Part shown: one piece after another, positions 1-64,000 of the stretch
How the letters are laid out: each line of letters begins with the position of its first letter
Numbering within the stretch: the first letter of the stretch is position 1
Virus record (IMG/VR): IMGVR_UViG_3300012346_000689
Coordinates: 15,318 to 79,317 of that record
From: a virus
Strand: one strand, 5' to 3'
DNA length: 64,000 nucleotides
Notes under the pieces: model-generated
Told to the model about the DNA's origin: nothing
Databases searched by the model: none
What the model saw: the letters and a program-made list of their open reading frames with translations, nothing else
Made by a program: the position numbers and the translations under genes

Positions 1-1225
1 GGAAGTCCCGTTCCTTTTTTCCCCAATAGAATACCGCGCTAGGGAAAGGCGCGGAACTCGTGTTCCCTTCACCATCAAACTTTAACCGACCTCTGATCAG
101 ACAAAAAGCAGTGCAGCTTTGGGCAACCTTTTGAAACCATGCCGTATCAGTGCGGGAAGGCACTAAGGCGATCGCTTCAACGGCATTCCCGTTAAGCAGT
201 TCCGAGTTTAGCTTCTCAAGCCAGTCTGAAGTCTCAGAATAGGGAGGATTGATATAAACCCGTTTAGCCCATGATTGAGCTAACCCGTCCTCATTGATAG
301 TATAATGAGCCTTCGCTGGTATTTGAGGCTCGTCCAAAGAGTTGGAACACGGGTCCAAGTCAATCTCACCGAGAACACTGACCACCGCCTCTATTATTTT
401 CTGCGGGGTGTAGTGTTCATCAGAGTTTGACGTAAAACACGCTTGTTTCTGACCTAATGGGGGTTCTTTCGCTAATAGAATATCTTTAGTGTCGGCACTT
501 ATAGATCGCTCATCTCCCTTGAGGACAACCCGTCCATTAGGAAAGACTTCCTCGACCTCATAAGTTTCTCCACGATAATCAACCTTACGACCCTCTTCTA
601 TCTCAGGGACTAAATTCTTGACTCGTTCAGTCGTCATTGACCCGTCATCCCATCGCACTACACAGGATTGGTCGTATGCTTCCTCGATCACCCCATCTTT
701 TACACGGTCTCCACTATGGAACGAGTGACTTCTTTTCTCTCTGACAGGCTCTTCCGTGGTCTCCTCTTGCTCCTTCGCTCCACGAATGCGATCACGCACC
801 TCTGCGATCGGCACGGGGCGGGACTTCCCTATAGAGAGAATCTCTTCTCTCACTTCCGACGGCACGGTAGCCCCCGACAGCATCTTGATGGCGGACACAC
901 CTAATAGTCCAAAGTCTGGACGGTCTCCAAAGGTCTCATAGACTGAGATCAGCGAGTAGGCATGACTGCGAGACCAGTCAAACTCTAATTTTAACCACTC
1001 GTCAAAACTACATCCTTGCTCGCGGAGTAACTCGCGCACCTCTGACAAAGCTTTTCCTATCTCTATCAGCCCTTGGGTAATTCGTGCTGACTTCTCGCGG
1101 ATCTTCTCCGCCTTGGCTTTGACTTCAACTCTTACCTCTACCTCAAGGGTTGAGTAATCAAATAAGGTTAATTGAGTTGGTACAAATTGTACCGCTTTGT
1201 GTTTCTCACTTGTTGCTGCTAACAT
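1..1225 (-). CDS. DUF3102-like N-terminal domain fused to phage DNA N6-adenine methyltransferase (runs off the window, 3' end missing)
   Basis: Translated by hand; not in the ORF track because it has no stop in the window. MLAATSEKHKAVQFVPTQLTLFDYSTLE...EWLKLEFDWSRSHAY, then SDEHYTPQKIIEAV, IDLDPCS, YINPPYS (NPPY), LVPSRTDTAWFQ, GRLKF, SAPFPSAVFYWG. Confidence 0.85.
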   Translation of the reverse strand, partial: MLAATSEKHKAVQFVPTQLTLFDYSTLEVEVRVEVKAKAEKIREKSARITQGLIEIGKALSEVRELLREQGCSFDEWLKLEFDWSRSHAYSLISVYETFGDRPDFGLLGVSAIKMLSGATVPSEVREEILSIGKSRPVPIAEVRDRIRGAKEQEETTEEPVREKRSHSFHSGDRVKDGVIEEAYDQSCVVRWDDGSMTTERVKNLVPEIEEGRKVDYRGETYEVEEVFPNGRVVLKGDERSISADTKDILLAKEPPLGQKQACFTSNSDEHYTPQKIIEAVVSVLGEIDLDPCSNSLDEPQIPAKAHYTINEDGLAQSWAKRVYINPPYSETSDWLEKLNSELLNGNAVEAIALVPSRTDTAWFQKVAQSCTAFCLIRGRLKFDGEGNTSSAPFPSAVFYWGKKERDF

Positions 1226-1616
1226 TTTCTAGTTCCTCCATAGTTGTACTCCATTCACCGCGACTGAATACGCGGTGAACGCCTTGGAGCGCTTTGGCTG
1301 CTCTTATCGTGTCTTGAAAACGTGATGAGTAGGTTTCGTCAAACCAATCAATAGGCAAGAACAACCCCAACATTATCAGGTCAAGGACTTGTAAGCGATC
1401 GCCTTGGTAGCCGTCCTTGAAGAAGTCCGCAATCAATTTAATAGTGTCGGTATCAAGGTCAGCCGAATCCAAGAGAAATACAGGGCTCTGCATCCGTTGA
1501 CTAAAAACCGCTCTAGGGTTCTGTAAAGGCACAAACCCATCAGGGAATATGCTACGGAAAGAGGAGTCGGACTTAAGTAGTCCGCAAACGTCATAGGGGA
1601 TCATAGGCTTCTCCAT
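1206..1616 (-). CDS. hypothetical protein
   Basis: 136-aa ORF, overlap-coupled to its neighbours in a leftward operon. Confidence 0.6.
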   Translation of the reverse strand: MEKPMIPYDVCGLLKSDSSFRSIFPDGFVPLQNPRAVFSQRMQSPVFLLDSADLDTDTIKLIADFFKDGYQGDRLQVLDLIMLGLFLPIDWFDETYSSRFQDTIRAAKALQGVHRVFSRGEWSTTMEELENVSSNK

Positions 1617-1822
1617 TCTTCTCTTGTTAATGTTCGCCCGTACATATAGGTTTCTTTAAAGTGGTCGTCAGGTACTGTCAGCCCGTGCCGGAACAGAGAG
1701 AGAACTCGGTCTCTGGGCTCTTCGGGGTACTGCTCACAGTAGATGTTTACCATGAGCGTGGTTTGCTCATCGGTTAGTTTTTCGATGTCAACGGTAAACA
1801 GCCACTGCTTACCTTCGCTCAT
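1601..1822 (-). CDS. hypothetical protein (start reassigned to MSEGKQ)
   Basis: The ATG at 1822 overlaps the TGA of the upstream ORF (ATGA coupling). Confidence 0.55.
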   Translation of the reverse strand: MSEGKQWLFTVDIEKLTDEQTTLMVNIYCEQYPEEPRDRVLSLFRHGLTVPDDHFKETYMYGRTLTREEWRSL

Positions 1823-2313
1823 AGCTCTATCACCCTGCTGAGAATCGCTATCTCCCCGTAAGGGACTAGCAGTCCTTCTGCATATCCTTGGGAGTGGGGT
1901 ATCTTTTGGGTGGGCGCATTCTCCCACTGGAAAGCCACAGCGGTCTTGAGTACCTCTGAAGATATTTGCAATACTTTGCTGTCCGTATATATCAGTACAA
2001 ACTCTGCGCTGGTATCTACAGCCCACCCCTTACGAATGGGAACGGTTTCCCACGTCTCAAGGTAAATTTGATTGCCACGATTGAGAACCAAATAAACCTC
2101 ATATTTTTCCTTTGTCCTGTTACTGGTAAAACAGAAATTGACAAACTTCTGCTTTTGATAGGTAAGAGCAGGGGTGGTGATATGGAAGTCTTTCGAGAAA
2201 TGGCCAATCACTCTAGCCATGATCTCCACTTCCTTTTCAAAATTGACTAAGACCTGCTCTTGCTCGGTCTTCAATCGTGGTTTTTTTGGTCTAAATAACC
2301 TTGCTTTGTCCAT
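1819..2313 (-). CDS. hypothetical protein
   Basis: 164-aa ORF with an upstream GAGG, part of the operon. Confidence 0.6.
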   Translation of the reverse strand: MDKARLFRPKKPRLKTEQEQVLVNFEKEVEIMARVIGHFSKDFHITTPALTYQKQKFVNFCFTSNRTKEKYEVYLVLNRGNQIYLETWETVPIRKGWAVDTSAEFVLIYTDSKVLQISSEVLKTAVAFQWENAPTQKIPHSQGYAEGLLVPYGEIAILSRVIEL

Positions 2314-2418
2314 TCTTCCTCTATGGTTTTAAAGTTGTCTCTGCTGTTGTTTGGATCTGAGTGGAGGCACTCGCGGCATACCTTCTCGCCACGGAATAGG
2401 CTAAAGAAGTGCCAGCAC

Positions 2419-2712
2419 TTAGGACACGATTCTTTTTTGCCATCCCCTTTTTGGGTTGGGGACTTTCTGCCACTCCTCACAGTTGACCTCATAGACGTTA
2501 CTTGCGGGATTGATCCGCCAGTGGACACCCCTTTTGTATGGCGAGTCTGACTCCTCAGACTCTTTGATCCGTCGCCTTAAAGTGTTGGTGTGGACCCCAA
2601 AGAACTTACTCGCTTCCAAGATTGTCCTCCACTGTATCGCTTGAGATTCAAGGGCTACAAGCCTTGCTCTTAGCTCTTGAATCTCAAGATCAAGCCTTTC
2701 TAACTTTGTCAT
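2419..2712 (-). CDS. small HTH protein, excisionase/Cro-like
   Basis: EASKFFGVHTNTLRRRI winged-HTH signature, divergent from the integrase. Confidence 0.6.
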   Translation of the reverse strand: MTKLERLDLEIQELRARLVALESQAIQWRTILEASKFFGVHTNTLRRRIKESEESDSPYKRGVHWRINPASNVYEVNCEEWQKVPNPKRGWQKRIVS

Positions 2713-2822
2713 TTATTACTACCTTAGTAGAAATATTCTACTAGAATAATAGCAAAAAGAGATAAACTTGTCAAGTAGAGTTAACACCTGTTGACATTTC
2801 TTAATACTTAGGTAGTAATAAA
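2712..2822. promoter_or_regulatory. divergent promoter/operator region between the xis-like gene and the integrase
   Basis: Inverted repeat TTTATTACTACCT (2712-2724) / AGGTAGTAATAAA (2810-2822), palindrome TAGTAGAA-ATA-TTCTACTA (2725-2743), TTGACA at 2791. Confidence 0.55.
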
Positions 2823-2847
2823 AATATAAGATAGAAGGTTAAAAAAA

Positions 2848-3948
2848 ATGAATAAATTAAGCTTGTCACAATTACTAGAGATTCAGGTACAGAAATACGG
2901 GTCAATGTCTGAGTTAGCCCGTCAGATCGGGATCAAGGTGGGCACGTTCCACAAGTACATAAGGGGTGAGTCGTTCCCTTCTAATGAGAACCTAGAGAAA
3001 ATCTCTGTGTTTTTAGATATTCCCACTAAATTAGATATAGGTTCTCCCGAAGCTTTGAGGATAGCCTTCTCTAAAGCACAGAGATTAGAGTCTGATTTGA
3101 ACCTAGAGAGGTTTGACTGGTCTGATTGGGGCGGCACAGCCTCAGCAACCCGCAGCAAATCAATAGGGGACGCGATTGCCTTATTTGAGAACGATTATTG
3201 GAATCGGAAGCAAAAGACTAAGAACCGTCAAGAGACTTACAAAATAGACTATACGCGCCCATTCTCCTTCTTGCCTGAAGAGTCTGAGTTGACCGGCTCG
3301 ATGTTGCTGAAGTGCTTATGTGAGTTTGACCCCGCTAGTCGTGACAGGTTGAGGGCATATACTGCCTATGGTTCTTTGGCTAGGTTTGCCGGGATAGAAC
3401 TACCACTTCATTGGAAGGACTATCGTGGTGAGTATAAGCCAAGTAAGAATCGTTACATCCCTAAAGATGCTGAGGTCATTCAAGTTAGAGAGAGTATTAA
3501 AAACCCTGAGTGGCAGTGGGTTTACAGTGTTCTTGCAGCTTACGGAATCAGACCGCACGAACTATTCTTTTTAGAATGGGATCTGTTCCCTAAACTGTAT
3601 ATATTTAAAGGAAAGACTCATGAAAGAATAGCCCGTCCGCTCTTAAAAGATTGGGCCATGGATTGGGCTTTAGACGACATAAAAATGCCCCCGTTTGAAG
3701 GCGTTGAGGAGGCAACACACAAACAACTAGGGGCTAAAGTCACTAAGGGATTTATTCGTCAGATAAAACAATGCTGGACTAATCCTATTGTGCCCTATTC
3801 CCTCCGCGATCGCTATGCCATACGGTGCGCCGAGCAGGGCATACGGGAATCGATGGCGGCTAAATTAATGGGACACTCAGTCAAGATCCATTGTGAGCAT
3901 TATCAGAAATGGATTGATGATATTGACATGGACAAGATTCTCGATTAG
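2848..3948 (+). CDS. int: tyrosine recombinase (phage integrase) with N-terminal XRE-type HTH
   Basis: YGIRPHELF (Arg), YSLRDRYAIR, MGHSVKIHCEHY (His/Tyr) motifs; FDWSDW motif of cyanobacterial integrases; N-terminal SELARQIGIKVGTFHKYIRGESFPS. Confidence 0.9.
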   Translation: MNKLSLSQLLEIQVQKYGSMSELARQIGIKVGTFHKYIRGESFPSNENLEKISVFLDIPTKLDIGSPEALRIAFSKAQRLESDLNLERFDWSDWGGTASATRSKSIGDAIALFENDYWNRKQKTKNRQETYKIDYTRPFSFLPEESELTGSMLLKCLCEFDPASRDRLRAYTAYGSLARFAGIELPLHWKDYRGEYKPSKNRYIPKDAEVIQVRESIKNPEWQWVYSVLAAYGIRPHELFFLEWDLFPKLYIFKGKTHERIARPLLKDWAMDWALDDIKMPPFEGVEEATHKQLGAKVTKGFIRQIKQCWTNPIVPYSLRDRYAIRCAEQGIRESMAAKLMGHSVKIHCEHYQKWIDDIDMDKILD

Positions 3949-4021
3949 GGCAAAAATAGGTCAGAGGTTTTTAGCGTGGTTGAAACCCTTAATGGGAAAC
4001 GGGTTTAGATGATGATAACTT

Positions 4022-4076
4022 GGACTTAAAATCCGTTGACCGCAAGGTCGTGAGAGTTCAAGTCTCTCCGCCCCCA
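4022..4076 (+). mobile_element. attP core: 3' half of tRNA-Leu(UAA)
   Basis: GGACTTAAAATCC anticodon loop, long variable arm, GAGAGTTCAAGTCTCTC T-arm, CGCCCCCA end; no D-arm or 5' acceptor upstream; 73 bp after the integrase stop. Confidence 0.85.
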
Positions 4077-4109
4077 TTGAATCCTAGCCTATTAAAGAGA
4101 GAAATTACC

Positions 4110-4313
4110 TTAACCTTTTTGACCACTTTGGGCGATTTTCTTAGGGCAGAAATAGGTCGGGTTTTCTAATAGGTGGATCATAGCTTTAACCTCTGTTAAT
4201 TCTGTCTGTAGCCTATGGATTGACTCCTCTAGAGACAACTGCCTGATCCTTAATTCCTCTAGAGTTCCTTGGTGGTTAGACACGGTGCGACCCCCTACTA
4301 GTGAAACTGCCAC
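4110..4313 (-). CDS. hypothetical coiled-coil protein
   Basis: ORF in a leftward operon. Confidence 0.4.
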   Translation of the reverse strand: MAVSLVGGRTVSNHQGTLEELRIRQLSLEESIHRLQTELTEVKAMIHLLENPTYFCPKKIAQSGQKG

Positions 4314-4464
4314 GATAAAGGACTATCTGTTTATCGCCTTGCACGACCTCTAGTCCGTCGTTAGACTGAGAAACTCTAGCGATTTGATTCTGAATTGATT
4401 TTTTGAGTTTTGCTAATTCTTGTGTGTAAGTCATTGTCTTTCTGTCCACAATTTGGACGATCAT
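4276..4464 (-). CDS. hypothetical protein
   Basis: ORF in the operon, overlap-coupled. Confidence 0.4.
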   Translation of the reverse strand: MIVQIVDRKTMTYTQELAKLKKSIQNQIARVSQSNDGLEVVQGDKQIVLYRGSFTSRGSHRV

Positions 4465-4871
4465 GCAACTCTAACTATATGCTCATAGACTGTTATCTTA
4501 GCAGACTCTAAAATTCCGAGAGCTTCATTGTAGGGGACATAAATAGGGGTTTCCATTTGATAGGTAGCATCAGCTAGTCCATTTATCAAAGTCTCGACAA
4601 CCGTAGGGAAGACCCCGCTTTTGTCCCAATTCTTGAGATGGATCTCCCAATCTCGTCTCTTGGTGGTAGCGTAAAGCGCGTTCTTTGTTCTAATCTTAGG
4701 TTTGATAATCACCACTTCAATACCCGTCACAACCCAATTAGACGGCGGGTAGTCATACCCATAATCTAGGTGAGGTAATACAGCGATCGCGGGTAGAGTG
4801 CTATTGTACTTACCTAGATAATCGTCAAAGCAGTTAAGTATTAGGCTTTTAAGTTCGGTAGTGGTGATCAT
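4461..4871 (-). CDS. putative tail completion/terminator-like protein
   Basis: Size and pattern (LPAIAV...GIEVVI...WEIHLKNWD) resemble virion tail-completion proteins; weak call. Confidence 0.35.
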   Translation of the reverse strand: MITTTELKSLILNCFDDYLGKYNSTLPAIAVLPHLDYGYDYPPSNWVVTGIEVVIIKPKIRTKNALYATTKRRDWEIHLKNWDKSGVFPTVVETLINGLADATYQMETPIYVPYNEALGILESAKITVYEHIVRVA

Positions 4872-5386
4872 GAGTTTCTTGGTTGCACCTCACGGAAAAG
4901 TAGTTTGATTGTTCCCCATTTAATCCCCTGTTCTATTGTGGCACTAGGATTAGTGTAAAGGTCTGATGGGATGGATTGAATCCCTTTAGGCGACCAATCA
5001 AGGGAGATGATCTTCCCTGATCTAACTGAGTAGCCGTTGCTAATGTCAAGAGGTTCAACACTGATGGCATCGTACACAGTTACTAACGCCTCTGACTCGA
5101 CTAAAGCAGCAAGTGCGGCGTGGTGATAATGAGGATATAGAGTCTCTTCCCTAGAAGAGTCAAACTCAAATCCCCTGACCATCTTTCTCTTCTCCACATA
5201 GACAGAGTTAACCCCAAAAAATAGGGCGTTTACGTCCGCACTCCCATCAACCGAGTTGTTCTCTCTAGCGTATTGAGAAGGTTTACAACTAAACCGTAAG
5301 CGATCGCTCTCGACAAGGCTTAAATAACTCCCAAAGGAACTAACAATAGAAGGGGTTAATTGAATATCAAAATAAGAATAAAGCAT
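4868..5386 (-). CDS. hypothetical protein, possibly virion tail component
   Basis: 172-aa beta-rich ORF coupled to the preceding gene. Confidence 0.35.
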   Translation of the reverse strand: MLYSYFDIQLTPSIVSSFGSYLSLVESDRLRFSCKPSQYARENNSVDGSADVNALFFGVNSVYVEKRKMVRGFEFDSSREETLYPHYHHAALAALVESEALVTVYDAISVEPLDISNGYSVRSGKIISLDWSPKGIQSIPSDLYTNPSATIEQGIKWGTIKLLFREVQPRNS

Positions 5387-5458
5387 AGGTTTCTTTGTTA
5401 CTTAATTAATATTATATGCTTACTACAACGTATTAAGTAGGTGGTGGCTTGTTCGTGC

Positions 5459-5482
5459 TGTGACGTTTTGCGGATTGTCACA
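5459..5482 (+). promoter_or_regulatory. 24-bp palindrome TGTGA-N14-TCACA, copy 1 of 7
   Basis: TGTGACGTTTTGCGGATTGTCACA, 64 nt before the ATG at 5546. Confidence 0.65.
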
Positions 5483-5545
5483 ATCTTGCACACGGGAGCG
5501 GTGTTTAGGTAATAATAGTAATTGTAAAGAGACAAGGAGTAAATT

Positions 5546-5839
5546 ATGGTTGAACATATTACTTATGAAGAATTGACGCGGTTAATCGCGAATAATCAGC
5601 AAGTTAGACTTGTATTTGAACCAGTAGAATGTCAGTTGTATATTTATTTTTACAACAAAGAGCAAGGCGACCTATTAGAGTGTGAATTGTCTAAATTGAG
5701 AAAGCTTGGTTGTGGTTACTCGACACAAATGAGTGATCACTATATGTGGACTATTAGAGGTTATGAGAAAAGCGTTATCAATGCCATGATTGATTACATA
5801 AGAGGTGCTTTGGCAAATGCTGGCATCCCTTTTGTGTGA
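5546..5839 (+). CDS. hypothetical protein
   Basis: AAGGAG RBS, 97 aa. Confidence 0.6.
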   Translation: MVEHITYEELTRLIANNQQVRLVFEPVECQLYIYFYNKEQGDLLECELSKLRKLGCGYSTQMSDHYMWTIRGYEKSVINAMIDYIRGALANAGIPFV

Positions 5840-6048
5840 GCCTACCAAAAGTTAATCAACGAGCTAATCAAATATTAAGGAACAATTCAGAGATTGACAT
5901 TGATCAAGCCCTGAAGATCGTCAATAGTGGGAAACCATATTGCCCAAGATGCGGATCTTTTGAAGTGGTTATGCGCGGAAATGTACGTGGTAGGCAGCGT
6001 TATTCCTGTAAGAAGAAGGAATGCAAGAGAACATTCTATTTTGAATAA
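5836..6048 (+). CDS. small Zn-ribbon protein (IS1 InsA-like finger)
   Basis: CPRCGS...GRQRYSCKKKECKRTF. Confidence 0.65.
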   Translation: MSLPKVNQRANQILRNNSEIDIDQALKIVNSGKPYCPRCGSFEVVMRGNVRGRQRYSCKKKECKRTFYFE

Positions 6049-6050
6049 GA

Positions 6051-6078
6051 ATTAAACCCCTAACAATAGGGGTTTAAT
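6051..6078. terminator. stem-loop, probable intrinsic terminator
   Basis: ATTAAACCCCTA-ACAA-TAGGGGTTTAAT. Confidence 0.5.
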
Positions 6079-6113
6079 AATAGTACAATTGACAATAAAG
6101 CCTTGAGGAAGTT

Positions 6114-6809
6114 ATGGATGTCATAGAAAGAGAGGGATTTTTAGCTTATAGCACGCTACCTAGTTTTAATCGTAAAGTTGACAAGGCTAAAGCGATAATT
6201 AAAGAAGCGATCGCTATTGCTCCGTCTTATGTAGCGGTGAGTTGGGGAAAAGATTCGACGGTATTGCTGCATTTGTGCCAGCAAATAAAGCCTGATATAT
6301 TAGCTATTTACCATGGACATATAGAGCGAGATTTAATATCTAATTATAGTGAAACAATTGATAATTATTGTCAGAAATTTTCAACTAATTTATTAATGTT
6401 AGAAACAGACGACGCTGATGAAAATATGGCAGTAAAAGCCCCTTATCAGCAATATCCAGTATGTTTTTTAGGTATTAGAGGAGAGGAAAATAAAAGAAGA
6501 AAAATAGCTTTAACTAAGTATGGATTAATTCATCAATACCAATCAGGTAAATTGATAGGAAACTGGAGAATAGCCCCGATCGGGTGGTGGACGTGGCAAG
6601 ATGTGTGGAGTTATATCGTCGCTAATGACATTCCGTATTTAAAGGCATATGATGACTCGATAAGAGGTTGGGAATTGTCGAGGACGACTGATCACGTCTC
6701 CAAAAAATTAAACAGACCGTTACATTTTCAGAGATTAGAGGAGTTTAAGCAGACCAATCATGTATATTATGATTATCTAAGAACACATTACCCAGAGGTT
6801 TTTTTATGA
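6114..6809 (+). CDS. CysH/PAPS-reductase-like PP-loop protein (type IV-B-associated kind)
   Basis: YVAVSWGKDSTVLLHL PP-loop, FLGIRGEENKRR, PIGWWTWQDVWSYIVANDIPY; close to the csf operon. Confidence 0.85.
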   Translation: MDVIEREGFLAYSTLPSFNRKVDKAKAIIKEAIAIAPSYVAVSWGKDSTVLLHLCQQIKPDILAIYHGHIERDLISNYSETIDNYCQKFSTNLLMLETDDADENMAVKAPYQQYPVCFLGIRGEENKRRKIALTKYGLIHQYQSGKLIGNWRIAPIGWWTWQDVWSYIVANDIPYLKAYDDSIRGWELSRTTDHVSKKLNRPLHFQRLEEFKQTNHVYYDYLRTHYPEVFL

Positions 6810-7423
6810 CACTGACAGATACTAAATGGGATTTATTTTCAATGGTAAGAATCGGAAAAGTACAAGAGAATGATGGCAGAATTTGTCCCTTTTTAACTCA
6901 GGCAATTGAATCATTACCATCTACAACGCAAGAGTTTATGATGGTTATGAGAGATTTTTATGAGTCTCAAGAAGGTATTTTGTCAGAAACTAATCAGCTG
7001 TATGTTGACGCTTTAAAAGGAAATTTTGATGATGGTACGTTAGGCAAATCTTTACAGGATTTTTATAGTGAGCATACTTTCCCTATGATAGGAAAGTTAG
7101 GAGCTTTTCCTGCTAAGTATATTTTGATCCATGATGCTCATCACATCCTAATTAATGTAGAGACTGATGAACAGGGAGAAATTGATACGATCGCTTTTGA
7201 AGGTGCTTTAATTAACCCTTTGAGTAGTCGTGGAATTGTGCCATTATTATCTCAAATTCGAGCATTTGAGAATACTAATTTTGACGTTATTCGAGTCGCT
7301 AAAGCTTGGGAAGTAGGTTGTAATGTTCGAGGTGATTTATTAGAAACTTGGGATATTTTGGCAGATTTGAACAGTTCTATTTCTAGTTTACAGCAAAAGT
7401 ATAATATTACACCAGTTCTCTAA
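6806..7423 (+). CDS. Coq4-like protein (HDxxH-x11-E motif)
   Basis: GTLGKSLQDF...IHDAHHILINVETDEQGEIDTIAFE; ATGA-coupled to the cysH-like gene. Confidence 0.6.
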   Translation: MTLTDTKWDLFSMVRIGKVQENDGRICPFLTQAIESLPSTTQEFMMVMRDFYESQEGILSETNQLYVDALKGNFDDGTLGKSLQDFYSEHTFPMIGKLGAFPAKYILIHDAHHILINVETDEQGEIDTIAFEGALINPLSSRGIVPLLSQIRAFENTNFDVIRVAKAWEVGCNVRGDLLETWDILADLNSSISSLQQKYNITPVL

Positions 7424-7432
7424 TTAATAGTA

Positions 7433-7455
7433 AAAGCCACCGTAAAGGTGGCTTT
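7433..7455. terminator. bidirectional intrinsic terminator
   Basis: AAAGCCACC-GTAAA-GGTGGCTTT between convergent genes. Confidence 0.7.
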
Positions 7456-7460
7456 GTTGG

Positions 7461-7961
7461 TTATCTTTCTAAAATTAATTCCTTCTTGGTGAGAAAGTTT
7501 TCAACCTTTCCGACATGAGGATCAGATAAAATAGCTTTCGCATTTTCTACCCAAAAATCAGGGTTTTGATTGTTTCTGTACCGTTTTAATCCTCGCCATT
7601 TATGCTCATACATAGGGTAGCGACCAGCATCGGTTTCACCATACATTTTAATTAAATCTTGATAATCGTTAGGCTGATATTTCTGCCACAATTCTCCATT
7701 TGTTAAATTTGAATGACAGAGAATACTACACTCATCATCGTCTGTAGCATCATCATAAAAAAGATTGCCCGTATGATTTTGCAACCATTGCGCTAATTGT
7801 TCAATCATGATTTGTTCCTCAATTAATAAATCAATAGAATTAGATTGGTTTTTTTGTTGATCTAACCACTCGATAGAAGTAGCAGTTAGAGAGAAATTTT
7901 TTCGCCCTGCTTTAGTGCGTGGCTTGCCTAGATTGGCAAGCGATTTGGGGTTATACGGCAT
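7461..7961 (-). CDS. hypothetical protein, N-terminus like small ribbon-helix-helix DNA binders
   Basis: MPYNPKSLANL...NFSLTATSIEWLDQQKNQSNSIDLLIEE. Confidence 0.5.
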   Translation of the reverse strand: MPYNPKSLANLGKPRTKAGRKNFSLTATSIEWLDQQKNQSNSIDLLIEEQIMIEQLAQWLQNHTGNLFYDDATDDDECSILCHSNLTNGELWQKYQPNDYQDLIKMYGETDAGRYPMYEHKWRGLKRYRNNQNPDFWVENAKAILSDPHVGKVENFLTKKELILER

Positions 7962-8286
7962 TAGCTAAATACTTTTCTAAATCTTCTTTGAGAGACTCAA
8001 AAGATTGGTATGTTTGAGACCGTTTTGTTTTTCCTGTTTCAGTTGACAGTTCAATTGAACAAATAATATTTTTCTGCCAACGGAATTGGGATTCCCTTTC
8101 CCCAGTGTGAACAGCGTAATGAATAGAACTATAGTATCGATTTTTGTTGTATTGCCAGCGACTAATTGACACACTAGCGCGATTACATAATTCTAGGATT
8201 TCTGTATAAATTTTTCGAGATTCCCCTTGCAACCGACTTGGAATAATCAATTCGTAATTTTCCGATTCAACTAAAATAGTAGTCAT
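7951..8286 (-). CDS. hypothetical protein
   Basis: GAGG RBS, 111 aa. Confidence 0.55.
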   Translation of the reverse strand: MTTILVESENYELIIPSRLQGESRKIYTEILELCNRASVSISRWQYNKNRYYSSIHYAVHTGERESQFRWQKNIICSIELSTETGKTKRSQTYQSFESLKEDLEKYLANAV

Positions 8287-8348
8287 GGTTTTATCCTCTT
8301 TGTTTTACAATGTTTGATACACAGCCTAAAACTATACCTATAAAAAAT

Positions 8349-8900
8349 CTATAGAGCGTGTCTGAATAACCGGTATTGCCATTTGAAAGCAAGACTTTCG
8401 TTGTAGTATTCTAATTTTTCTGGTGAAGCATCGGAAAATAGAGAATACAGATCGATAAACTCATATAAATTAGGTAGGCTTAGATTTCCATATTTACGGT
8501 TTTCAATTAAATATTTAGCAGACGTACAAGTAATGATCGCATTTTTGATTAGGTTTGCCATTGTAATCCGTTTTGTGAGTTTTGGAAGTCTTTTTTGTTG
8601 GAAATCACTAAGGCAGTCCAACTTTACTAATTTATCGACATCTTTTTGTAATTTGGCAATAGTTTCAGATAATGTTTTTAACATTTCCGCTTTAATGTCT
8701 TCAGCCCATGCGATTTGTTTTTCAGAGCCTTCTAATTTAAGAGATTCTAAGTTTACCTGAAATCTTTCGATCGCAGATTCTAGCCTGTTAATTTGAAATA
8801 TAACGGTGACTATCACAGTACGACTAAAATATTTAGCATTAGCAATCATGTGGTTAAGTTTAGCGTTTAACTGTTGTAATCGTTTTTCTAATCGAGTCAT
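8349..8900 (-). CDS. hypothetical protein with GSEKQIAWAEDI motif (start reassigned to MTRLEK)
   Basis: GAGG RBS upstream; consensus-like TTGACA-18-TATAAT promoter on the minus strand at 8932-8961. Confidence 0.6.
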   Translation of the reverse strand: MTRLEKRLQQLNAKLNHMIANAKYFSRTVIVTVIFQINRLESAIERFQVNLESLKLEGSEKQIAWAEDIKAEMLKTLSETIAKLQKDVDKLVKLDCLSDFQQKRLPKLTKRITMANLIKNAIITCTSAKYLIENRKYGNLSLPNLYEFIDLYSLFSDASPEKLEYYNESLAFKWQYRLFRHAL

Positions 8901-8980
8901 GGGTTTAACCTCTCTACCTGTGTATATTCTAATTATACACACGATTAGAATCATTTGTCAACCCCTAAAATGAAAAAAAA

Positions 8981-9706
8981 ATGAAAAATTCTTGTATTCA
9001 AGTCACAGCAAAGCTTTCAAGCCATTTGTGTGTCAGTAATGATTGGACTCCGATGTTAGAGTCTATTCTGGAGTCAGTCTGGTTAGATGATCGTGGTTTA
9101 TCCGCGCGTAACCCGTTAAAAATAGAAGACACTATAGAGATCCCTATCCCATTGCGATCGCAGTCTGTCAAATCGACTAAATTCTATTCCGCTTCATCTC
9201 CTTTATATATAATTAAAAATGAGAGTGTGACTTACATTCGCTACCGGTGGGATTACCAGGAACATCATTGCGATTGGGGAAAAAAGAAAGCGCAGGTTTT
9301 TACTCAAGGATTTCATACTAAATACAAAAATACTCCATTACGTCTAGTCGAAACGGATCAAATAGACTGGTTTTGCGTAGGGGATAAAAATCAATTAATT
9401 GATATGTTGAACAAATGTACTCATGTTGGTGGTCATAGGGCTAGAGGTTATGGACAAGTCGATGAATGGATAGTTAACAAGATTGATGATGACTGGAGTT
9501 TGTGGCAGGGTGATCGATTAATGCGTCCGTTCCCCGTGCGATTGTTACCAGAAGGTATTGATGTTAGTACAGCAACTAAATTATTTTGGGGATGGAAAAC
9601 ACCAATTAGATGCCCAGAAAATAGAGAAGAATGTGTTATGCCATCTAACACTATTCATAAGGATAAAATAAATTTACACAATATTGATTATTTTGACGCT
9701 GTATAA
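8981..9706 (+). CDS. csf3: type IV CRISPR Cas5-family RAMP (Csf3), divergent paralogue A
   Basis: RWDYQEHHCDWGKKKA, IDWFCVGDK, Gly-rich loop HVGGHRARGYGQVDEW, LMRPFP; clearly paralogous to 12328-13005. Confidence 0.8.
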   Translation: MKNSCIQVTAKLSSHLCVSNDWTPMLESILESVWLDDRGLSARNPLKIEDTIEIPIPLRSQSVKSTKFYSASSPLYIIKNESVTYIRYRWDYQEHHCDWGKKKAQVFTQGFHTKYKNTPLRLVETDQIDWFCVGDKNQLIDMLNKCTHVGGHRARGYGQVDEWIVNKIDDDWSLWQGDRLMRPFPVRLLPEGIDVSTATKLFWGWKTPIRCPENREECVMPSNTIHKDKINLHNIDYFDAV

Positions 9707-9708
9707 TT

Positions 9709-10482
9709 ATGAATTACTGTTACATTTGCGGGGACAAAAATGCCTCAAAACCATTAGCTTTAAAAGACTCATTTACTGATCACAGTTTGTGCCAAGCTCC
9801 TCAGTCAAAAAATCTATGCGATCGCTGTTACGATTGCCTAGACGGAAAATATAAACAGTGCTGGTATCAAAAAGCTGATGGCAAAGTGAGTAAATTGTGG
9901 GGAAGAAATTGGTCTTGGTTGGTATCTGAAAAGGAGTCTTATCCACAATTTCAAGAGGGGAAAGACGGGTTATTAGAAGTGTTCAATTTACCAACTAGAG
10001 AACTAACTAGAAAGTGGATTGTAAACCCTCCTGCGCCACCTTTTACAATTTGTATAGCGGTGTCAGGGCAAAGGCATACCTATCCTTTTAGTCAGGTTAG
10101 TTATTCTCAAAAATTAATACCAATTACTTTCGAGAAAACTCTTATCAACTGGCGAAAAGATGATCAGTTTTACCTTAATCTCTTTGAAGAGTTTATGAGT
10201 TTAGGATTCTCAAAAACTGAGATAGTATCGGGTGATTATAGCCCAAATAAACTTACCTTGATCGATGTTGATGATTTCTTAGCTAAAGATAAGTATTTAG
10301 CTATTCTTAGAAATACCTCATTGATGGATTTATTGAGTTATATAGCTATAAAACCAGATGTGTTACCTGAAACTCAAGAGATTAATCCTGAACCGATAAA
10401 ACAACCTGCTAAAGTAGAGGTTGAAGACAAAAAGGAATCAGCTTTTACTATTGAATCAAATGGACAATTATCACTTTTTTAA
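9709..10482 (+). CDS. csf1: type IV Cas8-like large subunit (Csf1)
   Basis: CYICG...DSFTDH...LCDRC Zn ribbon, WIVNPPAPPFTICIAVSGQRHTYP, SQKLIPITFE. Confidence 0.8.
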   Translation: MNYCYICGDKNASKPLALKDSFTDHSLCQAPQSKNLCDRCYDCLDGKYKQCWYQKADGKVSKLWGRNWSWLVSEKESYPQFQEGKDGLLEVFNLPTRELTRKWIVNPPAPPFTICIAVSGQRHTYPFSQVSYSQKLIPITFEKTLINWRKDDQFYLNLFEEFMSLGFSKTEIVSGDYSPNKLTLIDVDDFLAKDKYLAILRNTSLMDLLSYIAIKPDVLPETQEINPEPIKQPAKVEVEDKKESAFTIESNGQLSLF

Positions 10483-10484
10483 TT

Positions 10485-10991
10485 ATGTACGGAATTAAAT
10501 CAACTGACCCTAAAATATCGTTAGCAACTGCTCTAACTTATTGGTGTTTTAAATGCCGTAAGCGTAACCCTCCAGTTGTTAAACCTGTAGATACTTGGAA
10601 TTATCTAAAAAGCAGCATTGCTAACGCTGCGACTCCATCAAAAAACCTTAACGATTACATAGAAAACCTCGGTAAAAAGTTACTTGTGCCATCTTTAAGA
10701 CCGGTAGAATGGACTCGAATTATTAGACCTAAGATTACTATTCAAAGAGTAGTTAAAGAAGATGGTAGAATCCTTGAACTATATGAGGATCAAGAAAATG
10801 AAGAGCTACTTTTCTATTCATGGGAAGACATTCTTATAGAGTTGGCTCCTCTAGGAATAACTGAACGACATATCCTCAAGACTTGCCTTAAGTACCCGTC
10901 TGTTATCTGTGCTTTTGCTAGAGTACGTTATGAAGATGACAAAGCGATCGGGCAAGAAATTGAGTTAGAATCTGAAACAATTGACGTTTAA
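10485..10991 (+). CDS. putative Cas11 small subunit of type IV-B
   Basis: Helical 168-aa protein between csf1 and csf2 (WNYLKSSIANAA...LNDYIENLGKKL); mainly a positional call. Confidence 0.6.
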   Translation: MYGIKSTDPKISLATALTYWCFKCRKRNPPVVKPVDTWNYLKSSIANAATPSKNLNDYIENLGKKLLVPSLRPVEWTRIIRPKITIQRVVKEDGRILELYEDQENEELLFYSWEDILIELAPLGITERHILKTCLKYPSVICAFARVRYEDDKAIGQEIELESETIDV

Positions 10992-11009
10992 AATTAAAAG
11001 AGGTATTGT

Positions 11010-12224
11010 ATGTTTGAAAATTATGATGTAAATGACCGTCATCAAATAAGATTTGATGTAGTAATTGAAACCCTGTCACCATTAAGCCATATTGGGGAAA
11101 GTATAGGTAATCAAAGCAATTTAAAAACTTTAGATATTACCGACCTGACAGGTGAATCTAATCCTGTTTTTGTGTACTCTTCTAATAGTTTAAGAAACGG
11201 TTTGTTCAGGCGAAAAGGTACGTTATCAATGTTAGATGACCTTGATTTAACTGTTAATCCTACAACTCACCAAACGTTATTTGCGGGTGGTTTTATTGAA
11301 GGTGGCACAGCAGTAGATTTAGAATTAGATGCCAAAGTTCGGAAGTTTTTGCCATCAATATCGGTGCTAGGAACAGCTAAACCACCAGGGCTATTTAATA
11401 GTAATAATAGTCAAATGATTGGTGGCAGAATTAATATAGGAGGTGCTTATTTAGTATGTTTAGAAACTGCTGAATACATCTATAAAAGTTTTCCCCCTTT
11501 ATTGCCTTATTCAGTGCTTTCGTTTGTAAAAGAATTGGTAGAAGCAAAGCAATCTTTATTTAATGATAGAGTGAATGCTTGGCTTTATCAAAAACAAATT
11601 TCTGGTATTCAAGAAAAGGTAAGAAATTATCAAGAGTTATTGTTAGAATATATGCCACTATTAGAAGATAAATTAAGGAGTTATACGCAGTGGCTAACCT
11701 ATAATCAAAAGGTCAGAATGGATAGTTTAAAAGACCCACATTTAGCACAATATATTAACAGTAATCATCAAATAGGAGGGCAACAAACAAGCTTACTGAG
11801 TGAATCAAAGCCAGATAAAAAGAAGGGTAAATCTTCTGATGAAAAGCACTCTCAACAGATGATTATGGGCGACTGGCTGTTACAGCCGGGTGCGACTTTA
11901 TATTCTCGTTGGGATGGAAATATCACTGATGTTGAAGAGGGAATGCTCGCAGCCGCACTACTAAAATTCGCTGAATCACCGTACTTAGGAGGTAAATGTG
12001 GAACAGGGTGCGGACTTGTTTCTTTTGATATTTATTATCGATCGGGTCAAGAAGCGGGCAAGTGGCTGACTATAGCTCCAGACTCTCAAATATTGTCAGA
12101 AAGATGTCAGGAAAACTATCAAAGATATATGCAACATTTAGAGCAATTTAAAGGATATATTGCTTCAGCAAAACAGGATATAACTAAGTTTCTAAGTGAA
12201 CGTTCTGGGAGTCGCACCCAGTAG
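11010..12224 (+). CDS. csf2: type IV Cas7 backbone RAMP (Csf2)
   Basis: IETLSPLSHIGES, PVFVYSSNSLRNGLFRR, LFAGG, FLPSISVLG, IGGRINIG, YLGGKCGTGCGLV Gly loop. Confidence 0.88.
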   Translation: MFENYDVNDRHQIRFDVVIETLSPLSHIGESIGNQSNLKTLDITDLTGESNPVFVYSSNSLRNGLFRRKGTLSMLDDLDLTVNPTTHQTLFAGGFIEGGTAVDLELDAKVRKFLPSISVLGTAKPPGLFNSNNSQMIGGRINIGGAYLVCLETAEYIYKSFPPLLPYSVLSFVKELVEAKQSLFNDRVNAWLYQKQISGIQEKVRNYQELLLEYMPLLEDKLRSYTQWLTYNQKVRMDSLKDPHLAQYINSNHQIGGQQTSLLSESKPDKKKGKSSDEKHSQQMIMGDWLLQPGATLYSRWDGNITDVEEGMLAAALLKFAESPYLGGKCGTGCGLVSFDIYYRSGQEAGKWLTIAPDSQILSERCQENYQRYMQHLEQFKGYIASAKQDITKFLSERSGSRTQ

Positions 12225-12306
12225 CCGAGTTCAGTTCCTTTTTTCATGATAATTCGGGACTCGGCAAGTGTACAAACTCTTCTGAATACTGTTTCAGCCA
12301 ACGTTC
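12198..12306. ncRNA. candidate tRNA-like cloverleaf RNA between csf2 and the second csf3
   Basis: 7-bp closing stem GAACGTT/AACGTTC; hairpins CTGGG/CCCAG (loop reads TGCGACT on the minus strand, T-arm geometry), GCCGAGTTC/GGACTCGGC and CTGAA/TTCAG. Confidence 0.5.
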
Positions 12307-12327
12307 TCTATCAATATATCATAAATA

Positions 12328-13005
12328 ATGGATAACTTACAAGTAACGGCTTATCTATCAACTCCACTCTCTACTGACCTATTTAGCCCTAATCTAGACG
12401 CGCTATTGTATCGATTATGGCTAGAAGAAAAAGGTCTTTATAATCCTAACGTAAAACGGACTGAGGATGTTATAAAAGCAGATGTTCCTATCAAATTGAT
12501 AGAAGAAAAAGGGTATCAATATTACTCTGTATCTGCGCCTCATTTTATCATCCTAAACGAACAAAACACCCGCTATCGGAGGCGTTGGGATTATCAAGAG
12601 CATCATTGTGACTTTGGCAAAAAGAAGGCTAAAGTCGATACGCAACAAGGCAATACTAAAAGCTGCGATCTGCCACTGAGACTGATAGAAACTAATAGGA
12701 TAGACTGGTTTTGTAACGGGGACAAATCAGAAATTGATCGTCTATTGTCTTCTGTAACAAATATCGGTAAAAAAATCTCTCAAGGTTTTGGGCAAGTTTT
12801 TCGTTGGCAGTCTCAAGTGGTAGAGGATGATTTTAGCGTCTGGCAAGATAAGCGATTAATGCGGATTTTGCCAGCAGAACTCATCCCTGAACATTTAAAA
12901 GAAAGGTATCCTCTGCGAGCGTGGACGTATCATCCCCCGTACTTTTTGCCTGAAAACAAAGCACTCTGCGCTATGCCTGCCAATACAAGAAGCGCATTAA
13001 ACTAA
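12328..13005 (+). CDS. csf3: type IV Cas5-family RAMP (Csf3), canonical paralogue B
   Basis: MDNLQVTAYLSTPL...PNLDALLY, YSVSAP, DTQQGNTKSCDLP, IDWFCNGD, NIGKKISQGFGQVFRW, YHPPYF. Confidence 0.85.
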   Translation: MDNLQVTAYLSTPLSTDLFSPNLDALLYRLWLEEKGLYNPNVKRTEDVIKADVPIKLIEEKGYQYYSVSAPHFIILNEQNTRYRRRWDYQEHHCDFGKKKAKVDTQQGNTKSCDLPLRLIETNRIDWFCNGDKSEIDRLLSSVTNIGKKISQGFGQVFRWQSQVVEDDFSVWQDKRLMRILPAELIPEHLKERYPLRAWTYHPPYFLPENKALCAMPANTRSALN

Positions 13006-13010
13006 CAGAA

Positions 13011-13034
13011 AAAACGGCTAAACTTAGCCGTTTT
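13011..13034. terminator. bidirectional terminator closing the csf operon
   Basis: AAAACGGCTA-AACT-TAGCCGTTTT. Confidence 0.7.
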
Positions 13035-13049
13035 AAAGTGTGATCGCTG

Positions 13050-13382
13050 TTAACTACTTCTTTTGGCTATTAAAGCGGATAAAAGAGCCTTTATCCTGCC
13101 TCTCTCTTCTGCAAATGCAGCAAAGCTCCCCTTTAGCTCATCCCAAAAATAGTCATAGAATAATGCCCCCAATTGGTTTATTATGCTGATTCGCTCAGGG
13201 GTTGTTGATCGGGGTACTTGAAATAACAACCCTGCCACAAAAGTTTTATCTTGTAGCATACTCGTATTTGAACAGTTCAAAACTTCGCGACTGAAGTTAG
13301 TCCAGTCGGATTCTGTATAATAGCTTTGAACAAACAGTTCTGCGAATCTTAATAGGTGAGATTTTTGTTTGACTTGATCCAT
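13050..13382 (-). CDS. hypothetical protein
   Basis: GGAG RBS, 110 aa. Confidence 0.55.
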   Translation of the reverse strand: MDQVKQKSHLLRFAELFVQSYYTESDWTNFSREVLNCSNTSMLQDKTFVAGLLFQVPRSTTPERISIINQLGALFYDYFWDELKGSFAAFAEERGRIKALLSALIAKRSS

Positions 13383-13446
13383 TTTTCTCCTTTTAATATA
13401 TTAAGACAGTGTTAGGGGTTCTCGTTAGTTAGAACCCCTAAAGTAT

Positions 13447-13704
13447 TTATTCTTCTTCAATATGAGAGAAGACCGCTAGATACTCGTTACTAGGATCAGC
13501 GAAAACATTTTTTAAAACGTTTTTTATCAGGTCAGAATTACGATGAAAAACATCGTAGCCTCCATGATATTTTTCCGCGTTTTCTTGTGTTTCAAAGCTA
13601 TATATATCCCATCCGTGGGCATATTCCGCCACCGGAGTGCATTTACCTACAGTAGTTAAAACTAGTTCTTGCCCTTGTTGTGTAATCGCTCTAATAGAAA
13701 TCAT
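13447..13704 (-). CDS. hypothetical protein
   Basis: GAGG RBS, downstream of palindrome copy 2. Confidence 0.55.
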   Translation of the reverse strand: MISIRAITQQGQELVLTTVGKCTPVAEYAHGWDIYSFETQENAEKYHGGYDVFHRNSDLIKNVLKNVFADPSNEYLAVFSHIEEE

Positions 13705-13777
13705 AATTACCTCTTTCTTGTTACTTTGTTTTCTATACTTCCAATATAATCAATTCTAATTATCCCGTGCGTTCAAT

Positions 13778-13801
13778 TGTGCCACTTTCTCAACTGTCAC
13801 A
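13778..13801 (-). promoter_or_regulatory. 24-bp palindrome, copy 2 of 7
   Basis: TGTGCCACTTTCTCAACTGTCACA. Confidence 0.65.
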
Positions 13802-14015
13802 ATGGCGTACCTATATGCTGCTTGTGTGGGTTACATTAGTAATATGTGCCATTTATCCATTGTAATAACGAGATTTTTGTTATTATGAGTTAAAAACTTG
13901 CGGACAGGTTAGAGCGATCGCAAGTTTTTTTTATTTTAAGCACCGCGATCACAATCAAGTCAAAACTTTTAATATAAAATAGTGTATATGATTATTATAG
14001 TTTATCTATTTAATT

Positions 14016-14231
14016 ATGAGTAAATTAGAGAGGATGAATTTGCTATTAAAAGAATTATTGACGGCGAGATGGGATGATTATAATGACGATATGTATATAG
14101 ATTACAGACCTTTTGACTGTTACTATATCTGTTGGGAATGGGATAGATATATAGGGGATGAAGGAGAATTTATAGGACGTAATTATAAAGAAGCAAGAGA
14201 AAGTTTATTTTATTACTATAATGACGATTAG
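14016..14231 (+). CDS. hypothetical acidic, Tyr-rich protein
   Basis: 71-aa ORF. Confidence 0.5.
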   Translation: MSKLERMNLLLKELLTARWDDYNDDMYIDYRPFDCYYICWEWDRYIGDEGEFIGRNYKEARESLFYYYNDD

Positions 14232-14325
14232 TGTGATAATATAAAGGTAGGTAGTAAACCTACCTAAAATAAACGTCAAAACACCTTTAAAAGGTCTGTT
14301 ATCAACTTAATAGTAAACCATTACA

Positions 14326-15264
14326 ATGTCAATTAGTACAATGAAACACATAGTTATGTTTTCTGGTGGAGTTGCGTCGTGGTGTGCTGCTAAATTAGTA
14401 AGCGATCGCTACGGGATAGACAATTTAATATTACTTTTTGCTGATACTTTAATAGAGGATCAGGACTGTTATCGATTTATTTTAGAGGGTGCGGCTAACA
14501 TATTCAATATGAGACTTAACCCTAGATATATAGAAAAAGGGTTTTTAAATATTCCTGAGATAGGGGATATAAACCGTAATACTGTTTTATGGAGAATAGC
14601 AAACGAGTCTAGAGTAATTAGGGCTAATTTAGATAATGGTTTAGTCTGGTTGCAAGAAGGAAATGATGTTTGGGATGTGTTTTTTGAAGACAAATTCCTA
14701 AATCATTATGTTAGTAATTGCTCCAAGAAACTTAAACAAAAACCATGTAAAGGCTGGTTAAATTGGGGATTAGAGTCACAAGAGCCAACGGTAGCAAAAT
14801 ACTTAAATAACCCTGAAAATGTGACAATTTATTTAGGTATAGATATGAACGAGATTGAAAGAGCAGAGAAGATAATAGAAGGATATAAACCGTTTAAGGT
14901 AGATTTTCCTTTGCTTTGGGATAATTGGTTAGATAGAAAAGGGCAATTTGACCTATTAGAATCAGTTAATATTCAGCCACCGAGACTTTATAAATATGGT
15001 TTTTCTCATAACAATTGTGGAGGTTTTTGTGTTAAGGCGGGTAAGAAACAATTTGCACAATTACTAGATACTTTTCCTGATAGATATAATTACCACGCTC
15101 AACAAGAAAAAGCTTTCCAAAAGCATATAAAACAAGAGATTACTATATTAAGAGAGCAACATAATAACGAGAAAACAAGGCTTAGTTTGGCAGAGTTTAA
15201 AGAGCGTCCTAAGCAGTTGTCATTGTTTGATGCGATGGGTGGCTGCGGGTGTTTTATTGACTAA
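14326..15264 (+). CDS. phage PAPS-reductase-like PP-loop protein with Cys clusters
   Basis: HIVMFSGGVASW, LFADTLIEDQD, CSKKLK, YLGID, GFSHNNCGGFCVKAG, C-terminal GGCGCF. Confidence 0.75.
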   Translation: MSISTMKHIVMFSGGVASWCAAKLVSDRYGIDNLILLFADTLIEDQDCYRFILEGAANIFNMRLNPRYIEKGFLNIPEIGDINRNTVLWRIANESRVIRANLDNGLVWLQEGNDVWDVFFEDKFLNHYVSNCSKKLKQKPCKGWLNWGLESQEPTVAKYLNNPENVTIYLGIDMNEIERAEKIIEGYKPFKVDFPLLWDNWLDRKGQFDLLESVNIQPPRLYKYGFSHNNCGGFCVKAGKKQFAQLLDTFPDRYNYHAQQEKAFQKHIKQEITILREQHNNEKTRLSLAEFKERPKQLSLFDAMGGCGCFID

Positions 15265-15336
15265 TCCAAGATGCAGGAGTTGAACCTGCCTAGTACAAAT
15301 TATGAGTTTGTTGCCTAACCGATCGGCCAATCTTGG
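15265..15336 (-). tRNA. tRNA with CAT anticodon, Ile2 (lysidine) type
   Basis: CCAAGAT/ATCTTGG acceptor, D-arm GGCCGATCGGTTAGGC, ACAAA-CTCATAA-TTTGT, GCAGG-TTCAACT-CCTGC, discriminator A; resembles cyanobacterial tRNA-Ile2, but Met cannot be excluded. Confidence 0.85.
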
Positions 15337-15380
15337 TTATTTGTTATTATATATTAAGTTATAGACAAGAGGTGTTTACT

Positions 15381-15677
15381 ATGTTAAAAGGTAGTTGTTT
15401 GTTGGTTGAAATTACTTTGCCAAACAAGAAAAAGGTTTTTACCAATAAGTGTTCTTTGGTAGAAGAATATGCTAGACAAAAAGGTTATGATGTTAAATAT
15501 AGTAGTATTTATCGTACTAGCTATTATTGCGTAGAGCCACAACCTTGCTCTATTTCTTTTGATCTTGATTCTTTAAATTATGCAAAATATTTTTATGAAA
15601 ATGGAAAGGAAATAATGCGTGATGAAGTAGCGTCAGACGAAGAAATGGATCAATGGTTAAAATGTTATAAGGATTAA
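15381..15677 (+). CDS. hypothetical protein (start at MLKGS)
   Basis: GAGGT RBS before the ATG at 15381. Confidence 0.55.
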   Translation: MLKGSCLLVEITLPNKKKVFTNKCSLVEEYARQKGYDVKYSSIYRTSYYCVEPQPCSISFDLDSLNYAKYFYENGKEIMRDEVASDEEMDQWLKCYKD

Positions 15678-15679
15678 TT

Positions 15680-16021
15680 ATGATCAGCACAAAACTTCCC
15701 TTAACTTTTTCGTCTTTATTGAAACAATCTAAAGACGATAATCACTACTTAACTGAGGTGATATTATCTCGTCATCCGTGGGCTGAAATTGGTTTCTATA
15801 AAGCTAATAATTGCATTGTAGCGTTAGTGGTAGATCAACCACCTGACGGGTATGAATACGTTTATACGCTTGAGAATAATGTTATCAAAGACTATTATTA
15901 TGATAGCGAATTTTGTTATTCCGATAACGAGACAATATCTATTTATAAGCTCTTGGGAATAGCCAATGATATTGTAAGATTTAAATCTAAAACAGCTAAT
16001 CTTGGTGATTTGTTATTGTAG
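15680..16021 (+). CDS. hypothetical protein
   Basis: 113-aa ORF. Confidence 0.5.
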   Translation: MISTKLPLTFSSLLKQSKDDNHYLTEVILSRHPWAEIGFYKANNCIVALVVDQPPDGYEYVYTLENNVIKDYYYDSEFCYSDNETISIYKLLGIANDIVRFKSKTANLGDLLL

Positions 16022-16270
16022 TGGATATATCCCGCATAAAGCAAGATATTGCATAATTTCTATATCTTGTAATATAGTATTTAACTCAGTTCTAGCAAAG
16101 CCTAATAATTTATCACTTGCTAAGTATTTCTTAGCTAATTTCACAGATTCTAAAAAACGACCTGATTTATAATAAATTGACACGGCACTAACGACATAGA
16201 TACTAATTGTTCGCTTTTTAGTATTGTTTAAGTTCTTAAGTGTTTTTAGTTCAGTTTCTAGGTAGTTCAT
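16013..16270 (-). CDS. hypothetical protein
   Basis: 85-aa ORF. Confidence 0.4.
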   Translation of the reverse strand: MNYLETELKTLKNLNNTKKRTISIYVVSAVSIYYKSGRFLESVKLAKKYLASDKLLGFARTELNTILQDIEIMQYLALCGIYPLQ

Positions 16271-16396
16271 TTGTTTAATATGATTAGATGTTAGTATTTT
16301 AGCAAGATTAATTACTATCTTAATCCATAAATTGAGGTGACATTGTAAGATTTAAGCCTAGAACAATCAGATCACAGATAAAATGTCTAATCATGT

Positions 16397-16420
16397 TGTG
16401 CTACTTTACAAACTGTCACA
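16397..16420 (+). promoter_or_regulatory. 24-bp palindrome, copy 3 of 7
   Basis: TGTGCTACTTTACAAACTGTCACA, 64 nt before the ATG at 16484. Confidence 0.65.
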
Positions 16421-16483
16421 CCCATGTGCGTTGTGTGCAGTTCTGTCGGTTAGTATAAAAATGTAAGCAAACAAGAGGTAAGT

Positions 16484-17487
16484 ATGAAATTCGTAGTAAC
16501 AACTCGCCGAGAAGTTTTAGAAGACCTGAAACAAGAAGGATGGTATCTAATAGGGGTTGACGGTACAGTCCCCAATTCTCATGGTCTGTATGATGAATTG
16601 TATGATCATCATCGTCCCAACGGTGCGGATATTCAGCTGGACGAGATGACAGAATATTCTCAAAGCAGGGAGTGTTTTGGTACTTATGGAAAGCCGATCG
16701 CAGTTATCACAACATCGGTCGACGCGGATGCCATTGTCTCGGCATACCGTCTAATGGACGAATATGCGCACTTAGACCAAGAACAGATTAATTTGTTAAG
16801 AGCGATCGCTTATGACTGCGATCACTTAGCCGTTCCTGCAGATTTGTCTAAATACGCAGATCAAGCGGCTCAGGTAGTCGCGGCTTTAAAAGAAGAAGCA
16901 AATCGTTTGGCTAAAAAGCTAAACTTACCCGTCGATCGCCGTCGTCAATGGAATGTCGAGGATAAAGAAAAATTCGGGTCTCTTGCCTTTGAAGAAGGAG
17001 TGAAGCTCATTTCTAAACTACTTCGTGGGGAATGGGAATATCGATGGACGGCCAATAAATATTGGCAAGGAGTGAAAAAAATAACGCAACAAATTAAAGC
17101 CGAAAAACGAATCAGTCGGTATCGAAACCATTTGATGGTCGTGGGATCAGTGGATATGTAGATCCACGCTGCTTTTACAGAAACTTAACAAGTGAGGACT
17201 CGGAGAAGGTTAATCCGATCGCTCTATTTGTCTTCGATCACCCTCTTGGTGGTCAAAAATACACTATAGGTGTTATTCCCTTGCATAAAGACCGGTGCTG
17301 TGTGGATTTAACTAAGTCAGTTTTTCCTGCTTTAAACAAGGCAGAGAAACTAATTAACCCCGATTCACAAGATTGGGGAGGTCGTGCCACGGTTGGTGGC
17401 AGTCCGTTTAACAATCCGTCAATGTTAATAACTCCAGAGCAAGTCATTGATATTATCAAATTCCCATCCGAGTATAATGATAAATGA
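16484..17487 (+). pseudogene. DHH-superfamily phosphoesterase-like gene, frameshifted near 17130
   Basis: GVDGT, LYDHH, VDADAIVSA; the -1 frame continues FDGRGISGYVDPRCFY...WGGRATVGGSPF to 17487. Confidence 0.55.
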
Positions 17488-17557
17488 ACAGTTTCTATCA
17501 ACTGAATGAGTGATTTAATTTAAGGTTGTTGAGAGCTAGTTTCCTAGCTCTTTTCTG

Positions 17558-18118
17558 TTATTCAAAGCTCTCTACCGGGATAATTCTAAGAGATAATATG
17601 GACGGGCTTAAAGGCACTGCCACTTCCACAAAAGCGTTAGATTCGGGGATAGTTTGAGTGAGGTTTGATGTGGGAAGATTGTCCCCTAGATAGATTTTGT
17701 TCTCAGAGCTAGGAAGCCAATTCCATAGAATGTTACTCACGTCGCCCCCGGTCTTAACGGTTACATATTCGTCAACGTTACCAAAGCTTAGGAGGATACC
17801 GATTATATCCCGTCTATCTTCGTTATTTATGTCCCCTAAATAGACTTTATTGTTAATTAGACAAACGGTTTTATAAACGTCGTCTGAGGTGGTATTTTCT
17901 CCTAACTGTAAGGATTGCTCTAACATATCTCCTATCCTATTTATTACTACCGATTCTAATAAACAATAGACAGAATCAGGGACTATATTCGTGGTTACAC
18001 TAGGAACACTGACACTACTTTCTATGGGCAATAAAGTAACGGTTGAGGAGACTGCGGGAGTCTCAACTACTGACTCTGATTCATGGGGTGTTAAATCGCT
18101 GGTAACGCTACAGGTCAT
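17558..18118 (-). CDS. hypothetical protein (possibly virion)
   Basis: 186 aa, ATGA-coupled to the BppU-like gene. Confidence 0.5.
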   Translation of the reverse strand: MTCSVTSDLTPHESESVVETPAVSSTVTLLPIESSVSVPSVTTNIVPDSVYCLLESVVINRIGDMLEQSLQLGENTTSDDVYKTVCLINNKVYLGDINNEDRRDIIGILLSFGNVDEYVTVKTGGDVSNILWNWLPSSENKIYLGDNLPTSNLTQTIPESNAFVEVAVPLSPSILSLRIIPVESFE

Positions 18119-18519
18119 GGTCTTAAGGTACTCCTTCCCCGAATATTGGCTCTAAATCTCGCTACTACCTTCTCTGAAGTGCCATCAGTTATCAAGAGGT
18201 CTCCATAAATAGTTTTACCTATGGTCAAATTAGCGGTTTGGGCCGCGGTAATTTCTATTAGGTAGCTCACATCATAGTTACCGGCTCTCTCAGTAGGGAC
18301 TATATTATTAATGGCTAGTGCGGGTATTTTGTTATCGTCAGTGATTACCGCGCGATCCCACGATACATTTAACCAGTGACAATAACCCGTGAATGTGGTA
18401 AAATCCATCTCCTCAGTAGAGTCCGTGACATGAACCACCATAGCGCGATCGCAGCCTATGATGATTTCTATGTCGTGGGTTTGGGTATCAATGCCGTAAA
18501 GTGCAGCTAGATTTGTCAT
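18115..18519 (-). CDS. BppU-like baseplate/tail Ig-like protein
   Basis: DIEIIIGCDRAMVV...IEITAAQTANL...YGDLLITDG...RFRANI pattern. Confidence 0.45.
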   Translation of the reverse strand: MTNLAALYGIDTQTHDIEIIIGCDRAMVVHVTDSTEEMDFTTFTGYCHWLNVSWDRAVITDDNKIPALAINNIVPTERAGNYDVSYLIEITAAQTANLTIGKTIYGDLLITDGTSEKVVARFRANIRGRSTLRP

Positions 18520-18590
18520 CGCTTATCAATGAATTTGGCAATAATATAATATTATTACACACTTCACAATAAAATAAAGAGGAGATTGTG

Positions 18591-18758
18591 ATGACAAAAT
18601 TAACAGTAGAACAACAATTTAGTTTAAAAACATTTGAGATAGAGGTTCAACAAATGAGTAGGGAACAGGCTCAAGAAATGCTCGTGAATCTGTATCAAAA
18701 TATAATAATTCAAGAGAATGCTTATAAAAAGATTATTAAGGAGCGATGGGGACTTTGA
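18591..18758 (+). CDS. nblA: phycobilisome degradation protein NblA
   Basis: Translated by hand (55 aa, below the ORF-track cutoff): MTKLTVEQQFSLKTFEIEVQQMSREQAQEMLVNLYQNIIIQENAYKKIIKERWGL; GAGGAG RBS. Confidence 0.9.
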   Translation: MTKLTVEQQFSLKTFEIEVQQMSREQAQEMLVNLYQNIIIQENAYKKIIKERWGL

Positions 18759-18787
18759 TATAATTAAATAAAACTACTTTGAAGATT

Positions 18788-18940
18788 ATGCCTATTACAC
18801 CTAGTGACCCGGATTACAGCGAGATCATGAAACAACAATCAGAAGCGGCTAAAACAGCGCGTAAACAGCGCAAGAAAAAGGAGCGGTTTAGCCGTGTTGT
18901 TAACAACTATGGCACAATAAGAAAAGGATCGTGTGAATAG
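18788..18940 (+). CDS. small basic hypothetical protein (50 aa)
   Basis: MPITPSDPDYSEIMKQQSEAAKTARKQRKKKERF... Confidence 0.4.
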   Translation: MPITPSDPDYSEIMKQQSEAAKTARKQRKKKERFSRVVNNYGTIRKGSCE

Positions 18941-19009
18941 TAGGTTTAGGTTGGGGACTATTGTCCCCTGTCCAAAATATGGACAACATAGTTAGCAACA
19001 GGAAAGATT

Positions 19010-22000
19010 ATGGTTAGTTGTATTTACGCTTCGCAAGTTGAACAAATATCAGATAGTTTAATATCTTTAACGGTTGGCAGTGGTGGGACTACCACTGCAT
19101 CAAGTAATTATTATTATTGGTTTCAAGGTTTAACAAGGGGTGGGCTAAATAAACAAACTGCATTAGGTCAAAAGTCGGTAGGAATAGGGCAAAAACTGAC
19201 TTTTAGTTTAAACAGTGCTTTACCTAACGGTTGCGATACGTTAGCTCTTGTATTATCTGCTAACAGTAGTAATACAGCTACTACGGCGCGGGTAGTGGCA
19301 ATCCTTTTTCTAACTGATGATAACCAAGAGACGAGGAGGACTTTGCCCGTATCAATAGAATTGAGTAGTGATGCCCACTTCTCGCTGAGTGGTACTGTAG
19401 CGACTGCGGGCGCACTAAGTGCTGTCAGTGGGATAACAGGGACTCAAAGACTTGTGACGGGTGAATCTGCTTATTATCTCTACGATGCAGAGGGCTGGTT
19501 TCCTCAGAGTGGTGGGAGTGCCGGCTGGTTTAAGGTTAATGGGGTACAAGTATATCAAGCAGATACTACTACACCAAGGCAATCGGGGTATTTATTTGGC
19601 GGCAGTGATACTCCCGTGGTGAGTGTTGCTGCTGATAGTGCCGTCCCTGCACCATTGGGATGGCTAGGCACGGGCGACGATTCCCCTACCATTAAACTAT
19701 GGCTAATCAACGGATTGACAGAGGATTTAGGGACAATCCTAACAGCAGGGACTGAACTGCTATTTATCCCCTCAGTTGACAATTCTACTAACTTAGGGGC
19801 TTCCCTACTTAGTGAAAAAACAGAGATTACCCCCACCAATAAGATTAGAAGGTCAAGTGGTACAATTAGTACCGCTTTGTCGGGTGCAGCAATATTGTAC
19901 AGTGCTGGAGTAAGTTTTTATTCGTTGTCTGATAGTTTGAATAGGGGTTATGCGTTAGAATTTGAGGTGGTGACAAGTGCGGTAATAGGGAATGGTCAAG
20001 AGATAAGTGTTTATATCTTGAATTATGGGAATATAGGGACTTACGATGTCAATGACTTTATGGGGTCAGCCATATTCCCTGAGAACTCCACAACGCCCGC
20101 TCTCTCTAAATTAGCGAGGATATTACCTAACGATGTAGGATTAAAAAGGTTAGAGGGAATAGGTAGAATTGACCTACAGAATAAGCTAGGTGGTTATACT
20201 TTCGCTCAACCTAGTTATCAATCATTTTCTGATGGATTGCTAAGTGATACGGTCGATCAAATAGTAGCTATAAATGGGCTACAAAACGGTTTTTGTCGTG
20301 TTATTCAGAGCTTAGGGGATCTATCTATAAATGAGGCAGTGAGGGCTATAGTCTCCACTGCTGCGGGCTATCAGTACGCTTCGGGGTGGAGTAACACCAT
20401 AACAGTGAGTGCCAATGCGCAAATATCCCTAGTCTTTAACCATCCTTCACAAATAAGGGGTGATTACCCTGATGTTATTGCGGGCGTGAGTGACGGTGTA
20501 TTTCAGGTAGATGGGATTGTGGTAGAACTGCTTAAGGACGGGGTGACAACCTATGTTTATCCTGATGTGCTGCCTAGTACAGACCCTCAAACAATCCTAC
20601 TGAGTAACACCACCGGTACAAGTGGTACATCCCCTACGGTAGAAAGTGCGCCTGATTTCGGGTTGTGGGGATATGAAACTCTTGCTATCACTGAGAATGC
20701 GGGTGCTGGTTCGTTGGCTGCGGGGTCGTATAAGGTAAGAGTTTATTATCGTTATGCCGGTACGGCTATATCTTCTATATCTCACTCAGTGACTGACGGT
20801 TGCATCCCTGAATTTACCCAAACCTTGTCAGACTTGTCAGCGATCGCTGGTTATTGGGGTGAGCCTGTAGCGTTAAAGTCAGATTTAGCCCTATTAGAGC
20901 CTTTGACTCAACAAGCGCGGCTATGTCGTGAGAATTGGGGTGTTTACATCTATGATCCAACTAATATTAATAATCTTGCTACTAATAATGATTCCGTTAT
21001 CGCTGCGGGAACAGGACGATGGATTCTGGTTACTAGCCTCTATTTTCGTAGCCCTGTTACTAATAAAGCTGCACTGAAGGCTTTACCGGTAGCGTCTCTC
21101 AAAGAAGGTGAATTAAGAATCTGTTTAGAGAATAACGCACCTTATATATATCGATTAGTTCTACCTTCTCCAGATGATAACGACCTCTACCTAGAGAGTG
21201 CGGACGGTACTGTAGAAGGTTGGGTTAAAGCAAGTGGGTCAGGTAGTGGTTCAGGTTTAGGAGAAACGGCATCCGAGACCACTTTGAAAGCGATCGCATC
21301 TACGACCTTAATAGATAATCAATTGATACAAGTTCAGTCTCAGAACGCTATCTACCAATACTATGACGGTGCTACATTAGTAGAGAACGCGCCGATTATA
21401 TATAGACCTAATGATTATAGTAGCTATAACGGTGTCTGGATACGTCATTCGATTATCAATAGTAGCGGTGGATTAGTAATAGATTCAGATGACATTGGTG
21501 AGGGGTCGGTTAACAAATTTTTAAGCGTTTCGGATCAAGCAAAAATAGATAATGTGCCTAGTAACACGGTATCAGAATTAGCAGGTAAAGCAGCTACAAG
21601 CCACACTCACGTTACGACTAAGGGTTCTTTACTAACAGGAAATAATACTGCTCAAGTAGAGTTGGCTGTAGGAACAAACAATCAGGTTTTAACTGTTGAT
21701 TCAGGTCAAGCGAGCGGGCTAACTTGGACAACCCCTGCACAAGCCGGGGTAACAACTACAACCGCTAATTATACCCAACCTGCTATTAATGCAGTGGTAA
21801 ATGTTGCGGTTGGGAATAGCAGTTTATTTGTAGAAGGTGGTTATGTAAGAATTGATAATGGTGGCGATTATTTAATATCATCTATACCTGATAGTACCCA
21901 TCTAACCCTTGAGAATTTAGGAGGAACAAATAGCGCACCAAGTGTAGTTATAGGCACAGGTGCGATAGTCGTATCTACTGGTAAACCTGGTGAAGATGGG

Positions 22001-23086
22001 AATAGTTCTGTAACCACAAGTACAGCGTCTTTTACGGTTCCTAATGTGGGTAATACTGTTAATATTTCAGTTGCTAACTCTACAATCTTTAATAATGATG
22101 TAATCGTTCATATAGCTACGGCTGGTTATTACAAAATAACGGCTAAACCTGACACTACGACTATAACAGCGCAAAACTTAGGTTACGACGACAACGCTGC
22201 GCCAGCATCAATTATTACATCTAATAAACAAATAGTTGTAGCTGGTGTTAAAGGTCAAGATGGTGTCAATTCTTTTACTGATACTACCGATAGTTTTACC
22301 GTCCCTAGTGTTAATAGTAACGTCAATGTGGTTGTAGCTAATTCAGGTGTTTTTAGTGATTTAGTTACTATTTTCATAGAAGATGCTGGTTACTATCAAG
22401 TAATTAATACAGTTGATGCTAATAATATCACAGCTAAAAACTTAGGATATGCTGGTAACGCCGCTCCCTCAACTTTAATAGCGTCAGGAAAACAAATATC
22501 TTTAGCCGGGGTCATAGGTGCTACGGGTGATCCTGGACCTGCTGGTAGTCCAGGATCCGCCGGTGCGGATGGTGCTGATGGATGGAACGCATATTTCACA
22601 TCCTCAGAAGCGATCGCAATACCATCAGTAGGGAATACTGTAAGCATTAATTTTAATCTTGGTACTTCTGATGGTATGTTAGCCGGTCAAGAGTGGCAGC
22701 TAACCGACGGGACTCTGAAAGTCTTTTTTGTTGTTGATAGTGTCACTGATAGTAATACAGTAGTATTTGAAAACCCAACGGGTAAGGGTAATCCTAGTGG
22801 CACTCTTAATAGTGGAGCGAGCGTCAATGGTATTGTGGGTATATCAGGTGGTAAGGGTGACGCGGGAGCTACAGGTGCGGCTGGCGCTGCCGGTGCTACG
22901 GGTGCAACAGGATCTATAGGTCAATTTGCTCGCACGGATACAGTAACGACCGTAACGGCTGGTAACGCAGCTCTACGGGTAAAATCTACTAGTGATAAGA
23001 TATATTTAGATTTAGAAACTAAGCAAGAAAAAATCACTTTAGATTCAGATAAACCACAAATATTAAAACTTTGGTTATGGGGATAA
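19010..23086 (+). CDS. tail fibre-like protein with tandem beta-domains and collagen-like triplets
   Basis: Four ~88-aa repeats (FTVPxVxxxVNVxVANS...GYY...NLG) linked by Gly-X-Y runs; Thr/Gly/Ser rich. Confidence 0.7.
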   Translation: MVSCIYASQVEQISDSLISLTVGSGGTTTASSNYYYWFQGLTRGGLNKQTALGQKSVGIGQKLTFSLNSALPNGCDTLALVLSANSSNTATTARVVAILFLTDDNQETRRTLPVSIELSSDAHFSLSGTVATAGALSAVSGITGTQRLVTGESAYYLYDAEGWFPQSGGSAGWFKVNGVQVYQADTTTPRQSGYLFGGSDTPVVSVAADSAVPAPLGWLGTGDDSPTIKLWLINGLTEDLGTILTAGTELLFIPSVDNSTNLGASLLSEKTEITPTNKIRRSSGTISTALSGAAILYSAGVSFYSLSDSLNRGYALEFEVVTSAVIGNGQEISVYILNYGNIGTYDVNDFMGSAIFPENSTTPALSKLARILPNDVGLKRLEGIGRIDLQNKLGGYTFAQPSYQSFSDGLLSDTVDQIVAINGLQNGFCRVIQSLGDLSINEAVRAIVSTAAGYQYASGWSNTITVSANAQISLVFNHPSQIRGDYPDVIAGVSDGVFQVDGIVVELLKDGVTTYVYPDVLPSTDPQTILLSNTTGTSGTSPTVESAPDFGLWGYETLAITENAGAGSLAAGSYKVRVYYRYAGTAISSISHSVTDGCIPEFTQTLSDLSAIAGYWGEPVALKSDLALLEPLTQQARLCRENWGVYIYDPTNINNLATNNDSVIAAGTGRWILVTSLYFRSPVTNKAALKALPVASLKEGELRICLENNAPYIYRLVLPSPDDNDLYLESADGTVEGWVKASGSGSGSGLGETASETTLKAIASTTLIDNQLIQVQSQNAIYQYYDGATLVENAPIIYRPNDYSSYNGVWIRHSIINSSGGLVIDSDDIGEGSVNKFLSVSDQAKIDNVPSNTVSELAGKAATSHTHVTTKGSLLTGNNTAQVELAVGTNNQVLTVDSGQASGLTWTTPAQAGVTTTTANYTQPAINAVVNVAVGNSSLFVEGGYVRIDNGGDYLISSIPDSTHLTLENLGGTNSAPSVVIGTGAIVVSTGKPGEDGNSSVTTSTASFTVPNVGNTVNISVANSTIFNNDVIVHIATAGYYKITAKPDTTTITAQNLGYDDNAAPASIITSNKQIVVAGVKGQDGVNSFTDTTDSFTVPSVNSNVNVVVANSGVFSDLVTIFIEDAGYYQVINTVDANNITAKNLGYAGNAAPSTLIASGKQISLAGVIGATGDPGPAGSPGSAGADGADGWNAYFTSSEAIAIPSVGNTVSINFNLGTSDGMLAGQEWQLTDGTLKVFFVVDSVTDSNTVVFENPTGKGNPSGTLNSGASVNGIVGISGGKGDAGATGAAGAAGATGATGSIGQFARTDTVTTVTAGNAALRVKSTSDKIYLDLETKQEKITLDSDKPQILKLWLWG

Positions 23087-23089
23087 AAA

Positions 23090-23446
23090 ATGGCAGAAAC
23101 ACCTAAGACTGTAGCGGTTAATTTAACAACAAGTTCAGAAACTGATTTACTAGATATTTCTGGTGAAGCGGCCGGCTCTTGGGCAAGGATAATTTCTATC
23201 ACAATTAGTAACGGAACAACGGCGGGGACTCTCACATTGAGACAGTATCAAACTGCTTATACTTCTAGTTCTGTTGTGTTTGCAAACGCTTTACCAATAG
23301 TGGCTAGTGGTAGCATGACACCCGCTACTATACCAAGAATATTTGATCTTCTCCTAATAAGAGAAACTTCAAGTAAAATAACAGGTCAAGCAGCAACCTC
23401 TACGGGAATAGCTGTTAAAATTGATTATATGCTTTACACACCATAA
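23090..23446 (+). CDS. small virion protein (fibre-associated)
   Basis: Beta-rich 118 aa directly after the fibre gene. Confidence 0.5.
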   Translation: MAETPKTVAVNLTTSSETDLLDISGEAAGSWARIISITISNGTTAGTLTLRQYQTAYTSSSVVFANALPIVASGSMTPATIPRIFDLLLIRETSSKITGQAATSTGIAVKIDYMLYTP

Positions 23447-23451
23447 CAACT

Positions 23452-23757
23452 ATGCAGTTAACAACAATTGACGAGAATTTATCTAACTATGTTTTACTCT
23501 TTCCTGAAGGCTTGGGTAATGTAGCTTTGATTACTACAGATCCTAGTATTACTCCAGATGCTAACAATGTTTTAACAGGAAAAATAGCTAATTACTATGT
23601 GATAACTCCTGGTGGGATTAAACCTTATTCAAGACCTTTATCTAGTTTGATAGGATTAGAAATAGTGTTAACAATTGATCTTTTAATTAACTATGTAGAA
23701 TCTTTAAAACCGATTAAGCAAAATCAATTTATTAGCAATAGTTTTGAGGCGTTGTAA
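23452..23757 (+). CDS. hypothetical protein
   Basis: Operon position. Confidence 0.5.
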   Translation: MQLTTIDENLSNYVLLFPEGLGNVALITTDPSITPDANNVLTGKIANYYVITPGGIKPYSRPLSSLIGLEIVLTIDLLINYVESLKPIKQNQFISNSFEAL

Positions 23758-24287
23758 TGTTTTATCGTAGCAATTCTAACCAAAGGTTTAGACCTGCTTT
23801 TGGTGTATATGATGTTCCTACAACAACGACTCCTAGTAGGAACACTTCATTGTTTAATACGTTAACTTATACTCCTACTGCATCTTATAGTTATACCTAC
23901 AATAGCACTTATGTTTTGTCACTAATAAATGACGACAATTTATCTGCCGGAGTTATTAAGACAGGCGGTGGAGTCGGAGCGGAATTACAATTTACAGTTA
24001 CTTTTTCTAGTTCTGTTTTTATTAATCGTGTTGGCATAAGAACAGGGCAGTTTAATGGTAATTTTAACGGGTTCTATGAATTAGAATTATGGGATAGTAC
24101 ATTTTCAACTTTACTTTATTATATAAAGGCGGCTGCTTTTGGAACATGGTACACCTATACAAATATAGATACAACTGCTGATGCTGATTTAGATACAGCT
24201 AGAACTGTATATGGCGTTAAATTTAAAAACGCTACGCCACCTAATGTTTCTTGTCGAGAATTAGACTTTTTTGGACATATTGCTTAA
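23757..24287 (+). CDS. putative discoidin/galactose-binding-like domain protein
   Basis: LQFTVTFSSSVFINRVGIRTGQFNG...ELELWDS...CRELDFFG jelly-roll pattern. Confidence 0.45.
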   Translation: MFYRSNSNQRFRPAFGVYDVPTTTTPSRNTSLFNTLTYTPTASYSYTYNSTYVLSLINDDNLSAGVIKTGGGVGAELQFTVTFSSSVFINRVGIRTGQFNGNFNGFYELELWDSTFSTLLYYIKAAAFGTWYTYTNIDTTADADLDTARTVYGVKFKNATPPNVSCRELDFFGHIA

Positions 24288-24307
24288 AAATTATTACAAG
24301 GATAAAA

Positions 24308-24475
24308 ATGCAACAAGAACCACAAAACTTACTTAACCAATTAACTTATCATTTAAAGTGTAATAACACCCTTTGCCGTACAAAATACACTACCAAAAAC
24401 ATAAATAAAAATGGTGTAGCTTGTCCAAAATGTTCGATAGGAATACTACAATGTATCAAGATAAACGAAAATTAG
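24308..24475 (+). CDS. small Zn-finger protein
   Basis: CNNTLC...CPKC. Confidence 0.5.
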   Translation: MQQEPQNLLNQLTYHLKCNNTLCRTKYTTKNINKNGVACPKCSIGILQCIKINEN

Positions 24476-24607
24476 ATATTTAAAACCTCTATTTGAGTTA
24501 GTGGGAAATGTTAAAATAAAAGAATAAATTTTTGAATAAAAAAGGAGACTCTTAAGACTCTTGTTTATAGTATTACGATAGTATTAAAGCACCTTTTTAG
24601 GTGCTTT

Positions 24608-27415
24608 TTAAGCGTAGGTAGTAGCGTAAATAATAGGCTCATCATCAGATAATTTAAGTTGAGTAGTAGTAATATTTTGCTGCCTAACTAACTTATTGTT
24701 AATGAGTTTGTAGTGATCAATATAATGCTTTTTATTAGTCTTATTATATTCATTAATTGCTTGAGAGATATAGATATTTTTATCCTGTAAAGATATTTGT
24801 TTGTTATCCTGTTCAAGATAAGCTAACATCATGTTTAAAGTGTTAGAAGATGAGTATAGCCATGAGTTACCATTCTCGCCAAGGATATTGAATCCACAAT
24901 GGAAGTTAACCTTTTGTTTTCGAGAAAAAGTGATATTTAAATAATTAAAATGCTGAGTGATTGTTTCTTCTGAACTAAAATTCGGACCAAAAACGTTAAT
25001 CCTAAGCACTGAATAAGTAGAGACAGAATTAATAACTCCGTGATAAATATAATCAATACCGTCTTCATTTTGATACAAATAGATGGGCATCCCTACTAAT
25101 AAATCCCAAGTAGGATCATAAGGTAAATAAGTAGTGGTTGAAACTGAGTAGATATAAGGTAATAAATCTAAATTAATCCAATCAATAGTAACAGTTTCAT
25201 TATCAGGTCTAGCATAGAAATCATAGCTATCGAAGCCTATATCCGTGCTAGAAAAAGAGTAAGACGTATTGTAATAATTATGTAAACCAATCTTGAAACT
25301 ATCATAATCAGATGGGGTAACATCTAAAGTAATAGGAAAAGTAGCACCAATTAAGTCAAGAGAGCGATCGCATTCTACCCATAAAGAATTACTATCAATC
25401 GCAATATCAACATTACTAGAGTTCTTGAGCCAATAACCTGTATTAATTGGTGGTGAATATCTCGAAACCGTTAGGCTTTTTAATTCAGATAATAACTGAT
25501 GCGAGACTTTATTACAACCATATTTAAGAGGTTTGTATAAGAAGTCATTTAGGTTAGCTTCTGTATAATCCCCATAAGTATAGGCAATTCCTAAAGCCTG
25601 TAATTCCCCTAGTCCTATTGTTCTGATAACTCTTTCTTCTATAGATTGATAACTTAAACTGTACTCTAATTCTGACTTAACTTTAGTCCATAAAGAACCT
25701 GTATTAGAAGTTAACAGAACTGATGGTTTAACTTCAGTCAAGTCTTTAGTTATAGTGTATTCAATAGTAGTATTAAAAGTTAAGTGAGTGTTCCAAACCG
25801 CGTTAATAGCAGATGTGCCAAAAGTAGTATATGGGTAGTAAATATAAGCGTGAATAGCTTCATCCCAACTATTAACAGTCAAAGGGTAAATCTTATTAGT
25901 AGAGTAGTCTAAATTGACTAACTCAACTGAGATGTTAAACGTTACATTGTAAGTATTATCTAATTCCCATTCACTAAATAAATCTTTGTAAATTAAGACA
26001 TTCACCCCGTCATGATATTTATGATAAGAACAAGGATGAGTACCTGTTCTAGTAACCAAAAAACTAGCACTTATAGATTCATTTTTACCCCAAACTTGAG
26101 AGTAAACAGAAGCAAATATCTTTGACCAAGAAGGATCTAAGCCATTATTATCATGAATAAATAATATAGTGCTATCTAAACTTATTGCATGAGTATATAT
26201 AGATGAGGTAGTAGAATCTTCTATTAATTGTCCCGTAGATTGATAGTTATGCCATGTACTAAGTATCTCAGTTACTTTGTTTCTTGTAGTAGAATACTCT
26301 TTGCTTCCGTTAATAGTAGCAAGGTAATTGTAAGTATAGTTTGCTGGACTATCCACATAGTTATAAAAGTCTTGACTAAAGCCAAAATCAACAGGAATAC
26401 TAACACTATTACTACCTATTATTGTGTGAGTTTCTGTTGACAAATCATCAGTAATAGTCCATGTGTAATATTGATAAGGTACGGTATAAGAATAGTGGTC
26501 AAATAACGTTTTATCGTAGTTAGAAGCGATTCTATAACGGTTGTATGATGATGCGCCGTTATTAATAAAATACTGAGTAATATAGTCAGGTTCATAACCA
26601 TAAGGATTGTTAATATATTCACTTGTTATAGGGAATGTAGTAATACTTTCAGAGTAATAATTTAGCGGAAAAGGAATGGATCTTAATCCCCAAATAAGAG
26701 GCAAATCTGTAGTAGAACTTAGATAATAATCAGCGTATCCTTGAAACGGGCATGACCTAATATAAAGCCTATCCAATAACCGATTAATAGCAGGATTAAG
26801 AGTCTTTGACCATATTACAAAACCACTATTATTAATCTTTTGATATATAAACTCATCATCATTTAAAGCTAAAAAACTACCGTCTCGAATACCTGCACTT
26901 TCTCTACTTGACTCGATTAAACCGACAATATCTCCACACCAACTCAAGACAAAATTATCTATATACTGAGAGCCATAATAACTATCATTGATCACCAAAC
27001 TTTCAGGAAGTAAAACCCATCTTGTAGAGGTGCTTGTGATAGCGATCGCACCTTGCCACTTTTTATTAGGCAGTGCTTGAATAAAACAGTCTATAGTCTC
27101 AGTGCTAGGGTTAAACGTATAGATTTGAGACTTAGGCTTAAAAGCGCCTATATAAATAGCGTCTAAAAAAGAGAATATTGATTTGACATATAAAACTTTA
27201 GTAGAGGTAACAGGGTTAATATTACGGCTAATCCGAGATGACGAACGTTTAATTAGGTGACTATTGCCCGTTACTTCAATAACGCCGTCACGACGGTAAG
27301 CTATACCTTCTCCCGTTGATATATCAGAGATTGCTTGAGCTTGATAGGTTCTTTTCCCGTCCGAGATTGTAACAATATCTCCTGATTTACAGAGAGGGAC
27401 TCTAACAATTTTCAT
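24608..27415 (-). CDS. large Tyr/Ser/Thr-rich protein, probable tail/baseplate component
   Basis: 935-aa AT-rich ORF, beta-rich composition. Confidence 0.5.
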   Translation of the reverse strand: MKIVRVPLCKSGDIVTISDGKRTYQAQAISDISTGEGIAYRRDGVIEVTGNSHLIKRSSSRISRNINPVTSTKVLYVKSIFSFLDAIYIGAFKPKSQIYTFNPSTETIDCFIQALPNKKWQGAIAITSTSTRWVLLPESLVINDSYYGSQYIDNFVLSWCGDIVGLIESSRESAGIRDGSFLALNDDEFIYQKINNSGFVIWSKTLNPAINRLLDRLYIRSCPFQGYADYYLSSTTDLPLIWGLRSIPFPLNYYSESITTFPITSEYINNPYGYEPDYITQYFINNGASSYNRYRIASNYDKTLFDHYSYTVPYQYYTWTITDDLSTETHTIIGSNSVSIPVDFGFSQDFYNYVDSPANYTYNYLATINGSKEYSTTRNKVTEILSTWHNYQSTGQLIEDSTTSSIYTHAISLDSTILFIHDNNGLDPSWSKIFASVYSQVWGKNESISASFLVTRTGTHPCSYHKYHDGVNVLIYKDLFSEWELDNTYNVTFNISVELVNLDYSTNKIYPLTVNSWDEAIHAYIYYPYTTFGTSAINAVWNTHLTFNTTIEYTITKDLTEVKPSVLLTSNTGSLWTKVKSELEYSLSYQSIEERVIRTIGLGELQALGIAYTYGDYTEANLNDFLYKPLKYGCNKVSHQLLSELKSLTVSRYSPPINTGYWLKNSSNVDIAIDSNSLWVECDRSLDLIGATFPITLDVTPSDYDSFKIGLHNYYNTSYSFSSTDIGFDSYDFYARPDNETVTIDWINLDLLPYIYSVSTTTYLPYDPTWDLLVGMPIYLYQNEDGIDYIYHGVINSVSTYSVLRINVFGPNFSSEETITQHFNYLNITFSRKQKVNFHCGFNILGENGNSWLYSSSNTLNMMLAYLEQDNKQISLQDKNIYISQAINEYNKTNKKHYIDHYKLINNKLVRQQNITTTQLKLSDDEPIIYATTYA

Positions 27416-27519
27416 AGACTTATTGTGTTAGATTATTTAATAACAGGATAGCACTTATCTTGTCATTAACTCCTTAAACTTAGGATGATTTTCTCTATTT
27501 AAAAACTTATGATGAAGGT

Positions 27520-28098
27520 ATGAAAAGGACATTATTTGTAGGAACATTATTAATCATGTTGGCCAGTTATACTCCTAAAGCCCAAGCTCAAAATTCTAAA
27601 GCGTTTGAGAGTCTATTCTATCCGATTGTGGTTGGTGTGGGGATTACAATACTTACTGTTTGTGGGACAAACATAATAAGCCTAATTAGTGTAGGTAATC
27701 AAACAAAAACAATGGGCAAAATTAGAGAGATGCTTAAAAGCGATCTTTCTTCTCTTCAAGAGCAAATAGCTGGGTCGAATCAACAGATGATGACCATGAC
27801 GGAAAAACTCTCTGAAGCAATTAATCGATTAGCGGAACAAATCACTATTTTAGACCAAAGAATAGATGAGCAAAACCTTAAAAGCGCTACCGTTGAGGCT
27901 CAAGTTTTCAAGTTAACCGAAGAAGTCAAGATTCAGAGAGAATTGATTACTGCCGAGAACAAATCTATGATCTACGGATGGAACAATAGGATTGAGGGAA
28001 GAATAACTCAAGTAGAGGGTAAGGTTGATCTACTGGCGCAGCGTGTAGGCACAAACGAGAAAACTATAGATAAAGCAGTGAGCAAGCTTGACGTTTAG
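27520..28098 (+). CDS. membrane-anchored coiled-coil protein
   Basis: Signal-like N-terminus, second hydrophobic segment, long heptad C-terminus. Confidence 0.55.
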   Translation: MKRTLFVGTLLIMLASYTPKAQAQNSKAFESLFYPIVVGVGITILTVCGTNIISLISVGNQTKTMGKIREMLKSDLSSLQEQIAGSNQQMMTMTEKLSEAINRLAEQITILDQRIDEQNLKSATVEAQVFKLTEEVKIQRELITAENKSMIYGWNNRIEGRITQVEGKVDLLAQRVGTNEKTIDKAVSKLDV

Positions 28099-28188
28099 TG
28101 TGCTAATCCGCCTTAAAATGGGTAAAAACGCGCTTTTGATTATCACTTCTTTCGCTTCATAATAGAGGTGTAATCTTGAGGAATTAGT

Positions 28189-28488
28189 ATGTTATCCCTA
28201 TTGTTAGCCTTAACTCTAAGCGACGGTAAAGTAGTTGACATGACCCTGACCGACTGGTTTGCCGAGGTTTACTCTAACTCTTACTGTATCTACGCACGTC
28301 AGGGATATGATTACTATTCCGCGTCACACAAGGCTCTTACTTGGACATTGGTTAGGGCAGAGCGATCGCTGTCATCTGATGACTACATGACATTGGTCAA
28401 ATCGATGCAGTTGCCTTATTATTATGAACACACCATGAGTCAATCAGACAGTTTGATCATGGAGAAGTGCAGAGACCAGATCCGATAG
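28189..28488 (+). CDS. hypothetical secreted protein
   Basis: Hydrophobic N-terminus, GAGG RBS. Confidence 0.5.
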   Translation: MLSLLLALTLSDGKVVDMTLTDWFAEVYSNSYCIYARQGYDYYSASHKALTWTLVRAERSLSSDDYMTLVKSMQLPYYYEHTMSQSDSLIMEKCRDQIR

Positions 28489-28548
28489 GTACAATTTGTA
28501 CCGTTTTCTTGATAGTATAGAATAAAAATATATTCACAGGATAAGATT

Positions 28549-29079
28549 ATGATTAGGAAAGAGAAAGAGTTAAGTGAGGCTCACAAGAGGTTTTGCCGTC
28601 TGTATGCAGTGTGCGAGAATGGGACGGCAGCTTATCAGCACGTTTTCCCCGCGTCGAGTACAGCTACAGCTAAAAAACAAGCGAGCAAGCTAAACGCTAG
28701 GGAAGACATCAAGGCTTATGTTGAAGAGTGCAGGGATTTAATGAGTGCGCGCCGTAATATTGCGGTGCATGAGCTAATAGAGGAAAGGTTGAACAATGTT
28801 AGATCAGGGTATGCCTTGGCTGAAGAGATGAAAAGCGCGTGTTATCTGAAGATGAGAAACGCGCGTATTTACGACGACAAGAACCGAGTGGTAGGGCATA
28901 AACTGACCAATCCAGATATCACAGCGATCGCTAAGGGGATTGTGGCAGCGACTACAGTTTCTAGGCAAGCGACAGAGGAGTTAGTATCAATTACAGGGTT
29001 AGATGTCTTAGAGCAAGAACTTGTGTCTAGGATCAAGGCAGGGGAGTTTAGGGACTTTAGTATAGCGGCACTGAACTAA
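28549..29079 (+). CDS. terS: terminase small subunit
   Basis: LSEAHKRFCRLY...NGTAAYQHVF...AKKQASKL...IKAYVEE; directly precedes terL. Confidence 0.85.
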   Translation: MIRKEKELSEAHKRFCRLYAVCENGTAAYQHVFPASSTATAKKQASKLNAREDIKAYVEECRDLMSARRNIAVHELIEERLNNVRSGYALAEEMKSACYLKMRNARIYDDKNRVVGHKLTNPDITAIAKGIVAATTVSRQATEELVSITGLDVLEQELVSRIKAGEFRDFSIAALN

Positions 29080-30887
29080 TGATAGGACGTTCTATAGGAA
29101 GGGCTCTAAAACAAAGGGAATCGGTTAAAAAGAGCCGGGCTGAGTTTGTGCTTGAGAATTGTCAGACTCCACAAGGGGAGCGATTGACCTTGAAGCCTTG
29201 GCATTACGACTATTGGCAGTGGCTGATGTCAGACCAGATAAGCTGGCGCGTGGTGTCAGGATGCGCCCAAATAGGAAAGACCTTGTTTGTGTATCTCTCT
29301 ACCTACGAGAATTTCATAATTAGAAATTACTCGCTATTGTGGGCATATCCTACCCAAAACGATAGAGACACTTTAGTTAAGGAGCATCATAAAAGGCTAA
29401 AGGAGCAGTTCTCCTTTGATAGTGCAAGGATTAAAAGCGACACATTAGAACTGTTTCAATATGAAAGAACCTCTATAAACTTTGTATTTGTGCGATCGCC
29501 TGAAAGGAATCAATCAGGTGCGACGGCGAAGAGGGTAGGGGTAACAGCAGACAAGCTGATCATAGAGGAGACGAGTAAGCACAACTTGAGTGAACTTGAG
29601 ACTGTATTTAATAGACAGGATGCAAGTAAGATCCCGTCTAATCCTAAGATATTGCTAGGAACACCGGGGTCAGGTGGTGGGATTGAAGTTTATATCAACC
29701 GGTGTGACCATCAGTTTTACCCCCATGCGGTCTGCACTTCATGCGGTGAGGAGTTCCCCTTAAATCCTAAAGGCTGCTTACTGAGAGACTTTGAGAAGGT
29801 TGGGGGTGATGGGCACACCATCAAGGCCTATTTGAGTGAATCGGGGAAGCCCGTGCAGTGGTGGCATAAGGACGAATTGGACGCGGTTGAGACTGCTTAT
29901 TTTGGCTGTCCACATTGTGGACAGGAGATTGAGCCGGCAGCGCGCATTGATAAGGCTTATTTTAGATGTAAGAAGACAGGATTATTGCTGAGGGACTACC
30001 TAGAATCTATTCAAGGGAAAACCATAGAGTCTAAGACTAGTTCTATAGAACTATCGCCACTATTAAGAGACACGGGTTACAATTTAGCCTCTAAAATTAT
30101 CAAAGACGGGCTTTTCACTGCCAATCCTGACAACTGGCAGCAACAGAGCCTCGGATTGCCTTCCGAAACGACCACCACACAATTAAGCCCGTCATTAATA
30201 AAAAGAGCGATCGCGGCACCTAAACCAGAGGGTGAACCTAGCTTTACCTTGGCAGGCATTGATCAGGGGCGCTCGGAGCATTGGTTGACGATAGTAGATT
30301 TTTACTTAGCAGATGATTGGACTACGAAGAGCTACTCAGACTTGTGTGAGACGACTATCAGGGTTGTGAGGTGGTGTGGTGGGATTCAAAAAGGAGAGAT
30401 AAGAGAACAACTTGATAACTATCGAGTTGCGTTTGGGATTGTGGACAACGAACCGGATAGGGCGGACGCTTCAAGGCTTTGTGAGTGGACGGGAGTGCTA
30501 GAGATGGCAGACCAGCAACCAGGAGCATTAGACGACTATAAACAGGGAAGGGTGAGAGATGGTGGTGACGAGTTCCCCTGCTGGAAGATACGCTCTGAAA
30601 AGTTCATGAAACAAGTGCTTTACGGCTTTACCTTATCTCATCAGGGCTACCCTCTCTATCGTTGTCCTGAGTCGTGGGAACAATGGCTGCACAATCCTAA
30701 CGAGCGATCGCCTATCAAACATCTTTGCTCACCTTCTTATAATCCAGAGACGGGGTTATGGGTGCGGGCTGCCGATCATGTTGACGATATATTCTACGCT
30801 TTTCACTTCTGTGAGGCAGCCTTTGCCATATTTTTGAGAGACCATACTTCCAAAGTGTTGAGCGATCGCGCGTTTGGTTTGTATTAG
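29079..30887 (+). CDS. terL: terminase large subunit with Zn-binding insert
   Basis: Walker A GCAQIGKT, Walker B LIIEE, LLGTP, CxxC pairs, nuclease AGIDQG and VDDIFYA. Confidence 0.85.
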   Translation: MIGRSIGRALKQRESVKKSRAEFVLENCQTPQGERLTLKPWHYDYWQWLMSDQISWRVVSGCAQIGKTLFVYLSTYENFIIRNYSLLWAYPTQNDRDTLVKEHHKRLKEQFSFDSARIKSDTLELFQYERTSINFVFVRSPERNQSGATAKRVGVTADKLIIEETSKHNLSELETVFNRQDASKIPSNPKILLGTPGSGGGIEVYINRCDHQFYPHAVCTSCGEEFPLNPKGCLLRDFEKVGGDGHTIKAYLSESGKPVQWWHKDELDAVETAYFGCPHCGQEIEPAARIDKAYFRCKKTGLLLRDYLESIQGKTIESKTSSIELSPLLRDTGYNLASKIIKDGLFTANPDNWQQQSLGLPSETTTTQLSPSLIKRAIAAPKPEGEPSFTLAGIDQGRSEHWLTIVDFYLADDWTTKSYSDLCETTIRVVRWCGGIQKGEIREQLDNYRVAFGIVDNEPDRADASRLCEWTGVLEMADQQPGALDDYKQGRVRDGGDEFPCWKIRSEKFMKQVLYGFTLSHQGYPLYRCPESWEQWLHNPNERSPIKHLCSPSYNPETGLWVRAADHVDDIFYAFHFCEAAFAIFLRDHTSKVLSDRAFGLY

Positions 30888-31189
30888 GAGTATTTAAAGA
30901 GGGACCGTAGGAAGGGTATCCTACGGTTTGTAGATGCTCGAGGTAGTATATCTATACAATAGCATAGAAAAACCCCTGACGGGGCTTAAGACTAGAAGGA
31001 TGAGTAAATTAGCTGTCTAGAGGGAGAATCACCCCGTGCAAGCCATTCCCCAGAATATCACAGTCGCTAAATACCCCTTCTTTCTCTGCTAGGGAAGGGA
31101 ACACTTTTAACATTTCCTCTACACTACTAAAAGCTCGCATGGGCTTAAATTCGCTACGAAGCTGTCGGTAAACAAGGCAAACTTGTTGG

Positions 31190-31576
31190 GTGTTACTATT
31201 AGTATTAGATTCTTTAGTTTTGGAGGCTTTTGTGGACACTTCTGACATGGTTTTAATTGATAAGATTTTCCCTGATCTTACCACGGAAGAGGTTCTTTCT
31301 CAACTAGCAGAAAGACTCGTCGAAAGTGATAATCAATGGACTTTGTATGATGAGAATAAGCGTCACATCTTAGGAGTTTTCCCCACTCGGAAAGATGCTA
31401 TTGCCTACGAGTTGAAGCGTAAAAACACTCAGGTTAAATCTGAATCTAACCCTAAATTACAGGTAACAGGAAAGGTTATTAGTTTGAGTGAATATGAACA
31501 AGAGTTATCTATTGAAGAGTTGAAAGAATTGGATGAGGTTTTGAATTATGCTCAGGCTGATAGTCGCGGGTTCTAG
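31190..31576 (+). CDS. hypothetical protein
   Basis: ORF in a rightward operon. Confidence 0.5.
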   Translation: MLLLVLDSLVLEAFVDTSDMVLIDKIFPDLTTEEVLSQLAERLVESDNQWTLYDENKRHILGVFPTRKDAIAYELKRKNTQVKSESNPKLQVTGKVISLSEYEQELSIEELKELDEVLNYAQADSRGF

Positions 31577-31916
31577 AGTGTTTTCTGATTATGAATTGCT
31601 TAAACAAAGGCTTGATTATTATCTCAAGAATCAACTTGATGTCACTATTCTTTCAGGCACTGCCCAAGGTGCTGACCGACTAGGAGAAATCTATGCCCGT
31701 GAGCGTGGCTATAAACTGGAGCAGTATCCCGCTAATTGGGAGCAGTACGGTAAATCAGCAGGGTACAAGCGTAATGAACAAATGGCGCAATTAGCTACTC
31801 ACTTAGTAGCCTTTTGGGATGGGGAATCTAAAGGCACTAAGCACATGATCGATCTTGCTGCTAAATATCAATTAAATACAAGGGTAGTAATATGCAAACC
31901 ACAGATAAAGCAGTAG
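31548..31916 (+). CDS. SLOG/YspA-like (DUF2493) protein
   Basis: LIVAGSRVFSDY, SGTAQGADRLGE, ANWEQYGKSAGYKRNEQMA, AFWDGESKGTKHMI. Confidence 0.85.
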   Translation: MLRLIVAGSRVFSDYELLKQRLDYYLKNQLDVTILSGTAQGADRLGEIYARERGYKLEQYPANWEQYGKSAGYKRNEQMAQLATHLVAFWDGESKGTKHMIDLAAKYQLNTRVVICKPQIKQ

Positions 31917-32521
31917 ATTATCGTACCCTCAACTGGGATGAAAAGGACAAGGCGTGGCGTTACCGGTCAGGTCGTAAGGTCTCACAGCGTGGTATGAAGG
32001 CTATTATTGACCAGCAAACGGCTAACATGAAATCTAATCAAGGCTGGTCATTGTGGCAACTCAAGGAAGGAAAAATGACCTTCGAGGAGTTTCAACAGTT
32101 CAACGCTAAGATGATTAGAGATCACCATGTCTTCATGGCACGCATGGGTAAAGGTGGCAGCACTAATATGAGCGACGCGGATTATTTGGCGGTTCAGCAA
32201 GAACTTAAACAGAATCAACTCAACCGATTTGAACGCTTTATGAACGGGGTCAAAGAAGGTCAATACAGCGATCGCTACATAGCAGACCGATTGAGTAAAT
32301 ATGCAGACGGGACAAAAGTATCCTATGAAACCGCACGACTTAAAGCTTATGGGGAAGGTCACGAAGGATTAAGGCAGTTGGGCAATTGTAAGAACCATTG
32401 TGACCCCTGCATCCACTACGCTTCTTTGGGCTGGCTTCCTCTTAATTTAGTAGTACCACCCGGCAAAGCCTGCCGTTGTGGCGCTCGTTGCTGTTGTAGT
32501 GTGACGGTGAGAAAGAGATGA
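31892..32521 (+). CDS. head morphogenesis/minor capsid protein (MuF, SPP1 gp7-like)
   Basis: C-terminal HCDPCIHYA...PPG..CRCGARCCC motif. Confidence 0.6.
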   Translation: MQTTDKAVDYRTLNWDEKDKAWRYRSGRKVSQRGMKAIIDQQTANMKSNQGWSLWQLKEGKMTFEEFQQFNAKMIRDHHVFMARMGKGGSTNMSDADYLAVQQELKQNQLNRFERFMNGVKEGQYSDRYIADRLSKYADGTKVSYETARLKAYGEGHEGLRQLGNCKNHCDPCIHYASLGWLPLNLVVPPGKACRCGARCCCSVTVRKR

Positions 32522-33468
32522 TAACATTAGGCGCGATCGGTGGTGGCATTGGCGGGGGTACACTCGGCGCGCGGATGTGTAACATCATCCCCCTATGGAA
32601 TATTGACCTTGACCCACAAAAACAAGCGGATTCCCGTAAAATTGGCGAATATTACCGAATTAATTGCGGAGGGGACGTAATAGCCTTATCTGTGCAAGAT
32701 GTGGCGTATTTACTCGAAAATGATGAGATTGACTTGCCTTTTGTAGATTTCCTGCTAGTTACTTGGAGTTGCGCCAATTTCTCAGTAGCTAAAGTGGGGA
32801 ACTATGAAATGGATGCGGATATATTAGGCGCGATCGCTATAAGCAAAATCATTCGTCACTTGCAACCACGGGGAATAGTATTCGAGAATGTGTCCAAGTG
32901 GCAATATTCTAATAGTTGGCTGAACTATATCAAACCGTCACTGGAGCGTGATAATTATTCGGTTGAATGCGGGGTTTTGAATGCCCATAACTTTGGTGTT
33001 CCTCAATCTCGGAAAAGGTTTATCGCTAGATGCTTAAAGGGACAGATCAAACCATTGAAGGAAGCGAAAGGACAGGATTGTTATCAATCGATCGCTGATT
33101 TAATCCCTAGTTTAAATGCGAGTAGTCCATCAATATCTCAGATGAGGTTATTTGACGGGATGGTGACGGACTTCTGTGTGCTGAGTCGGGTTGGTCATTA
33201 TGGATTGCCCACGGTACGGTTTAAAGGTGAGCCTATGTTTACCGTGCGGGCTATATTAGCTGATGATGGTAAAGGTGGCACGAGGCGTAAATTTATAACC
33301 ATATTTTATCAAGGGCGTTGGTACGATGCCGATATTAACTGCTTGAAGAGATGGCAGTCTTTCCCTGATTCTTTTATTGTTCCTGATGATTTGAAACTGG
33401 CCGTGAGAGCGATCGGGAACGCCTTGCCTCCGATGCTCTCATATCACATCTTTTATTCTCTGAGTTGA
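32518..33468 (+). CDS. DNA cytosine-5 methyltransferase, atypical motifs
   Basis: GGGIGGG motif I, WSCANFS motif IV, FENV, FGVPQSRKRFI, QSFPDSF, IGNALPP. Confidence 0.8.
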   Translation: MITLGAIGGGIGGGTLGARMCNIIPLWNIDLDPQKQADSRKIGEYYRINCGGDVIALSVQDVAYLLENDEIDLPFVDFLLVTWSCANFSVAKVGNYEMDADILGAIAISKIIRHLQPRGIVFENVSKWQYSNSWLNYIKPSLERDNYSVECGVLNAHNFGVPQSRKRFIARCLKGQIKPLKEAKGQDCYQSIADLIPSLNASSPSISQMRLFDGMVTDFCVLSRVGHYGLPTVRFKGEPMFTVRAILADDGKGGTRRKFITIFYQGRWYDADINCLKRWQSFPDSFIVPDDLKLAVRAIGNALPPMLSYHIFYSLS

Positions 33469-34557
33469 ACGGGCATAATTAAATATACGAGCTTGTAATC
33501 ATCGGTAGAGGTTTCGATGACCATAGGGCTATTTGAGTCGTTATATTTTAAATCAATTTGTTCTTGAGGTATGATTTTAATCCCTTCCAGTAGGTATTTC
33601 AGATTAAAATAGATTGTTATTTCAGGCAATTCTAAAGAGTCTAAAGGTAAAGTCTCAGACGCTTTGCCCAAGTCCTTAGACTCACTTTCTAAGACTAGGG
33701 TTTGTTTGTTGATTTGCCACTGCACTAAATTCCCTTTGTCCGCAAAGATAGCCATCCGGTTCAAGCCACTAATTAAAGTTTTTTTGCCTACCGATAGCTG
33801 GTGTTGAAATGTAGGTGGTATTAACTGTAAATAAGCAGGGTAGGTGTCTGATAGGATTCTCGACGCTATAGTTATATTGCCTATTTTAAAGGTTATTAAC
33901 TCATTGTTATATTCGATTGTCACGTCATCATCTTGCAAAATCTTAGCAACCTCTTCTAATCCACGAGCAGGAATAGTTAAATCAAACTTTTGTCCTGTGG
34001 TCATATTGCTAGTGAAAACCGTTAGCCTATGCCCATCCGTAGAGGCAATGGTTAAGTTCTGCCCATTGTCACTAATATTGATACCTGTTAAAACTTTCTT
34101 TGTTTCGTCCTTAGATACTGACGAGAAACAAGATCTCAATCCTTCTCTTAAAATACTTGCGGGAATATCAATTGATTGACTATCTTCAGGATTGAATAAG
34201 GACGGGTATTCGGAAGCATCCGTGCCACTGAGTTTATAATAGGAGGAGTTTGTCGTAATGTGAATCTCTGTACTCTTTGCGCATATGATATTCTCTACAG
34301 ATAGGCTCATTTTCTAGCTTTGAGATTATGCCCAAGAGCAATTGACTAGGCACAGTAAAAGCTCCTTTTCCTATCACCACGGCAGGAAAACTTAACTTTG
34401 TCCCTAAACTTAAATCAAATCCTGTTAAAGTGATAGCCTCGCTTTCTGCTACTACTAACACTTGAGAAAGTATAGGATGTGTATTACGTTTTTGAATGAC
34501 TCGATTTACTATGCTAAGATTGAAACTTAGCTCTTTTGCCGAACAGGTAAATTGCAT
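33453..34557 (-). pseudogene. dnaN: DNA polymerase III beta clamp, split by a frameshift near 34300
   Basis: MQFTC...HPILSQVL...GFDLSLG in one frame; DASEYP, ASTDGHRL, GTYP-like DTYPAY, FNLKYLLEGI, YLIMPVQLR in the +1 frame. Confidence 0.85.
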
Positions 34558-34591
34558 TTTCTTCTTTGGTTGTTTCTCAATATTATATCTT

Positions 34592-35014
34592 ATGAAAATC
34601 GTTAAATTCTTTGATGATGCCATCACTCCATCTTATGCTCATCCAAGCGATTCGGGGTTAGATTTGTACGCGATCGCTGACGAGATTATTCTACCGGGTG
34701 AGTCTAGGCTAATTGGTACGGGAATATCAATTCAGTTAGATAAGGGTACTGAAGCGCAAATACGTCCTAGAAGTGGTTTAGCGTTAAAGCATCAAGTCAC
34801 CGTCTTAAATACTCCAGGGACTATTGATGAAGGGTATAGAGGTGAAATAGGGGTGATTCTGATTAATCATGGTAAATCCCCTTTCCGTGTGGAGAAGGGG
34901 ATGAGAATAGCTCAAATGGTTATAGCTCCTGTTATTCGGGTAATCGTTGAGGAAGTGGTTAGTCTTAGTGAGAGCCAAAGGGGTTTAGGTGGTTTTGGCT
35001 CTACAGGGCTCTAG
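34592..35014 (+). CDS. dut: dUTPase (start at MKIVK)
   Basis: [42 protein letters not shown]. Confidence 0.95.
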
Positions 35015-35718
35015 AAGGGGATATCATCCCACGGGATAACAGGGTAATAAGGGTCATTGCTGTATTGAATGGCTCTTGATTTACACCATCTTAGGTATTG
35101 TTCCCACCAATTGTCACGGTAGATCAATCGTCGCCCGTTGGTGGGGTCTATTAATCGATTATTGATAAATAAGTTGTAAAGCTCCTTAGTGATCTGCACA
35201 TCATTTAAGCAATAACGGATCACCTCTTCACATCTTCCTTGCTGCCACATTACCGGGGCTAATTCCCCTGATGCAGACTTATTATAATTGAGGTTAACCC
35301 GTGCTAAATCCTTTAATGCGTATCCTTTGCGAGTACGACCTTTGACGTAGCGAGGAGGTTGATGAGAGGCAATCCTTACCTCTCTCAACAAGTCAAAGTG
35401 AGTCCGAATCGGGATTGATAGATTTTCGTTGACAAGGTTGTCGTCAAAAGAGATCGAGTTAAACCCTACAATCCAATCTGCTTGATTTATCAAATGCAGT
35501 AACTTCTCTCTTGACTCTGCCCTTTGACGGGTAAACCCTTTACCTATTACTAAATAGTTATAACGGGGTCGTAGCCAAGAAGCGTAATACCCTATCACGC
35601 TTACCCCCATACCTTGGAAATCTTGCCATCCTTGGCAGTATTCAATTCCTGTTACGGTATCCCCAAAATAATCAGGAATTGCCCTCAAAATCTCGCAATC
35701 ATAAATCAATGTTTTCAT
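35011..35718 (-). CDS. DEDD 3'-5' exonuclease (RNase H-like)
   Basis: [30 protein letters not shown]. Confidence 0.8.
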
Positions 35719-35752
35719 GTTTAAAAGCGGTACAAATTGTACCGCTATAAAG

Positions 35753-36280
35753 TTATTTCATGGTTAGGGAAAATCCGTCTTGAACCAAGCAGGCAAAATC
35801 AGAGGTTCGCTCCGGTAACTGTTCTAAATGTTTTTTAATAGCACTTAGATCGGGTTCGGTCTTTACCCTGACAAACTCTTCGGGTAGGTCTTCAGGACAG
35901 CAAACTAACTCAACCCGTGCGGGCTTTTTTCTGAGTGATAGTTTACCGTTAGCCGTCTCTACTTTATGGCAGCTATTGGCTACCATGTGAGAGATTAAAT
36001 ACTCTTTGATTGATTTAGCACGGTTTTCATTGGCACGCGCTAATTCTGTTAGAGATTTAGCCTTTTCTCTTTGTGCTTTGCCCAAAACCTCTAATTTGTT
36101 AATGTAGTAGGCGATCGCGTCAACCTTCTCGATAAAGGCTGATTGACAATTCATGAAGGCTTCGAGATACTCTTGTACCTCTTGATCTTTGACCTCATCA
36201 GAGAGATCATCCTCAAGGATCTCATCAATGAAATCCTCTAGATCGTGCATTTCGTTTGACAATTCCCACAACTTAGGCAT
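35753..36280 (-). CDS. Siphovirus Gp157-family protein (start at MPKLWE)
   Basis: KLWELSNEM...KVDAIAYYI...SIKEYL...LSLRK...LPEEFVRVKTEPDLSAIK. Confidence 0.85.
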   Translation of the reverse strand: MPKLWELSNEMHDLEDFIDEILEDDLSDEVKDQEVQEYLEAFMNCQSAFIEKVDAIAYYINKLEVLGKAQREKAKSLTELARANENRAKSIKEYLISHMVANSCHKVETANGKLSLRKKPARVELVCCPEDLPEEFVRVKTEPDLSAIKKHLEQLPERTSDFACLVQDGFSLTMK

Positions 36281-36388
36281 TTTTGACCTCCTTGGTTGAA
36301 TCCTAATCAACAAAAAAATGATAGTGTTAGTTGCGTCGCTGTTTTCTCTTGATATCTTTTGATGTCTCAATCTGTCTCTTTTTCTGGT

Positions 36389-36868
36389 TTAGGCATTTTT
36401 GACCTCCTTGCTTGCTTGAATCTTGAGCCAATCTTCCCTAGTTAGTTGCCCTTTGGGGACGGGTTGAACGAACTGATTTTGTTGTCTTTGCCCCTTCTCT
36501 TTTCTCCACAGCGATCGCGCCAGTCCGAACTTGGCACAACAACGCCTTAAGGCCATAGCCTCGGCATTGCTTGATGGGTCTCCGTAGGACTGAAGATCCG
36601 TGTCTTCCGTGCCGGTCGCCATCATAGTCAGGCTGCGATCGCTCCCTATCAAGGTGAGAACCCCTGTTAAATGCAAACGGTTTCCTACTTGAGTCAGATC
36701 CCTTACTTCCCATGACCAGCCACCGATACCGGCTCTCTCATCTAATAGATCGCAGTAATCGTACCACGATATAAAATTGATTCGTGTCCCTCCCTTGGTT
36801 TTCTGTTTGATTTTAGAAGGTGGCACCGGCTCTCTCAAATCCGTCAATATTTCTTCTAATGTTTTCAT
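36389..36868 (-). CDS. Rad52/Rad22-family single-strand annealing protein
   Basis: GGTRINFISW...LDERAGIGGWSWEV...ATGTE...NAEAMALRRCCAKFGLARSLW. Confidence 0.8.
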   Translation of the reverse strand: MKTLEEILTDLREPVPPSKIKQKTKGGTRINFISWYDYCDLLDERAGIGGWSWEVRDLTQVGNRLHLTGVLTLIGSDRSLTMMATGTEDTDLQSYGDPSSNAEAMALRRCCAKFGLARSLWRKEKGQRQQNQFVQPVPKGQLTREDWLKIQASKEVKNA

Positions 36869-36904
36869 TGCTTTAGTGCGGAGGTGAACCCTCCGCTTGA
36901 TGGT

Positions 36905-37159
36905 TTAATATTGGTGATTAGCGGTTTCACGGTATATCTTGCGATACTGCTGCCAATAGACTTCCCGGTCGGGATGTATTGAAAAGTCGCTAGGAGATCC
37001 CGCTACTCCCTTGATAGCATCTCTTTGGGCTACCAAGAGAGCTAACTGTTCTCTTAACCGTTGTACGTTTTCTTCAAATACCTCGTCATCGTCAAGAAAG
37101 TCAGGGCACTCATGGAGTTGATATTTTTGGTGAATGTCAAGTAATATTTCTGTATACAT
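36905..37159 (-). CDS. hypothetical protein
   Basis: AAGGAG RBS, 84 aa. Confidence 0.55.
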   Translation of the reverse strand: MYTEILLDIHQKYQLHECPDFLDDDEVFEENVQRLREQLALLVAQRDAIKGVAGSPSDFSIHPDREVYWQQYRKIYRETANHQY

Positions 37160-37515
37160 AATTATCTCCTTGGTTTTTATGTTCCGGTTAGCTGCAACTA
37201 ACCGGGCTAGAATTTGAACAATTGAAAACTATTTGAGCAGTGGAGATCACCATTGGGCGATCGCTTTGACACTTGTTCTTTAGGTAGCAGGGCATCCCTT
37301 GATACACAAGGGAATTGATTCTTATCACAGGGTTCATAAGACTTCTTAATCTCTACTCTTTCAATATAACTTGGATACTAAGATATGTCAAGGGGTCTTA
37401 TGATTATTTTTTCTGATGGTTCGCATCGCACATTATCAGTTATCTGTATACTAATATACGGTTATATCTCGGTATCTAAGTTATAATGAAGACGTAGAGT
37501 TCAGAGGATAAAGCA

Positions 37516-38018
37516 ATGACAGTTAAAGTTGATCGTTATCAGCCTACCGCGTTAGAAGTTAAGATTTACTCAGAATCACGTGCCGCGCGTATTCTCAATA
37601 TTAAGAAGTGTGAATTGATTTTGTGGTAGCTATAGACGAGAATGAGTGCTTGGTGGGGTTGTTTAACAAGAGCGTGCGGTTGTCTAAATCTCAGTTCATA
37701 GGGATTATGGTGGGCGATCGCAATGCGCGGGCTAAATATTTAGAAGTCACGAAGCAGATGGGTAAAGTGGATATGTTTACCGTGAAAAATGAAACAAGCG
37801 AGTCTGTTTATCAAGTAAAAGCGGGTGTAGATCATTTAGAGTGTGAATGCAAAGATTTTCAGTATTTATCTGAGGACTTTGGTACTCAAAAAGTCGCTTG
37901 CAAGCACGTCTTTGCCGTGTTGGGGCATCTCAACTTTGACAGTTTAAAGGATTACATTAAATATAACGAGGAGTATTACGAAGAGAGAAGGGATTATAAT
38001 TTGATGGCTCATGCTTAG
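37516..38018 (+). pseudogene. SWIM zinc-finger protein, apparent frameshift near 37615
   Basis: MTVKVDRYQP...YSESRAARILNIKKC stops at TAG; the -1 frame continues DFVVAID...CECKDF...ACKHVFAV. Confidence 0.65.
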
Positions 38019-38104
38019 GTTTTTAAAGGGGATTTAATCCCCTTATGTTTAAAAAAACAATCATCTGTGTTAAAGTCGGGAGTTTTCTTGCCGGCTTTAA
38101 ATTG

Positions 38105-38218
38105 TTATTTGATAACATGAAAACGGATAAGAGTCGCCTCGGTAACTTGTCCGAACCCGTTACAAGTCGGGCATTTGCGGCTTTTTCCTTGACAATCAGG
38201 ACATTTAGTGAGATTCAT
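38105..38218 (-). CDS. 37-aa DnaJ-like Zn-finger micro-protein
   Basis: MNLTKCPDCQGKSRKCPTCNGFGQV...; coupled to the upstream ORF. Confidence 0.5.
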   Translation of the reverse strand: MNLTKCPDCQGKSRKCPTCNGFGQVTEATLIRFHVIK

Positions 38219-38558
38219 AAATAAAACCTTCCTTTTCCATCTTTTCTCTAATTGCGGTCACTAATAGAGATCGCGTCCACGTCATGCGCCCTGCCTTATC
38301 TTGTTCGTCCCATTGAGATAAAAACGCTTCACAATCTACCGGCAATTTAAAAGCAAAGCTTTTTCTTCCGAGTGGCAGAGTGCCCGGAAAAGTCCCTATC
38401 TGCTTTGGCAACTTGCTTCTATATTCCTCTGTCTGGATCGGGGAAGGGTTGCCCAATTTCCCGTGTGGCTTGTGGGAGTGAGTTTTGACTCCTCTGTTAG
38501 CCTTGTTTTTTTGCTCCATAAAACCTCCTTGGATATCTCCATCATATCTTAGTATCAT
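38205..38558 (-). CDS. hypothetical small DNA-binding-like protein
   Basis: GNPSPIQTEEYRSK...FAFKLP...WTRSLLVTAI. Confidence 0.5.
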   Translation of the reverse strand: MILRYDGDIQGGFMEQKNKANRGVKTHSHKPHGKLGNPSPIQTEEYRSKLPKQIGTFPGTLPLGRKSFAFKLPVDCEAFLSQWDEQDKAGRMTWTRSLLVTAIREKMEKEGFIYESH

Positions 38559-40027
38559 GTCACACTGTCCAAAATTTGGACACCATCAAGGAGTTGATCT
38601 AAAGTATCTGCTAAGTGAGATATAGGCTCAATAGGCTCAGACTCTAGAGTGATGCGAGTTCCACCATAAGCAGCACCCCCAAAGACGCTATTACGGATCT
38701 CCGAACCGGTTAGGATCGGTGATAGTCCTAGCGATCGCCTATTGGCTTCTGAATTAATGATAATGCTATCCATCTCCACAAAGTGCCTGATGGTGCGGGC
38801 TTGAATTTCTTCTACCTCTGCCTTCTCTTTAGGGCTATCTTCCCAGATTGGATGCCACTGCCATTCCCAGTCATCTATCTCATGCCCTTGAGAGAGTAGG
38901 TAGTATTCAAGTAAGGTATTGAGATTAGCGTCCCATCTACGGCGCTCGCTTTCTACTAGTTGAGCCACTACAGAGCGCTCGCCTTCATTGAGACTGCCTA
39001 GATTGCCACCAAAGTTATCTCCCAAAAGGAACTTAGGTAGCCCTGTGGCAGCACAAGCCATATTCCAGAGAAACTCAAGGTTTTCTTTGACCCCCGCAAA
39101 TTTTAACTCAAGGTTTTCTACGGTCTCTCTATCCTTATCGGTGATCACCACATTAAGGTTAGAGTAAGCTGTGGCTAGGTTTTCCGCACGCTCCCTGACT
39201 TTGGTTTCGTAACTATCCGTGCTGCTGGCAGCATAAACATTAGAACGGGACTGAGAAGCGCTTGCGCCTAACCCCTTGACAAGATCCTGCATCTGTAGCA
39301 TTATCACGGCAAAACGTTGCAACTTATCTGCTACTGATAACTTAGAAGCTTCTAGTGTGATCACTTCGGAGAACAGTTTGCGGATAACGCTATCACCACG
39401 CCAACCAGAGGACAGATTAAAAATATCGTTTAGTGGGAGCGGATCTCCGTAAAAGGGTAAAACCCGGCTATTGTGAATAAGACTAGTTGTTTGATTGGTA
39501 CCGTAAAAGCGATAGTAGTCAGGTTCAAGTTTCCCTGTGTTGTAGTCCCCTTGCCAGTCAGGCACTACCTGCCATCTATCAAACAACCTTAACTCTGCGA
39601 TCACAGATCCTTGTTTAACGGGGATGTTCCAGTCGCCATCGTCAAAACAGATTAGTATGGCTGCACCACCCGTGCGGTTAGCTGCCTGTTGCGCCAACTT
39701 GAAGAACTCGGAGATTCTGAGAGATTGTCCTGTCCGCTTATTTGCACAAACTTGAGAGTTAACCTCTTTGATGATGTCCGTGTTCGCTTCACCACCTAAT
39801 GTAAATGTACCGCCGTTATTGGTGGCTAGGTCAGGGATAAGATCACAAACGCGCCGTATTAGCCAAAATTGACTGTATAACGCCTCAATTTCGTATTGAG
39901 ATAGTTGACATGGTCTAACTATCTGAGTGGCAGCGATCGCGTCTCGGTTGCTACCTAAACGAGTATTAGGGTTAAACAATCGAGAAAAGGTAGAGGTCAA
40001 AGAAGAAAAAGTATCAGCAATGTTCAT
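38555..40027 (-). CDS. portal protein (DUF1073 family)
   Basis: LYSQFWLIRRVCDLIPDLAT, GGAAILI, IHNSRVL, WRGDSVI, CAATGLPKFLLG, WHPIWE..PKEKAEV. Confidence 0.85.
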   Translation of the reverse strand: MNIADTFSSLTSTFSRLFNPNTRLGSNRDAIAATQIVRPCQLSQYEIEALYSQFWLIRRVCDLIPDLATNNGGTFTLGGEANTDIIKEVNSQVCANKRTGQSLRISEFFKLAQQAANRTGGAAILICFDDGDWNIPVKQGSVIAELRLFDRWQVVPDWQGDYNTGKLEPDYYRFYGTNQTTSLIHNSRVLPFYGDPLPLNDIFNLSSGWRGDSVIRKLFSEVITLEASKLSVADKLQRFAVIMLQMQDLVKGLGASASQSRSNVYAASSTDSYETKVRERAENLATAYSNLNVVITDKDRETVENLELKFAGVKENLEFLWNMACAATGLPKFLLGDNFGGNLGSLNEGERSVVAQLVESERRRWDANLNTLLEYYLLSQGHEIDDWEWQWHPIWEDSPKEKAEVEEIQARTIRHFVEMDSIIINSEANRRSLGLSPILTGSEIRNSVFGGAAYGGTRITLESEPIEPISHLADTLDQLLDGVQILDSVT

Positions 40028-40227
40028 AGTCCTAAAATATCCTTCGGGTCGCTATTTGTGGCTAGACAAAACTTCCTAAACGTTTCTAGTTGTTTAGGGA
40101 GTCCCTTCCCTTTTTCCCATGCGGAAATGGTGTTGTGCCTCACCTCGATTTTATCACCTAACCTCTCTTGAGATAGGTTAGATTTAAGCCTTGCCTCTTT
40201 CAATTTAGCTTTAATACTCATTGTCAT
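40024..40227 (-). CDS. XRE-family HTH regulator, coupled to the portal gene
   Basis: LKEARLKSNLSQERLGDKIEVRHNTISAWEKG; its stop overlaps the portal ATG. Confidence 0.75.
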   Translation of the reverse strand: MTMSIKAKLKEARLKSNLSQERLGDKIEVRHNTISAWEKGKGLPKQLETFRKFCLATNSDPKDILGL

Positions 40228-40315
40228 ATAATTGTTAAATGATTTCATGACAATTATAACAGAAACAATAAGCGAGCAAATAATAATTGAAATAGCCTTT
40301 TTGATTGTTTTTAAG

Positions 40316-41596
40316 ATGCAAGTTGTCAAAGTTGTTGATTTCATACCGTCACCCGTTCTGACTATCGATGATGCAGGCATTGCTCATGGATACGCTCGGA
40401 TTGCGCGGGCGGGGGTTTATCGGTATCACGTCAACGAACTGCGTCAGGGTGGGGTATCAGTTCCTGATGATTTACAAGGGTTTATCGGGGTATTCAGACC
40501 GCCTGATAAAGTTGCTGATAGTGCTTCACTATTCGCGGATTGCCCTGTAATACTGAATCATCAATGGCTGTACCCTGAAAACAAGGAGAAATTGATCAAG
40601 GGCTGGTCAGGTCTAGTTGATTACGTCAACGGCTGGCTAGAGAGTCCTATTACCCTATTCGCTGATGATGCCATCAACGCGGCTCAAACTACCCACAAGG
40701 GTTTTAGCAATGGTTACGGTGCCAGCTTTGAATATGCACCGGGTCAATGGGTTGACGAGGACGGACTTCAAGGAGAAAAGGGTGCAGTTTATGATTATTT
40801 GTATATTCAAGTGCCCGTCTCGAAGAATCACATAGCTCTTGTTGAGAATGGTAAGGCAAGAGCGGGTGAGGGAACAGGGTTTGTTACTGATTCTATATTG
40901 TTTATAGAGGAAGATATGAAAGTAAAAGATATGATTCCCCTATCCATGGGTGAATTTGAGTTTGAGTTACCGCCTGACCTCAAAGGTTATTTTGGGGATA
41001 TGTTCAGCGCATTTGATGCTATGTGCAAGGACATGAAAATGACTGACACCATGAAGGTATCTATGTGCGATGAAGCCTACTTGCTGCCTAGTTCAGTTCA
41101 GGAGGCGATCGCAGGATTTAAGCAATTGCTTGAGTCTCAAGGGAAGCAAAGCGTTACCGACTCTTGTGATTATGTTTCTGCCGAGACTTACAAGACGGTA
41201 GAACAGAAATACAAAGATACTAAAGCTTCTTTAACGGCTTTAGAGGTTCAGGTACAGACATTAAGTGCACGGGTACAAGATGCTACCAACCCCGAAGCGT
41301 TGAACGAGTTACTTAAGTCTCGTCATGAAGCGTTTAAGGGTGCGTGCAAGGTGATTGATGCTGAGTTTGACCCGGCGGTATCTGCTGAGGAGTGGAAGAA
41401 ACGCGCATTAGTTAAATCTGGGTTGCCGAGTGAAGTTTGCGATGGTTACTCACCGTCTGAGATTAACTCAGCTTTTGAAGTATTAGTTAGTCTTAATCTT
41501 CCGAAGCCAACGGTAACGGACAAGATCGTGAGTTTACAACCAGAGCGTAAACTTGCTTTGAAACAAGGCATTTTGCCACAGGATAGAGTTATTTAG
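40316..41596 (+). CDS. head maturation protease/scaffold (DUF2213-like), start at MQVVK
   Basis: IARAGVY.Y, FADCPVILNH, GFSNGY, NHIALVENGKARAG; coiled C-terminus. Confidence 0.85.
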   Translation: MQVVKVVDFIPSPVLTIDDAGIAHGYARIARAGVYRYHVNELRQGGVSVPDDLQGFIGVFRPPDKVADSASLFADCPVILNHQWLYPENKEKLIKGWSGLVDYVNGWLESPITLFADDAINAAQTTHKGFSNGYGASFEYAPGQWVDEDGLQGEKGAVYDYLYIQVPVSKNHIALVENGKARAGEGTGFVTDSILFIEEDMKVKDMIPLSMGEFEFELPPDLKGYFGDMFSAFDAMCKDMKMTDTMKVSMCDEAYLLPSSVQEAIAGFKQLLESQGKQSVTDSCDYVSAETYKTVEQKYKDTKASLTALEVQVQTLSARVQDATNPEALNELLKSRHEAFKGACKVIDAEFDPAVSAEEWKKRALVKSGLPSEVCDGYSPSEINSAFEVLVSLNLPKPTVTDKIVSLQPERKLALKQGILPQDRVI

Positions 41597-41608
41597 GAGG
41601 TGATCATC

Positions 41609-42469
41609 ATGGTTTCTGTTTTAGGTCAATTAGGTACTTTTCAGACTAATTACTACTCTCAGCAAAAAGGGGAGCGAGTAGGTTCTTTTGTCCACCCTAT
41701 CCAGGTGGGCAGTTACATCAATGTAGGTGGCGATGTAGTCAAGATCGCTACTCTTGCATTGAGTACCAGTTCGGGGAATCAAACCATCACTATTGAAGGT
41801 GTGACTATGATCATCCCTTACAATACGAGTGATGCTCAAACGGCTACTGATATAGCTGCTGCTATTAACGGTAATTACACTGCCTCTACGGGTGCTAATC
41901 CTGGCAATGGCTACAATGTCAATAGTTTAGTGAGTGCTACCGTCAGCACCGCTACGGTAATCATTACGGGGTTGTTTCCCGGCCTAGACTTCACTATTTC
42001 TTATAGTGGCACCGGTGGGACTCTAGTACAGGATGGCACTGGTTCTAGTCAACTAGCTGCTGAGTCTAGCTTTATTCCCCATGGTCGTGCTGTGGGCTTT
42101 AACGCGGGTGATGACGCGAATGGGTTCGCCGTACCTTGTCGCCTGCCTAATGGCTCAGGTACTCGCATTATTGGGGTATCGGGTGGTACTTTTGCTAGTC
42201 TCTACAATACTCAGAGCCGTTACGGTGCGTCACGAGGTGAGATGGTTGCTGTACTAGAGGGTGGCATCGTCGTTGTGGAGCTAGATACTAGCCTCACTAT
42301 TGAGTATGGGGAGGCAGCTTACTACCGCCATACGGCTAACGGGGCACTCAGTAAGATCGGTTCTTTCTCGAATGCGTCAGGTACGGGTAAAACTGCTTTG
42401 ACGGGTGCCAAGTTTGTGGGCACTGCCTACACCCTTGATGGAATTCCCTTAGCCAAAGTTCAATTATAG
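41609..42469 (+). CDS. head decoration/cement protein
   Basis: Between protease and capsid; IPHGRAV, VAVLEGGIVVV, C-terminal AKVQL. Confidence 0.65.
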   Translation: MVSVLGQLGTFQTNYYSQQKGERVGSFVHPIQVGSYINVGGDVVKIATLALSTSSGNQTITIEGVTMIIPYNTSDAQTATDIAAAINGNYTASTGANPGNGYNVNSLVSATVSTATVIITGLFPGLDFTISYSGTGGTLVQDGTGSSQLAAESSFIPHGRAVGFNAGDDANGFAVPCRLPNGSGTRIIGVSGGTFASLYNTQSRYGASRGEMVAVLEGGIVVVELDTSLTIEYGEAAYYRHTANGALSKIGSFSNASGTGKTALTGAKFVGTAYTLDGIPLAKVQL

Positions 42470-42472
42470 GAG

Positions 42473-43519
42473 GTGAATATGACTGTTTTTACTGTTGAGT
42501 CTCGCGCCGGGGAAGCGATCGCGCTATATAATTCCTTGGTGGACGGGGTGAATAATGGGGTGATACCGGGTCAGGTGATGGATACTTATGGACTACCTGA
42601 AGGGATAGAACAGAAGATCATGCGACCTATCTATGAGCAGTTCCCTAACTGTTATTGGTCTAATTACATCCCTGTATCGCCTGAGTCTGTTGGTGGTGGT
42701 GCTGCAAAGATCACCTATCCTCGTATTTCTTATTATGGTGGGTTAGGATTGGCTGCGATCGGGTCTAATGTGCGCCGTGAGGTGAATATCGGACTTGAGA
42801 ATATTAGCTTTGATGTCTATCCTTATAAGTCCTATTTCCGTATTGATAGAGACGAGGAAAGACGGCTTAACAATGCTATGCAGGCTAAAGATTTCATGGG
42901 TGCTATTAACCTGTTATCTGAGAAGCAGAAGGCAACCGAACAAGACGCGGCCCTGGTTAGGGATGAGTTATTGTGCCGTGGTCAATTGAACAACGGAATC
43001 ATCGGGTTTGTCAATTCCCCCGATGTACTCAGGTTGACACTTACAGAAGCTTTTCCTTCCACTACGGCAGCAGATAACATCAGAGTCTTTGCTCAAGCTC
43101 AGTCCATGATCGTCTCTGAGACGGCTGGTAAATATAAAGGCACGACCTTAGTATTACCTCCTATGGACTATCAAACCTTAGCGGTACAATCTCGCTCTAG
43201 TACCTCAGATTCTGATACAACCACCTTGACCTATTTCAAGAACACCCAGAATCAGGTGATGTTTGAGAATGGTCGCATGGGTGAGTTTGAGATTGCGGAA
43301 AGCTCTCAACTAGAGAATTGTCGTGGTGCTGGACTTCATGCTGCGGTGATGTATGTCCGCACTTCTGAGTGTGTCTCTCAGGTTGTACCCTTCCCATTAC
43401 AGATGTTCCCACCCATCTCAACCATGGAAGGGTACACCGTATCTGTAGATGCTGAGTATTGCGGGGCGCATATCAAGCATCCTTACACCGTGGTAATTAT
43501 TGAATACGCAAGGAGTTAA
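42473..43519 (+). CDS. major capsid protein (DUF2184-like, HK97 fold)
   Basis: IPVSPE...GQLNNGIIGFVNSP, TTLVLPP, AVMY, HPYTVVIIE; position after the decoration gene. Confidence 0.85.
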   Translation: MNMTVFTVESRAGEAIALYNSLVDGVNNGVIPGQVMDTYGLPEGIEQKIMRPIYEQFPNCYWSNYIPVSPESVGGGAAKITYPRISYYGGLGLAAIGSNVRREVNIGLENISFDVYPYKSYFRIDRDEERRLNNAMQAKDFMGAINLLSEKQKATEQDAALVRDELLCRGQLNNGIIGFVNSPDVLRLTLTEAFPSTTAADNIRVFAQAQSMIVSETAGKYKGTTLVLPPMDYQTLAVQSRSSTSDSDTTTLTYFKNTQNQVMFENGRMGEFEIAESSQLENCRGAGLHAAVMYVRTSECVSQVVPFPLQMFPPISTMEGYTVSVDAEYCGAHIKHPYTVVIIEYARS

Positions 43520-43943
43520 CATGGCAGTCGCTGTCAAAGTCAAGTTTCTAACGCTGATTTACAGTCCATCTAAAAATCCTACGGTAGTATCTCACCCGTC
43601 CCCTAGTAATAAACCCGTAGGTAGTCTCTTTATCCCTATCAGCAACAATGAGCGAGCTATTAGCTGCTTAGTGCTGAAATCTGGTCTAAATCCCGATGTT
43701 TCTTCTGATTCGTGGGATTTAGTCAAGGATTTTCCCTGTATCGCCACTAAGGTAGTACAAGGTGAAATTATCGTTATTCAACAGAAAGAAAAGCTCAACC
43801 CTGTTGATGCCCTCAGTTCCTATGGTGACGAGGTTCTTGCCCTGATCATTGATAATGCTGACCGCGATCGCTTAAATGAGTGGAGTAAATCCTGTAAATC
43901 GTCTTTAGCTGCCAACCTGATTAAGCATAAGTTGAGGTCATAA
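43500..43943 (+). CDS. hypothetical head-associated protein
   Basis: Operon position. Confidence 0.5.
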   Translation: MNTQGVNMAVAVKVKFLTLIYSPSKNPTVVSHPSPSNKPVGSLFIPISNNERAISCLVLKSGLNPDVSSDSWDLVKDFPCIATKVVQGEIIVIQQKEKLNPVDALSSYGDEVLALIIDNADRDRLNEWSKSCKSSLAANLIKHKLRS

Positions 43944-44335
43944 TGTTTTCCGTGAGTGACCGAGTATCTGCCCAAAGACACCTGAACCTGCCACCATCTG
44001 AGATTGGGGAAGGTAGCATCCTCTATCAAAGGATGACCGCACTAGAACAGATGGATGCTACTTATGGTTCTGACTTAGTGGATGCGATACAATTTGTACT
44101 GCTTCAGTTAGACACATTGGAAAATGAGATTGACTCGGCACGGGCTACCAGTGATCAAGGGGTTAAGAGTTATCGTGTTGATGGGCAATACTCGGTAGAT
44201 TACGGCAACAATGCGGACGGTGGCTTAACAGGTAAAATCAATCAATATAACAAGTATTTGGCTGATTTACAGCGTGATTTAGGGTTTACTCCCTCTAGCT
44301 ATCCTGATGATCAGGTGGGAGTGTTAGTCGTATGA
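43943..44335 (+). CDS. putative head-tail adaptor
   Basis: Position, size, VKSYRVDGQYSVDY. Confidence 0.5.
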   Translation: MFSVSDRVSAQRHLNLPPSEIGEGSILYQRMTALEQMDATYGSDLVDAIQFVLLQLDTLENEIDSARATSDQGVKSYRVDGQYSVDYGNNADGGLTGKINQYNKYLADLQRDLGFTPSSYPDDQVGVLVV

Positions 44336-44730
44336 TTCCTAATCTTCCTACCCATCTATCTGCATTGATGCGAGAACCTCTCTCGGAGAACGTTAACGCT
44401 ACCCTAACCTTTGACGTGGTTTCTACTGCTAGTGGTCAAGATGAAGATGGCAATCCTATCACTATTACTGAGGTGCTATCTTTTGATGCGATTATCCATC
44501 CTAATAATATTAAAGACGCTTATTTTGAAGGCAGCGATCGCAAAGTATTGTTAGTGAGAGGGCGGCTTGTCAACCCCTTAGTTTTCCCTAGTTCTATCGC
44601 TCATCTGAGTAGGGGAACTGCGGTTATTGGTGGTAAATCAGGTAGTTTTACTTTACATCTGCTGTCAGTTAATCCCTATGAGCAAGCACAACTAGGACAA
44701 GAGTTTGAGGGAGTTTTCAATGAAAATTAA
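44332..44730 (+). CDS. putative head closure protein
   Basis: Position and size. Confidence 0.45.
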   Translation: MIPNLPTHLSALMREPLSENVNATLTFDVVSTASGQDEDGNPITITEVLSFDAIIHPNNIKDAYFEGSDRKVLLVRGRLVNPLVFPSSIAHLSRGTAVIGGKSGSFTLHLLSVNPYEQAQLGQEFEGVFNEN

Positions 44731-45112
44731 TCTTGATTCTGTCATTAAAGAGATTAAGGAGTCATGGGGACAAGTAATAGCGGAGGTAAATGAGGAGTTT
44801 GACGCGGTAATTGAGGATGAGATGGCATTCTCAGATTTAGGGTTCAACGGTCAGGATATAATCGATTCTGGACGTTTATTAAATTCTAAAGTAGTAGATA
44901 TTAATGAGGACAAAGCAGAGTTTTCATGGAACCCTAAATCACCTGAAAACGGGTATCCCTACGCGCCGGGCGTGCGGGCTGGTTTTTGGGCTTACGGAAA
45001 GAAATATATACCCGGACGTGATTGGCCGGGGCGAGCAATTGAGAGGGTAAACCCTGTTAATTCTCTAGCGCAAAAGTTAAAGGAAAAAGGTTTTTCAGTC
45101 AAAGTTAAATAG
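44720..45112 (+). CDS. HK97 gp10-like neck protein
   Basis: IIDSGRLLNS, YPYAPGVRAG, PGRDWPGRAIE. Confidence 0.55.
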   Translation: MKINLDSVIKEIKESWGQVIAEVNEEFDAVIEDEMAFSDLGFNGQDIIDSGRLLNSKVVDINEDKAEFSWNPKSPENGYPYAPGVRAGFWAYGKKYIPGRDWPGRAIERVNPVNSLAQKLKEKGFSVKVK

Positions 45113-45120
45113 GAGGTTTT

Positions 45121-46029
45121 ATGGCTAAAAATTCAGTGGCTGGCGCGGGTAATATTATCCGCCTTTACGTGGGTGCTTTACCCCGTGGTTCTCGCACCAA
45201 GCCAGTTGTTAACACTTTGGAAGCGGATGCCGCGATCGCTACTATTACCACAACCACGGCATTTAGTGCGGAAGCTGGCACTTTGGCAGTATCTGCTTTA
45301 GCAGTGGGCTTGGCTGCCGGCGATCAATTGCTGTTCAGTAATGGGTGTTTAGTCCAAGTCACTGCCACGGCTGCGGCTGCTGCTACTAGTGTGAGTATTA
45401 AGGTGCTGAGAATGCCACCGAACTATAACGATACCCTTGTACCGATTCCATCAGGTTCTACATCAAAGGTCATCCTTTTGACTGCGGGTGTAACCAATCC
45501 TATCGGTGCGGGTACACCTATCCTGTGGAGTGGTGGATCTTTAGTACGGGTAGGTGGTGATGTAGTAGCAGGGAGTCTGATCCTGAGCATTATCCCGCCA
45601 ACCACAGGCTATACCGTGGCGGTAGCTTTAGGTGAAACGGGCACTTATACAGCATTGGAGCGCATTGAAGGCTCAACTGACGCTCCGTTGAACTTAACCC
45701 CGAATCGTTCTGATTTCGTGCTACATCGTGACCCGCTAGGTTATCGAGAAGGTACTATTACTTCTCAGACTGGCTCAATCGCGGTGACTGCTAACCTCCT
45801 TGATGATGACATGGCTCGCCTGATCGTGGAGTATGTGTCAACTTACTCAATTGAGGGACGGGAACTCTATTGTGTAGCGGATTACAAGGATGACCATTAC
45901 GAGTTTATTGGTCAGGTAAGTGACTATCAAAGACCGTCTCCTGCTGATGGTATTTTGACAGTAACATTCACACTGAATATGCAGGGCGCGCCATTAGTCC
46001 ATTCTTCCAAGAAAGTATCGGTAGGGTAA
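45121..46029 (+). CDS. major tail tube protein
   Basis: FIGQVSDYQRPSPADGILTVTFTLNMQG C-terminus; precedes chaperone and TMP. Confidence 0.7.
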   Translation: MAKNSVAGAGNIIRLYVGALPRGSRTKPVVNTLEADAAIATITTTTAFSAEAGTLAVSALAVGLAAGDQLLFSNGCLVQVTATAAAAATSVSIKVLRMPPNYNDTLVPIPSGSTSKVILLTAGVTNPIGAGTPILWSGGSLVRVGGDVVAGSLILSIIPPTTGYTVAVALGETGTYTALERIEGSTDAPLNLTPNRSDFVLHRDPLGYREGTITSQTGSIAVTANLLDDDMARLIVEYVSTYSIEGRELYCVADYKDDHYEFIGQVSDYQRPSPADGILTVTFTLNMQGAPLVHSSKKVSVG

Positions 46030-46067
46030 GATATAGGGGTTAGCAATCTAACCCCAAGGAGATATTT

Positions 46068-46703
46068 ATGATTCCGTATAAAACTAAACCTAAAGCCAAG
46101 CTAATAACTGTTGGGAACAAGGAAATAGGAACGTTAGAGTTTGAGAGAAAGCTCGGACTGACTAGAAGCGAGAAGCATTTCATTGAAACAAATGGGATGA
46201 CTTCTATCAAGATTCAGAAGGAATTGGCCGAAAAATCATTGTCAATCTTTTCTCAACATAATGACAAGGTTTTATCTCAAATTAAACAATTTAGGGAAGA
46301 ACTCAAGAAGGCTACTAATGAAATTGATATCCAATCTTTAGAGACTGAAATCATCTCTTTAGAAGGTCAAAGAGTTAGTCAGTCTGAGATATTCGAGTCT
46401 TTATCATCGGGGGGTTATGCGTCATTGATGGACAAGAATCTGGATATTGTAGCTTTGATTTCTATGTCAGGGGAAATTGACCAAGAGATTAAGGATAAGC
46501 GTGATTACGCTTATGTTGCTGCGGTCATGCAACGACTAGAGTCATCTTTCACCGTTTTAGACGCTAAAGATTTCCATGGGGAAAACCCGTCCCTGTTCCA
46601 AGAGGTGTTAGAGTTTGCCCTAAGAGAAGAATCGGGTCGTGAGGCGTGGGAAGCCTTTGAGAAGAGAGAGGCAAGCGACGAAGACTTTAAAAGCGCTGCT
46701 TGA
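46068..46703 (+). CDS. tail assembly chaperone
   Basis: Position between tube and TMP. Confidence 0.55.
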   Translation: MIPYKTKPKAKLITVGNKEIGTLEFERKLGLTRSEKHFIETNGMTSIKIQKELAEKSLSIFSQHNDKVLSQIKQFREELKKATNEIDIQSLETEIISLEGQRVSQSEIFESLSSGGYASLMDKNLDIVALISMSGEIDQEIKDKRDYAYVAAVMQRLESSFTVLDAKDFHGENPSLFQEVLEFALREESGREAWEAFEKREASDEDFKSAA

Positions 46704-47334
46704 GTATGAGGAACCAGACTGGTCCTTAATCTTCTGGTCTTTGCAGTCCTGGTTTCCCTCTGACTATCGCTTTAACTGCGACAACTATGGAGACCAAACC
46801 GAGGCATTGATATTAGCAGCTTATAAGTCGGGGTCGCAAATAGAGAAGGAACGGCATTATCGAGCAGAACTGCCGATCGCGTCTCTCCATGCTACCTATT
46901 ACAATTCTCATAGGGACCCTGACAAGTCTAAACCGATTAAGGTACAAGACCTTTGCTACTTCAAGAGTGATGAGCAGTCCCGCATTCCTACTATTGTTGG
47001 TGATACCTTCTTCTCTCTGATTCGAGATAAAGTGATGCCACAATGGGCTTTAGCGATCGCACCGCTAGAGGAACTAAGGACTTTAAAGAGAGGGCTTGCT
47101 GTTAGTTATCCTCGCGCTTTGATAGGTAAGGGAATAATAATTTTCAACCCTAGAATTAATGAGGATACGGTAGAGGGTAGCTATGCTCTAATAGTTGAGG
47201 GAGTGGAGTCTGATTGTTTGAGTGACCCCGACAATTCCTCTACTTATTTAAGGGTTAAAATAGACTATGAGGATAAGTGGCAGTGCTTACGTATTGTTGA
47301 ACCAGAGTTGAGGATTGATCATGAATGGCGTTAA
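46639..47334 (+). CDS. second tail assembly chaperone ORF (possible frameshift partner)
   Basis: Overlaps the first chaperone in the +1 frame. Confidence 0.5.
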   Translation: MRRGKPLRRERQATKTLKALLEYEEPDWSLIFWSLQSWFPSDYRFNCDNYGDQTEALILAAYKSGSQIEKERHYRAELPIASLHATYYNSHRDPDKSKPIKVQDLCYFKSDEQSRIPTIVGDTFFSLIRDKVMPQWALAIAPLEELRTLKRGLAVSYPRALIGKGIIIFNPRINEDTVEGSYALIVEGVESDCLSDPDNSSTYLRVKIDYEDKWQCLRIVEPELRIDHEWR

Positions 47335-50300
47335 CGTTTTTGTATCGCTTGAATTAGATCACAAGAAATTAGATAAGGCTATTGATGATTTACAGAGAGA
47401 AAAACTCTTTGTGCCCGTCACTTTTGATGTAGATAGAAAGTCTTTTGACAGCAGAGTTAAGTGGCTAAAGTCTGAGAGGATTGCTATACCTGTAACCTTT
47501 GAGGTTGACAGGAAAGGCTTAGACTCTGAACTAAAGGCACTCAAGGGTGAGCGCATATTTATTCCCGTCGAGTTTGATATAGACAAAAGTCAATTGAGTG
47601 ATCTATCCAAGGGGATAAGCGTTGACGTAGGACTAGATTTTGACGAGAATGATATATCTGATTTTGAAAGAGGTAGTTCAGTTGTCCTTGAAACTAGTCT
47701 TGATTTTAGCCCTGCCAAGCAACAAATAGATGAGTTCAAGCGTTCTTTATCTGTTAACAGCAGCATCTCCGTTAATGGTGGTGAGCAAGGTTCGGGAATG
47801 TGTTGTGGAGCTATTGTTAACGCGATAGATAAGCTTCACGGCAGTATAAAGATTGGTTTACAGCAAGGTTCGGAGAAAACCGTACGAGATGCCAATCCTC
47901 AAGGTCTATTAAATACCGTGACTTCGCCATTGCGTAGTGTGATGAGGGGAGCCTTTGAAGGGGTTGGGCAAAACCTCAGTCGTTCGTTCGCGACTCAAAC
48001 AGCCGTGGCGCTAGAGAGAGATTTAAACGTATCCATGACGAAAATGGGATCGCGTTTTGGGGAAGTCTCCGCCAAATTTCTTAATAACACTTTCTTTCGT
48101 GGAGTAAAACGACAGCAGGAAACTGCTATTGAACCACAACAAAGGCAACTTGCTGCCGGTACAGCCAGACCTCAAATTGAATCAGCAACAGATTGGAAGG
48201 GTCGAGTACGGGCTATCGGTCCATCTAAGATGTTCTTTCAGATGTCTGCATCTAGTGCAAAAGAGATCGCTCTTGGCTTTCAGTCTCAGGAGTCTGCCGT
48301 TAAAGAGTCTGTGCTTCGCTTGGGGAATGCAGCTGAAGATGCAGCGAGAACCAGTTTTGGGTCGATTGGATATAATATTGTTGAGGAATTAAAGAAGGGA
48401 GTAAGCAAATATCTCGGAAAGGATATTCAGGGACTAGGCTCACAAATAGGCTTAGACCTAGTTACTGGTGTAAAACGGGTACTAGGTATTAAGTCACATT
48501 CAAGGGTTTTTAAGGCAATAGGAAAAGATATTGTTGCCGGGCTAAGGGATGGGCTTGTTGACTTTGAGGGGACTCTTGAAGACCAAGAGCGTTTTTTGAA
48601 TGTTTATGTAAAGTCTATTATTGAGACAGTATCGGAAATTAAGCCATTTCATGGTGGCAAACCAGCTACCCCGGCACAATACTTGAAGAAAATGTTTACC
48701 GAGGTCGGGAAAACGGGGGTAGCCACACCTCAACAAGTTGAGTCAATCAAAAGATTAATCCCTCAAGTGCAGAAGGTGGGTAACTTAGGTGCTTTTGGAG
48801 GTGGTTATTATCCTTCCTCCAACCAAATAAAAATAAAAGCGCCTAAACTCCAAAATCGTCCCAAGGGCGTTGACCCCAAGGATTACGAGGACATTGCAAT
48901 CGCGAGGATTGTCATACATGAATTTACCCACGCGATGCAGGCAGGATTTAAGAGTTGGCAATTACCGTTTGCCGGCGCGTCTAGTGAGCCCAAAAAAGCA
49001 AAGATAGGGAGGTGGTTAGATGTCAAAAGATGGCAGAGAGGCGTAGCTGGAAGCTCTGGCAAGCACAAGAACGAAAAAACAGTTGTCGCTGCCGAGAAAG
49101 AAGCTTACGCAATGGATTCTTATATTTCTAAGAAATTATCAGAACGAGGTTTTTTCCTCGCGGAGGCCGAGGATGTACGCGAGGCAGATAAAACGTTTGG
49201 AAGACAATCTCTATTGCACCCCTATCGAAGACGCTTTGTCTCAAGCGATAACCGCATGGTAAGCGGTGCCCCTGTTGCAAGAATAGCAAAAATGAAGGCG
49301 GAAGAAAATATATTACTTGACAGAATTAAGCGGATGGAATCGGTGATTGCGCAAAGAGAAGCTAAATTACGATCTCTAGCAACATCGGGAGGGACTGGAC
49401 TAGAGAGAATGGAGTCGCGGATTTTAAATAGTGGGAAAAGGCTTGTCGATTATGAAAGGCAATTGAGAGATCTACAACAGAGGATGGACGCTCTCTACCG
49501 TAAATATACTCCCACCAATAAAGCTTTACCCTATGCTCCTGAAAGGATGGCTTTACCTTATACTCCTGAGAGGGCAGCCTTGCCTTATGGTGTAAGAAGA
49601 AAAGATTTGCCTTATGTCCCTGGGAGAAAGGCTTTGTCGGGCAGAGAGAGGACTATTACAATCGAAGCGGTTGAGATCAAGAGGGAATCGGGAAATATCC
49701 TCTCGAATGTTGTCGCTGGCTTGAGGCAGGGATTAGGGCAATGGTCTAACCAGATATTAGGGCTAGGGAAGCGGATAGGGTCAGGGTTGTTGACAGGAAT
49801 CAAAAAGGTTCTGCGGATTCAGTCTCCTTCAGAGGAGGCCCGGCAGGTGATGTTAAACGTCATTAAAGGATTGATTAATGGAGGAAGGGAAGTAGGTCCT
49901 TTTTTGCAAGGGTTTGTCGGGAAATTTCAGTCCGCGCTAGATAAACTCAAGCGACTATCCTCTAACCCACGACCATCTCAGAGCAGTCCTACCACTGGAG
50001 GTGCGGGGGGTAGCTCGCCTGGCGTTGGTGGGTTTGATCATGATGCACTTGAATCAATATTTTCTTCCCTGACGATGGCAGCGTCGCCATTGATTATAAC
50101 TTTCTTGGGATTGAATAACGTGCTTAATCCGCTCATCAGGAAAGTGGCAGACACACTGATGTTTATTGAGCCGGTACGAAGACGGTTTGAGGTAGGAGCC
50201 GGTTCTGTTGAGGCTGGTCGCGCTCGTATGGGCGAAATAGAAGATTTATCGTCTCGGTATCGTGTGCCTATCGAAACCGCTTTGACCGAGTATTCTAAGT

Positions 50301-53300
50301 TTCAGATAGCGGTATCTGGTACTCCATTAAGGGGTAGTAAAGCAGACGATTTCTTTGAATCCCTGACTATTGCTATTAAGGGATTGGGGATGAGTTCTGA
50401 AGAGGCAGGACGGGTATTCCTAGCGTTTAATCAGATCATCCAGAAGGGTCGGTTAAGCGCTGAGGAAATCAGGCAGCAGTTGGCAGAGACGGGATTTCCT
50501 GTTATCGAGTTTGCCAAAGCATTAAATATGAGCGTGACAGAATTTAACGAGTTGTTAGATCGGGGAGCATTTACTGCTGAGGAGGTGTTCCCTAAATTAG
50601 CTAAACAGTTGCGCAAGGATTTTGGAGACGCAGCTAAACAAGCAACAGGCGACTTCCTTAGTGGGATGATACGAGTCCAAAATGCCGTGTTCTCCATGAG
50701 TAAAGCCATAGGGGATATGTTTGGGAGTGTGTTCGCAGGAATTTCTCACGGGATGGCCTCTGCCCTTGAGTTTGTGGTTGAGAAGATGAAATTTATTGTT
50801 ACAGTAGGGTCAACCTTCTTGATCGGGTTTGGAGTTCAAGCATTCATAGGATTGCGTTCTGCTTTGTCTGGAATGCTTTCTGGAAGCGGTGCATTGATGG
50901 AAATGTTCACGTCTAGGCAGGCTCTTTTAGCTAAAGCTATTACCCACGGATTGCAGATGATGAGACCATTCTTGGTAGTGGCAATAGCCAGCCTTTTAGA
51001 TGAAGTATTTGGGACTAAATACAGTGTCTTTGAGAATCTGGGCGCATTCTTTAAGAACCTGATTATCAACCTTGTTTATATGGTTGACAATATCATGTCC
51101 GCATTGAAAAGCAACCAAGGGTTAATAGGATTCGCTAATGGGTTTGTTTTGTTGGGCAAAGCGATCGCCTCTGCTTTTCAATCTATTCCGTCGGGTGTTG
51201 TGGAATTAACCGCTCTGATGTTTATCCTGATTCAGATTAATATGCTATTGAAGTTGTATATTATAGATGCGGTCAGGACTTTTACTGCCACGCTATGGAA
51301 ACTAATCTCTGCTATGTGGTCAGCAGTGGCATCAGGTAAGGGGCTGAGTGCAATTTGGGGTACTTTAGCTGGTGGGATGAAGTTGGCTATGGTAGGAGCA
51401 CACGCTTTACTGGCTGTATTTGTCTTTCTATTGGCCAAAAGCGACTTCCTTAACGATTTATGGCAGCCACTTAAAGATACTACCAAAGACCTAACCTTTG
51501 CTATTCAAGGGATGAAGAACGCTTTAGACCAAGTGGGTGCTAGTGGCGAGGGCGCAGCAAAACGGATCGGTGGTCTGAAGTCGAAGGGGGTTGAATTGAA
51601 CCTGAAGTATGCTTTAGGGTTTGGAGGAGACAGTGTTAAATCAGATGATGCCGCGATCGCCCACAGGAACAAAATATATGACCGGTTGAAGGAACAGGGT
51701 CGGCATATATCTACTGTTAAGGCAGTGTACGACAAGGCTTTTGTAAAAGAGTTAGACGACTTGGGACTGAGTGAGTCCATAGGTGCTTATCGTGCTAGTT
51801 TTATGACGATAGCAGAGGAGAACCTCTATAAAAATACCAAAAAACAGAAAGAGATGGCTGATACGCTAACTAAGGATCTAGGTGCTATGGGTTTATCTCC
51901 TAATTCTAAGATTTCCTTCGAGCCACGGACGGTCTTATCTGCTCAGTCCCAGGACTATTTAAGAGTGCTGTTCAAGAATGAGGGTGTGAAGGTTGATTCT
52001 GATGGCGTTACTGCGGAGGTAGATTCACTCAAGGCTGTTGCAGCTATTGATAAAGCAATCAATGAGAAGAGGAAAGAACGCCAAGATTTAGGACTTATTG
52101 ACACGGCTGAAGCTAAGAAACAAATAGGCGAGATAGATATTGAGATTCAGAAACTACAAGAGGAAAGGGTTCTGGTTGTCAAGCCCGTGGTAGATATTGT
52201 TAACTATTTAGGTGATAGTAAAAAGGCTGTTGAGTCTTATATTGATACTATTAATCAGAGTGCTGATTATTCTCCCGCCGTCAAACGTCGCCTGATTGAG
52301 ACCGTACAGCCAGCACTTGATGGCATCGCCCAAGCATCTAAAATATTAGAAGAACGGGGTTACATTGATGCCGTTGACAACATTAGCTCTGTGTGGAAAG
52401 ACGTAACCAATAGCTTAACTGATGCGACAAAAGCATACGAAAAGTGGCAACGGCTCAATGAAATTTCTACTACGGGAATTAAGGCAGAGTTGGTGGGTAA
52501 AAACCTACCTGAGCCAGAGAAGTCTCGGCAGTTAGGGGAGTTGGAACTTAAGGATTTGTCATCACAACTATCTAAACTTGAGGCTATGCAAACCAAGAGA
52601 AGGGAGTCCCTCGCCCAACTGCTTAGTATTGAAGGGTCATTACAAAGTGAGAAAAAACAAGAGCTTGAGGAACTCAGAAAAGAGACTGCTCAGGGTGATA
52701 TTGAACTAGCTAAGAAACGGTTAGAAGTGGCTGAAAAGTCCGCTTCTGAACGATTAGCGATAGAAGAGTACACCCTGCAAAAGATAAGAGAACTTAATGA
52801 CGTTACCAATGCTCAGATAACTATCGCTTCTCAGGGCATGATTGAACGTATCCTCAAGAGTCAATCCCTTGCCCAATTGAGTCCTGAGCGTGCGGACTTC
52901 TTGAAGGGGCAAGCCCAAAGAGACGCTACAAGGAAGCAGATTGTATCTGAAATAAACACTAATAAGCGACTCTTGGCAGAGATACGGGCTACCTCTCAGA
53001 AGCGATTGGCTGAAGCTAGTGAGCCGGGTAAATTGTCCATGCCTGAATATAGTGCAGTCGTTCGCTACGAGAGTAAACGGATTGCGGATGCTAAGGCTGC
53101 CCTTGCTACGGCTAAAGTTAAGCTTCTTGACGAGGAACTCGCGGCAAGGAAAGAGGTCTCTTCTGAACGATTGCGAATTAACGAGTACAACCTCTATAGA
53201 GGACAAGAGACAATAGGACTGACCTCTAAGGAAAATGCTAACCTTGCTGAGATGCAGATAATCTTGACCGCGATCGCTAAAACTCAGAAGGATTTGAAAG

Positions 53301-54811
53301 TGATCGGCAACGACCCGGTTAAGGCAAGAGAATTGACAAGGACTCTGAGAGAACAGGAAGAGTCTCTGATTGCGATCTTATCCACTCAACGGAAATTTAC
53401 TATTGAGAGAGAGAAAACTGCTCGCCTTGACCAAGTTAACCGTCTCAAACTGTCGGGCATGGATGAACTAGCTAACCTTGAGAGGATAAAAGCAGAGACG
53501 GATTACACCAAACTGCTTATCGGACAAAAACAAGCAGAATTGAGGGAATATGATAAATTGAACCTGTCTAAGGCATTCTCTGACCGTCAATATGCAGAAA
53601 AGAGACGGGGTTTAATTCAAGAGATAGATAGCCTAACAAGTCAATCTATTAGCTATCAAATTGAGATGATTGAGGCTCAAACTACCGCCTTAAACAAGGG
53701 TTTAGACATTGAGGTGGAGTACCGCGAGAAACTGCGGGGGATGCTCGACTCTGAACGAGAACAAAGGAAACAACTATTGTCCGCTACTAAGGAACAAGCA
53801 CGGGCTAACTCTACCCTCAAAACCCAACGATTAGAAGGTAAAATCGGTCTTTTAGGGGATATTATCTCTTCTAATGACGATGAGAAACAGAAGAAAAGGA
53901 TAGAGGATTATAACAAGAAAGAATCCCAAAATAAGGTCAAACGCTTTGCTTCTTTATTAGGTGTCTCCACTACTGACCCGGTAGCCCTGCTCATCAAACA
54001 AAGTGATCTAGAACAAAAGCTCGCTAATGAAAAACTCAAGGCCTTAAAAGAGGAGCAACGCTTGGCTAAAGAGCTACTCTTATTAGAACAAGAGCAAACT
54101 CTTGAGAGTAAGAGGCAAGCCATTGAACAAGCGAAGATTAACGAGCTTAAGGCTGAACAATCTTTACTACAATCAGAGTTAGCCCTTTTACAAGCTAAAA
54201 CTCCTCAAGATGTACTTATCGCTCAAAAAGGTATGGCGATCGCGGAAAGGGGTTTAGAACTTGCTAGGCAACAGGTCATCTCGACTGATAACGCTTTACG
54301 CTCTCAGATAGAAATATTCAATAAACAGAGGATAACTGCTGAAAAAGAGCAGACCTCTACCTTACGCTCTCAATCTCTCGATTCTGTTCGCTCTAACTAT
54401 AAATCTCTCCCGAATGTCAACCCCTTTACTGTCAAATCGGAGAGAATCCCCTTAATCGGGGGCAATCAGGAGAAAAATCCCACAGATTTGAGGATTCCTC
54501 AGTCTCTATCTGATTTGAATAGCTTTTACGCTCCTAAGTTTAATCTAGGAGATTTTACCCCTATCGCTCAATCCATAGAAGACCTAAACCGTATTTATGA
54601 CCCTAAACGACAACCGACCCCACCACCTACCGTGCAACAACTATCTCCCTTTGAAAAGGCTATCCTTGAGAAGCTGAACAAGCCTAGCATTGAAAGGTTA
54701 GAGTTTAACAACACCTTTGAGAGCCAAGATCAGGAGGCTTTGCTGCGTAGGGTGAGGACTCAGGTTGTCACTGATATTAATCAGGTGATCAATAGCTCAA
54801 CTAGCCTATAG
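47321..54811 (+). CDS. tape measure protein (~2500 aa) with internal HExxH domain
   Basis: Two G/RI.S.S motifs, tape-measure domain (SEEAGRVFLAFNQIIQKGRLSAEEIRQQLAE), hydrophobic centre, long coiled coil. Confidence 0.9.
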   Translation: MNGVNVFVSLELDHKKLDKAIDDLQREKLFVPVTFDVDRKSFDSRVKWLKSERIAIPVTFEVDRKGLDSELKALKGERIFIPVEFDIDKSQLSDLSKGISVDVGLDFDENDISDFERGSSVVLETSLDFSPAKQQIDEFKRSLSVNSSISVNGGEQGSGMCCGAIVNAIDKLHGSIKIGLQQGSEKTVRDANPQGLLNTVTSPLRSVMRGAFEGVGQNLSRSFATQTAVALERDLNVSMTKMGSRFGEVSAKFLNNTFFRGVKRQQETAIEPQQRQLAAGTARPQIESATDWKGRVRAIGPSKMFFQMSASSAKEIALGFQSQESAVKESVLRLGNAAEDAARTSFGSIGYNIVEELKKGVSKYLGKDIQGLGSQIGLDLVTGVKRVLGIKSHSRVFKAIGKDIVAGLRDGLVDFEGTLEDQERFLNVYVKSIIETVSEIKPFHGGKPATPAQYLKKMFTEVGKTGVATPQQVESIKRLIPQVQKVGNLGAFGGGYYPSSNQIKIKAPKLQNRPKGVDPKDYEDIAIARIVIHEFTHAMQAGFKSWQLPFAGASSEPKKAKIGRWLDVKRWQRGVAGSSGKHKNEKTVVAAEKEAYAMDSYISKKLSERGFFLAEAEDVREADKTFGRQSLLHPYRRRFVSSDNRMVSGAPVARIAKMKAEENILLDRIKRMESVIAQREAKLRSLATSGGTGLERMESRILNSGKRLVDYERQLRDLQQRMDALYRKYTPTNKALPYAPERMALPYTPERAALPYGVRRKDLPYVPGRKALSGRERTITIEAVEIKRESGNILSNVVAGLRQGLGQWSNQILGLGKRIGSGLLTGIKKVLRIQSPSEEARQVMLNVIKGLINGGREVGPFLQGFVGKFQSALDKLKRLSSNPRPSQSSPTTGGAGGSSPGVGGFDHDALESIFSSLTMAASPLIITFLGLNNVLNPLIRKVADTLMFIEPVRRRFEVGAGSVEAGRARMGEIEDLSSRYRVPIETALTEYSKFQIAVSGTPLRGSKADDFFESLTIAIKGLGMSSEEAGRVFLAFNQIIQKGRLSAEEIRQQLAETGFPVIEFAKALNMSVTEFNELLDRGAFTAEEVFPKLAKQLRKDFGDAAKQATGDFLSGMIRVQNAVFSMSKAIGDMFGSVFAGISHGMASALEFVVEKMKFIVTVGSTFLIGFGVQAFIGLRSALSGMLSGSGALMEMFTSRQALLAKAITHGLQMMRPFLVVAIASLLDEVFGTKYSVFENLGAFFKNLIINLVYMVDNIMSALKSNQGLIGFANGFVLLGKAIASAFQSIPSGVVELTALMFILIQINMLLKLYIIDAVRTFTATLWKLISAMWSAVASGKGLSAIWGTLAGGMKLAMVGAHALLAVFVFLLAKSDFLNDLWQPLKDTTKDLTFAIQGMKNALDQVGASGEGAAKRIGGLKSKGVELNLKYALGFGGDSVKSDDAAIAHRNKIYDRLKEQGRHISTVKAVYDKAFVKELDDLGLSESIGAYRASFMTIAEENLYKNTKKQKEMADTLTKDLGAMGLSPNSKISFEPRTVLSAQSQDYLRVLFKNEGVKVDSDGVTAEVDSLKAVAAIDKAINEKRKERQDLGLIDTAEAKKQIGEIDIEIQKLQEERVLVVKPVVDIVNYLGDSKKAVESYIDTINQSADYSPAVKRRLIETVQPALDGIAQASKILEERGYIDAVDNISSVWKDVTNSLTDATKAYEKWQRLNEISTTGIKAELVGKNLPEPEKSRQLGELELKDLSSQLSKLEAMQTKRRESLAQLLSIEGSLQSEKKQELEELRKETAQGDIELAKKRLEVAEKSASERLAIEEYTLQKIRELNDVTNAQITIASQGMIERILKSQSLAQLSPERADFLKGQAQRDATRKQIVSEINTNKRLLAEIRATSQKRLAEASEPGKLSMPEYSAVVRYESKRIADAKAALATAKVKLLDEELAARKEVSSERLRINEYNLYRGQETIGLTSKENANLAEMQIILTAIAKTQKDLKVIGNDPVKARELTRTLREQEESLIAILSTQRKFTIEREKTARLDQVNRLKLSGMDELANLERIKAETDYTKLLIGQKQAELREYDKLNLSKAFSDRQYAEKRRGLIQEIDSLTSQSISYQIEMIEAQTTALNKGLDIEVEYREKLRGMLDSEREQRKQLLSATKEQARANSTLKTQRLEGKIGLLGDIISSNDDEKQKKRIEDYNKKESQNKVKRFASLLGVSTTDPVALLIKQSDLEQKLANEKLKALKEEQRLAKELLLLEQEQTLESKRQAIEQAKINELKAEQSLLQSELALLQAKTPQDVLIAQKGMAIAERGLELARQQVISTDNALRSQIEIFNKQRITAEKEQTSTLRSQSLDSVRSNYKSLPNVNPFTVKSERIPLIGGNQEKNPTDLRIPQSLSDLNSFYAPKFNLGDFTPIAQSIEDLNRIYDPKRQPTPPPTVQQLSPFEKAILEKLNKPSIERLEFNNTFESQDQEALLRRVRTQVVTDINQVINSSTSL

Positions 54812-54879
54812 ATTGAGTTGGTTTGTATGGGAAAAACTGCTATTCATCATAGCAGTTAAAGAGTTTTATCTTGTTATAC

Positions 54880-55185
54880 TTAGTTGTACCAACCCGCTTG
54901 AAAAACCTTGTTTTTAATAGTTTTCCCTGATTTGTCCTCAAATTGCATATCGGGTGTTAAAGTGACGGTACAATAATCTTTCATTGAAGTTTGCCTATGA
55001 TTCCACAGGCAAACTTTCGCTTCTATCGACTTATTTGTTTTTCCATCTATTTCTCGCGGAGTAATAGTTTCTCTATAATAAGCTTTGATAATTCTAAACT
55101 CAATCCCACTCTTGTTAAATATAAAAGCATTTTTAAGAGCGTTTACGTTAACTGTTTCTGAAGCAATAGGTTTCATGGTTTGCAC
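54880..55185 (-). CDS. hypothetical protein
   Basis: Downstream of palindrome copy 4; GAGG RBS. Confidence 0.5.
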   Translation of the reverse strand: MQTMKPIASETVNVNALKNAFIFNKSGIEFRIIKAYYRETITPREIDGKTNKSIEAKVCLWNHRQTSMKDYCTVTLTPDMQFEDKSGKTIKNKVFQAGWYN

Positions 55186-55243
55186 CTCTTGTTTTTTTCT
55201 ATATCTTTATACTAGCCAACTCTAATTCCCTTGTGCGCAAGAC

Positions 55244-55267
55244 TGTGACAGTTTGCAAACTGCCACA
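55244..55267 (-). promoter_or_regulatory. 24-bp palindrome, copy 4 of 7
   Basis: TGTGACAGTTTGCAAACTGCCACA. Confidence 0.65.
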
Positions 55268-55328
55268 GTACCCAACGAGATTTCAGTAGTTTTAAAGATT
55301 GAATGCGATCGCAGATTGATGATATTGA

Positions 55329-55976
55329 TTAGGTGTCAATCTGACTCATTTGATCAGAGACTAGGCGCTTCACTAAGGCTGCCTTAGTCCCCGTGTCGGG
55401 GAGTCCCTGTTCTTGACACAAGGCCTTTAGCTCTTTCAGGGTAAACCCGCTATAAAACTCTTTTGCGTAAGCAATTTTATCCTCTTCCGTTAATTCTGTA
55501 TCTGCCTCTGATATATCTTCTACCTCCTTAATCATCGTACCTATATCAACATGATTGCTTTTATGCCCGTTTCCATTCCCGTTACCGTTAACTTCATCTC
55601 GGATCATTTGAGATATTAAACTAGCGTCAACTTCTATAGTATCGCTATTCTCTACATTATCTAAATCCGATTCATCTGGCGCGGTTTCCTCTAGTTGAGG
55701 ATAAACTGTCAGTGTATCTTTCAAGACTTCTAATTGTGCCCAAAAATCTGTTAACAGGTCTTGATTATCCCCTACCGTAGCTAGGGATAAGAAATTCTGA
55801 ATCTGGTCTAGTGCTGATTGACCGGCACCGATCAAGGTGAGTTTAGCTTGTTGCTCTGTTTCTAGAACTTTGCGATCTTCCCTGAGTTGCTTCAATTGTA
55901 ATTCTAACTCTTGAATCTGAGATGACAAGTTAGCGATCGCGTTATTAAAATTGTCAATAGTAGTTTGTCCAAACAT
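55329..55976 (-). CDS. coiled-coil protein with C-terminal SAP domain
   Basis: FTLKELKALCQEQGLPDTGTKAALVKRL. Confidence 0.75.
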   Translation of the reverse strand: MFGQTTIDNFNNAIANLSSQIQELELQLKQLREDRKVLETEQQAKLTLIGAGQSALDQIQNFLSLATVGDNQDLLTDFWAQLEVLKDTLTVYPQLEETAPDESDLDNVENSDTIEVDASLISQMIRDEVNGNGNGNGHKSNHVDIGTMIKEVEDISEADTELTEEDKIAYAKEFYSGFTLKELKALCQEQGLPDTGTKAALVKRLVSDQMSQIDT

Positions 55977-56012
55977 GGTATAGATCCTCTTGTATAGTTG
56001 TGTAAATTGATT

Positions 56013-56077
56013 TTTCCCTATTTAGGGAATGCGAACGCAAAGGATTCGATCCTCACCTCTCGGATAATGCGATCGCT
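56013..56077 (-). ncRNA. T-loop minihelix leader element, copy A
   Basis: Minus strand: GCGATCGCA...GAGG-ATCGAAT-CCTT-TGCGTTCGC, then the TTCCCTAAATAGGGAA hairpin. Confidence 0.5.
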
Positions 56078-56086
56078 GTTTATTAA

Positions 56087-56395
56087 TTAATCTTCGTCAT
56101 CTTCATATATTATTTGATCATCAAAATCCTCTATTGACAACGACGAATCTATATAGATTTTGCTCAAAAACGCATTTAATCCTGAATCCCAACAAATACC
56201 ATCCCAAGGATTTTTGCATAGGCTGGTTATCAATAAGTAGTTTACTGTTTCCCATGGAGCATCGCTCGCAGGGTAATAAGTATCAACACCAACACCATTC
56301 AATTGAGCAACAGTAAACTTTTGTTTGTGCCTGTCTAACGCACGTGGAAAAACCATGTTTTTTAAAAGTAAGATTGACTCTTTATTTAGTAGCAT
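56087..56395 (-). CDS. hypothetical protein
   Basis: AAGGT RBS, 102 aa. Confidence 0.55.
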   Translation of the reverse strand: MLLNKESILLLKNMVFPRALDRHKQKFTVAQLNGVGVDTYYPASDAPWETVNYLLITSLCKNPWDGICWDSGLNAFLSKIYIDSSLSIEDFDDQIIYEDDED

Positions 56396-56416
56396 AATTA
56401 CCTTTTTGATAGTGTA

Positions 56417-56480
56417 TTTCCCTATTTAGGGAATGCGACATCAGAGAATCGAACTCTGTCTAGGCAACCATGCGATCGCT
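56417..56480 (-). ncRNA. T-loop minihelix leader element, copy B
   Basis: Minus strand: GCGATCGCAT...CAGAG-TTCGATT-CTCTG-ATGTCGC, then the TTCCCTAAATAGGGAA hairpin. Confidence 0.5.
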
Positions 56481-56502
56481 TACCGTACTGCTCAGTCGCT
56501 GT

Positions 56503-56673
56503 TTATTCGACCAAGAAAGCCATAGGTATGTAATCTATTTCTTCTTGGCAGCATTCAGCCAAAGATTCCAACCAATTTTGTTCAGGCGCTTCCTCTGCTA
56601 TATCTACCATCCCCATCGCTACACAAAAATCATTTAATCTGGAATCAATCTCGTTAATGTCGTCAGTCATCAT
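56503..56673 (-). CDS. small acidic hypothetical protein (56 aa)
   Basis: Translated by hand: MMTDDINEIDSRLNDFCVAMG...; below the ORF-track cutoff. Confidence 0.5.
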   Translation of the reverse strand: MMTDDINEIDSRLNDFCVAMGMVDIAEEAPEQNWLESLAECCQEEIDYIPMAFLVE

Positions 56674-56743
56674 TGCCCTGTCCCCTTGTTTTTAACCTTA
56701 CTCCTCTACAATAGCCAACCACTAGCCACCTTGTGCATACTAT

Positions 56744-56767
56744 TGTGACACTTTCTCAACTGTCACA
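56744..56767 (-). promoter_or_regulatory. 24-bp palindrome, copy 5 of 7
   Basis: TGTGACACTTTCTCAACTGTCACA. Confidence 0.65.
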
Positions 56768-56830
56768 ATAGGCTACGAGTTCTCGGCAGATTCGGGGCTC
56801 AAGCACTTCATGAAACGGTACAAATTGTAC

Positions 56831-59128
56831 CTATTCGATTTTTCTGGATTGGACGGTTTCTTCCTGTTCTAGTCCTATTGCGAGATTGATTGAATCGAGC
56901 GTGATAACCCCTGCGATCTTCCACTGTTCGGACATGGAGAAGACTCGATATATTTGACCGCTAACGATAACCCTTTGGCCTATAACTAGATTTATAGGGT
57001 ATTTGAGGGAAATATCCCCTGATACCTCATTCTGGCTATTGAGGATCTCATATTGAGTCTGTACACCTGTCTCCGCATCTGAGAGTTCGGTTATGTCAGG
57101 AAAGCTTACCGACCCGTTCTCTATATTATCTGAGAGCATTGAGTTGTCGGTAGAGATAAGCCACCGCTTGCTATTGACATCCTCGTCATTCTCGGTGTTA
57201 GGTGCGGTTTTGTTTAGCTTCTCGATACGGGAAGCTTGCCCCGGCACCCCGTTCTGTTCCTCTTCGGTTTGACTGTAAGCTGATTGCTTAATGACCTTTT
57301 CCTCTTGGCGCATTACGTTATTAATCACCTTGTATCGCTGCGGAAAGGTTGATGTGATCAGGGTCTGTTGTTGCTCTCTTTGTAAAGTGCTGAGGATAAT
57401 ATCCGATTTAGGGTCATCTTCGCTAGAGTCAGGGTCAGGGTAATTCAAAAACACACCCTCTTGCTTGAGGTATTCCTTGGAGTAAAAGGGTTTAACGTTA
57501 TCCTCTTCTACCCCAGTTTTAGCTAGTTTGGGGTAGTATTTGATTAAATCTTCAAGGGTGAAGTTTTCCTGATATGGGTACTCAATCCAGAAGAACTCGG
57601 AATAAGCTGCCTGACTCTTTTCAAGGTTAGCGATCGCTTCCTCGTCGGTTTCTTGGTCAATCTGGTATTGATAGATAATAGATTCTTTTTCTTGTTCCTG
57701 TTTAAGTCGTCTCAATTCTTTTACCTTGCCGGACACTTTAACTAAATAGCCGTAATTGTCGAAGTCGTAAAGGAAAGTCTTGATAGTCTCTTTGACCTTC
57801 TGCCATGTGGCATTAACGGCAGCCTCACTAGGGCTAAATATGTAATGAGGGACTCCATTGTTATCTAGGTAGTAGGTGTGAGTATCCACGGACGTATAGA
57901 CGTAACCCCACTCTTCCTCTATGATCTCTAAGTCCTCGCCATTAAGTTGAGTAGTTATGGTGTGGATGGTTTTCTCTGTTGTTATATCAAAGCACCATGA
58001 GGCAGTCTGTAGGTTGTTTATATCAAAGGCTTCGTAATATCCCTGTTTTAGGGTTCTAGGTGCTTGGAAATAGTCGCTGCGCCCTGTCTCTACCGTGCTA
58101 TATTTATCCCCTTCATTGTTCACTACATTATCTATAGATAAGACCGCATTGGTGACTTTAGATTTGAATCCGTAGGTTAAAGTTCTTGGTGGTATCCAAT
58201 CGGTTATGACGGTATAAGGTAAATTTGCCCACGTCCTCAGTCTGATCTTATTTGGGGATTCCCAGTCTATGATTTTTCCGTCAGGGTAAAATCTCTCGTT
58301 AGTTAGCAGTTCCCTGAGTTTTACCGCACTACCAGGGGAAATCGGACTAGAAACCCTTATCTTCCTTGAATTGCTCGATATTGCTACACCTACCCTCCGC
58401 GCTACCATGTTCGCTGTGTAGTAATACCCGTCACTGTCTTTAGACACTAAATCCCTAATTGATACCGGCTCATCTAAGGGGTTATCAATAGTGTCGCCTA
58501 ACGCTTCCCATATCCCCTGAAATGCTATTAGGACGGTTATCTTCCCTGTTAAATCTTCTATGGTAAAGCTGACATTGTTGACTCTAAAGCCTAAACTTTT
58601 AATATTGAATTGTCTTCCTATCTCAAAGAAATTGAGGATAGTTTGCTTCTTGCTAACGTCGTCTATTATGGTTAAATTTGCACTAGGTGAACCTTGGAAC
58701 TGTCTCTGGATAGTAAACTCACCTGTTATATTGTATTGAGAGAAAAAGTTAGGGATAAGATTATCCCCAACTTTTAAACCTATTAAGTTACTTTGTTCTG
58801 GATATGAATATAACACGGACAATCCTGAAGCATTAAAACTGGTATTGATAATGATTTGTTGCTGACTGTAATCATAGTAATATTGCCCTGTTTGTGGAGT
58901 GCTATTATTGGTCGGAGCAAATACTACCCCATTCACTTCTAAACGGTCAATTCCCTCTGGAGACTCTGTTAATGGGACTGTGACCTCACTTCCTGAATAG
59001 GTGGGTATGGTGTCCATATTTTGGACACTGTTATCAGGTTTTAATATTGTTGCTGTACTGGCGGATTGTAAGGGAGAACTGTAAACAGACCCGCTAAACC
59101 TATTCAATTCATTTGTTGCTACTAGCAT
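56831..59128 (-). CDS. probable tail/baseplate hub-type protein
   Basis: 765 aa; FNIKSLGFRV..., VARRVGVAI, C-terminal LVIGQRVIVSGQIYRVFS pattern of hub-like proteins. Confidence 0.5.
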   Translation of the reverse strand: MLVATNELNRFSGSVYSSPLQSASTATILKPDNSVQNMDTIPTYSGSEVTVPLTESPEGIDRLEVNGVVFAPTNNSTPQTGQYYYDYSQQQIIINTSFNASGLSVLYSYPEQSNLIGLKVGDNLIPNFFSQYNITGEFTIQRQFQGSPSANLTIIDDVSKKQTILNFFEIGRQFNIKSLGFRVNNVSFTIEDLTGKITVLIAFQGIWEALGDTIDNPLDEPVSIRDLVSKDSDGYYYTANMVARRVGVAISSNSRKIRVSSPISPGSAVKLRELLTNERFYPDGKIIDWESPNKIRLRTWANLPYTVITDWIPPRTLTYGFKSKVTNAVLSIDNVVNNEGDKYSTVETGRSDYFQAPRTLKQGYYEAFDINNLQTASWCFDITTEKTIHTITTQLNGEDLEIIEEEWGYVYTSVDTHTYYLDNNGVPHYIFSPSEAAVNATWQKVKETIKTFLYDFDNYGYLVKVSGKVKELRRLKQEQEKESIIYQYQIDQETDEEAIANLEKSQAAYSEFFWIEYPYQENFTLEDLIKYYPKLAKTGVEEDNVKPFYSKEYLKQEGVFLNYPDPDSSEDDPKSDIILSTLQREQQQTLITSTFPQRYKVINNVMRQEEKVIKQSAYSQTEEEQNGVPGQASRIEKLNKTAPNTENDEDVNSKRWLISTDNSMLSDNIENGSVSFPDITELSDAETGVQTQYEILNSQNEVSGDISLKYPINLVIGQRVIVSGQIYRVFSMSEQWKIAGVITLDSINLAIGLEQEETVQSRKIE

Positions 59129-59548
59129 TTTATTAGATGTGAGTATATGTAATTATTATAAGCAAAAACCACCGCTAGGTGGCTCTTAAAATGTAAACGC
59201 TTGAGGCAGTGCTACTAAGAGGGTTTTTCGTAGCATAGAACAATTATATCGCTTGAACCTATTAGTTTACGATTAAGCTTATTGCTCCCAAAATAATAGC
59301 TAAAATTATTGATTAAGAGAAAGTGATCTGATTGAGTGAAGGGAAAACCAATGTTAACCCGTAGTTAAAAAGCAACATGATCACAAATGCTCCCAACGCA
59401 AGTCCTAGACCACAAATTAATAGCAATAAAGAAATCATTGCTACTTTCTCGATAATAGATAACTGGTTAAATGATGACAGTTTTTTTCATAGTACCTCTA
59501 CATTTATTGATATTATATAATAATTATAAAATACAATCATAATCAACT

Positions 59549-60487
59549 ATGGACAATCAAATCTTTTTATCTGACTGCTTTGATATTATGCGCAATCTTC
59601 CTGATAATAGTATTGATGCGATTATAACTGATCCGCCGTACCTTTATTTAAAGCATAAATTAGACGCTGATTATGATGAGCAAATGTTTATAGATGAGGT
59701 TTTCCGTATATTAAAAAAAGATAGTATATTAGGCTTTTTTGGCAGAGGTCAAAGCTTTTATAAATTGAACCATTTAGCATCTCAAAAAGGGTTTAAATTT
59801 AAAGAAGAGATTGTATGGGACAAGGTGAGAATATCAAGTCCAGTGCTTAGAATAGGAAGATGTCATGAAACATTTGTTATATATGGTAAAGGAAATAAAA
59901 CCATTAATAAGATAAAAATAGATAGGATTGATAATGTTGCTGCTATTGATAGCCATAGATTGATAAATGATATAAAAAGAATCTTATCTACTATCAATTC
60001 AATTAAAACAACAGAGGATTTAATTGCTTTTAAAAATAATAAGTATAATATTCGAGAACCTCAACTAAAGCACTGCTTAACTGTTCATGCTGATTTGCCT
60101 AACTTTGACCGTGGATACAGTGCTTACAAAGCGTTAACAGAAGGATGTTTAATGCCTTCAGTAGTTAGATTTTCTACTGATCATTATAACTATCAACATC
60201 CTACCCAAAAACCTCTAGAATTGATGAAAAGATTGATAGAACTATTAACACCTGAAAACGGGTTAGTATTAGACCCATTTGCCGGCTCATTTACAACCGC
60301 GATCGCTTGTCTAGAAACGGGTAGAAGGTACATTTGTATTGAGAAAGAAGAGGAGTATTTCAACATAGGAAAAGAGAGGATTAAAAGATGGCACAACGAG
60401 CAAAGAGATAGGACGGGAACTTATGAATTACCACCTGATATTGAGAGAATAAAAGAGGATAAATACGGGCAATTAAGCTTGTTTTAA
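59549..60487 (+). CDS. DNA N4/N6 methyltransferase (beta class)
   Basis: IDAIITDPPY, HPTQKPLELMKRLI, VLDPFAGSFTT. Confidence 0.92.
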   Translation: MDNQIFLSDCFDIMRNLPDNSIDAIITDPPYLYLKHKLDADYDEQMFIDEVFRILKKDSILGFFGRGQSFYKLNHLASQKGFKFKEEIVWDKVRISSPVLRIGRCHETFVIYGKGNKTINKIKIDRIDNVAAIDSHRLINDIKRILSTINSIKTTEDLIAFKNNKYNIREPQLKHCLTVHADLPNFDRGYSAYKALTEGCLMPSVVRFSTDHYNYQHPTQKPLELMKRLIELLTPENGLVLDPFAGSFTTAIACLETGRRYICIEKEEEYFNIGKERIKRWHNEQRDRTGTYELPPDIERIKEDKYGQLSLF

Positions 60488-60568
60488 ATATGCTACAATA
60501 AAAGAACTCCCTCACAGTTAAGGGAGTAATAAATGTTTAAAACACAATCACTATAAGGAAGTGAAATT

Positions 60569-61396
60569 ATGTCTAATCATCAAAGTAGTTTTAGTTTAGC
60601 TCTTGCACAAGAGTACATTAGTTCTGGTGAAGATTTTCCAGTTGATTTTGAGGACGCTTGGCAGTGGCTAGATTACTCAAACAAGGGAAACGCCAAGAGA
60701 TCCTTTGAAAAGTCTGGATTCCTTACAGGAGTTGACTTTTGCTCATTTATCAGAACTGAGAAGCGAGAAGTAGGAGCAACTCAAAAGGAAGTTATTAAGC
60801 TTTCTGTTGAGTGTTTTAAAACTTGGGCGATGCTTAGTCAGACCGAGAAAGGAAAACAAGTCAGACTTTATTTTCTTGAGTGCGAAAAGATAGCCAAAAA
60901 ACAGGTACAATTGCCTCAAAACTATCTAGAAGCTCTCAAAGCACTTGTAGCTAGTGAAGAGGAGAAACAACTGCTAGATGCGCAAAAACAGCAACTAGAG
61001 GCAACAATCAAAGAGAACGCTCCTCTGGTAGAGTACGCCCAAAAGATTCAGTTCTCGGAAGACGCGATAGAGTTAGGGGAATACGCACGGCTACTTAAAA
61101 CGGGTCGTAACCGGCTAACTTTTAAAATGCGAGAGCTTAATATCTTAATGAGAAAGTCAGCTATTCCCTATCAAAAATACTTTGACGCGGGATATTTTGA
61201 ACTATCACAAGAGATTGTGGAGTACACCAATAAAAACGGTGAGCCAGCCACGAGAATCATCCCTTTCGCGTTAATCACGGGCAAGGGACAGCTATGGCTC
61301 TACAACAAGCTAAGACACTTAGAATCGATTGAGAAAAGGGCGATCGCAGGTATAAGTGACGGTGTAGTACAATTATCTTGTTTTGTTGGCAAGTAG
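60569..61396 (+). CDS. phage antirepressor (AntA-like N-terminus, KilAC C-terminus)
   Basis: FPVDFEDAWQWLDYS, KQVRLYFLECEK, PYQKYFDAGYF, ITGKGQLWL. Confidence 0.85.
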   Translation: MSNHQSSFSLALAQEYISSGEDFPVDFEDAWQWLDYSNKGNAKRSFEKSGFLTGVDFCSFIRTEKREVGATQKEVIKLSVECFKTWAMLSQTEKGKQVRLYFLECEKIAKKQVQLPQNYLEALKALVASEEEKQLLDAQKQQLEATIKENAPLVEYAQKIQFSEDAIELGEYARLLKTGRNRLTFKMRELNILMRKSAIPYQKYFDAGYFELSQEIVEYTNKNGEPATRIIPFALITGKGQLWLYNKLRHLESIEKRAIAGISDGVVQLSCFVGK

Positions 61397-61431
61397 CTAC
61401 TCTGTTGCAAAGCAGATCGCAATTAAACCTT

Positions 61432-61455
61432 TGTGACAGTTAAGAAACTGTCACA
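61432..61455 (+). promoter_or_regulatory. 24-bp palindrome, copy 6 of 7
   Basis: TGTGACAGTTAAGAAACTGTCACA (perfect 10-bp arms). Confidence 0.7.
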
Positions 61456-61530
61456 AAGGAATACATGATCGTAGTTGGTGGGTGGCTATTATAAAAGAAT
61501 AAGACTATAGCAAAAAAAAGGGGCAAAGCA

Positions 61531-62106
61531 ATGACATTTATCGAAAAAGCGGAAGCACGTTTCATTGAGTGGTTATTAGATAATTATGGGATAGAAAAAG
61601 ATCAAGCATCTTTACTAAGTTTTATCGCGACAAAGAAATTTAAGGGGTGTTTCATGTGTTTGAAGCACGACGCTATTAATCCCGAAATCACTGGAGCGTG
61701 GCTCAACAAATCACGCTGGAACAAGATATTGTATCGTCGGTTTAATTCCACGATGGAATTGAAAACATTTCACGACGATCAAGCCTACGAGGTCCAAACA
61801 TACGAAATCTATGTTCAAGATTTTTTGGATAATATCGAATGGTACGATAGAGAGCTCCAATCGTACACCGAAGGGCTAGAACAAGAGTATCAGTATCACG
61901 GGCAAGGAGAATCAGTGGCGGAGAATGATCTGGAAAATGCTTATCAGTGGGCCGATAGCGCGGATTTTGAAGGGTCTCCCAAGCAAATAAATTGGGCGCG
62001 TGATATAGCCACCAAAAATTGTGAATATATAGTAAGTCTCTGGGAAGCAGGAGAAGAGCCTACTCTCTCTGCTAAATGGTGGATAGACAATCGGCAAAAT
62101 CTTTAA
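61531..62106 (+). CDS. hypothetical protein with GSPKQINWARDI motif
   Basis: 191 aa; motif shared with 8349-8900. Confidence 0.6.
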   Translation: MTFIEKAEARFIEWLLDNYGIEKDQASLLSFIATKKFKGCFMCLKHDAINPEITGAWLNKSRWNKILYRRFNSTMELKTFHDDQAYEVQTYEIYVQDFLDNIEWYDRELQSYTEGLEQEYQYHGQGESVAENDLENAYQWADSADFEGSPKQINWARDIATKNCEYIVSLWEAGEEPTLSAKWWIDNRQNL

Positions 62107-62151
62107 GCGGTAGTGCGCAATCCACAAAACTACTAAAAACTCGTGACCTGT

Positions 62152-62175
62152 TGTGACAGTTAAGAAAGTGTCACA
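62152..62175 (+). promoter_or_regulatory. 24-bp palindrome, copy 7 of 7
   Basis: TGTGACAGTTAAGAAAGTGTCACA. Confidence 0.7.
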
Positions 62176-62267
62176 CGGTTATACATAAAGGCATTTAGAG
62201 TAGTTATCATAAAAAATAAGGAGAGATTTCATTGATGCTGAAATCATGAAATCAAAAAAGGCAGTAG

Positions 62268-62546
62268 GTGGCTAGTATGGCTATGACAATTAAGGAATTT
62301 ACCGACTATATCAATGATCACGCAACTATAGACGAGGTTGTCGTTGAAAAAGAAATAGAACTATGGCAACAAGCCAAATTCGGTGGGGTTGAATTGACCC
62401 AAAAATTGGCGGAGGAAATTGTCCAAAGCTGGAACAGCCAAGAAGAGGACAATTTTGAGGATTCCTATGAAATCTTGGGGATTATCGAATTGCTAGAGGA
62501 GATGAGGTTCTTTGATCAATACTACGATCACTTGTGGCCAACGTAA
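62268..62546 (+). CDS. acidic hypothetical protein
   Basis: 92-aa ORF followed by a terminator-like hairpin. Confidence 0.55.
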   Translation: MASMAMTIKEFTDYINDHATIDEVVVEKEIELWQQAKFGGVELTQKLAEEIVQSWNSQEEDNFEDSYEILGIIELLEEMRFFDQYYDHLWPT

Positions 62547-62630
62547 GGATTCTCAACAAATCAAAAACCACCTAAGTGATTAGGTGGTTTAACTCTTTAA
62601 TAGCGTGTTAGATACAAAGCAATATTTTAA

Positions 62631-63182
62631 TTATACAAGAGTCTGTTTCCGTTCTAAATAACGTTTGTCACACTTAATTGTTTTAGGAGCAAATAACGCG
62701 CGAATATCGTCACAAATAGCCTGAATATGAACAGGGATTCTTTTTGTTCTGAATGCGCTAGAATCAGGTATAATATCACTTAAATGACGATTACCTATAT
62801 CTTTGCTTAAAGTCTCTTTGTAGAGAGCTAATTGCTTTTCAAAACAACGCTTTTCGCATTGTAAATAGGTTTCTGCATCTCGTTTTAACAAGTCTAAATC
62901 AAAGTACAAATGCGAGATAATATTATGTTGATGAGTACAACTATAATAACAAAGCGTTTCAGAAGATTGATTGGGTTTTAAAGTAACGTGCTGTTTAAAA
63001 GAAGTAATCTGTTTGTTCCCGTCATTGTCGCAATATTCTACCTGAATAGACTGTCGTTTTCCTGATACTTTAACAATCGCGCCATAACAAATATAAATAT
63101 CTTGATAGGGTAAATATTGCTGATAGAAACCGACTATATCAGAAGACAAATAACTGTCTAATTGGTCAAATAAAAATTCCAT
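62631..63182 (-). CDS. hypothetical protein
   Basis: GAGG RBS, 183 aa. Confidence 0.55.
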   Translation of the reverse strand: MEFLFDQLDSYLSSDIVGFYQQYLPYQDIYICYGAIVKVSGKRQSIQVEYCDNDGNKQITSFKQHVTLKPNQSSETLCYYSCTHQHNIISHLYFDLDLLKRDAETYLQCEKRCFEKQLALYKETLSKDIGNRHLSDIIPDSSAFRTKRIPVHIQAICDDIRALFAPKTIKCDKRYLERKQTLV

Positions 63183-63572
63183 AATTAATACCTCAAGTGT
63201 TCATTCTATTATAACAAAAAAACAGCTAATTTCTATCTGTTTCCATCTATGGATATTAAAAGCACACAAGCCTAAATCAGAAACTACTTTCTTAATTTAG
63301 GAACACAATAATCGAGCAATGGTACAATTAATTGAACTTGTACATTATTAATAATACCATGGGATATAAAATCTTTGATGCTAGTTTCTATAAGTACACA
63401 ATCTTTATTGAATGGGATGCAAAAGTTTATCATTTTCCATCTATAGTTTTCTCTGTTGATATTAATAGAGAATACCCCGCTATACACTTTCAATTAAATT
63501 GCTGCCACTACAGCGTATCTATATGGTATAGCCAGGGTTATGTAGAAGAGTATGAGATTTTTATGAATGATT

Positions 63573-63992
63573 TTAATCCTCACTCTTAGCGACCTCATTT
63601 TCTAGCTCATCAGCCAATCTAATAGCTTTAGCCATTAGTATTTCTAGATTATTAGGATTCTTTTCGCCCGTAATAAGTGCAGAGTAAATCATAAAAACCT
63701 TGTCTGATTTGCTCATAACGCATTGACTTGTTTCACTGTGTTTCATGTTTAGCATATCAAATAAAATTAGTTCTCGGTCTCTTTTTTCAATACGTTTAAG
63801 AGCGTTGAAAACATCTAGTAATCTAGACTCGTAATCATAAGCGATCGGGTCGGTAAGAACTACTACTTTTTTCTGATTAGAGTTTTGATAATATTGATAA
63901 TTAGGGAAATCAGGGCTAAGAGATGGTATATTTTCCCAACCGTTAGCTATCAGATATTTAATAGCTAGTTTATGATTAATAACTTGGCACAA
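63573..63992 (-). CDS. hypothetical protein
   Basis: 139-aa ORF at the window edge. Confidence 0.45.
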   Translation of the reverse strand: MCQVINHKLAIKYLIANGWENIPSLSPDFPNYQYYQNSNQKKVVVLTDPIAYDYESRLLDVFNALKRIEKRDRELILFDMLNMKHSETSQCVMSKSDKVFMIYSALITGEKNPNNLEILMAKAIRLADELENEVAKSED

Positions 63993-64000
63993 TTTTTTAG

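Follow-up and report, generated by a model that had tools for sequence, protein, structure and literature searches.

A Coq4-like metalloprotein gene coupled to cysH in a type IV-B-like CRISPR-Cas locus of a cyanophage

Type IV-B is among the last CRISPR-Cas subtypes to which no function has been assigned, and a 2026 paper still calls its role unclear (PMC13676074). Reviews place the key to it in the CysH-like accessory protein (PMC8175902, PMC7038947). In agreement with the initial annotation of the locus studied here, the cysH-like gene is the signature accessory of IV-B (PMC8175902, PMC7038947), and it is linked near-invariantly to, and co-diversified with, the subtype (PMC7038947). In a type IV-B-like locus of a virus, we find this gene overlapping a gene for a second protein with a Coq4-type metal-binding motif, raising the questions of what this protein is, whether it belongs with the CysH-like protein, and what the two might do together. 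The initial annotation knew of no Coq4-like gene as a type IV-B partner, and full-text literature searches found no Coq4-type IV link either. As far as the main texts of three IV-B accessory surveys go (including PMC8175902 and PMC7038947), neither Coq4 nor cupin is mentioned, and an ADP-ribosyltransferase is the only extra neighbour that appears in them.

The source virus and its csf locus

The stretch of DNA analysed here (the window) comprises 64 kb of the 84,261-bp IMG/VR virus record IMGVR_UViG_3300012346_000689, which has direct terminal repeats. Because the record encodes a large terminase, a portal protein, a head protease and a major head protein together with an integrase, and because the window holds 50 copies of the cyanobacterial HIP1 octamer where 0.34 are expected, the source is a tailed cyanophage, and probably a temperate one. 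Its csf operon has the order csf3-csf1-cas11-csf2-csf3 and lies downstream of the cysH/Coq4-like pair (Table 1).

Table 1. Features of the cysH/Coq4-like pair and the csf operon (positions in the window)
Feature	Position	Strand	Evidence and remarks
Hairpin ending the gene upstream of the pair	6051-6078		Promoter-like site follows
Promoter-like site	6060-6089	+	CTAACA-18-TACAAT, 9/12; consensus match only; upstream of cysH-like gene
CasCysH-like PP-loop protein, 231 aa	6114-6809	+	SWGKDS at residues 43-48; Pfam PAPS_reduct 5.7e-13
Coq4-superfamily metalloprotein, 205 aa	6806-7423	+	HDAHH-x11-E; ATGA coupling to cysH
Terminator-like hairpin and T-run	7433-7455	+	After Coq4-like gene, between convergent genes; consensus match only
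Three opposite-strand ORFs	7461-8954	-	Between the pair and the csf operon (1.5 kb)
csf3 (Cas5)-like paralogue a	8981-9706	+	TIGR03116 1.3e-9, sub-threshold; own HMM 1e-102
csf1-like large subunit	9709-10482	+	TIGR03114 6.8e-6, sub-threshold; homologues in L001, L012, L014, L015, L005
cas11-like small subunit	10485-10991	+	Assigned from its place in the operon and from homologues conserved ahead of csf2 in every related locus
csf2 (Cas7)-like backbone subunit	11010-12224	+	TIGR03115 4.8e-8, sub-threshold; 41-51% identity in related loci
csf3 (Cas5)-like paralogue b	12328-13005	+	TIGR03116 7.8e-16, sub-threshold NCBIfam match

The type IV-B gene content of csf1, csf2, csf3 and cas11 with a linked cysH-like gene is met, with the csf matches remaining sub-threshold and the cas11-like protein without a match in Pfam and NCBIfam family searches. 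Judged by this gene content, the locus is a type IV-B-like system. Neither CRISPR array-like repeats nor a Cas6 homologue were found in the 64-kb window, whereas Cas6 is present in the sister loci L006-L011, L013, L014 and L020-L031 and arrays are present in L012 and L015. A second PAPS-reductase-like ORF at 14326-15264 was ruled out by BLASTP as a paralogue of the cysH-like gene.

The closest known counterpart is the type IV-B system with CasCysH, for example that of Mycobacterium sp. JS623 (PMC7937560; reviewed in PMC8175902), which likewise consists of csf1, cas11, csf2, csf3 and a PP-loop gene without the catalytic cysteine and is likewise carried on a mobile element. The two also agree in having no adaptation genes, nuclease or DinG, although the window was not searched separately for DinG and cas1/cas2. 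Unlike this counterpart, the window has two csf3 paralogues, a tailed cyanophage as the carrier, and a second accessory coupled to cysH, which is Coq4-like here and a cupin in some sister loci. Phages and archaeal viruses as such are already known to carry IV-B (PMC10848311). The sister loci differ further in that many have Cas6 and two have arrays, which are rare in IV-B (12 instances; PMC7038947).

The CysH-like and Coq4-like proteins

The initial annotation described a SWGKDS PP-loop ORF that overlaps, by ATGA, an ORF for a protein with GTLGK and HDAHH-x11-E motifs, and both ORFs are as described. The first protein also has a weak match to the PP-loop family of Pfam, while its NCBIfam matches to cysH, DndC, CysD and TilS are all far under the cut-off; the PAPS reductase equivalogs TIGR00434 (36.4 vs 165.1 bits) and TIGR02057 (28.3 vs 254.2 bits) are not met. 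Alignment of eight CysH-like orthologues revealed an invariant SWGKDS loop and no invariant cysteine. The PP-loop motif is kept and the catalytic cysteine of PAPS reductase is absent, which is the CasCysH pattern described by Taylor et al. (PMC8175902), and in a tree the window CysH groups with the CysH proteins of other csf-linked loci. The closest fold to its AlphaFold2 (AF2) model (ma0ee1fb4111b, pLDDT 74.5) is the PAPS-like FMN adenylyltransferase domain of FAD synthase (E 2e-8), followed by PAPS reductase (CysH), TtuA, CysD and TilS. Going by this model, the CysH-like protein adopts the adenine-nucleotide alpha-hydrolase fold, and nothing in it points to sulfur chemistry.

The second protein contains, besides the GTLGK motif, HDAHH at residues 109-113 and, after 11 residues, E125. 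Its match to Pfam Coq4 (PF05019) stays below threshold (E 0.033, 13.9 bits against a gathering score of 22.9), and the nearest members of its subfamily, P0010, P0011 and P0013, reach 21.6-22.1 bits. The Coq4-like structure of Nostoc punctiforme, 3msq, was matched by phmmer at E 0.0025, and a 10-sequence profile matched Alr8543 (6e12) at E 0.022. The AF2 model is of moderate confidence (pLDDT 74.9). The top three Foldseek matches of this model, which are the sole significant ones, belong to the Coq4-family structures 6e12 and 3msq (E 2e-4 to 2e-3; TM about 0.5, best 0.54), with the next match at E 0.7. VIA, which is independent of Foldseek, gave Z scores of 10.6 (154 aligned residues, rmsd 4.5) and 9.2 to Coq4 structures, compared with 4.0 for the next chain. 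A fold other than Coq4 would have refuted the proposed identity, and only Coq4 structures were matched clearly by the two methods.

Close homologues of the protein are scarce. A word-indexed search found only nine in 5.8 billion proteins, INPHARED phages yielded no tblastn match to the Coq4-like, CysH-like or Csf2 protein, and the Coq4-like protein was unmatched in PLSDB. When 1.84 billion representatives were searched with the Coq4-like profile, 155 matches were returned. In an alignment of 44 diverse relatives from among these, 19 of which match Pfam Coq4 at E 1e-3 (best 1.4e-21), the sole invariant columns are H109, D110, H113 and E125; H112, E132 and Y105 are invariant as well within the protein's own subfamily. 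All of the top 30 feature matches in the ESM Atlas are Coq4 clusters, and in one of these clusters half of the members are viral. The hhalign probability to a bacterial TerB + Coq4-like family, half of whose members match Pfam Coq4, is 99.9%. These bacterial proteins (about 315-345 aa) have an additional N-terminal TerB-like domain, and their C-terminal domain aligns to residues 72-204 of the phage protein with the same motif.

With the Coq4 family (eukaryotic COQ4, Alr8543 and the N. punctiforme protein), the window protein thus has in common the predicted all-helical fold, HDxxH-x11-E and an upstream GTLG-type motif, as well as the size of the cyanobacterial structures (about 200-225 aa). 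It differs in its low identity to the solved structures (only 16-18%), in the extra invariant H112 and E132 of its subfamily, in lacking quinone-pathway neighbours, and in being coupled to a PP-loop enzyme in a CRISPR-like operon. By motif and modelled fold, it belongs to the Coq4 superfamily as a genuine though divergent member. It fails Pfam's own threshold, and it should not be named a COQ4 orthologue.

Linkage to csf and exchange of the partner gene

At the junction of the two genes, the ATG start of the Coq4-like gene overlaps the TGA stop of the cysH-like gene in ATGA (6806-6809), with a Shine-Dalgarno-like AGAGG stretch about 8 nt upstream of the start. An ATGA overlap by itself is common, and the linkage has to be judged from related loci. 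The metagenome contig L001 carries cysH, the Coq4-like gene, csf1, cas11, csf2 and the start of csf3, all co-directional, and an IMG/VR scan revealed ten further contigs with a Coq4-like gene at 25-35% identity. All eight contigs that reach upstream have the order cas11-csf2-csf3-cysH-Coq4-like in tblastn and HMM scans, followed by csf1 (L012, L015) or a Cas6 of 191-194 aa. Together with the window and L001, the informative contigs, in which the upstream DNA is present, number ten (the other eight being L006, L007, L008, L011, L012, L013, L014 and L015), and in every one of them cysH is directly followed by the Coq4-like gene in or beside the csf operon. L002 was left out as a chimeric assembly, and the Coq4-like copy of L011 has an internal deletion of about 180 nt. 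For the closest database homologues (P0003-P0026), genomic context covers only those that coincide with the fetched loci. The initial annotation would have been refuted by an absence of linkage to cysH and csf in related loci, an outcome that these ten contigs do not bear out.

The two genes overlap by 1-14 nt in most contigs. Other junctions than that of the window are TAATG (L001, L013), overlaps of 8-14 nt (L007, L014, L015) and a gap of 142 nt (L012). The dN/dS of the Coq4-like gene, 0.04-0.27, is similar to that of cysH and csf2, with dS saturated in distant pairs, indicating that the gene is under purifying selection. The invariant HD..H..E ligands, together with the cysH-then-Coq4-like order in every contig that covers the junction, take the linkage beyond what chance would give.

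This conservation also bears on whether the Coq4-like gene might be an ordinary auxiliary metabolic gene for host quinone (plastoquinone) synthesis that lies next to cysH by accident. Coq4 is indeed a quinone-pathway enzyme in eukaryotes (10.1101/2023.11.13.566839), and Coq4-family proteins are common on cyanobacterial plasmids. However, the adjacency to cysH persists in all ten informative contigs, down to 25% identity, and the gene belongs to a divergent subfamily below the Pfam threshold. The classical plasmid Coq4 genes, including Alr8543 at its own locus, are not found near cysH or other PP-loop genes or near csf, and no other quinone-pathway gene lies nearby in the window. We therefore consider a quinone-pathway role very improbable.

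To define the range of the association, a search with a CysH alignment was used, which gave 80 viral loci, and those with cysH at least 42% identical were taken as the close clade. Seven contigs of this clade lack the Coq4-like gene. In L020-L023 and L025, a cupin of 119 aa (PF07883 at 7e-9, above threshold) is encoded in the 342 nt that separate cysH from cas6, and its gene shares 11 nt with cysH and 8 nt with cas6. The viral cupin is 44% identical (E 2e-29) to a cupin encoded between cysH and csf1 on pGMOR1 of Gloeobacter morelensis, where the order is cas11-csf2-cas6-csf3-cysH-cupin-csf1. A cupin HMM matches only six loci, the five viral contigs and pGMOR1, and none of them has a Coq4-like gene. 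The Cupin_2 gene of pGMOR1 and L020-L025 occupies the same operon position as the Coq4-like gene, where it overlaps cysH at one end and either csf1 or cas6 at the opposite end. Both products are small, single-domain, His-rich metalloproteins, but the cupin has an unrelated beta-barrel fold and a length of 119-131 aa. The two folds have only a His/Asp/Glu metal site in common, and that they serve an equal function is an inference. Many cupins, like COQ4, carry out oxidative or decarboxylating chemistry.

Comparison of two closely related contigs revealed how the partner changes. The DNA of L008, with a Coq4-like gene, and that of L022, with a cupin gene, show 97% identity as far as roughly codon 65 of cysH; similarity is then undetectable until cas6, where identity resumes at 95%. 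This pattern indicates that the C-terminal two thirds of cysH and the partner gene were exchanged as one cassette, as would be expected if the encoded proteins are co-adapted. Of the new facts reported here, the alternation of the Coq4-like gene and the cupin in one slot is the most useful, and it lends support to the two-enzyme module that the initial annotation had inferred, with catalysis and contact between the proteins remaining inferences.

The slot also weighs on the possibility that the Coq4-like protein is not an enzyme at all but an adaptor or ligand sensor, with a structural metal, which tethers CasCysH to Csf or binds a lipid or small molecule. Alr8543 was crystallised with oleic acid and Mg, COQ4 was long seen as a scaffold of complex Q (10.1101/2023.11.13.566839), and translational coupling is typical for subunits of one complex. 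A cupin of unrelated fold in the same slot is, however, hard to square with specific docking. Moreover, four metal ligands that are the sole invariant columns over 44 distant relatives form a pattern typical of catalytic sites, and COQ4 itself has now been shown to be an enzyme (10.1101/2023.11.13.566839). A purely non-catalytic role is accordingly unlikely in our judgement.

The association has clear limits. The close-clade loci L018 and L031 have neither a Coq4-like gene nor a cupin, and in about 35 more distant viral IV-B loci, with the order csf1-csf2-cysH-csf3 or csf1-csf2-csf3-cysH, no Coq4-like gene was found even with a wide HMM and the cupin is absent too. The Rhodovastum and Thermococcus plasmid loci likewise have neither partner, and their post-cysH genes are unrelated. 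Proteins encoded after cysH in Thermococcus (207 aa), Rhodovastum (192 and 197 aa) and Gloeobacter (232 and 243 aa) were rejected as hidden Coq4 relatives (hhalign at most 1.3%), and the Gloeobacter 232-aa protein was identified as Csf1 instead. Five of the eight lineages that make up the close clade of the CysH tree (17 rows, support 87/92) have the Coq4-like gene, a distribution that requires at least three changes, with the backbone unresolved.

In a quick tree of Coq4-like proteins, the csf-linked members form two groups inside a well-supported clade that also holds proteins of an Oscillatoriales MAG (L099) and an Actinomycetota chromosome (L100). These two loci came, with L098, from a profile scan of genome contigs and lack both cysH and csf genes within 8 kb, indicating that such a protein can work without CysH. 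In L098, a HIP1-rich MAG contig, only the Coq4-like gene and csf1 are left behind an IS605 TnpB insertion. No CysH-Coq4 fusion was present among the 155 profile matches or the 158 fetched proteins. As far as the available genomes tell, the Coq4-like partner is limited to one clade and has been lost from some loci, and proteins related to it occur where csf genes are absent.

Such stand-alone relatives would suit a self-contained module, in which CysH and the Coq4-like protein or cupin modify, for example, a nucleotide, a cofactor or a nucleic acid and only travel with csf. A promoter-like site and a terminator-like hairpin of its own flank the window pair, which the three opposite-strand genes part from csf3-csf1, and the cassette was exchanged as a unit independently of the flanking cas genes. 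In nine of the ten informative contigs, however, the pair lies inside the csf operon, between csf3 and cas6/csf1 or directly before csf1, with frames overlapping or abutting, and the near-invariant linkage and co-diversification of cysH with IV-B (PMC7038947) also speak against independence. On balance, we find it quite unlikely that the module merely travels with csf.

Proposed roles of the pair

Given the evidence above, the reading that we favour, with moderate confidence and in the absence of biochemical or structural data, is that the Coq4-like protein is a co-inherited and co-translated partner of CasCysH, the two forming an accessory module of two enzymes in one IV-B-like clade. From the contigs at hand, this clade is carried mostly by cyanobacterial viruses and by one plasmid.

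How such a module would act can only be inferred. CasCysH may bind ATP and activate a substrate, through adenylation or in another way. Adenylation is common to PP-loop and FMNAT-like enzymes in general, and it is proposed here because the protein lacks the PAPS-reductase cysteine and resembles PP-loop enzymes that transfer adenylyl groups. The same activity is a published proposal for CasCysH, which is viewed as an ATP alpha-hydrolase or AMPylating enzyme (PMC8175902, PMC13676074). The Coq4-like metalloenzyme, or the cupin in sister loci, would act on the same substrate in a metal-dependent step, either before or after the activation, the order of the steps being inferred as well. In COQ4, the motif binds two metal ions, with the aspartate essential, and the metal-dependent reaction is an O2-dependent oxidative decarboxylation at C1 (10.1101/2023.11.13.566839). 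The corresponding step of the phage protein may be oxidative or decarboxylating, but a hydrolytic one is just as possible, given the resemblance of the COQ4 site to binuclear hydrolases (10.1101/2023.11.13.566839). The Csf ribonucleoprotein would supply targeting or scaffolding, although its link to the pair beyond genomic linkage is again inferred. RNA or DNA held by the Csf filament and a small molecule are the candidate substrates, neither being more than an inference. That Csf and the CysH/metalloenzyme pair together make an adenylation-coupled, metal-dependent and possibly O2-dependent change to a bound nucleic acid, or a small-molecule signal, is a speculative proposal in which we place little confidence.

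For type IV-B, a second tightly coupled accessory that is under selection and replaceable by another metalloprotein narrows the chemistry to be sought. Loci with a Coq4-like gene, a cupin or neither, and with or without Cas6 and arrays, provide natural variants for experiments, and the bacterial and viral Coq4-like proteins of unknown function gain a defined genetic partner. If the proposed activity holds true, the interchange of a Coq4 fold and a cupin fold would point to oxidative or decarboxylating effector chemistry, which is known for no CRISPR-Cas system.

Cas6 and CRISPR arrays in sister loci

Cas6 is reportedly rare in type IV-B. Most sister loci of the IV-B-like clade encode a Cas6 of 191–263 aa, directly 3′ of the gene that partners cysH, and these proteins carry a C-terminal GLGGxxxLGCG motif. 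The copy on the Gloeobacter morelensis plasmid pGMOR1 matches Pfam Cas6 at 1.2e-49. Unlike most sister loci, the window is without Cas6. Two related viral contigs, L012 and L015, contain a Coq4-like gene and a CRISPR array in the absence of Cas6. The arrays lie 0.9 kb (L012) and 4.6 kb (L015) 3′ of csf1, and their assignment to the type IV locus is not established.

Coordinates of features in the window and in related loci
Feature	Location	Strand	Remarks
201-aa ORF	window 8349-8954	-	one of the opposite-strand ORFs
Sigma-70 consensus	window 8932-8961	-	TTGACA-18-TATAAT
201-aa ORF relative	L012:5645-6298	-	between csf2 and csf3
PAPS-reductase-like ORF, second, 312 aa	window 14326-15264	+	phrog_424, 2.8e-42
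CRISPR array	L012:10285-10760		7 repeats of 37 nt, period about 72 nt
CRISPR array	L015:13930-14708		11 repeats of 37 nt, period about 72 nt
Cas6 carriers	L006-L011, L013, L014, L020-L031 (e.g. L007:8622-9203); L005:5516-6307
TnpB/Coq4-like region	L098:6573-8000 and 8079-9258
Shortened Coq4-like gene	L011:8091-8444 (= L030:6862-7215)
Coq4-like/fumarylacetoacetase ORF	L002:3075-4445

Atypical Coq4-like genes and a bacterial family

Only the Coq4-like gene and csf1 remain in L098, a HIP1-rich MAG contig, which is therefore a decayed locus. The end of an IS605-type TnpB gene coincides there exactly with the start of Coq4-like homology, in the same frame. The composition of the contig suggests that its bin label, Saprospiraceae, is doubtful. 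Compared with L008, to which it is 99% identical, the Coq4-like gene of L011 and L030 lacks about 180 nt internally; the copy is decaying or has been misassembled. In the metagenome contig L002, a Coq4-like N-terminus continues in frame as a fumarylacetoacetase, with Bacteroidota-type T9SS genes 3′ of this ORF; the contig is most likely a chimeric assembly.

A large bacterial family (alignment A3, P0027-P0050) combines an N-terminal TerB-like and a C-terminal Coq4-like domain in about 315–345 aa, the latter sharing the HD..H..E motif with the phage Coq4-like protein. Among the matches listed, 86 representatives are 300–349 aa long.

Genes flanking the csf operon

The second PAPS-reductase-like ORF, located 1.3 kb 3′ of the window csf operon, had no match in a Pfam search and no relationship by BLASTP to the cysH-like 6114 ORF. 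On the other side, three opposite-strand ORFs separate the cysH–Coq4-like pair from the operon. They are served by a predicted sigma-70 promoter, a perfect match to the consensus and divergent from csf3a. A relative of the 201-aa ORF, 51% identical over 35 aa only, lies inside the L012 operon, which suggests, from sequence alone, that operons of this kind carry a small insert that is mobile or recurrent.

Follow-up and report, generated by a model that had tools for sequence, protein, structure and literature searches.

A Csf module in a cyanophage genome

The window analysed here, a stretch of 64 kb, belongs to the 84-kb genome of a tailed cyanophage that encodes a terminase, portal, capsid and an integrase-like gene and is HIP1-rich (65 occurrences versus 0.5 expected). 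Positions 8981–13005 of the window hold a compact operon, csf3-csf1-cas11-csf2-csf3, with PADLOC E values of 5e-8 to 2e-44; each gene is full-length against its PADLOC profile and the intergenic gaps are, in gene order, 2, 2, 18 and 103 nt. All five genes were matched by profile at the positions claimed in the initial annotation. Its reading of the island as a cyanophage-borne, type IV-B-like effector module is supported, and it is almost certain that the island is a type IV-B-type Csf module. The best explanation of the data is a phage-borne IV-B-like Csf set in three transcription units, namely cysH with a Coq4-like gene, csf3a-csf1-cas11-csf2-csf3b, and a Cas6 gene of csf lineage that lies outside the window. 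The features are as follows.

6114–6809, + strand: CasCysH (type A), PP-loop ATP-pyrophosphatase-fold protein, the IV-B cysH-like signature gene (Pfam PAPS_reduct, 5.7e-13)
6806–7423, + strand: Coq4-like metal-binding protein; its gene shares 4 nt with cysH
7433–7455, + strand: terminator-like hairpin closing the cysH-coq4L unit (consensus scan only)
8981–9706, + strand: csf3a, Cas5 paralogue 1 (PADLOC Csf3_0_IV, 5.1e-39, full-length)
9709–10482, + strand: csf1, Cas8-like large subunit (PADLOC Csf1_0_IV, 3.8e-25)
10485–10991, + strand: cas11, small subunit (PADLOC Cas11_2_IV, 5.3e-8)
11010–12224, + strand: csf2, Cas7 backbone with a helical hairpin insertion (PADLOC Csf2_0_IV, 2e-40)
12198–12307, + strand: structured 110-nt element over the csf2 stop and the operon's only long gap (status uncertain)
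12328–13005, + strand: csf3b, Cas5 paralogue 2 (PADLOC Csf3_0_IV, 1.9e-44)
13011–13034, no strand assigned: GC-rich palindrome forming a hairpin, flanked on either side by T runs and situated where two genes converge (consensus scan only)
14326–15264: downstream PP-loop gene (phrog_424 'PAPS reductase', 2.8e-42; SspD, 1.4e-10)
80442–81008 of the phage genome (G000), minus strand: Cas6 (Pfam PF09559, 132.8 bits)

The hairpin at 13011–13034, immediately 3' of csf3b, agrees with the earlier assignment of an own terminator to the csf operon and, as judged from its palindrome and T runs, is likely a bidirectional one. Scores against the NCBIfam type IV equivalogs TIGR03114/5/6 were 26–58 bits and did not reach the cut-offs of 130–140, which places the module in a divergent branch rather than in the curated families.

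The same five-gene operon was found in 55 IMG/VR viral loci and in further assemblies. Its canonical order in this clade is cas11-csf2-csf3-cysH-csf1, with overlapping start and stop codons, and the gene order of the present phage is rotated and split relative to it. Such rearrangement and splitting, together with the absence of an array and the NCBIfam scores under cut-off, could be read as signs of a decaying, functionless remnant. That reading is very improbable, since all genes are full-length against their profiles, relatives show no variation in the catalytic and metal motifs, and synteny is conserved in a family of approximately 17 clusters (50% identity).

Effector subunits

The doubling of Cas5 described in the initial annotation is borne out by two intact Csf3 genes (E 5e-39 and 2e-44), csf3b also matching NCBIfam cas5_csf3 at 7.8e-16, under its cut-off. 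The two proteins are 43% identical, and both fall with the nearest relatives within one supported clade. A doubled Csf3 occurs in only 3 of approximately 60 loci and is a rare duplication specific to this lineage. Of the 55 related IMG/VR loci, 53 encode the Cas11 family immediately 5' of csf2.

The central segment of Csf2 had been suspected of being an insertion, and two lines of evidence agree with this. In an AF2 model (pLDDT 76, pTM 0.74) residues 167–193 and 200–221 form helices with pLDDT above 90, and shorter Csf2 proteins align as two stretches flanking the segment, skipping approximately residues 160–220. The insertion spans residues ~160–230 (nt ~11487–11699) and comprises some 60–80 amino acids. 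It is clade-wide rather than peculiar to this phage, being the defining feature of a large phage-borne IV-B clade of which the module is a member. PDB profile matches of Csf2 were to 7jhy and 8rc2, and a Foldseek search with the model returned IV-A3 Csf2 (8rc2, 5.8e-13), IV-B Csf2 (7jhy, 2.1e-5) and Csm3 (5e-5), although identity to the solved Csf2 structures is only 14–16%. Where Mycobacterium Csf2 has its putative catalytic Asp42, the aligned residue of the phage protein is a different one, within a GNQSN loop, so no inference was drawn about an RNase site.

Csf1, the small Cas8-like signature protein, has CxxC...CxxC at its N-terminus; at its C-terminus is a linker whose last residues are GQLSLF (codons 10465–10479). 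A terminal QL[SD]LF pentapeptide after a flexible linker is the pattern expected of beta-clamp-binding proteins, and the Csf1 ending, a match of five residues, is a predicted sliding-clamp docking motif. QLSLF-type endings were present in 13 exact and 5 near forms among 44 Csf1 proteins versus 6 of 1336 other ORFs; the motif is absent from the remaining 26 of the 44, nearest relatives included. Only 3 of the 241 ORFs of this genome end in GQLSLF, these being Csf1 and two DNA methyltransferases, a distribution that is consistent with action on DNA.

CasCysH, its Coq4-like neighbour and the downstream PP-loop gene

The earlier proposal that the CysH-like gene is a partner of the module agrees with the comparative data, orthologues lying inside the operon in relatives and often being coupled to the same Coq4-like gene. 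CasCysH is 42–51% identical to the cysH products encoded inside the csf operons of loci L006-L019, L025, L027, L038, L049 and L064. Its PP-loop (SWGKDS, S43–S48) is invariant in 17 type A members, in which no Cys is conserved, and its matches to BrxP (4e-8) and DndC (9e-5) are weak, with scores far under the family cut-offs. The slot after cysH is occupied by a Coq4-like gene in 9 loci and by a cupin in 6, both being metal-binding folds; in 8 related loci the Coq4-like gene comes straight after cysH. In the Coq4-like family the motif HDxxH-x11-E (H109, D110, H113, E125) is invariant; the family profile matches Nostoc Alr8543 (6e12) at E 0.0012, ESM Atlas Coq4 clusters score 0.91, and matches to Pfam PF05019 (E 0.033 to 6e-4) are below gathering.

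A second PP-loop enzyme had been described downstream, and the two genes were viewed as flanking the island. Both are present, each with PP-loop motifs and no more than 2 kb from the operon, which would fit a system in which two enzymes bracket the module and serve it jointly. However, the downstream gene has no counterpart in the 55 IMG/VR csf loci or in the nearest relatives, its family (phrog_424) is common in phages, and two minus-strand genes and a terminator separate it from the csf operon. The downstream 'PAPS reductase', missing from approximately 60 related loci, is a common phage gene outside the system. A joint role for the two enzymes is thus extremely unlikely and already contradicted by the comparative data.

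Cas6, arrays and candidate guide RNAs

No CRISPR array was detected in the whole 84 kb by exact and degenerate repeat scans, and neither Cas1, Cas2, a DEAD_2 domain indicative of a DinG-like helicase, nor a Cas12 homologue as effector nuclease was found anywhere in the genome. The absence of array, cas1, cas2 and dinG, initially noted for 64 kb, therefore extends to the complete sequence. The reported absence of cas6 holds within the 64-kb window but not for the genome, the Cas6 gene (PF09559) lying 1.1 kb outside the window and 27 kb from the csf operon. The initial annotation had named a cognate array plus cas6 elsewhere in the genome as evidence against its reading; of these, cas6 was found and an array was not. 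The phage Cas6 is of the cyanobacterial Cmx6 type and 40–44% identical to Laspinema, Gloeothece and Snowella proteins, and its nearest homologues are genes inside csf operons. Cas6 is present in 20 of the 55 related loci and embedded in at least 23 csf operons, and is missing from half of the complete relatives; three genomes, this one, G008 and G013, have Cas6 but no array.

Candidate RNA partners were likewise sought, and neither an array nor a solitary repeat nor a conserved non-coding element turned up in the genome. The internal structured RNA of the initial annotation, the 110-nt element at the csf2 stop, does fold better than shuffled sequence (MFE -33.2 kcal/mol, z -2.9, with 2 of 200 shuffles folding equally well), but it is conserved nowhere: no Rfam match and no similar sequence in approximately 60 related loci or the rest of the genome were found. 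A repeat-like site at window positions 4338–4374, the best Hamming match (23/37), was attributed to chance (z +0.66, no structure). A 25-nt pair at genome positions 13210–13280 is an in-frame coding repeat in a 293-aa ORF rather than a CRISPR repeat, and the gap after cas6 in relatives contains a terminator and then a promoter, with no repeat. Arrays do occur in relatives (G009, G012, L038-L045), all adjoining miniature Cas12 genes (PADLOC Cas12u2/Cas12f, E down to 3e-166); they are therefore not assignable to Csf and were rejected as a sign of crRNA-guided Csf. Two spacers searched against IMG/VR matched only their own or a same-species array, and 80 spacers searched by local BLAST gave self matches only.

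The presence of Cas6 in the genome makes borrowing of host crRNAs, one of the earlier suggestions, more plausible, and such borrowing is possible. In its full form this reading would have CRISPR transcripts of the host captured by the Cas6 and Csf complex of the phage. Host effectors would be starved as a result, the Cas proteins serving as an anti-CRISPR, or else host spacers would be turned on phages that compete with this one; each of the two Cas5 paralogues would recognise a different host repeat handle. Cas6 without an array in three genomes, its cyanobacterial type, the two diverged, intact Csf3 genes and the speculation in the literature (PMC7038947) that co-resident systems may supply IV-B with crRNAs are all in keeping with it. 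Nevertheless the full reading is rather unlikely: 40% identity is uninformative on repeat specificity, IV-B is negatively correlated with several CRISPR types (PMC7038947), and a doubled Csf3 is so rare that it cannot be general to the clade.

Similarly doubtful is a guide-independent filament like that of the Mycobacterium IV-B complex. Csf2 and Cas11 would line RNA irrespective of its sequence, CasCysH would have this RNA or a small molecule as its substrate, and the distal Cas6 would have a separate role. In its favour, heterogeneous RNA was present in the one solved IV-B complex, with no enrichment of Cas6-made crRNAs (PMC7937560), the present genome offers no guide source, and both the absence of Cas6 from half of the complete relatives and its distance from the operon here would be expected. 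Against this, the Cas5 and Cas8-like subunits, which read handle and target in class 1 systems, are kept and even duplicated, Cas6 is embedded in many csf operons, and the clamp tail suggests an association with DNA instead of bulk RNA.

Proposed mechanism

The reading preferred here, held tentatively and at somewhat less than an even chance, is a nuclease-free RNP supplied by Cas6 and tethered to the clamp, with blocking or CasCysH chemistry as its output. Csf2, Cas11, Csf3 and Csf1 would assemble into a nuclease-free Cascade/Csm-like RNP, IV-B RNP assembly having been shown for the Mycobacterium system only (PMC7937560). In this phage lineage the cognate Cas6 would cut the RNA that the RNP takes up; as the genome has no array, this RNA must come in trans, and may be host CRISPR transcripts or non-CRISPR RNA. 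The Csf1 GQLSLF tail would then tether the RNP to the host DnaN clamp and hence to replicating DNA, where the output may be blocking, or ATP-dependent adenylyl-transfer by CasCysH with its Coq4-like metal partner, without cleavage. The module probably serves in conflicts, whether against the host or against competing mobile elements.

In favour of this mechanism are the typing by profile and fold, the conserved operon, the invariant CasCysH PP-loop, the accessory slot, Cas6, the clamp tail, the absences and the RNP precedent. Against it stand the lack of an RNA partner in the genome, the RNA content of the solved complex, the replacement of the Asp42-equivalent of Csf2, the five-residue length of the clamp motif and the NCBIfam scores far below cut-offs. 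With half of the complete relatives lacking Cas6 and 26 of 44 Csf1 proteins lacking the clamp motif, neither is obligatory for the clade. A more elaborate version, in which a clamp-riding Csf complex would carry host-array RNA cut by Cas6, its two Cas5 proteins would read two repeat families, and CasCysH with the Coq4-like partner would modify nucleic acid at chosen sites, is improbable; if true, it would constitute an RNA-guided, replication-coupled modification system rather than interference.

Relation to known systems and significance

The reference IV-B locus, csf1-cas11-csf2-csf3 with a cysH-like gene on a megaplasmid of Mycobacterium sp. JS623 (Csf RNP, PDB 7jhy; PMC7937560, PMC8175902), shares with the phage module its five protein families, its mobile-element setting, a cysH-like partner with a PP-loop and without the reductase cysteine, and the absence of array, adaptation genes, helicase and nuclease. 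Unlike JS623, the present module is phage-borne in a cyanobacterial host, rotated and split in gene order, and has the Csf2 insertion, two Csf3 genes and the Csf1 clamp tail; its cysH is coupled to a Coq4-like gene, and the genome also encodes a Cas6. Among the defining features of IV-B, Csf2, Csf3, Csf1, Cas11 and the cysH-like gene were found, array, adaptation genes and DEAD_2/Cas12 were absent, and the one departure is the presence of Cas6. IV-B loci with Cas6 have been described as 'rare exceptions, only 12 instances' (PMC7038947); they have the same gene set, whereas here Cas6 is common in the clade (20/55), of Cmx6 type and relocated from the operon. Another virus-encoded case is the Bathyarchaeia virus Fuxivirus, with an atypical type IV-B locus in which a CysH-like gene adjoins Csf3 and for which a counter-defence or inter-element role was proposed (PMC10848311); Fuxivirus is archaeal with a mini-array in the locus, whereas this phage has no array and has Cas6. 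Type IV-A (Csf, Cas6/Csf5 and DinG) performs nuclease-free CRISPRi-like interference (PMC11519345). It provides the best structural match of Csf2, and its Cas6-dependent nuclease-free logic is a plausible model, but the phage module lacks DinG and an array, uses another Cas6 family and contains Cas11 and CysH. Compared with the PP-loop DNA-modification enzymes of defence systems (DndC, SspD, BrxP), CasCysH is weakly similar to BrxP and DndC and has neither a conserved cysteine nor sulfur-transfer partners.

Among the common CRISPR-Cas subtypes, only IV-B is without an established function (PMC12669027, PMC11656645). The cyanophage clade supplies natural experiments beyond the plasmid systems studied, with Cas6 present or absent, a Coq4-like or cupin gene in the accessory slot, the Csf1 clamp tail present or absent and, in this phage, Cas5 duplicated, and this variation allows direct tests of the RNA bound, replisome contact and the CasCysH product. 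If phages do capture host crRNAs with Cas proteins, this would answer why Cas proteins seem unrecruited as CRISPR inhibitors (PMC11656645).

Gene content of the csf operon

ORF mapping and PADLOC profiles agree on a tight csf3-csf1-cas11-csf2-csf3 operon on the plus strand, as the initial annotation had described, and profile typing of all five proteins gave E-values from 5e-8 to 2e-44.

Genes of the csf operon (window coordinates, strand, gene, E-value of the best PADLOC profile)
8981-9706, plus strand, csf3a, 5e-39
9709-10482, plus strand, csf1, 4e-25
10485-10991, plus strand, cas11, 5e-8
11010-12224, plus strand, csf2, 2e-40
12328-13005, plus strand, csf3b, 2e-44

NCBIfam names for these proteins agree with PADLOC at scores far under the equivalog cut-offs, and Pfam is nearly blind to them. 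The terminator previously proposed for the operon corresponds to a palindromic hairpin (13011-13034) that separates it from a convergent gene. At the other end, a perfect match to a TTGACA-18-TATAAT promoter is present at 8932-8961 on the minus strand, within the annotated start of a minus-strand ORF of 201 aa. Translation of this ORF probably begins further downstream than annotated, which would leave room for a csf promoter. An internal structured RNA had also been suggested, and the segment at 12198-12307, at the operon's 103-nt gap, does give a multi-branch fold (z -2.9), but Rfam gave no match and homologues are lacking both in related loci and in the rest of the genome. The segment may represent the scar of an insertion, an attenuator or a gene for an RNA.

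The reported lack of a repeat-spacer array and of cas1, cas2 and dinG was confirmed for the whole 84-kb genome (G000). Neither Tandem Repeats Finder nor an exact k-mer search revealed a CRISPR array in it, a degenerate scan requiring 25 or more matches in 32 at spacings of 50-100 gave zero hits, and no Cas1, Cas2 or DEAD_2 (DinG-like) domain was detected. A direct repeat of 25 nt that recurs every 45 nt at G000 13210-13280 (stretch L058) was rejected as an array, being an in-frame coding repeat of a 293-aa minus-strand ORF.

A relocated cognate Cas6

The claim that cas6 is missing holds within the 64-kb window but not beyond it. A Cas6 family (Pfam PF09559, 2.5e-33) is encoded within or beside the operon in 20 of the 55 viral loci with Csf2 recovered by an alignment-based scan of IMG/VR, and searching the full genome with this family identified the following gene.

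G000 80442-81008 (L057:4443-5009), minus strand, Cas6 of 188 aa (PF09559, 132.8 bits)

This gene lies 1.1 kb past the 3' end of the window and, counted across the terminal repeat, approximately 27 kb from the operon, within a minus-strand cluster of genes without assigned function. The proteins most similar to it (58, 57 and 43% identical) are without exception encoded inside csf operons, such as cas11-csf2-csf3-cas6-cysH-csf1 in related locus L086; more remotely, it is related to cyanobacterial Cas6 proteins of the Cmx6 type. The gene is the csf system's cognate Cas6 in a relocated position. A Cas6 of this type is present in four of the eight near-complete relatives, and searches of G000 and of relatives G008 and G013 found Cas6 with neither Cas12 nor an array.

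Real CRISPR arrays do occur in relatives (genomes G009 and G012, loci L038-L045). These all adjoin a miniature Cas12 gene, so they cannot be credited to Csf and were rejected as evidence of a crRNA-guided Csf complex. The miniature Cas12 proteins of related phages were typed by PADLOC as Cas12u2/Cas12f (E down to 3e-166), and the adjacent arrays range from 5 to 28 repeats. L040 carries a pair of Cas12 genes and a pair of arrays, and the repeats of the two arrays differ.

Miniature Cas12 genes and nearby CRISPR arrays in related loci
L040:14188-16056, miniature Cas12 gene
L040:19086-20849, minus strand, miniature Cas12 gene
L069:17781-19184, minus strand, miniature Cas12 gene
L084:86-1024, miniature Cas12 gene
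L040:16342-19136, CRISPR array
L069:17193-17512, CRISPR array
L080:6614-6914, CRISPR array

A seven-repeat array (L049:16612-17087) is located approximately 850 bp after csf1 in G004, a complete 95-kb phage genome without a PF09559 Cas6. In G013, units of approximately 100 bp are repeated three times at 6207-6440 and, as an inverted set 46 kb away, at 52036-52269 (L074, L076); these are not CRISPR-like.

Csf2 structure, gene order and duplication of Csf3

The AlphaFold model of Csf2 (pLDDT 76, pTM 0.74) matches the type IV-A3 Csf2 (8rc2, 5.8e-13), the type IV-B Csf2 of 7jhy (2.1e-5) and Csm3. At least 279 homologues of approximately 390 aa each were found, and this long form makes up approximately 17 clusters at 50% identity (HMMER, whole library). 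For the remaining Csf2-like proteins (280-350 aa) the alignment breaks into two stretches that omit approximately residues 160-220, indicating that the confidently modelled helical hairpin at residues 167-221 is an insertion that defines the clade. The central helical insertion initially noted in Csf2 is thus real, but it is clade-wide rather than specific to this phage. The residue aligned to Asp42 of Mycobacterium Csf2, the putative catalytic residue there, is not Asp in the clade, and target RNA cleavage therefore cannot be argued. A literature search found no description of the cyanophage csf clade or of the Csf2 insertion.

Mapping the window's proteins onto the 55 loci gave a canonical, translationally coupled order of cas11-csf2-csf3-cysH-csf1. 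The nearest relatives (L059, L062 and L064; Csf2 55-60% identical) retain this order with a single csf3, so the order in the window, with cysH and a partner upstream, three unrelated minus-strand genes (7461-8954) between and the other genes rotated, is a rearrangement. At L036:1423-8626, a compound tandem locus contains csf3 three times and cysH and csf1 twice each; it may be the kind of intermediate that gives rise to rotated orders such as this one. In a sub-clade without recognisable csf1, a conserved trio encoding a protein of approximately 75 aa, an AAA_28 ATPase of approximately 250 aa and a protein of approximately 114 aa lies directly upstream of cas11 (L055:7364-9440 and 14 other loci).

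The doubled Cas5 likewise stands, in that Csf3a and Csf3b, 43% identical, each give a full-length profile match, but it is peculiar to few lineages, further copies occurring only in L003 and L036 among the related loci mapped. In a tree including the nearest relatives both copies fall inside one supported seven-member clade (99/95), which indicates that the gene was duplicated within this lineage and that the copies then diverged fast, and not import from another lineage.

PP-loop enzymes and their partners

Two PP-loop enzymes had been thought to bracket the operon; only the upstream one belongs to the system.

6114-6809, upstream of the csf operon, CasCysH (type A)
14326-15264, downstream, PP-loop gene (SGGVAS) matching phrog_424 'PAPS reductase' (2.8e-42), with a weak SspD match

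The upstream gene is 42-51% identical to cysH genes inside csf loci and is the system's CasCysH. In 17 loci the gene that separates csf3 from either csf1 or cas6 is a type A cysH, and in 29 that position is held by type B, 22-29% identical to the window's gene. The PP-loop SWGKDS of type A is invariant, Arg, Asp and His residues are conserved and the alignment contains no conserved cysteine, and type A agrees with CasCysH as published (PMC8175902). A 205-aa gene overlaps cysH by 4 nt and is also found directly downstream of type A cysH in eight further loci; in six others this slot is filled by a cupin. The 205-aa protein has an invariant HDxxH-x11-E motif, its profile matches the Nostoc Coq4 homologue 6e12 (0.0012), and in the ESM Atlas it clusters with Coq4 groups from viruses and cyanobacteria. 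Literature searches found no paper tying Coq4-like proteins to type IV systems and no description of this Coq4-like or cupin slot.

The downstream gene belongs to a common phage family, phrog_424, is represented in none of the related loci and is not part of the csf system. A tRNA-Met (CAT; 15265-15336, minus strand, 54 bits) abuts its stop codon.

A predicted clamp-binding tail on Csf1

Csf1 has an N-terminal CxxC...CxxC and an approximately 40-residue low-complexity extension ending in GQLSLF, which fits the QL[SD]LF consensus for sliding-clamp binding. Exact QLSLF-type endings are found in 13 of 44 Csf1 proteins, with near endings in five more, versus 6 of 1336 other ORFs. Only 3 of 241 ORFs (at least 50 aa) in G000 end in GQLSLF, namely Csf1 and two DNA methyltransferases.

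Window 59549-60487, N6/N4 DNA methyltransferase (N6_N4_Mtase) with GQLSLF tail
G000 4779-5981 (L058), minus strand, D12-class adenine methyltransferase with GQLSLF tail

A tail common to Csf1 and two DNA-acting enzymes argues that the Csf complex would be brought to replicating DNA. The Csf1 proteins of the nearest relatives are without a clamp-type tail, so it has been gained and lost, and a literature search found no description of such a tail on Csf1.

Phage genome and host

The IMG/VR record (84,261 bp, the window being bases 15318-79317) has a 55-bp direct terminal repeat and encodes a gpA-type large terminase, portal, major capsid protein, a tape-measure-sized 2498-aa ORF, three DNA methyltransferases and a KilAC antirepressor. 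Its assignment as a cyanophage is well supported: the cyanobacterial palindrome HIP1 (GCGATCGC) occurs 65 times versus 0.5 expected, Csf2 relatives carry the names of Pseudanabaena and Cyanobacteriota MAGs, and the sole match in a search of 185,579 species genomes was a Dolichospermum MAG. The temperate lifestyle originally assigned is plausible. An HTH-fused protein (2848-3948, 366 aa) has an N-terminal HTH_3 and a body matching the integrase family phrog_1 (1.5e-8), with no Pfam integrase match.

Implications for type IV-B systems

Earlier papers already cover type IV-B systems on phages and prophages, type IV-B systems that have Cas6 as a rarity, and one viral type IV-B that carries a mini-array (PMC7038947, PMC10848311, PMC11656645), and the function of type IV-B was still an open question in late 2025 (PMC12669027). 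To these the window adds a split architecture, a Cas5 duplication and a GQLSLF tag common with methyltransferases. In another system, IV-B proteins have been shown to assemble a Csm-like RNP (PMC7937560). With no array in the genome, guides must come in trans, and putative capture of host crRNA is an attractive source. The phage RNP would be loaded with RNA cut by Cas6 and tethered to the sliding clamp, and its output would be enzymatic, via CasCysH and a metal protein, rather than nucleolytic.

What the first reader, a model, noticed from the sequence alone, without database searches (positions are those of the whole stretch)
8981..13005. Two Csf3 (Cas5) paralogues bracket the operon and differ at the RNA-contacting motifs
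Seen: both share RWDYQEHHCD[WF]GKKKA, IDWFC.GDK and WQ..RLMR. Copy B has DTQQGNTKSCDLP and IGKKISQGFG; copy A has FTQGFHTKYKNTP and VGGHRARGYG. Known: Class 1 effectors normally use one Cas5 to cap the crRNA 5' handle, and some Cas5 proteins (type I-C) process RNA. Inference: the two copies give alternative 5'-handle specificities (for example crRNAs from different host systems), or one replaces the missing Cas6 or caps the other end of the filament.
Basis: partly seen in the sequence, partly recalled or inferred. Interest (0 to 1): 0.65.

Follow-up and report, generated by a model that had tools for sequence, protein, structure and literature searches.

The report
Two selected Cas5 variants, one cyanophage
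A cyanobacterial virus carries an array-less type IV-B CRISPR-like complex with two copies of the subunit that normally caps the guide RNA once; the odd copy is under strong selection, and related viruses evolved the same kind of copy several times, which gives a natural experiment on what these unexplained complexes bind.

Summary
Observation confirmed. An 84-kb cyanophage-like genome has a IV-B operon csf3A-csf1-cas11-csf2-csf3B. The two Csf3 are 43% identical, intact, and both fold like type IV-A Cas5. B is the usual IV-B form (thumb K-x-Y-x-L-P, G-loop GKK). A lacks these residues and has a D[WFY]F tail, yet is under purifying selection (dN/dS 0.06). Four other cyanobacterial-element operons pair the same two classes. 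With the motif columns removed, one origin of the A class is rejected (AU p=0.015). A sits before csf1 in 10 of 10 operons and is the only Csf3 seen in four (incomplete contigs). Two copies are uncommon: 2 of 31 untargeted loci. Best reading (0.5): interchangeable caps for one slot, giving two RNP populations with different RNA-end or target preference. A decoy role (0.2) and redundancy (0.15) remain; no ligand is shown. I found no paper or earlier scan note describing this on other DNA.

The parts
8981..9706 (+). csf3A: Cas5-family Csf3, non-canonical 'A class'; first gene of the operon
   Evidence: PADLOC E 5e-39; model pLDDT 76.7, best fold match 8RC3_F, TM 0.61; dN/dS 0.06
9299..9337 (+). 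A thumb-tip motif (residues 107-119): keeps the conserved Lys, lacks the canonical Tyr and Leu
   Evidence: aligns to the IV-A thumb loop
9425..9454 (+). A glycine-rich loop (residues 149-158), without the KK pair
9683..9694 (+). A C-terminal IDYF tail (D[WFY]F class), predicted disordered; found only in non-KK Csf3
   Evidence: 7 of 43 non-KK versus 0 of 106 KK representatives; pLDDT below 50 over most of the tail
9709..10482 (+). csf1 (Cas8-like, Zn finger); ends in QLSLF
   Evidence: PADLOC E 4e-25; dN/dS 0.058
10485..10991 (+). cas11 small subunit
   Evidence: PADLOC E 5e-8
11010..12224 (+). csf2 (Cas7 backbone)
   Evidence: PADLOC E 2e-40
12198..12306 (.). Structured multi-stem element between csf2 and csf3B; candidate RNA or processing site, role unknown
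   Evidence: plus-strand fold z -3.35, minus strand z -1.5; no Rfam match; no homologue found
12328..13005 (+). csf3B: canonical IV-B Csf3 ('B class'); last gene of the operon
   Evidence: PADLOC E 2e-44; model pLDDT 89.9, best match 8RC3_F, TM 0.72
12637..12675 (+). B thumb-tip motif (residues 104-116); Cys113 is Tyr in a close variant
   Evidence: P0155 has C113Y
12763..12792 (+). B glycine-rich loop with the KK pair (residues 146-155)
13011..13034 (.). Terminator-like hairpin closing the operon; T-runs on both sides
   Evidence: listed on the minus strand; sequence
8900..8980 (.). Divergent control region upstream of csf3A; perfect sigma-70 consensus on the minus strand (8961-8932)
   Evidence: conserved in the variant L203
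6114..6809 (+). cysH-like PP-loop gene of the SWGKDS subtype (IV-B accessory), in a separate unit
   Evidence: Pfam PAPS_reduct E 6e-13; tree of IV-B CysH
6806..7423 (+). Coq4-like accessory gene, recurrent beside SWG-type cysH in these operons
   Evidence: weak Pfam Coq4 hit; homologues in L018, L020, L030, L041, L097, L100, L200

Best explanation
A and B are two alternative Cas5 subunits for the same position of the IV-B complex, the RNA 5'-end slot next to Csf1. The phage would then build two RNP populations on one Csf2/Cas11 backbone. B keeps the thumb Tyr/Leu and G-loop KK that are near-invariant in its clade and presumably read the usual, still unknown, RNA end. A arose here by an old duplication of a B-like gene. 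It lost those residues, moved toward the IV-A-like thumb tip and G-loop, gained a D[WFY]F docking tail, and is now held by purifying selection. It should therefore load a different or less sequence-restricted RNA set, or engage the target differently. Shown: two intact copies, Cas5 fold, selection on A, recurrence, several origins, gene order. Inferred: the shared slot, different ligands, and any role of the tail.
For: dN/dS of A is 0.060 (26 synonymous, 7 non-synonymous), equal to csf1 at 0.058. A keeps 30 of 34 family-wide conserved columns. A+B operons: window, L008, L012, L028/L095, L200. In all 11 A-class genes the Tyr and Leu (B113, B115) and the KK pair are lost together. One A clade is rejected once the motif columns are left out (AU p=0.0145), and window A groups with window B and L005 (95); all three thirds of A are nearest to B-class genes. 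Each class occurs as the only Csf3 seen: B in 29 loci, A in L009, L024, L098 and L198, where the slot after csf2 is empty. L024 (A only) and L090 (B only) have near-sister Csf2. The next IV-B gene after A is csf1 in 10 of 10 operons. [quoted passage not shown]
Against: No RNA, binding or expression data. The residues that replace Tyr and KK differ from one A gene to the next, which looks like relaxed recognition, not a second defined specificity. The A-only contigs are fragments of 4.5-17 kb, so a B gene could lie elsewhere. With all columns kept, one A clade is not rejected (p 0.18-0.28). After correcting for kinship the associations rest on few independent pairs: 3 of 3 for csf1 adjacency (p 0.25), Tyr/KK covariation median p 0.22. 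Most relatives manage with one copy (7 of 8 near-complete records). Selection on B itself could not be measured.
Confidence: 0.5

Rival explanations
1. A is a decoy or switch subunit, like the Cas5 homologue AcrIB3. It enters the Csf complex (the phage's own, or that of a competing element) and changes or blocks its activity.
For: A lost residues that are near-invariant in B. Orphan divergent csf3 genes exist away from operons: L002 minus strand, L197, and CrV-01T ORF58 (PMC12481020). AcrIB3 is 38% identical to its Cas5 and assembles into a defective Cascade (10.1101/2023.06.24.545427).
Against: A lies in the operon, 2 nt from csf1. Four operons show only an A-class gene. A-like motif states are the sole Csf3 in other clades (L004, L269, L270) and resemble working IV-A Cas5.
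Confidence: 0.2
2. Functional redundancy or a replacement in progress: both copies do the same job, and double loci are way-stations between B-only and A-only operons in a heavily shuffled cassette.
For: Gene order is very fluid; L028/L095 holds three csf3, two cysH and two csf1; L191 has two tandem copies, both with the canonical Tyr. B-only and A-only states both exist.
Against: A-B synonymous divergence is saturated, yet A still shows dN/dS 0.06; long retention of a redundant copy is unlikely. The same sites change in at least three separate origins.
Confidence: 0.15
3. A and B act together in one complex, as a heterodimer or with one capping the 3' end of the filament.
For: They share one operon; IV-B has no known 3' cap (in IV-A, Cas6 caps the 3' end), and the IV-B map has unmodelled density at both ends (PMC7937560).
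Against: Either class alone appears sufficient in relatives; both models match the 5'-cap Cas5 of IV-A best; a Cas6 is available in this genome.
Confidence: 0.1
4. One copy is an RNA-processing nuclease that replaces Cas6, like type I-C Cas5d.
For: Precedent only (own knowledge: Cas5d processes pre-crRNA). No cas6 lies inside the window.
Against: cas6 is present at G000:80442-81008, 42% identical to the Cas6 of the two-copy locus L012. A-class genes co-occur with cas6 in L012, L024, L098 and L200. Many B-only records have neither A nor a PF09559 Cas6. No I-C Cas5d among the 50 listed fold matches of either model.
Confidence: 0.04

Closest known systems
Type IV-B CRISPR-Cas, Mycobacterium sp. 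JS623 Csf complex (PMC7937560)
   Same: csf1, cas11, csf2 and csf3 with a cysH-like gene, no CRISPR array, carried on a mobile element.
   Different: Two csf3 genes of distinct classes, a phage host, a Myxan-type cas6 elsewhere in the genome and a Coq4-like gene. In the JS623 map Csf3 was not resolved and its RNA ligand is unknown.
Type IV-A1/A3 Cas5 (Csf3); PDB 8RC3, 7XG1, 8RC2 (PMC11519345)
   Same: Best fold match of both copies (TM 0.59-0.74). The thumb Lys (K117/K119) is kept in both. A's G-loop and thumb tip look more like IV-A than B's do.
   Different: IV-A uses one Cas5, a CRISPR array and DinG. There is no array here and no dinG beside the operon, so PAM reading by A is only an analogy.
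AcrIB3, a Cas5-derived anti-CRISPR (10.1101/2023.06.24.545427)
   Same: A divergent Cas5 paralogue on a mobile element, at similar distance from its canonical counterpart (38% versus 43%).
   Different: AcrIB3 homologues lie outside cas loci and form one clade. A lies inside its operon, arose several times and seems able to stand as the only Csf3.
Orphan Csf3 of cyanophage CrV-01T, ORF58 (PMC12481020)
   Same: A cyanophage Csf3 homologue recognised by structure; parallels the orphan copies in L002 and L197.
   Different: A single, highly diverged gene, in a genome with a CRISPR array where sequence searches had found no Cas protein.

Membership tests
Type IV-B CRISPR-Cas | csf1, csf2, csf3 core | tested here: met
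   PADLOC type IV models; NCBIfam hits are below the equivalog cut-offs
Type IV-B CRISPR-Cas | cas11 small subunit | tested here: met
   10485-10991, E 5e-8
Type IV-B CRISPR-Cas | cysH-like gene nearby | tested here: met
   6114-6809; groups with operon-borne IV-B CysH
Type IV-B CRISPR-Cas | No CRISPR array | tested here: met
   No repeat family with CRISPR spacing in the window or genome
Type IV-B CRISPR-Cas | No Cas6 (rare exceptions allowed in 10.1101/780106) | tested here: not met
   cas6 at G000:80442-81008; also in 11 of 28 related records, so a common exception in this clade
Type IV-B CRISPR-Cas | Single csf3 per operon (usual layout) | tested here: not met
   Two copies; this is the variant feature
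Cas5 group, Csf3 (both copies) | Single RRM with thumb and G-rich loop; fold of IV-A Csf3 | tested here: met
   Models and Foldseek; profile hits to 7XFZ and 8RC3
Cas5 group, Csf3 (both copies) | Binds the RNA 5' tag and Cas8/Csf1 | not testable with these tools
   Needs RNP purification or a structure
Cas5d-type processing nuclease (type I-C) | Cas5d fold and endoribonuclease activity in place of Cas6 | tested here: not met
   No I-C Cas5d among the listed fold matches; Cas6 is present; activity itself not assayed
Cas5-derived anti-CRISPR (AcrIB3-like) | Located outside a cas locus | tested here: not met
   A is the first gene of the operon
Cas5-derived anti-CRISPR (AcrIB3-like) | Inhibits the complex it joins | not testable with these tools
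   Needs an activity assay, and no IV-B activity is known

The most novel reading that the evidence does not exclude
Cyanophage IV-B systems switch function by swapping the Cas5 cap. The canonical copy loads a specific RNA end. The convergently evolved A copy, paired with Csf1 and carrying a IV-A-like thumb and a new docking tail, turns the same backbone into a second machine, for example one that engages double-stranded DNA or loads host-derived RNAs cut by the phage Cas6.
Probability: 0.2. Interest if true: 0.8.

Novelty: new variant of a known kind. Interest (0 to 1): 0.55.

Why it matters
What RNA a type IV-B complex carries, and whether Csf3 selects it, is an open question: the one solved complex held mixed RNAs and its Csf3 was not resolved (PMC7937560). 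This locus supplies two natural Csf3 variants on one backbone. They differ at a small set of sites that changed together in at least three lineages. Comparing A-only and B-only complexes, and swapping those few residues, directly tests whether Csf3 sets RNA choice. If two caps give two activities, it would be a form of modular retargeting that I found no description of for class 1 effectors in the papers searched.

Tried and rejected
Complex prediction of A + B + CysH: no verdict (score 0.02, controls not run); not used as evidence either way. Sequencing-run search: none was listed, so expression is untested. dN/dS between A and B: synonymous sites saturated. dN/dS for B: only a protein variant was available (P0155, about 30 substitutions, canonical Tyr restored). 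Gene conversion or mosaic origin of A: synonymous sites in the shared block differ, and all three segments of A are nearest to B-class genes. Link of A to SWG-type CysH: 8 of 8 versus 12 of 28, nominal p 0.005, but not supported by independent pairs; kept as a lead only. A-bearing loci are not clustered on the CysH, Csf1 or Csf2 trees. Homologues of the 12198-12306 element: none in Rfam, in the fetched loci or by a 15-mer scan, whose hits did not extend. D[WFY]F tail as a sliding-clamp motif: the Gln of QL[SD]LF is missing, so not accepted. Locus scans with the broad alignment failed and were redone with Csf2 and narrower alignments. Four paper searches on csf3 or IV-B showed no description of two csf3 in one IV-B operon; the library lacks most subscription papers.
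Full report
Setting. The window is part of an 84,261-bp virus record with direct terminal repeats. It has 65 HIP1 sites against about 0.5 expected, which points to a cyanobacterial host, and an integrase-like gene. Five plus-strand genes at 8981-13005 hit type IV models in the order Cas5, Cas8, Cas11, Cas7, Cas5. A cysH-like and a Coq4-like gene lie at 6114-7423, cut off from the operon by three minus-strand ORFs. No CRISPR array was found in the genome. This is a type IV-B layout.

Observation. Synonymous sites between them are saturated, so the split is old. Both models match type IV-A Cas5 best: B at pLDDT 89.9 and TM 0.72 to 8RC3_F, A at pLDDT 76.7 and TM 0.61.

Copy A is under selection. 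Against a close variant genome (L203), csf3A shows 26 synonymous and 7 non-synonymous changes, dN/dS 0.060, the same as csf1 at 0.058. A keeps 30 of 34 family-wide conserved columns and B keeps 25.

Two classes. Among cyanobacterial-element Csf3, B-class proteins have Tyr113 (96%), Leu115 (88%) and the KK pair (96-100%). All 11 A-class proteins lack Tyr113, Leu115 and the intact KK pair, and the replacing residues vary. Six of 11 end in a D[WFY]F tail, against none of 26 B-class proteins. Across 149 representatives the tail occurs in 7 of 43 non-KK and 0 of 106 KK proteins. These counts are not corrected for kinship; with independent pairs the trend holds in direction but is not significant.

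What the motifs touch. Profile alignments place the thumb motif on the IV-A Cas5 segment that holds T114 and K117/K119. In IV-A structures this loop lines the PAM and clamps the target-strand phosphate, while the protein as a whole binds the crRNA 5' tag and Cas8 (PMC11519345). The thumb difference may therefore concern the target as much as the RNA. That the G-rich loop lines the RNA end is my own knowledge of Cas5-group proteins and was not tested here. A-class thumb tips and G-loops resemble IV-A more than B-class ones do.

Recurrence. Of 43 non-redundant loci in this clade, 5 hold A and B in one operon (window, L008, L012, L028/L095, L200). One holds B plus an orphan divergent copy (L002), 4 show only A with the slot after csf2 empty (L009, L024, L098, L198), 2 are A fragments or orphans, 29 are B-only and 2 are partial. 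I looked up seven A-class proteins on purpose, so A is over-counted. Among 31 untargeted loci only 2 have more than one copy, and 7 of 8 near-complete records have one. The next IV-B gene after A is csf1 in 10 of 10 operons. B follows csf2 and precedes cysH or cas6-cysH in nearly all, with L012, L134 and the window as exceptions. The window order is a permutation of the L200 order, so the 'bracketing' comes from block shuffling and needs no special meaning.

Origin. Window A groups with window B and the single Csf3 of L005, whose Csf1 and Csf2 are also the window's nearest. Each third of A is nearest to B-class genes. L012 shows a separate tandem pair at 54% identity. With all columns kept, a single A clade is not rejected (p 0.18-0.28). 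With the motif columns left out, as the test requires, it is rejected (p 0.0145) and supported branches force at least three changes. I read this as repeated duplication followed by change at the same sites. A Gloeobacter plasmid gene is intermediate, with Tyr and Leu kept and KK lost.

Cas6 is not missing. The genome encodes a PF09559 Cas6 at G000:80442-81008, outside the window. It is 42% identical to the Cas6 of L012. Eleven of 28 related records have one, including A-bearing loci. The idea that one Csf3 stands in for Cas6 loses its premise.

Mechanism. The most economical reading is that A and B compete for one slot, the 5'-end position beside Csf1, and yield two RNP types with different RNA-end or target preference (0.5). 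It rests on each class appearing sufficient alone, on long retention under selection, and on repeated change at nucleic-acid-facing sites. It is limited by the lack of any ligand data and by the short A-only contigs. A decoy role like AcrIB3 stays open (0.2), since orphan divergent copies exist (L002, L197, CrV-01T). Redundancy (0.15), joint action in one complex (0.1) and a nuclease role (0.04) are less likely.

Novelty. Phage-borne, array-less IV-B operons are known, and earlier notes of this scan describe several. The system is a IV-B member by core genes, cas11, cysH and lack of an array; it departs in having a cas6 and two csf3. Verdict: a new variant of a known kind, interest 0.55, valuable mainly as a ready-made test of whether Csf3 decides what IV-B complexes load.

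Noticed in passing
G000:C1:80442-81008 (minus strand; outside the window; L204, L205): Stand-alone Myxan-type cas6, about 27 kb from the IV-B operon across the genome ends; a window-limited reader would call Cas6 missing.
   Followed up: yes
window 10465-10482 and within csf2 (11010-12224): Csf1 ends in QLSLF and Csf2 has a Q-x-S-L-[LF]-like stretch in a variable loop that recurs in relatives; both resemble the sliding-clamp binding motif. About 8 of 36 Csf1 end this way.
   Followed up: partly
window 12198-12306: Cloverleaf-like structured element overlapping the csf2 stop (z -3.35 on the plus strand); no homologue found; it could uncouple expression of csf3B from the upstream genes.
   Followed up: partly
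L028/L095 3387-8662 (L028 coordinates): One backbone with three csf3 (B, A, B), two cysH of different subtypes (24% identical) and two csf1 (51% identical): whole csf3-cysH-csf1 modules are stacked.
   Followed up: partly
CysH tree: Cyanophage IV-B CysH splits into SWG[KT]DS and SGGKDS subtypes; Coq4-like and cupin accessory genes occur only with the SWG subtype.
   Followed up: partly
L002 12094-12717 (minus strand): Orphan csf3 lacking most of the thumb, overlapping the start of a thymidylate-synthase-like gene, 3 kb from a complete IV-B operon.
   Followed up: partly
L197 6056-7389: Orphan A-class csf3 directly behind a cas6e-like gene, with no other csf gene in the 17-kb locus.
   Followed up: no
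L191 8915-10945: Tandem csf3 pair (43% identical) in a distant IV-B clade; both keep the canonical Tyr, one has KN in place of KK.
   Followed up: partly
window 8300-8894: The 201-aa minus-strand ORF just upstream of csf3A is absent from the close variant L203, a clean insertion or deletion of about 600 bp behind a perfect sigma-70 promoter.
   Followed up: partly
window 14326-15336: A second PAPS-reductase-like gene of the general phage type (phrog_424), followed at once by a minus-strand tRNA with a CAT anticodon (15265-15336).
   Followed up: no
window 13777, 16396, 55243, 56743, 61431, 62151: A palindromic 25-bp motif occurs six times in the window, likely an operator of a phage regulator.
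   Followed up: no
L267 (NZ_CP063846.1 77455-82462): Unannotated IV-B operon with cas6 and cupin on Gloeobacter morelensis plasmid pGMOR1, a cultured host for experiments.
   Followed up: partly

Follow-up and report, generated by a model that had tools for sequence, protein, structure and literature searches.

A tRNA-like insertion between csf2 and csf3B in the type IV-B operon of a cyanobacterial phage

The DNA studied here belongs to a cyanobacterial phage with an 84-kb record, which includes the 64-kb stretch described here (64,000 nucleotides, hereafter the window). PADLOC analysis revealed a type IV-B gene set (csf1, cas11, csf2 and csf3), matched by type IV models at 5e-8 to 2e-44; the NCBIfam matches to the csf genes were weak and below cut-off. 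Based on the PADLOC and NCBIfam results, the operon could be laid out as csf3A-csf1-cas11-csf2-gap-csf3B. The genes of the region were located as follows.

6114..6809, plus strand: cysH-like PP-loop/PAPS-reductase gene (Pfam PF01507, 5.7e-13; PF01171, 9.6e-6)
8981..9706, plus strand: csf3A, an additional Cas5-like paralogue (PADLOC Csf3_0_IV, 5.1e-39)
9709..10482, plus strand: csf1, Cas8-like large subunit (PADLOC Csf1_0_IV, 3.8e-25)
10485..10991, plus strand: cas11, small subunit (PADLOC Cas11_2_IV, 5.3e-8)
11010..12224, plus strand: csf2, Cas7 (PADLOC Csf2_0_IV, 2e-40)
12328..13005, plus strand: csf3B, Cas5 (PADLOC Csf3_0_IV, 1.9e-44)
15265..15336, minus strand: canonical tRNA(CAU), the only one of the phage (ARAGORN)

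The locus fits type IV-B in having a cysH-like accessory gene and in being without an array, cas6 or dinG. Neither cas6 nor dinG was found among the nine ORFs scanned with PADLOC, and no CRISPR array was evident, as no 12-mer occurred three times at 40–100 nt spacing in the 84 kb and none appeared among the direct repeats. The cysH-like gene, the signature accessory of type IV-B, is detached here, with 2 kb between it and the csf operon downstream; in the relatives, cysH lies immediately 3' of csf3. The position of the relatives' csf3 is occupied by csf3B, the product of which is 46–51% identical to their Csf3 proteins, and the two paralogues csf3A and csf3B share 43% identity. The resulting gene order is unlike that of any related locus. 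The canonical tRNA(CAU) of the phage is preceded by TATAAT 9 nt upstream. The ORF adjoining it (14326-15264) matched no Pfam family and did not resemble the ORF that neighbours the tRNA(CAU) of L004.

An earlier note, made from the sequence alone, had drawn attention to the outsized gap between csf2 and csf3B and to a structured element within it, and both observations were confirmed. According to the ORF list, the gap measures 103 nt compared to 2, 2 and 18 nt for the other gaps of the operon. Small ORFs of 29 aa on the plus strand and 43 aa on the minus strand are present within it. Every stem listed in the earlier note could be recovered in the folds, together with an additional 3–4-bp hairpin at 12266-12279 that the list did not contain. 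The features of the gap and its borders are given below.

12195..12327, no strand assigned: block of about 130 nt found only in this phage (alignment A1), holding the promoter-like box and the tRNA-like unit
12198..12306, minus strand: tRNA-shaped cloverleaf, 109 nt (folds; T- and D-arm matches; model R1)
12300-12306/12198-12204, minus strand: acceptor-like stem, 7 bp (folds)
12282-12297, minus strand: D-arm-like hairpin (folds)
12266-12279, minus strand: small hairpin at the anticodon-arm position (folds)
12224-12265, minus strand: long arm of 42 nt at the variable-arm position (folds)
12205-12221, minus strand: T-arm-like hairpin (folds)
12313..12321, minus strand: extended -10-like box TGATATATT (promoter scan)

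The closing stem pairs GAACGTT (12198-12204) with AACGTTC (12300-12306) over 7 bp with a pair probability of 0.97–1.0, and the hairpin CTGGG-7 nt-CCCAG (12205-12221) is stacked directly on it. These are followed by a 9-bp arm with a 24-nt loop (12224-12265) and a CTGAA-6 nt-TTCAG hairpin (12282-12297). All five helices are intact and comprise 31 pairs, one of them G-U. The fold of the plus strand reached -34.7 kcal/mol (z -2.9), a value matched by 2 of 200 shuffles, and the exact 109 nt of the same strand gave a z of -2.7; the minus-strand folds were weaker, with z values of -1.5 and -1.7. One U-G pair of the long arm exists only on the plus strand, and one G-U pair of the small hairpin only on the minus strand. 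The G+C content of the block (0.47) also differs from that of its flanks (0.29–0.40).

Comparison with related loci bore out the proposal that the element is an insertion. In nine distinct related type IV-B loci, with Csf2 identities of 41–60%, csf2 and csf3 were spaced by -32 to +23 nt, that is, they overlapped or were separated by no more than 23 nt. When four related junctions were aligned with the window at the DNA level (alignment A1), the ~130 nt of 12195-12327 were found only in the window. At the protein level, the Csf2 relatives all end in ...FLG(I/L), and the last nine codons of csf2 (SERSGSRTQ-stop, 12195-12224) were absent from all of them, falling almost entirely within the inserted block. 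Judged by these comparisons, the insertion is private to this phage among the loci compared. A search for closer relatives yielded none: the nearest Csf2 among 5.8 billion proteins was 60% identical, and the protein of this phage was itself a singleton. A search of genome contigs with the single Csf2 protein gave no match, and the same search with an alignment gave one locus, in a Dolichospermum MAG. The prediction that removing one repeat unit would bring the csf2 stop next to the csf3 ATG also held, since deletion of 12207-12307 in silico produced ...SERSLSIYHK-TAA overlapping the csf3 ATG as TAATG; the restored Csf2 tail was still about 10 residues longer than that of all relatives.

In the minus-strand reading, which runs antisense to the operon, the element is tRNA-like, as the earlier note had suggested for the cloverleaf. 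A 7-bp acceptor stem is separated by a 2-nt spacer from the D arm, and the T arm, with 5 bp and a 7-nt loop, directly adjoins the 3' strand of the acceptor. The T-arm 17-mer of the element is identical to the T arm of phage tRNAs called by ARAGORN; however, this match was not counted as evidence because the T arm had been the search criterion. A D-arm 11-mer is further shared with the tRNA-Met(CAU) of two records, L018 (IMG/VR 3300028832_002574) and L154 (Ga0307377_10121856). Although only the T arm had served to retrieve the first of these, the 11-mer is found at the matching D-arm position of its tRNA-Met(CAU) as well; taken by itself this match is modest (p ~0.02 per comparison before the positional constraint). 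L018 has no proteins in common with the window. L154 was retrieved by a search with both the D- and T-arm motifs and thus does not provide independent support for the element, but demonstrates that the same pairing of D and T arms turns up again among real tRNA(CAU) genes. Among the tertiary nucleotides, C56, A58 and G53-C61 are kept in the element, whereas G8, a D loop without GG, and G55 deviate from the usual U8, G18-G19 and U55; L018 and L154 share these deviations in their real tRNA(CAU)s. The covariance model R1, which was built from the element alone, could be aligned end to end with nine full-length targets at 18–25 bits, seven of which were called as tRNAs by ARAGORN, while on the T arm alone it scores just 9–12 bits; no further full-length target was found in 197 kb.

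A working tRNA was ruled out by the silence of ARAGORN and Rfam and by the 6-nt loop at the anticodon position. ARAGORN made no tRNA or tmRNA call at the element by default, with introns allowed or at the lowered -ps threshold, nor after in-silico removal of either extra arm; its one return, a poor alternative fold, came at an 80% threshold with an intron. Rfam searches in E-value mode, with 1.5 kb and 146 nt (E≤10 on the 146 nt), matched no family, the tRNA model included, and returned only sub-threshold noise. A functional anticodon arm has a 5-bp stem, a 7-nt loop, U33 and a purine at 37; the element has a 4-bp stem with one G-U pair and the 6-nt loop UUGUAC. Because of this loop and stem and the 42-nt hairpin in the variable region, the element is no decoding tRNA.

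The promoter scan placed the extended -10-like box TGATATATT so that it stops 6 nt short of the 5' base of the cloverleaf (12306), with a weak -35 element, TTGTAA, at 12342-12337. TGNTATAWT sites occur 12 times in the window on both strands (128 kb of strand), which gives this placement a p of ~5e-4. The well-placed box suggests that the element could be a discrete, putative antisense transcript. Rfam and the promoter scan detected no terminator-like or known processing motif at the element.

Taken together, these results are best accounted for by a ~130-bp cassette, inserted in no other lineage than that of this phage, that combines an extended -10 promoter with a tRNA-derived cloverleaf and is most likely a stray degenerate tRNA gene; we assign this reading a probability of about 0.5. 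The cassette would have entered a formerly overlapping csf2/csf3 junction of the type IV-B operon in the minus-strand orientation, against the operon. Its cloverleaf retains the tRNA architecture and also an unusual pairing of D loop and T loop known from a rare phage tRNA(CAU) type, from which we infer its ancestry. If the cloverleaf is still transcribed, its product would be a small RNA, tRNA-like and in antisense orientation to the csf2-csf3B junction. Three side effects on the operon are certain: Csf2 has gained a tail of 9 residues, the overlapping-codon (ATGA-type) csf2/csf3 junction of most relatives is lost, and the mRNA carries a stable structured spacer between csf2 and csf3B. The lost overlap would have permitted translational coupling; any regulatory effect is putative. 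Against the preferred reading stand the missing ARAGORN and Rfam calls, the modest D-arm match, the discounted T-arm match, the intactness of all stems, where an old pseudogene would be expected to have lost some, and the better fold of the plus strand compared to the minus strand on which the gene would lie.

One alternative is that the element is an intercistronic structure of the plus-strand mRNA, whatever its origin, its tRNA likeness being coincidental or historical. Such a fold might protect csf2 against 3' exonucleases or offer a site for processing, and might also uncouple the translation of csf3B and so set the needed ratio of high Csf2 to low Csf3. The more stable and more significant plus-strand fold, the U-G pair of the long arm and the location within the operon transcript are in line with this, as is the loss of the overlap found at most relatives' junctions. 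However, nine related loci do without the element, the G-U pair of the small hairpin points to the other strand, and neither the D/T-arm match to tRNAs nor the positioned -10 box is explained, with terminator-like and known processing motifs not found; we consider such a role unlikely. The rearranged state of the locus, with a detached cysH, an extra csf3A-csf1 pair and an order that differs from all relatives, would also suit a neutral recombination scar, in which 130 nt of leftover foreign DNA are functionless and the structure is a remnant. The element is indeed a singleton without conservation, but five intact helices with 31 pairs and one G-U, a closing stem at P 0.97, the z-score of the fold and a positioned promoter box would not be expected of junk, and a scar is a doubtful explanation, quite unlikely in our view. 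Transposition of a MITE-like mobile element into the junction, with duplication of the 8-bp target AACGTTCT, was suggested by the direct repeat, which flanks 93 nt and of which the removal of one unit restores the TAATG-coupled junction. The repeat itself stood up, with exactly two copies in the 84-kb record (12199 and 12300), but its value as independent evidence of transposition did not, since the palindrome AACGTT of the closing stem already dictates six of its eight bases; the apparent target duplication thus probably arises for the most part from the palindromic acceptor stem. No terminal inverted repeats were present inside the repeat, where the ends share GG only. Moreover, the 84-kb record held no second copy, INPHARED phages and PLSDB plasmids gave no match, and pattern searches of IMG/VR and JGI metagenomes found no copy (a loose long-arm pattern gave ~119 chance matches). 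BLAST against 401 cyanobacterial genomes returned only chance-level 17–24-mers, the best of them inside a CHAT/TPR protein gene, and model R1 found nothing in 151 cyanobacterial genomes. A dispersed repeat or known MITE was ruled out by the single copy everywhere searched, and the mobile-element reading, already largely refuted, is improbable.

The earlier note had proposed instead that the element might replace the missing array as an RNA of the complex. Type IV-B complexes assemble on non-CRISPR RNA, and their natural RNA partner is unknown (PMC7937560, PMC8175902), a question still open in 2026 (PMC13676074). A dedicated non-CRISPR RNA, acting as a scaffold or guide with a variable loop or as a handle for one Csf3 paralogue, would suit an element inside an operon that has no array in 84 kb, in the one phage with both two Csf3 paralogues and the element, a combination unique to it. 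The note itself had named lack of conservation as grounds for rejection, and the element was absent from nine related loci and from all else searched, with model R1 finding no analogue anywhere in those loci. The 24-nt loop, proposed as a guide, matched cyanobacterial genomes and the phage itself only at chance level, and the only match of the element to a CRISPR repeat family was a fragmentary one to CRISPR-DR4 (14.7 bits, E 1.4). The tRNA topology antisense to the operon likewise speaks against it. A role as a Csf-complex RNA is therefore not supported by these sequence comparisons and appears highly improbable. The minus-strand cloverleaf might also be a working tRNA mimic, either an RNA nucleating the complex via a Cas5/Csf3 paralogue or a substrate of the PP-loop CasCysH; this we hold to be the least probable of the readings considered. 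As to the substrate, tRNA(CAU) is a target of PP-loop enzymes, TilS among them, and CAU stands at the exact centre of the 17-nt loop of the long arm. If true, the reading would give a type IV-B system its first defined RNA partner. Any structured RNA gene in such an operon merits a look. The element is probably a stray tRNA-derived gene and not the missing RNA partner of the system. As a private, probably tRNA-derived insertion in one cyanophage, it comes off the list of general type IV-B RNA candidates, and the locus shows that a csf2/csf3 junction with overlapping codons can be disrupted by an insertion without closing either reading frame.

[quoted passage not shown] 2021, PMC7937560), whereas the RNAs bound there are heterogeneous, ~55–60 nt long and without a defined structured species, and the element lacks conservation among type IV-B loci. 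Like cyanobacterial MITEs and small dispersed repeats, the element is small, structured, apparently inserted and flanked by a short direct repeat; it differs in being single copy everywhere searched, from which it follows that it is not a known MITE, and, apart from the 7-bp stem, it carries no terminal inverted repeats. Intercistronic stem-loops such as the REP of malEFG reportedly set differential operon expression, and the likeness lies in a stable structure between cistrons whose products are needed unequally. However, the element is a multi-branch cloverleaf and not a simple hairpin, is unique and not part of a repeated family, and its effect on expression is predicted. The Y RNAs of bacteria and phages (YrlA) are said to contain a tRNA-like domain, and with them the element shares a length of ~110 nt, counterparts of the acceptor, D and T arms, and an additional long helix in place of a working anticodon arm; the resemblance is architectural only, with no Rsr/Ro or RtcB gene known near the element and, given no Rfam match at E≤10, no Y-RNA-type family match. 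The phage's own tRNA is unrelated to the element in sequence (alignment A4), but likewise lies on the minus strand and is closely preceded by a -10 box. From the atypical phage tRNA-Met/Ile2(CAU) type of L018 and L154 the element differs in the hairpin that takes the place of the anticodon arm (4-bp stem, 6-nt loop), the 42-nt variable-region hairpin, the 5-bp D stem, the unrelated acceptor sequence and the lack of an ARAGORN or Rfam call. With the same type it shares the 7-bp acceptor, a D arm with TGAAACAGTAT and no D-loop GG, and the T arm GGGTGCGACTCCC, which carries G55 and directly adjoins the acceptor.

The phage host is almost certainly a cyanobacterium, because the HIP1 octamer GCGATCGC, a cyanobacterial signature, occurred 65 times against 1.3 expected in the whole 84-kb record. 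The IMG/VR virus record that holds the window consisted of 84,261 bp with direct terminal repeats. The five csf/cas11 genes matched the PADLOC type IV models with E-values of 5e-8 to 2e-44, and NCBIfam matched the same families weakly.

Genes of the type IV-B-like locus
6114-6809, CysH-like PAPS-reductase/PP-loop gene
8981-9706, csf3A (PADLOC type IV model)
9709-10482, csf1 (PADLOC type IV model)
10485-10991, cas11 (PADLOC type IV model)
11010-12224, csf2 (PADLOC type IV model)
12328-13005, csf3B (PADLOC type IV model)

No repeat-spacer array was found anywhere in the 84-kb record, and judged from its genes the locus is a type IV-B-like system without an array, carried by a phage. The order cas11-csf2-csf3-cysH-X was seen in nine related loci and is rearranged in the window (6114-7423 and 8981-13005): the cysH-X module is detached and lies 1.5 kb upstream of the operon with three minus-strand ORFs between, and an additional csf3A-csf1 pair stands ahead of cas11. 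The Csf3 paralogues csf3A and csf3B do not represent a recent duplication, since they are only 43% identical.

As the earlier note had reported, the csf2-csf3B gap of 103 nt is exceptional among the operon gaps, the others being 2, 2 and 18 nt. A search of 5.8 billion proteins revealed nearest Csf2 homologues of only about 60% identity, and nine distinct related type IV-B loci were retrieved for comparison of the junction.

csf2/csf3 junction in the related loci
L005-L007, L008, L009 and L155: 4-nt overlap
L157: 1-nt overlap
L021: 8-nt overlap
L156: 23-nt gap
L002/L004: 32-nt overlap, as called

DNA alignment of the junctions showed that about 130 nt (12195-12327) are unique to the window. The G+C content of this block was 0.47 compared to 0.29-0.40 in the flanks, and the Csf2 C-terminus, FLG(I/L) in all homologues, reads FL-SERSGSRTQ in the window. 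By these comparisons the element, a 109-nt cloverleaf at 12198-12306, is a real insertion, as the earlier note had suspected, and private to this phage; in-silico removal of 12207-12307 indeed restored a csf2 ending in a TAA that overlaps the csf3B ATG.

The 103-nt gap together with the final csf2 codons formed a closed fold with multiple branches. Its plus-strand version reached -34.7 kcal/mol (z -2.9; equalled by 2 of 200 shuffles), and the exact 109 nt reached -32.0 kcal/mol (z -2.7) with a pair probability of 0.97-1.0 for the 7-bp closing stem. All previously named stems were recovered, along with a further hairpin of 3-4 bp at 12266-12279. The minus strand gave the same fold at lower significance (z -1.5 and -1.7), and since each strand has one G-U pair absent from the other, such pairs do not decide between the strands. 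The order of arms is tRNA-like on the minus strand, read from 12306 to 12198.

Arms of the element, minus strand, 12306 to 12198
Acceptor stem, 7 bp, then a 2-nt spacer
D arm, CUGAA-ACAGUA-UUCAG, then 2 nt
Small hairpin, GAGU-UUGUAC-ACUU
Long arm, 42 nt, then 2 nt
T arm, CUGGG-UGCGACU-CCCAG, flush with the acceptor 3' strand

A discriminator-like A follows the acceptor 3' strand, while on the plus strand the arm order is mirrored and has no tRNA likeness. The 17-nt T arm was found in 11 stretches of IMG/VR, about the number expected by chance; at least three of them are T arms of ARAGORN-called tRNAs, namely Arg (L013) and Met (L018, L019). The tRNA-Met(CAU) of L018 (IMG/VR 3300028832_002574), retrieved by the T arm alone, has the 11-mer TGAAACAGTAT in common with the element at an identical D-arm offset (p ~0.02 per comparison by shuffling, before the positional constraint). 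A second, independent tRNA-Met(CAU) with the same D-arm/T-loop pair came from a metagenome scan (L154, Ga0307377_10121856); it provides no independent support for the element because the scan required both motifs. It does show that a small family of real tRNAs is characterised by this unusual pairing, a D loop without GG together with G55 in the T loop. A small group of phage tRNAs with the T loop UGCGACU (G, not U, at 55) occurs at L018 4488-4561, L154 1563-1636, L013 2859-2930 and L019 6549-6620; their D loops have no GG pair, a pattern suggestive of a compensated tertiary contact between the D and T loops.

A covariance model built from the minus strand of the element alone (R1) served as a reciprocal test. 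In 197 kb of fetched loci, nine full-length targets gave end-to-end alignments of 18-25 bits (E 1e-3 to 0.06), compared to only 9-12 bits for the isolated T arm. Seven of the nine were ARAGORN-called tRNAs, among them Leu, Ser, Gln and Met genes outside the pattern selection. The alignment placed the small hairpin where a tRNA has its anticodon arm, and the long arm where it has the variable arm. The tRNA-like cloverleaf of the earlier note thus holds on the minus strand, antisense to the operon, by arm order and R1 alignments, and we infer a tRNA ancestry. R1 also matched two tRNA-sized stretches in the phage tRNA cluster of L013 (5174-5260 and 5341-5420), uncalled by ARAGORN, which may be unannotated atypical tRNAs.

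A working tRNA could be rejected. ARAGORN returned nothing for the element in its default mode, in intron mode, at the lowered -ps threshold or after in-silico removal of either extra arm; an 80% threshold combined with an intron yielded a different, poor fold. The anticodon-arm position of the element is taken by a 4-bp stem with a 6-nt loop, one base shorter than the 7-nt anticodon loop of L018, and its variable region is a 42-nt hairpin. Rfam revealed no family, including tRNA, even with a 146-nt query at E<=10; on this search the element is not a known RNA family. Two ORFs through the element, of 43 aa (12251-12120, minus, starting MKKGTELGYW) and 29 aa (12247-12336, plus), are probably spurious, neither having an evident ribosome-binding site.

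The inserted block also contains a promoter-like box.

Minus-strand features near the operon
12321 to 12313, minus, extended -10 box TGATATATT within the inserted block
15265-15336, minus, the one canonical tRNA(CAU) of the phage, amid plus-strand genes

The box ends 6 nt ahead of the first base of the cloverleaf. The 64-kb window has just 12 TGNTATAWT sites, both strands counted, so the chance of one lying 5-9 nt upstream on the correct strand is about 5e-4. TATAAT likewise lies 9 nt upstream of the canonical tRNA(CAU). The inserted block resembles a small, complete transcription unit, from which the element would be transcribed on the minus strand. In the distantly related L002 (6736-6808) and L004 (8083-8155), both at 51% Csf2 identity, the type IV-B operon is likewise followed 1-2.5 kb downstream by a canonical tRNA(CAU), as in the window; the tRNA cores are similar, the acceptor stems differ (alignment A4), and the flanking ORFs are unrelated.

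The earlier note had also described AACGTTCT as a direct repeat. The record has no further occurrence of it beyond 12199 and 12300, yet as a target duplication it is weak: AACGTT appears twice in direct orientation because the closing stem contains this palindrome, and only the last two bases (CT) are a matter of chance, at odds of 1 in 16. No terminal inverted repeats lie inside the repeat, the ends having just GG in common. No second copy of the element was found in the phage record, INPHARED phages or PLSDB plasmids, by covariance model in 151 cyanobacterial genomes, or by pattern scans of IMG/VR and JGI metagenomes; BLAST against 401 cyanobacterial genomes gave just scattered 17-24-mers, the best within a protein-coding gene. 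By these searches the element is not a known mobile repeat. Elsewhere in the window, the palindromic motif TTGTGACA-N-TGTCACAA (families D1/D2) at four or five sites (13767-13812, 56733-56778, 61431-61466, 62151-62186, also 55233) looks like a repressor operator set, and the palindrome GGTACAAWTWGTACC (family D3; 1179, 19859, 28488, 35729, 56817), which in four of its five copies precedes a G and a T-rich stretch, is possibly a regulatory or terminator motif common to these sites.

At roughly even odds (about 0.5), a recombination event would have placed a tRNA-derived gene with its own promoter into the csf2/csf3 junction in antisense orientation. In its present form this would be a degenerate tRNA or, at the most, a small RNA of tRNA-like shape. 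A regulatory plus-strand structure between the cistrons, on the strand where the fold is more significant and the arms are mirrored, is considerably less probable, and a neutral recombination scar, which would leave the inserted block without a role, slightly less again. A MITE is improbable and unsupported, with no other copy in the searched collections and a repeat mostly forced by the palindromic stem. For the operon itself, Csf2 gains a 9-residue tail, the overlapping csf2/csf3 start/stop arrangement is lost and the mRNA acquires a stable structured spacer; protection of csf2 mRNA, reduced csf3B translation or antisense pairing may follow.

The proposal of the earlier note, an RNA of the Csf complex, is slightly less probable still than a MITE. 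It is attractive because the RNAs on which type IV-B complexes form are heterogeneous, non-CRISPR and about 55-60 nt long, any RNA recognised by Csf3 has yet to be identified (PMC7937560; PMC8175902), and type IV-B function was still called unclear in 2026 (PMC13676074). This phage also uniquely combines two Csf3 paralogues with the element. However, a system component should recur in homologous loci, and the element was absent from the nine related loci, with no R1 match in any; it is, on this comparison, not a conserved type IV-B RNA. The csf3 of L155, the nearest relative at 60% Csf2 identity, is followed by a gap of 100 nt (2283-2382), unlike in other relatives, where cysH comes immediately; R1 detected no similarity to the element there. 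Recruitment to the system in this one phage is an improbable reading, through a speculative link: tRNA(CAU) is a substrate of PP-loop enzymes such as TilS, and CAU lies at the centre of the 17-nt loop of the long arm. Compared with known systems, the tRNA-derived insertion would belong to the known kind of phage tRNA genes, as a tRNA-like or degenerate tRNA variant.
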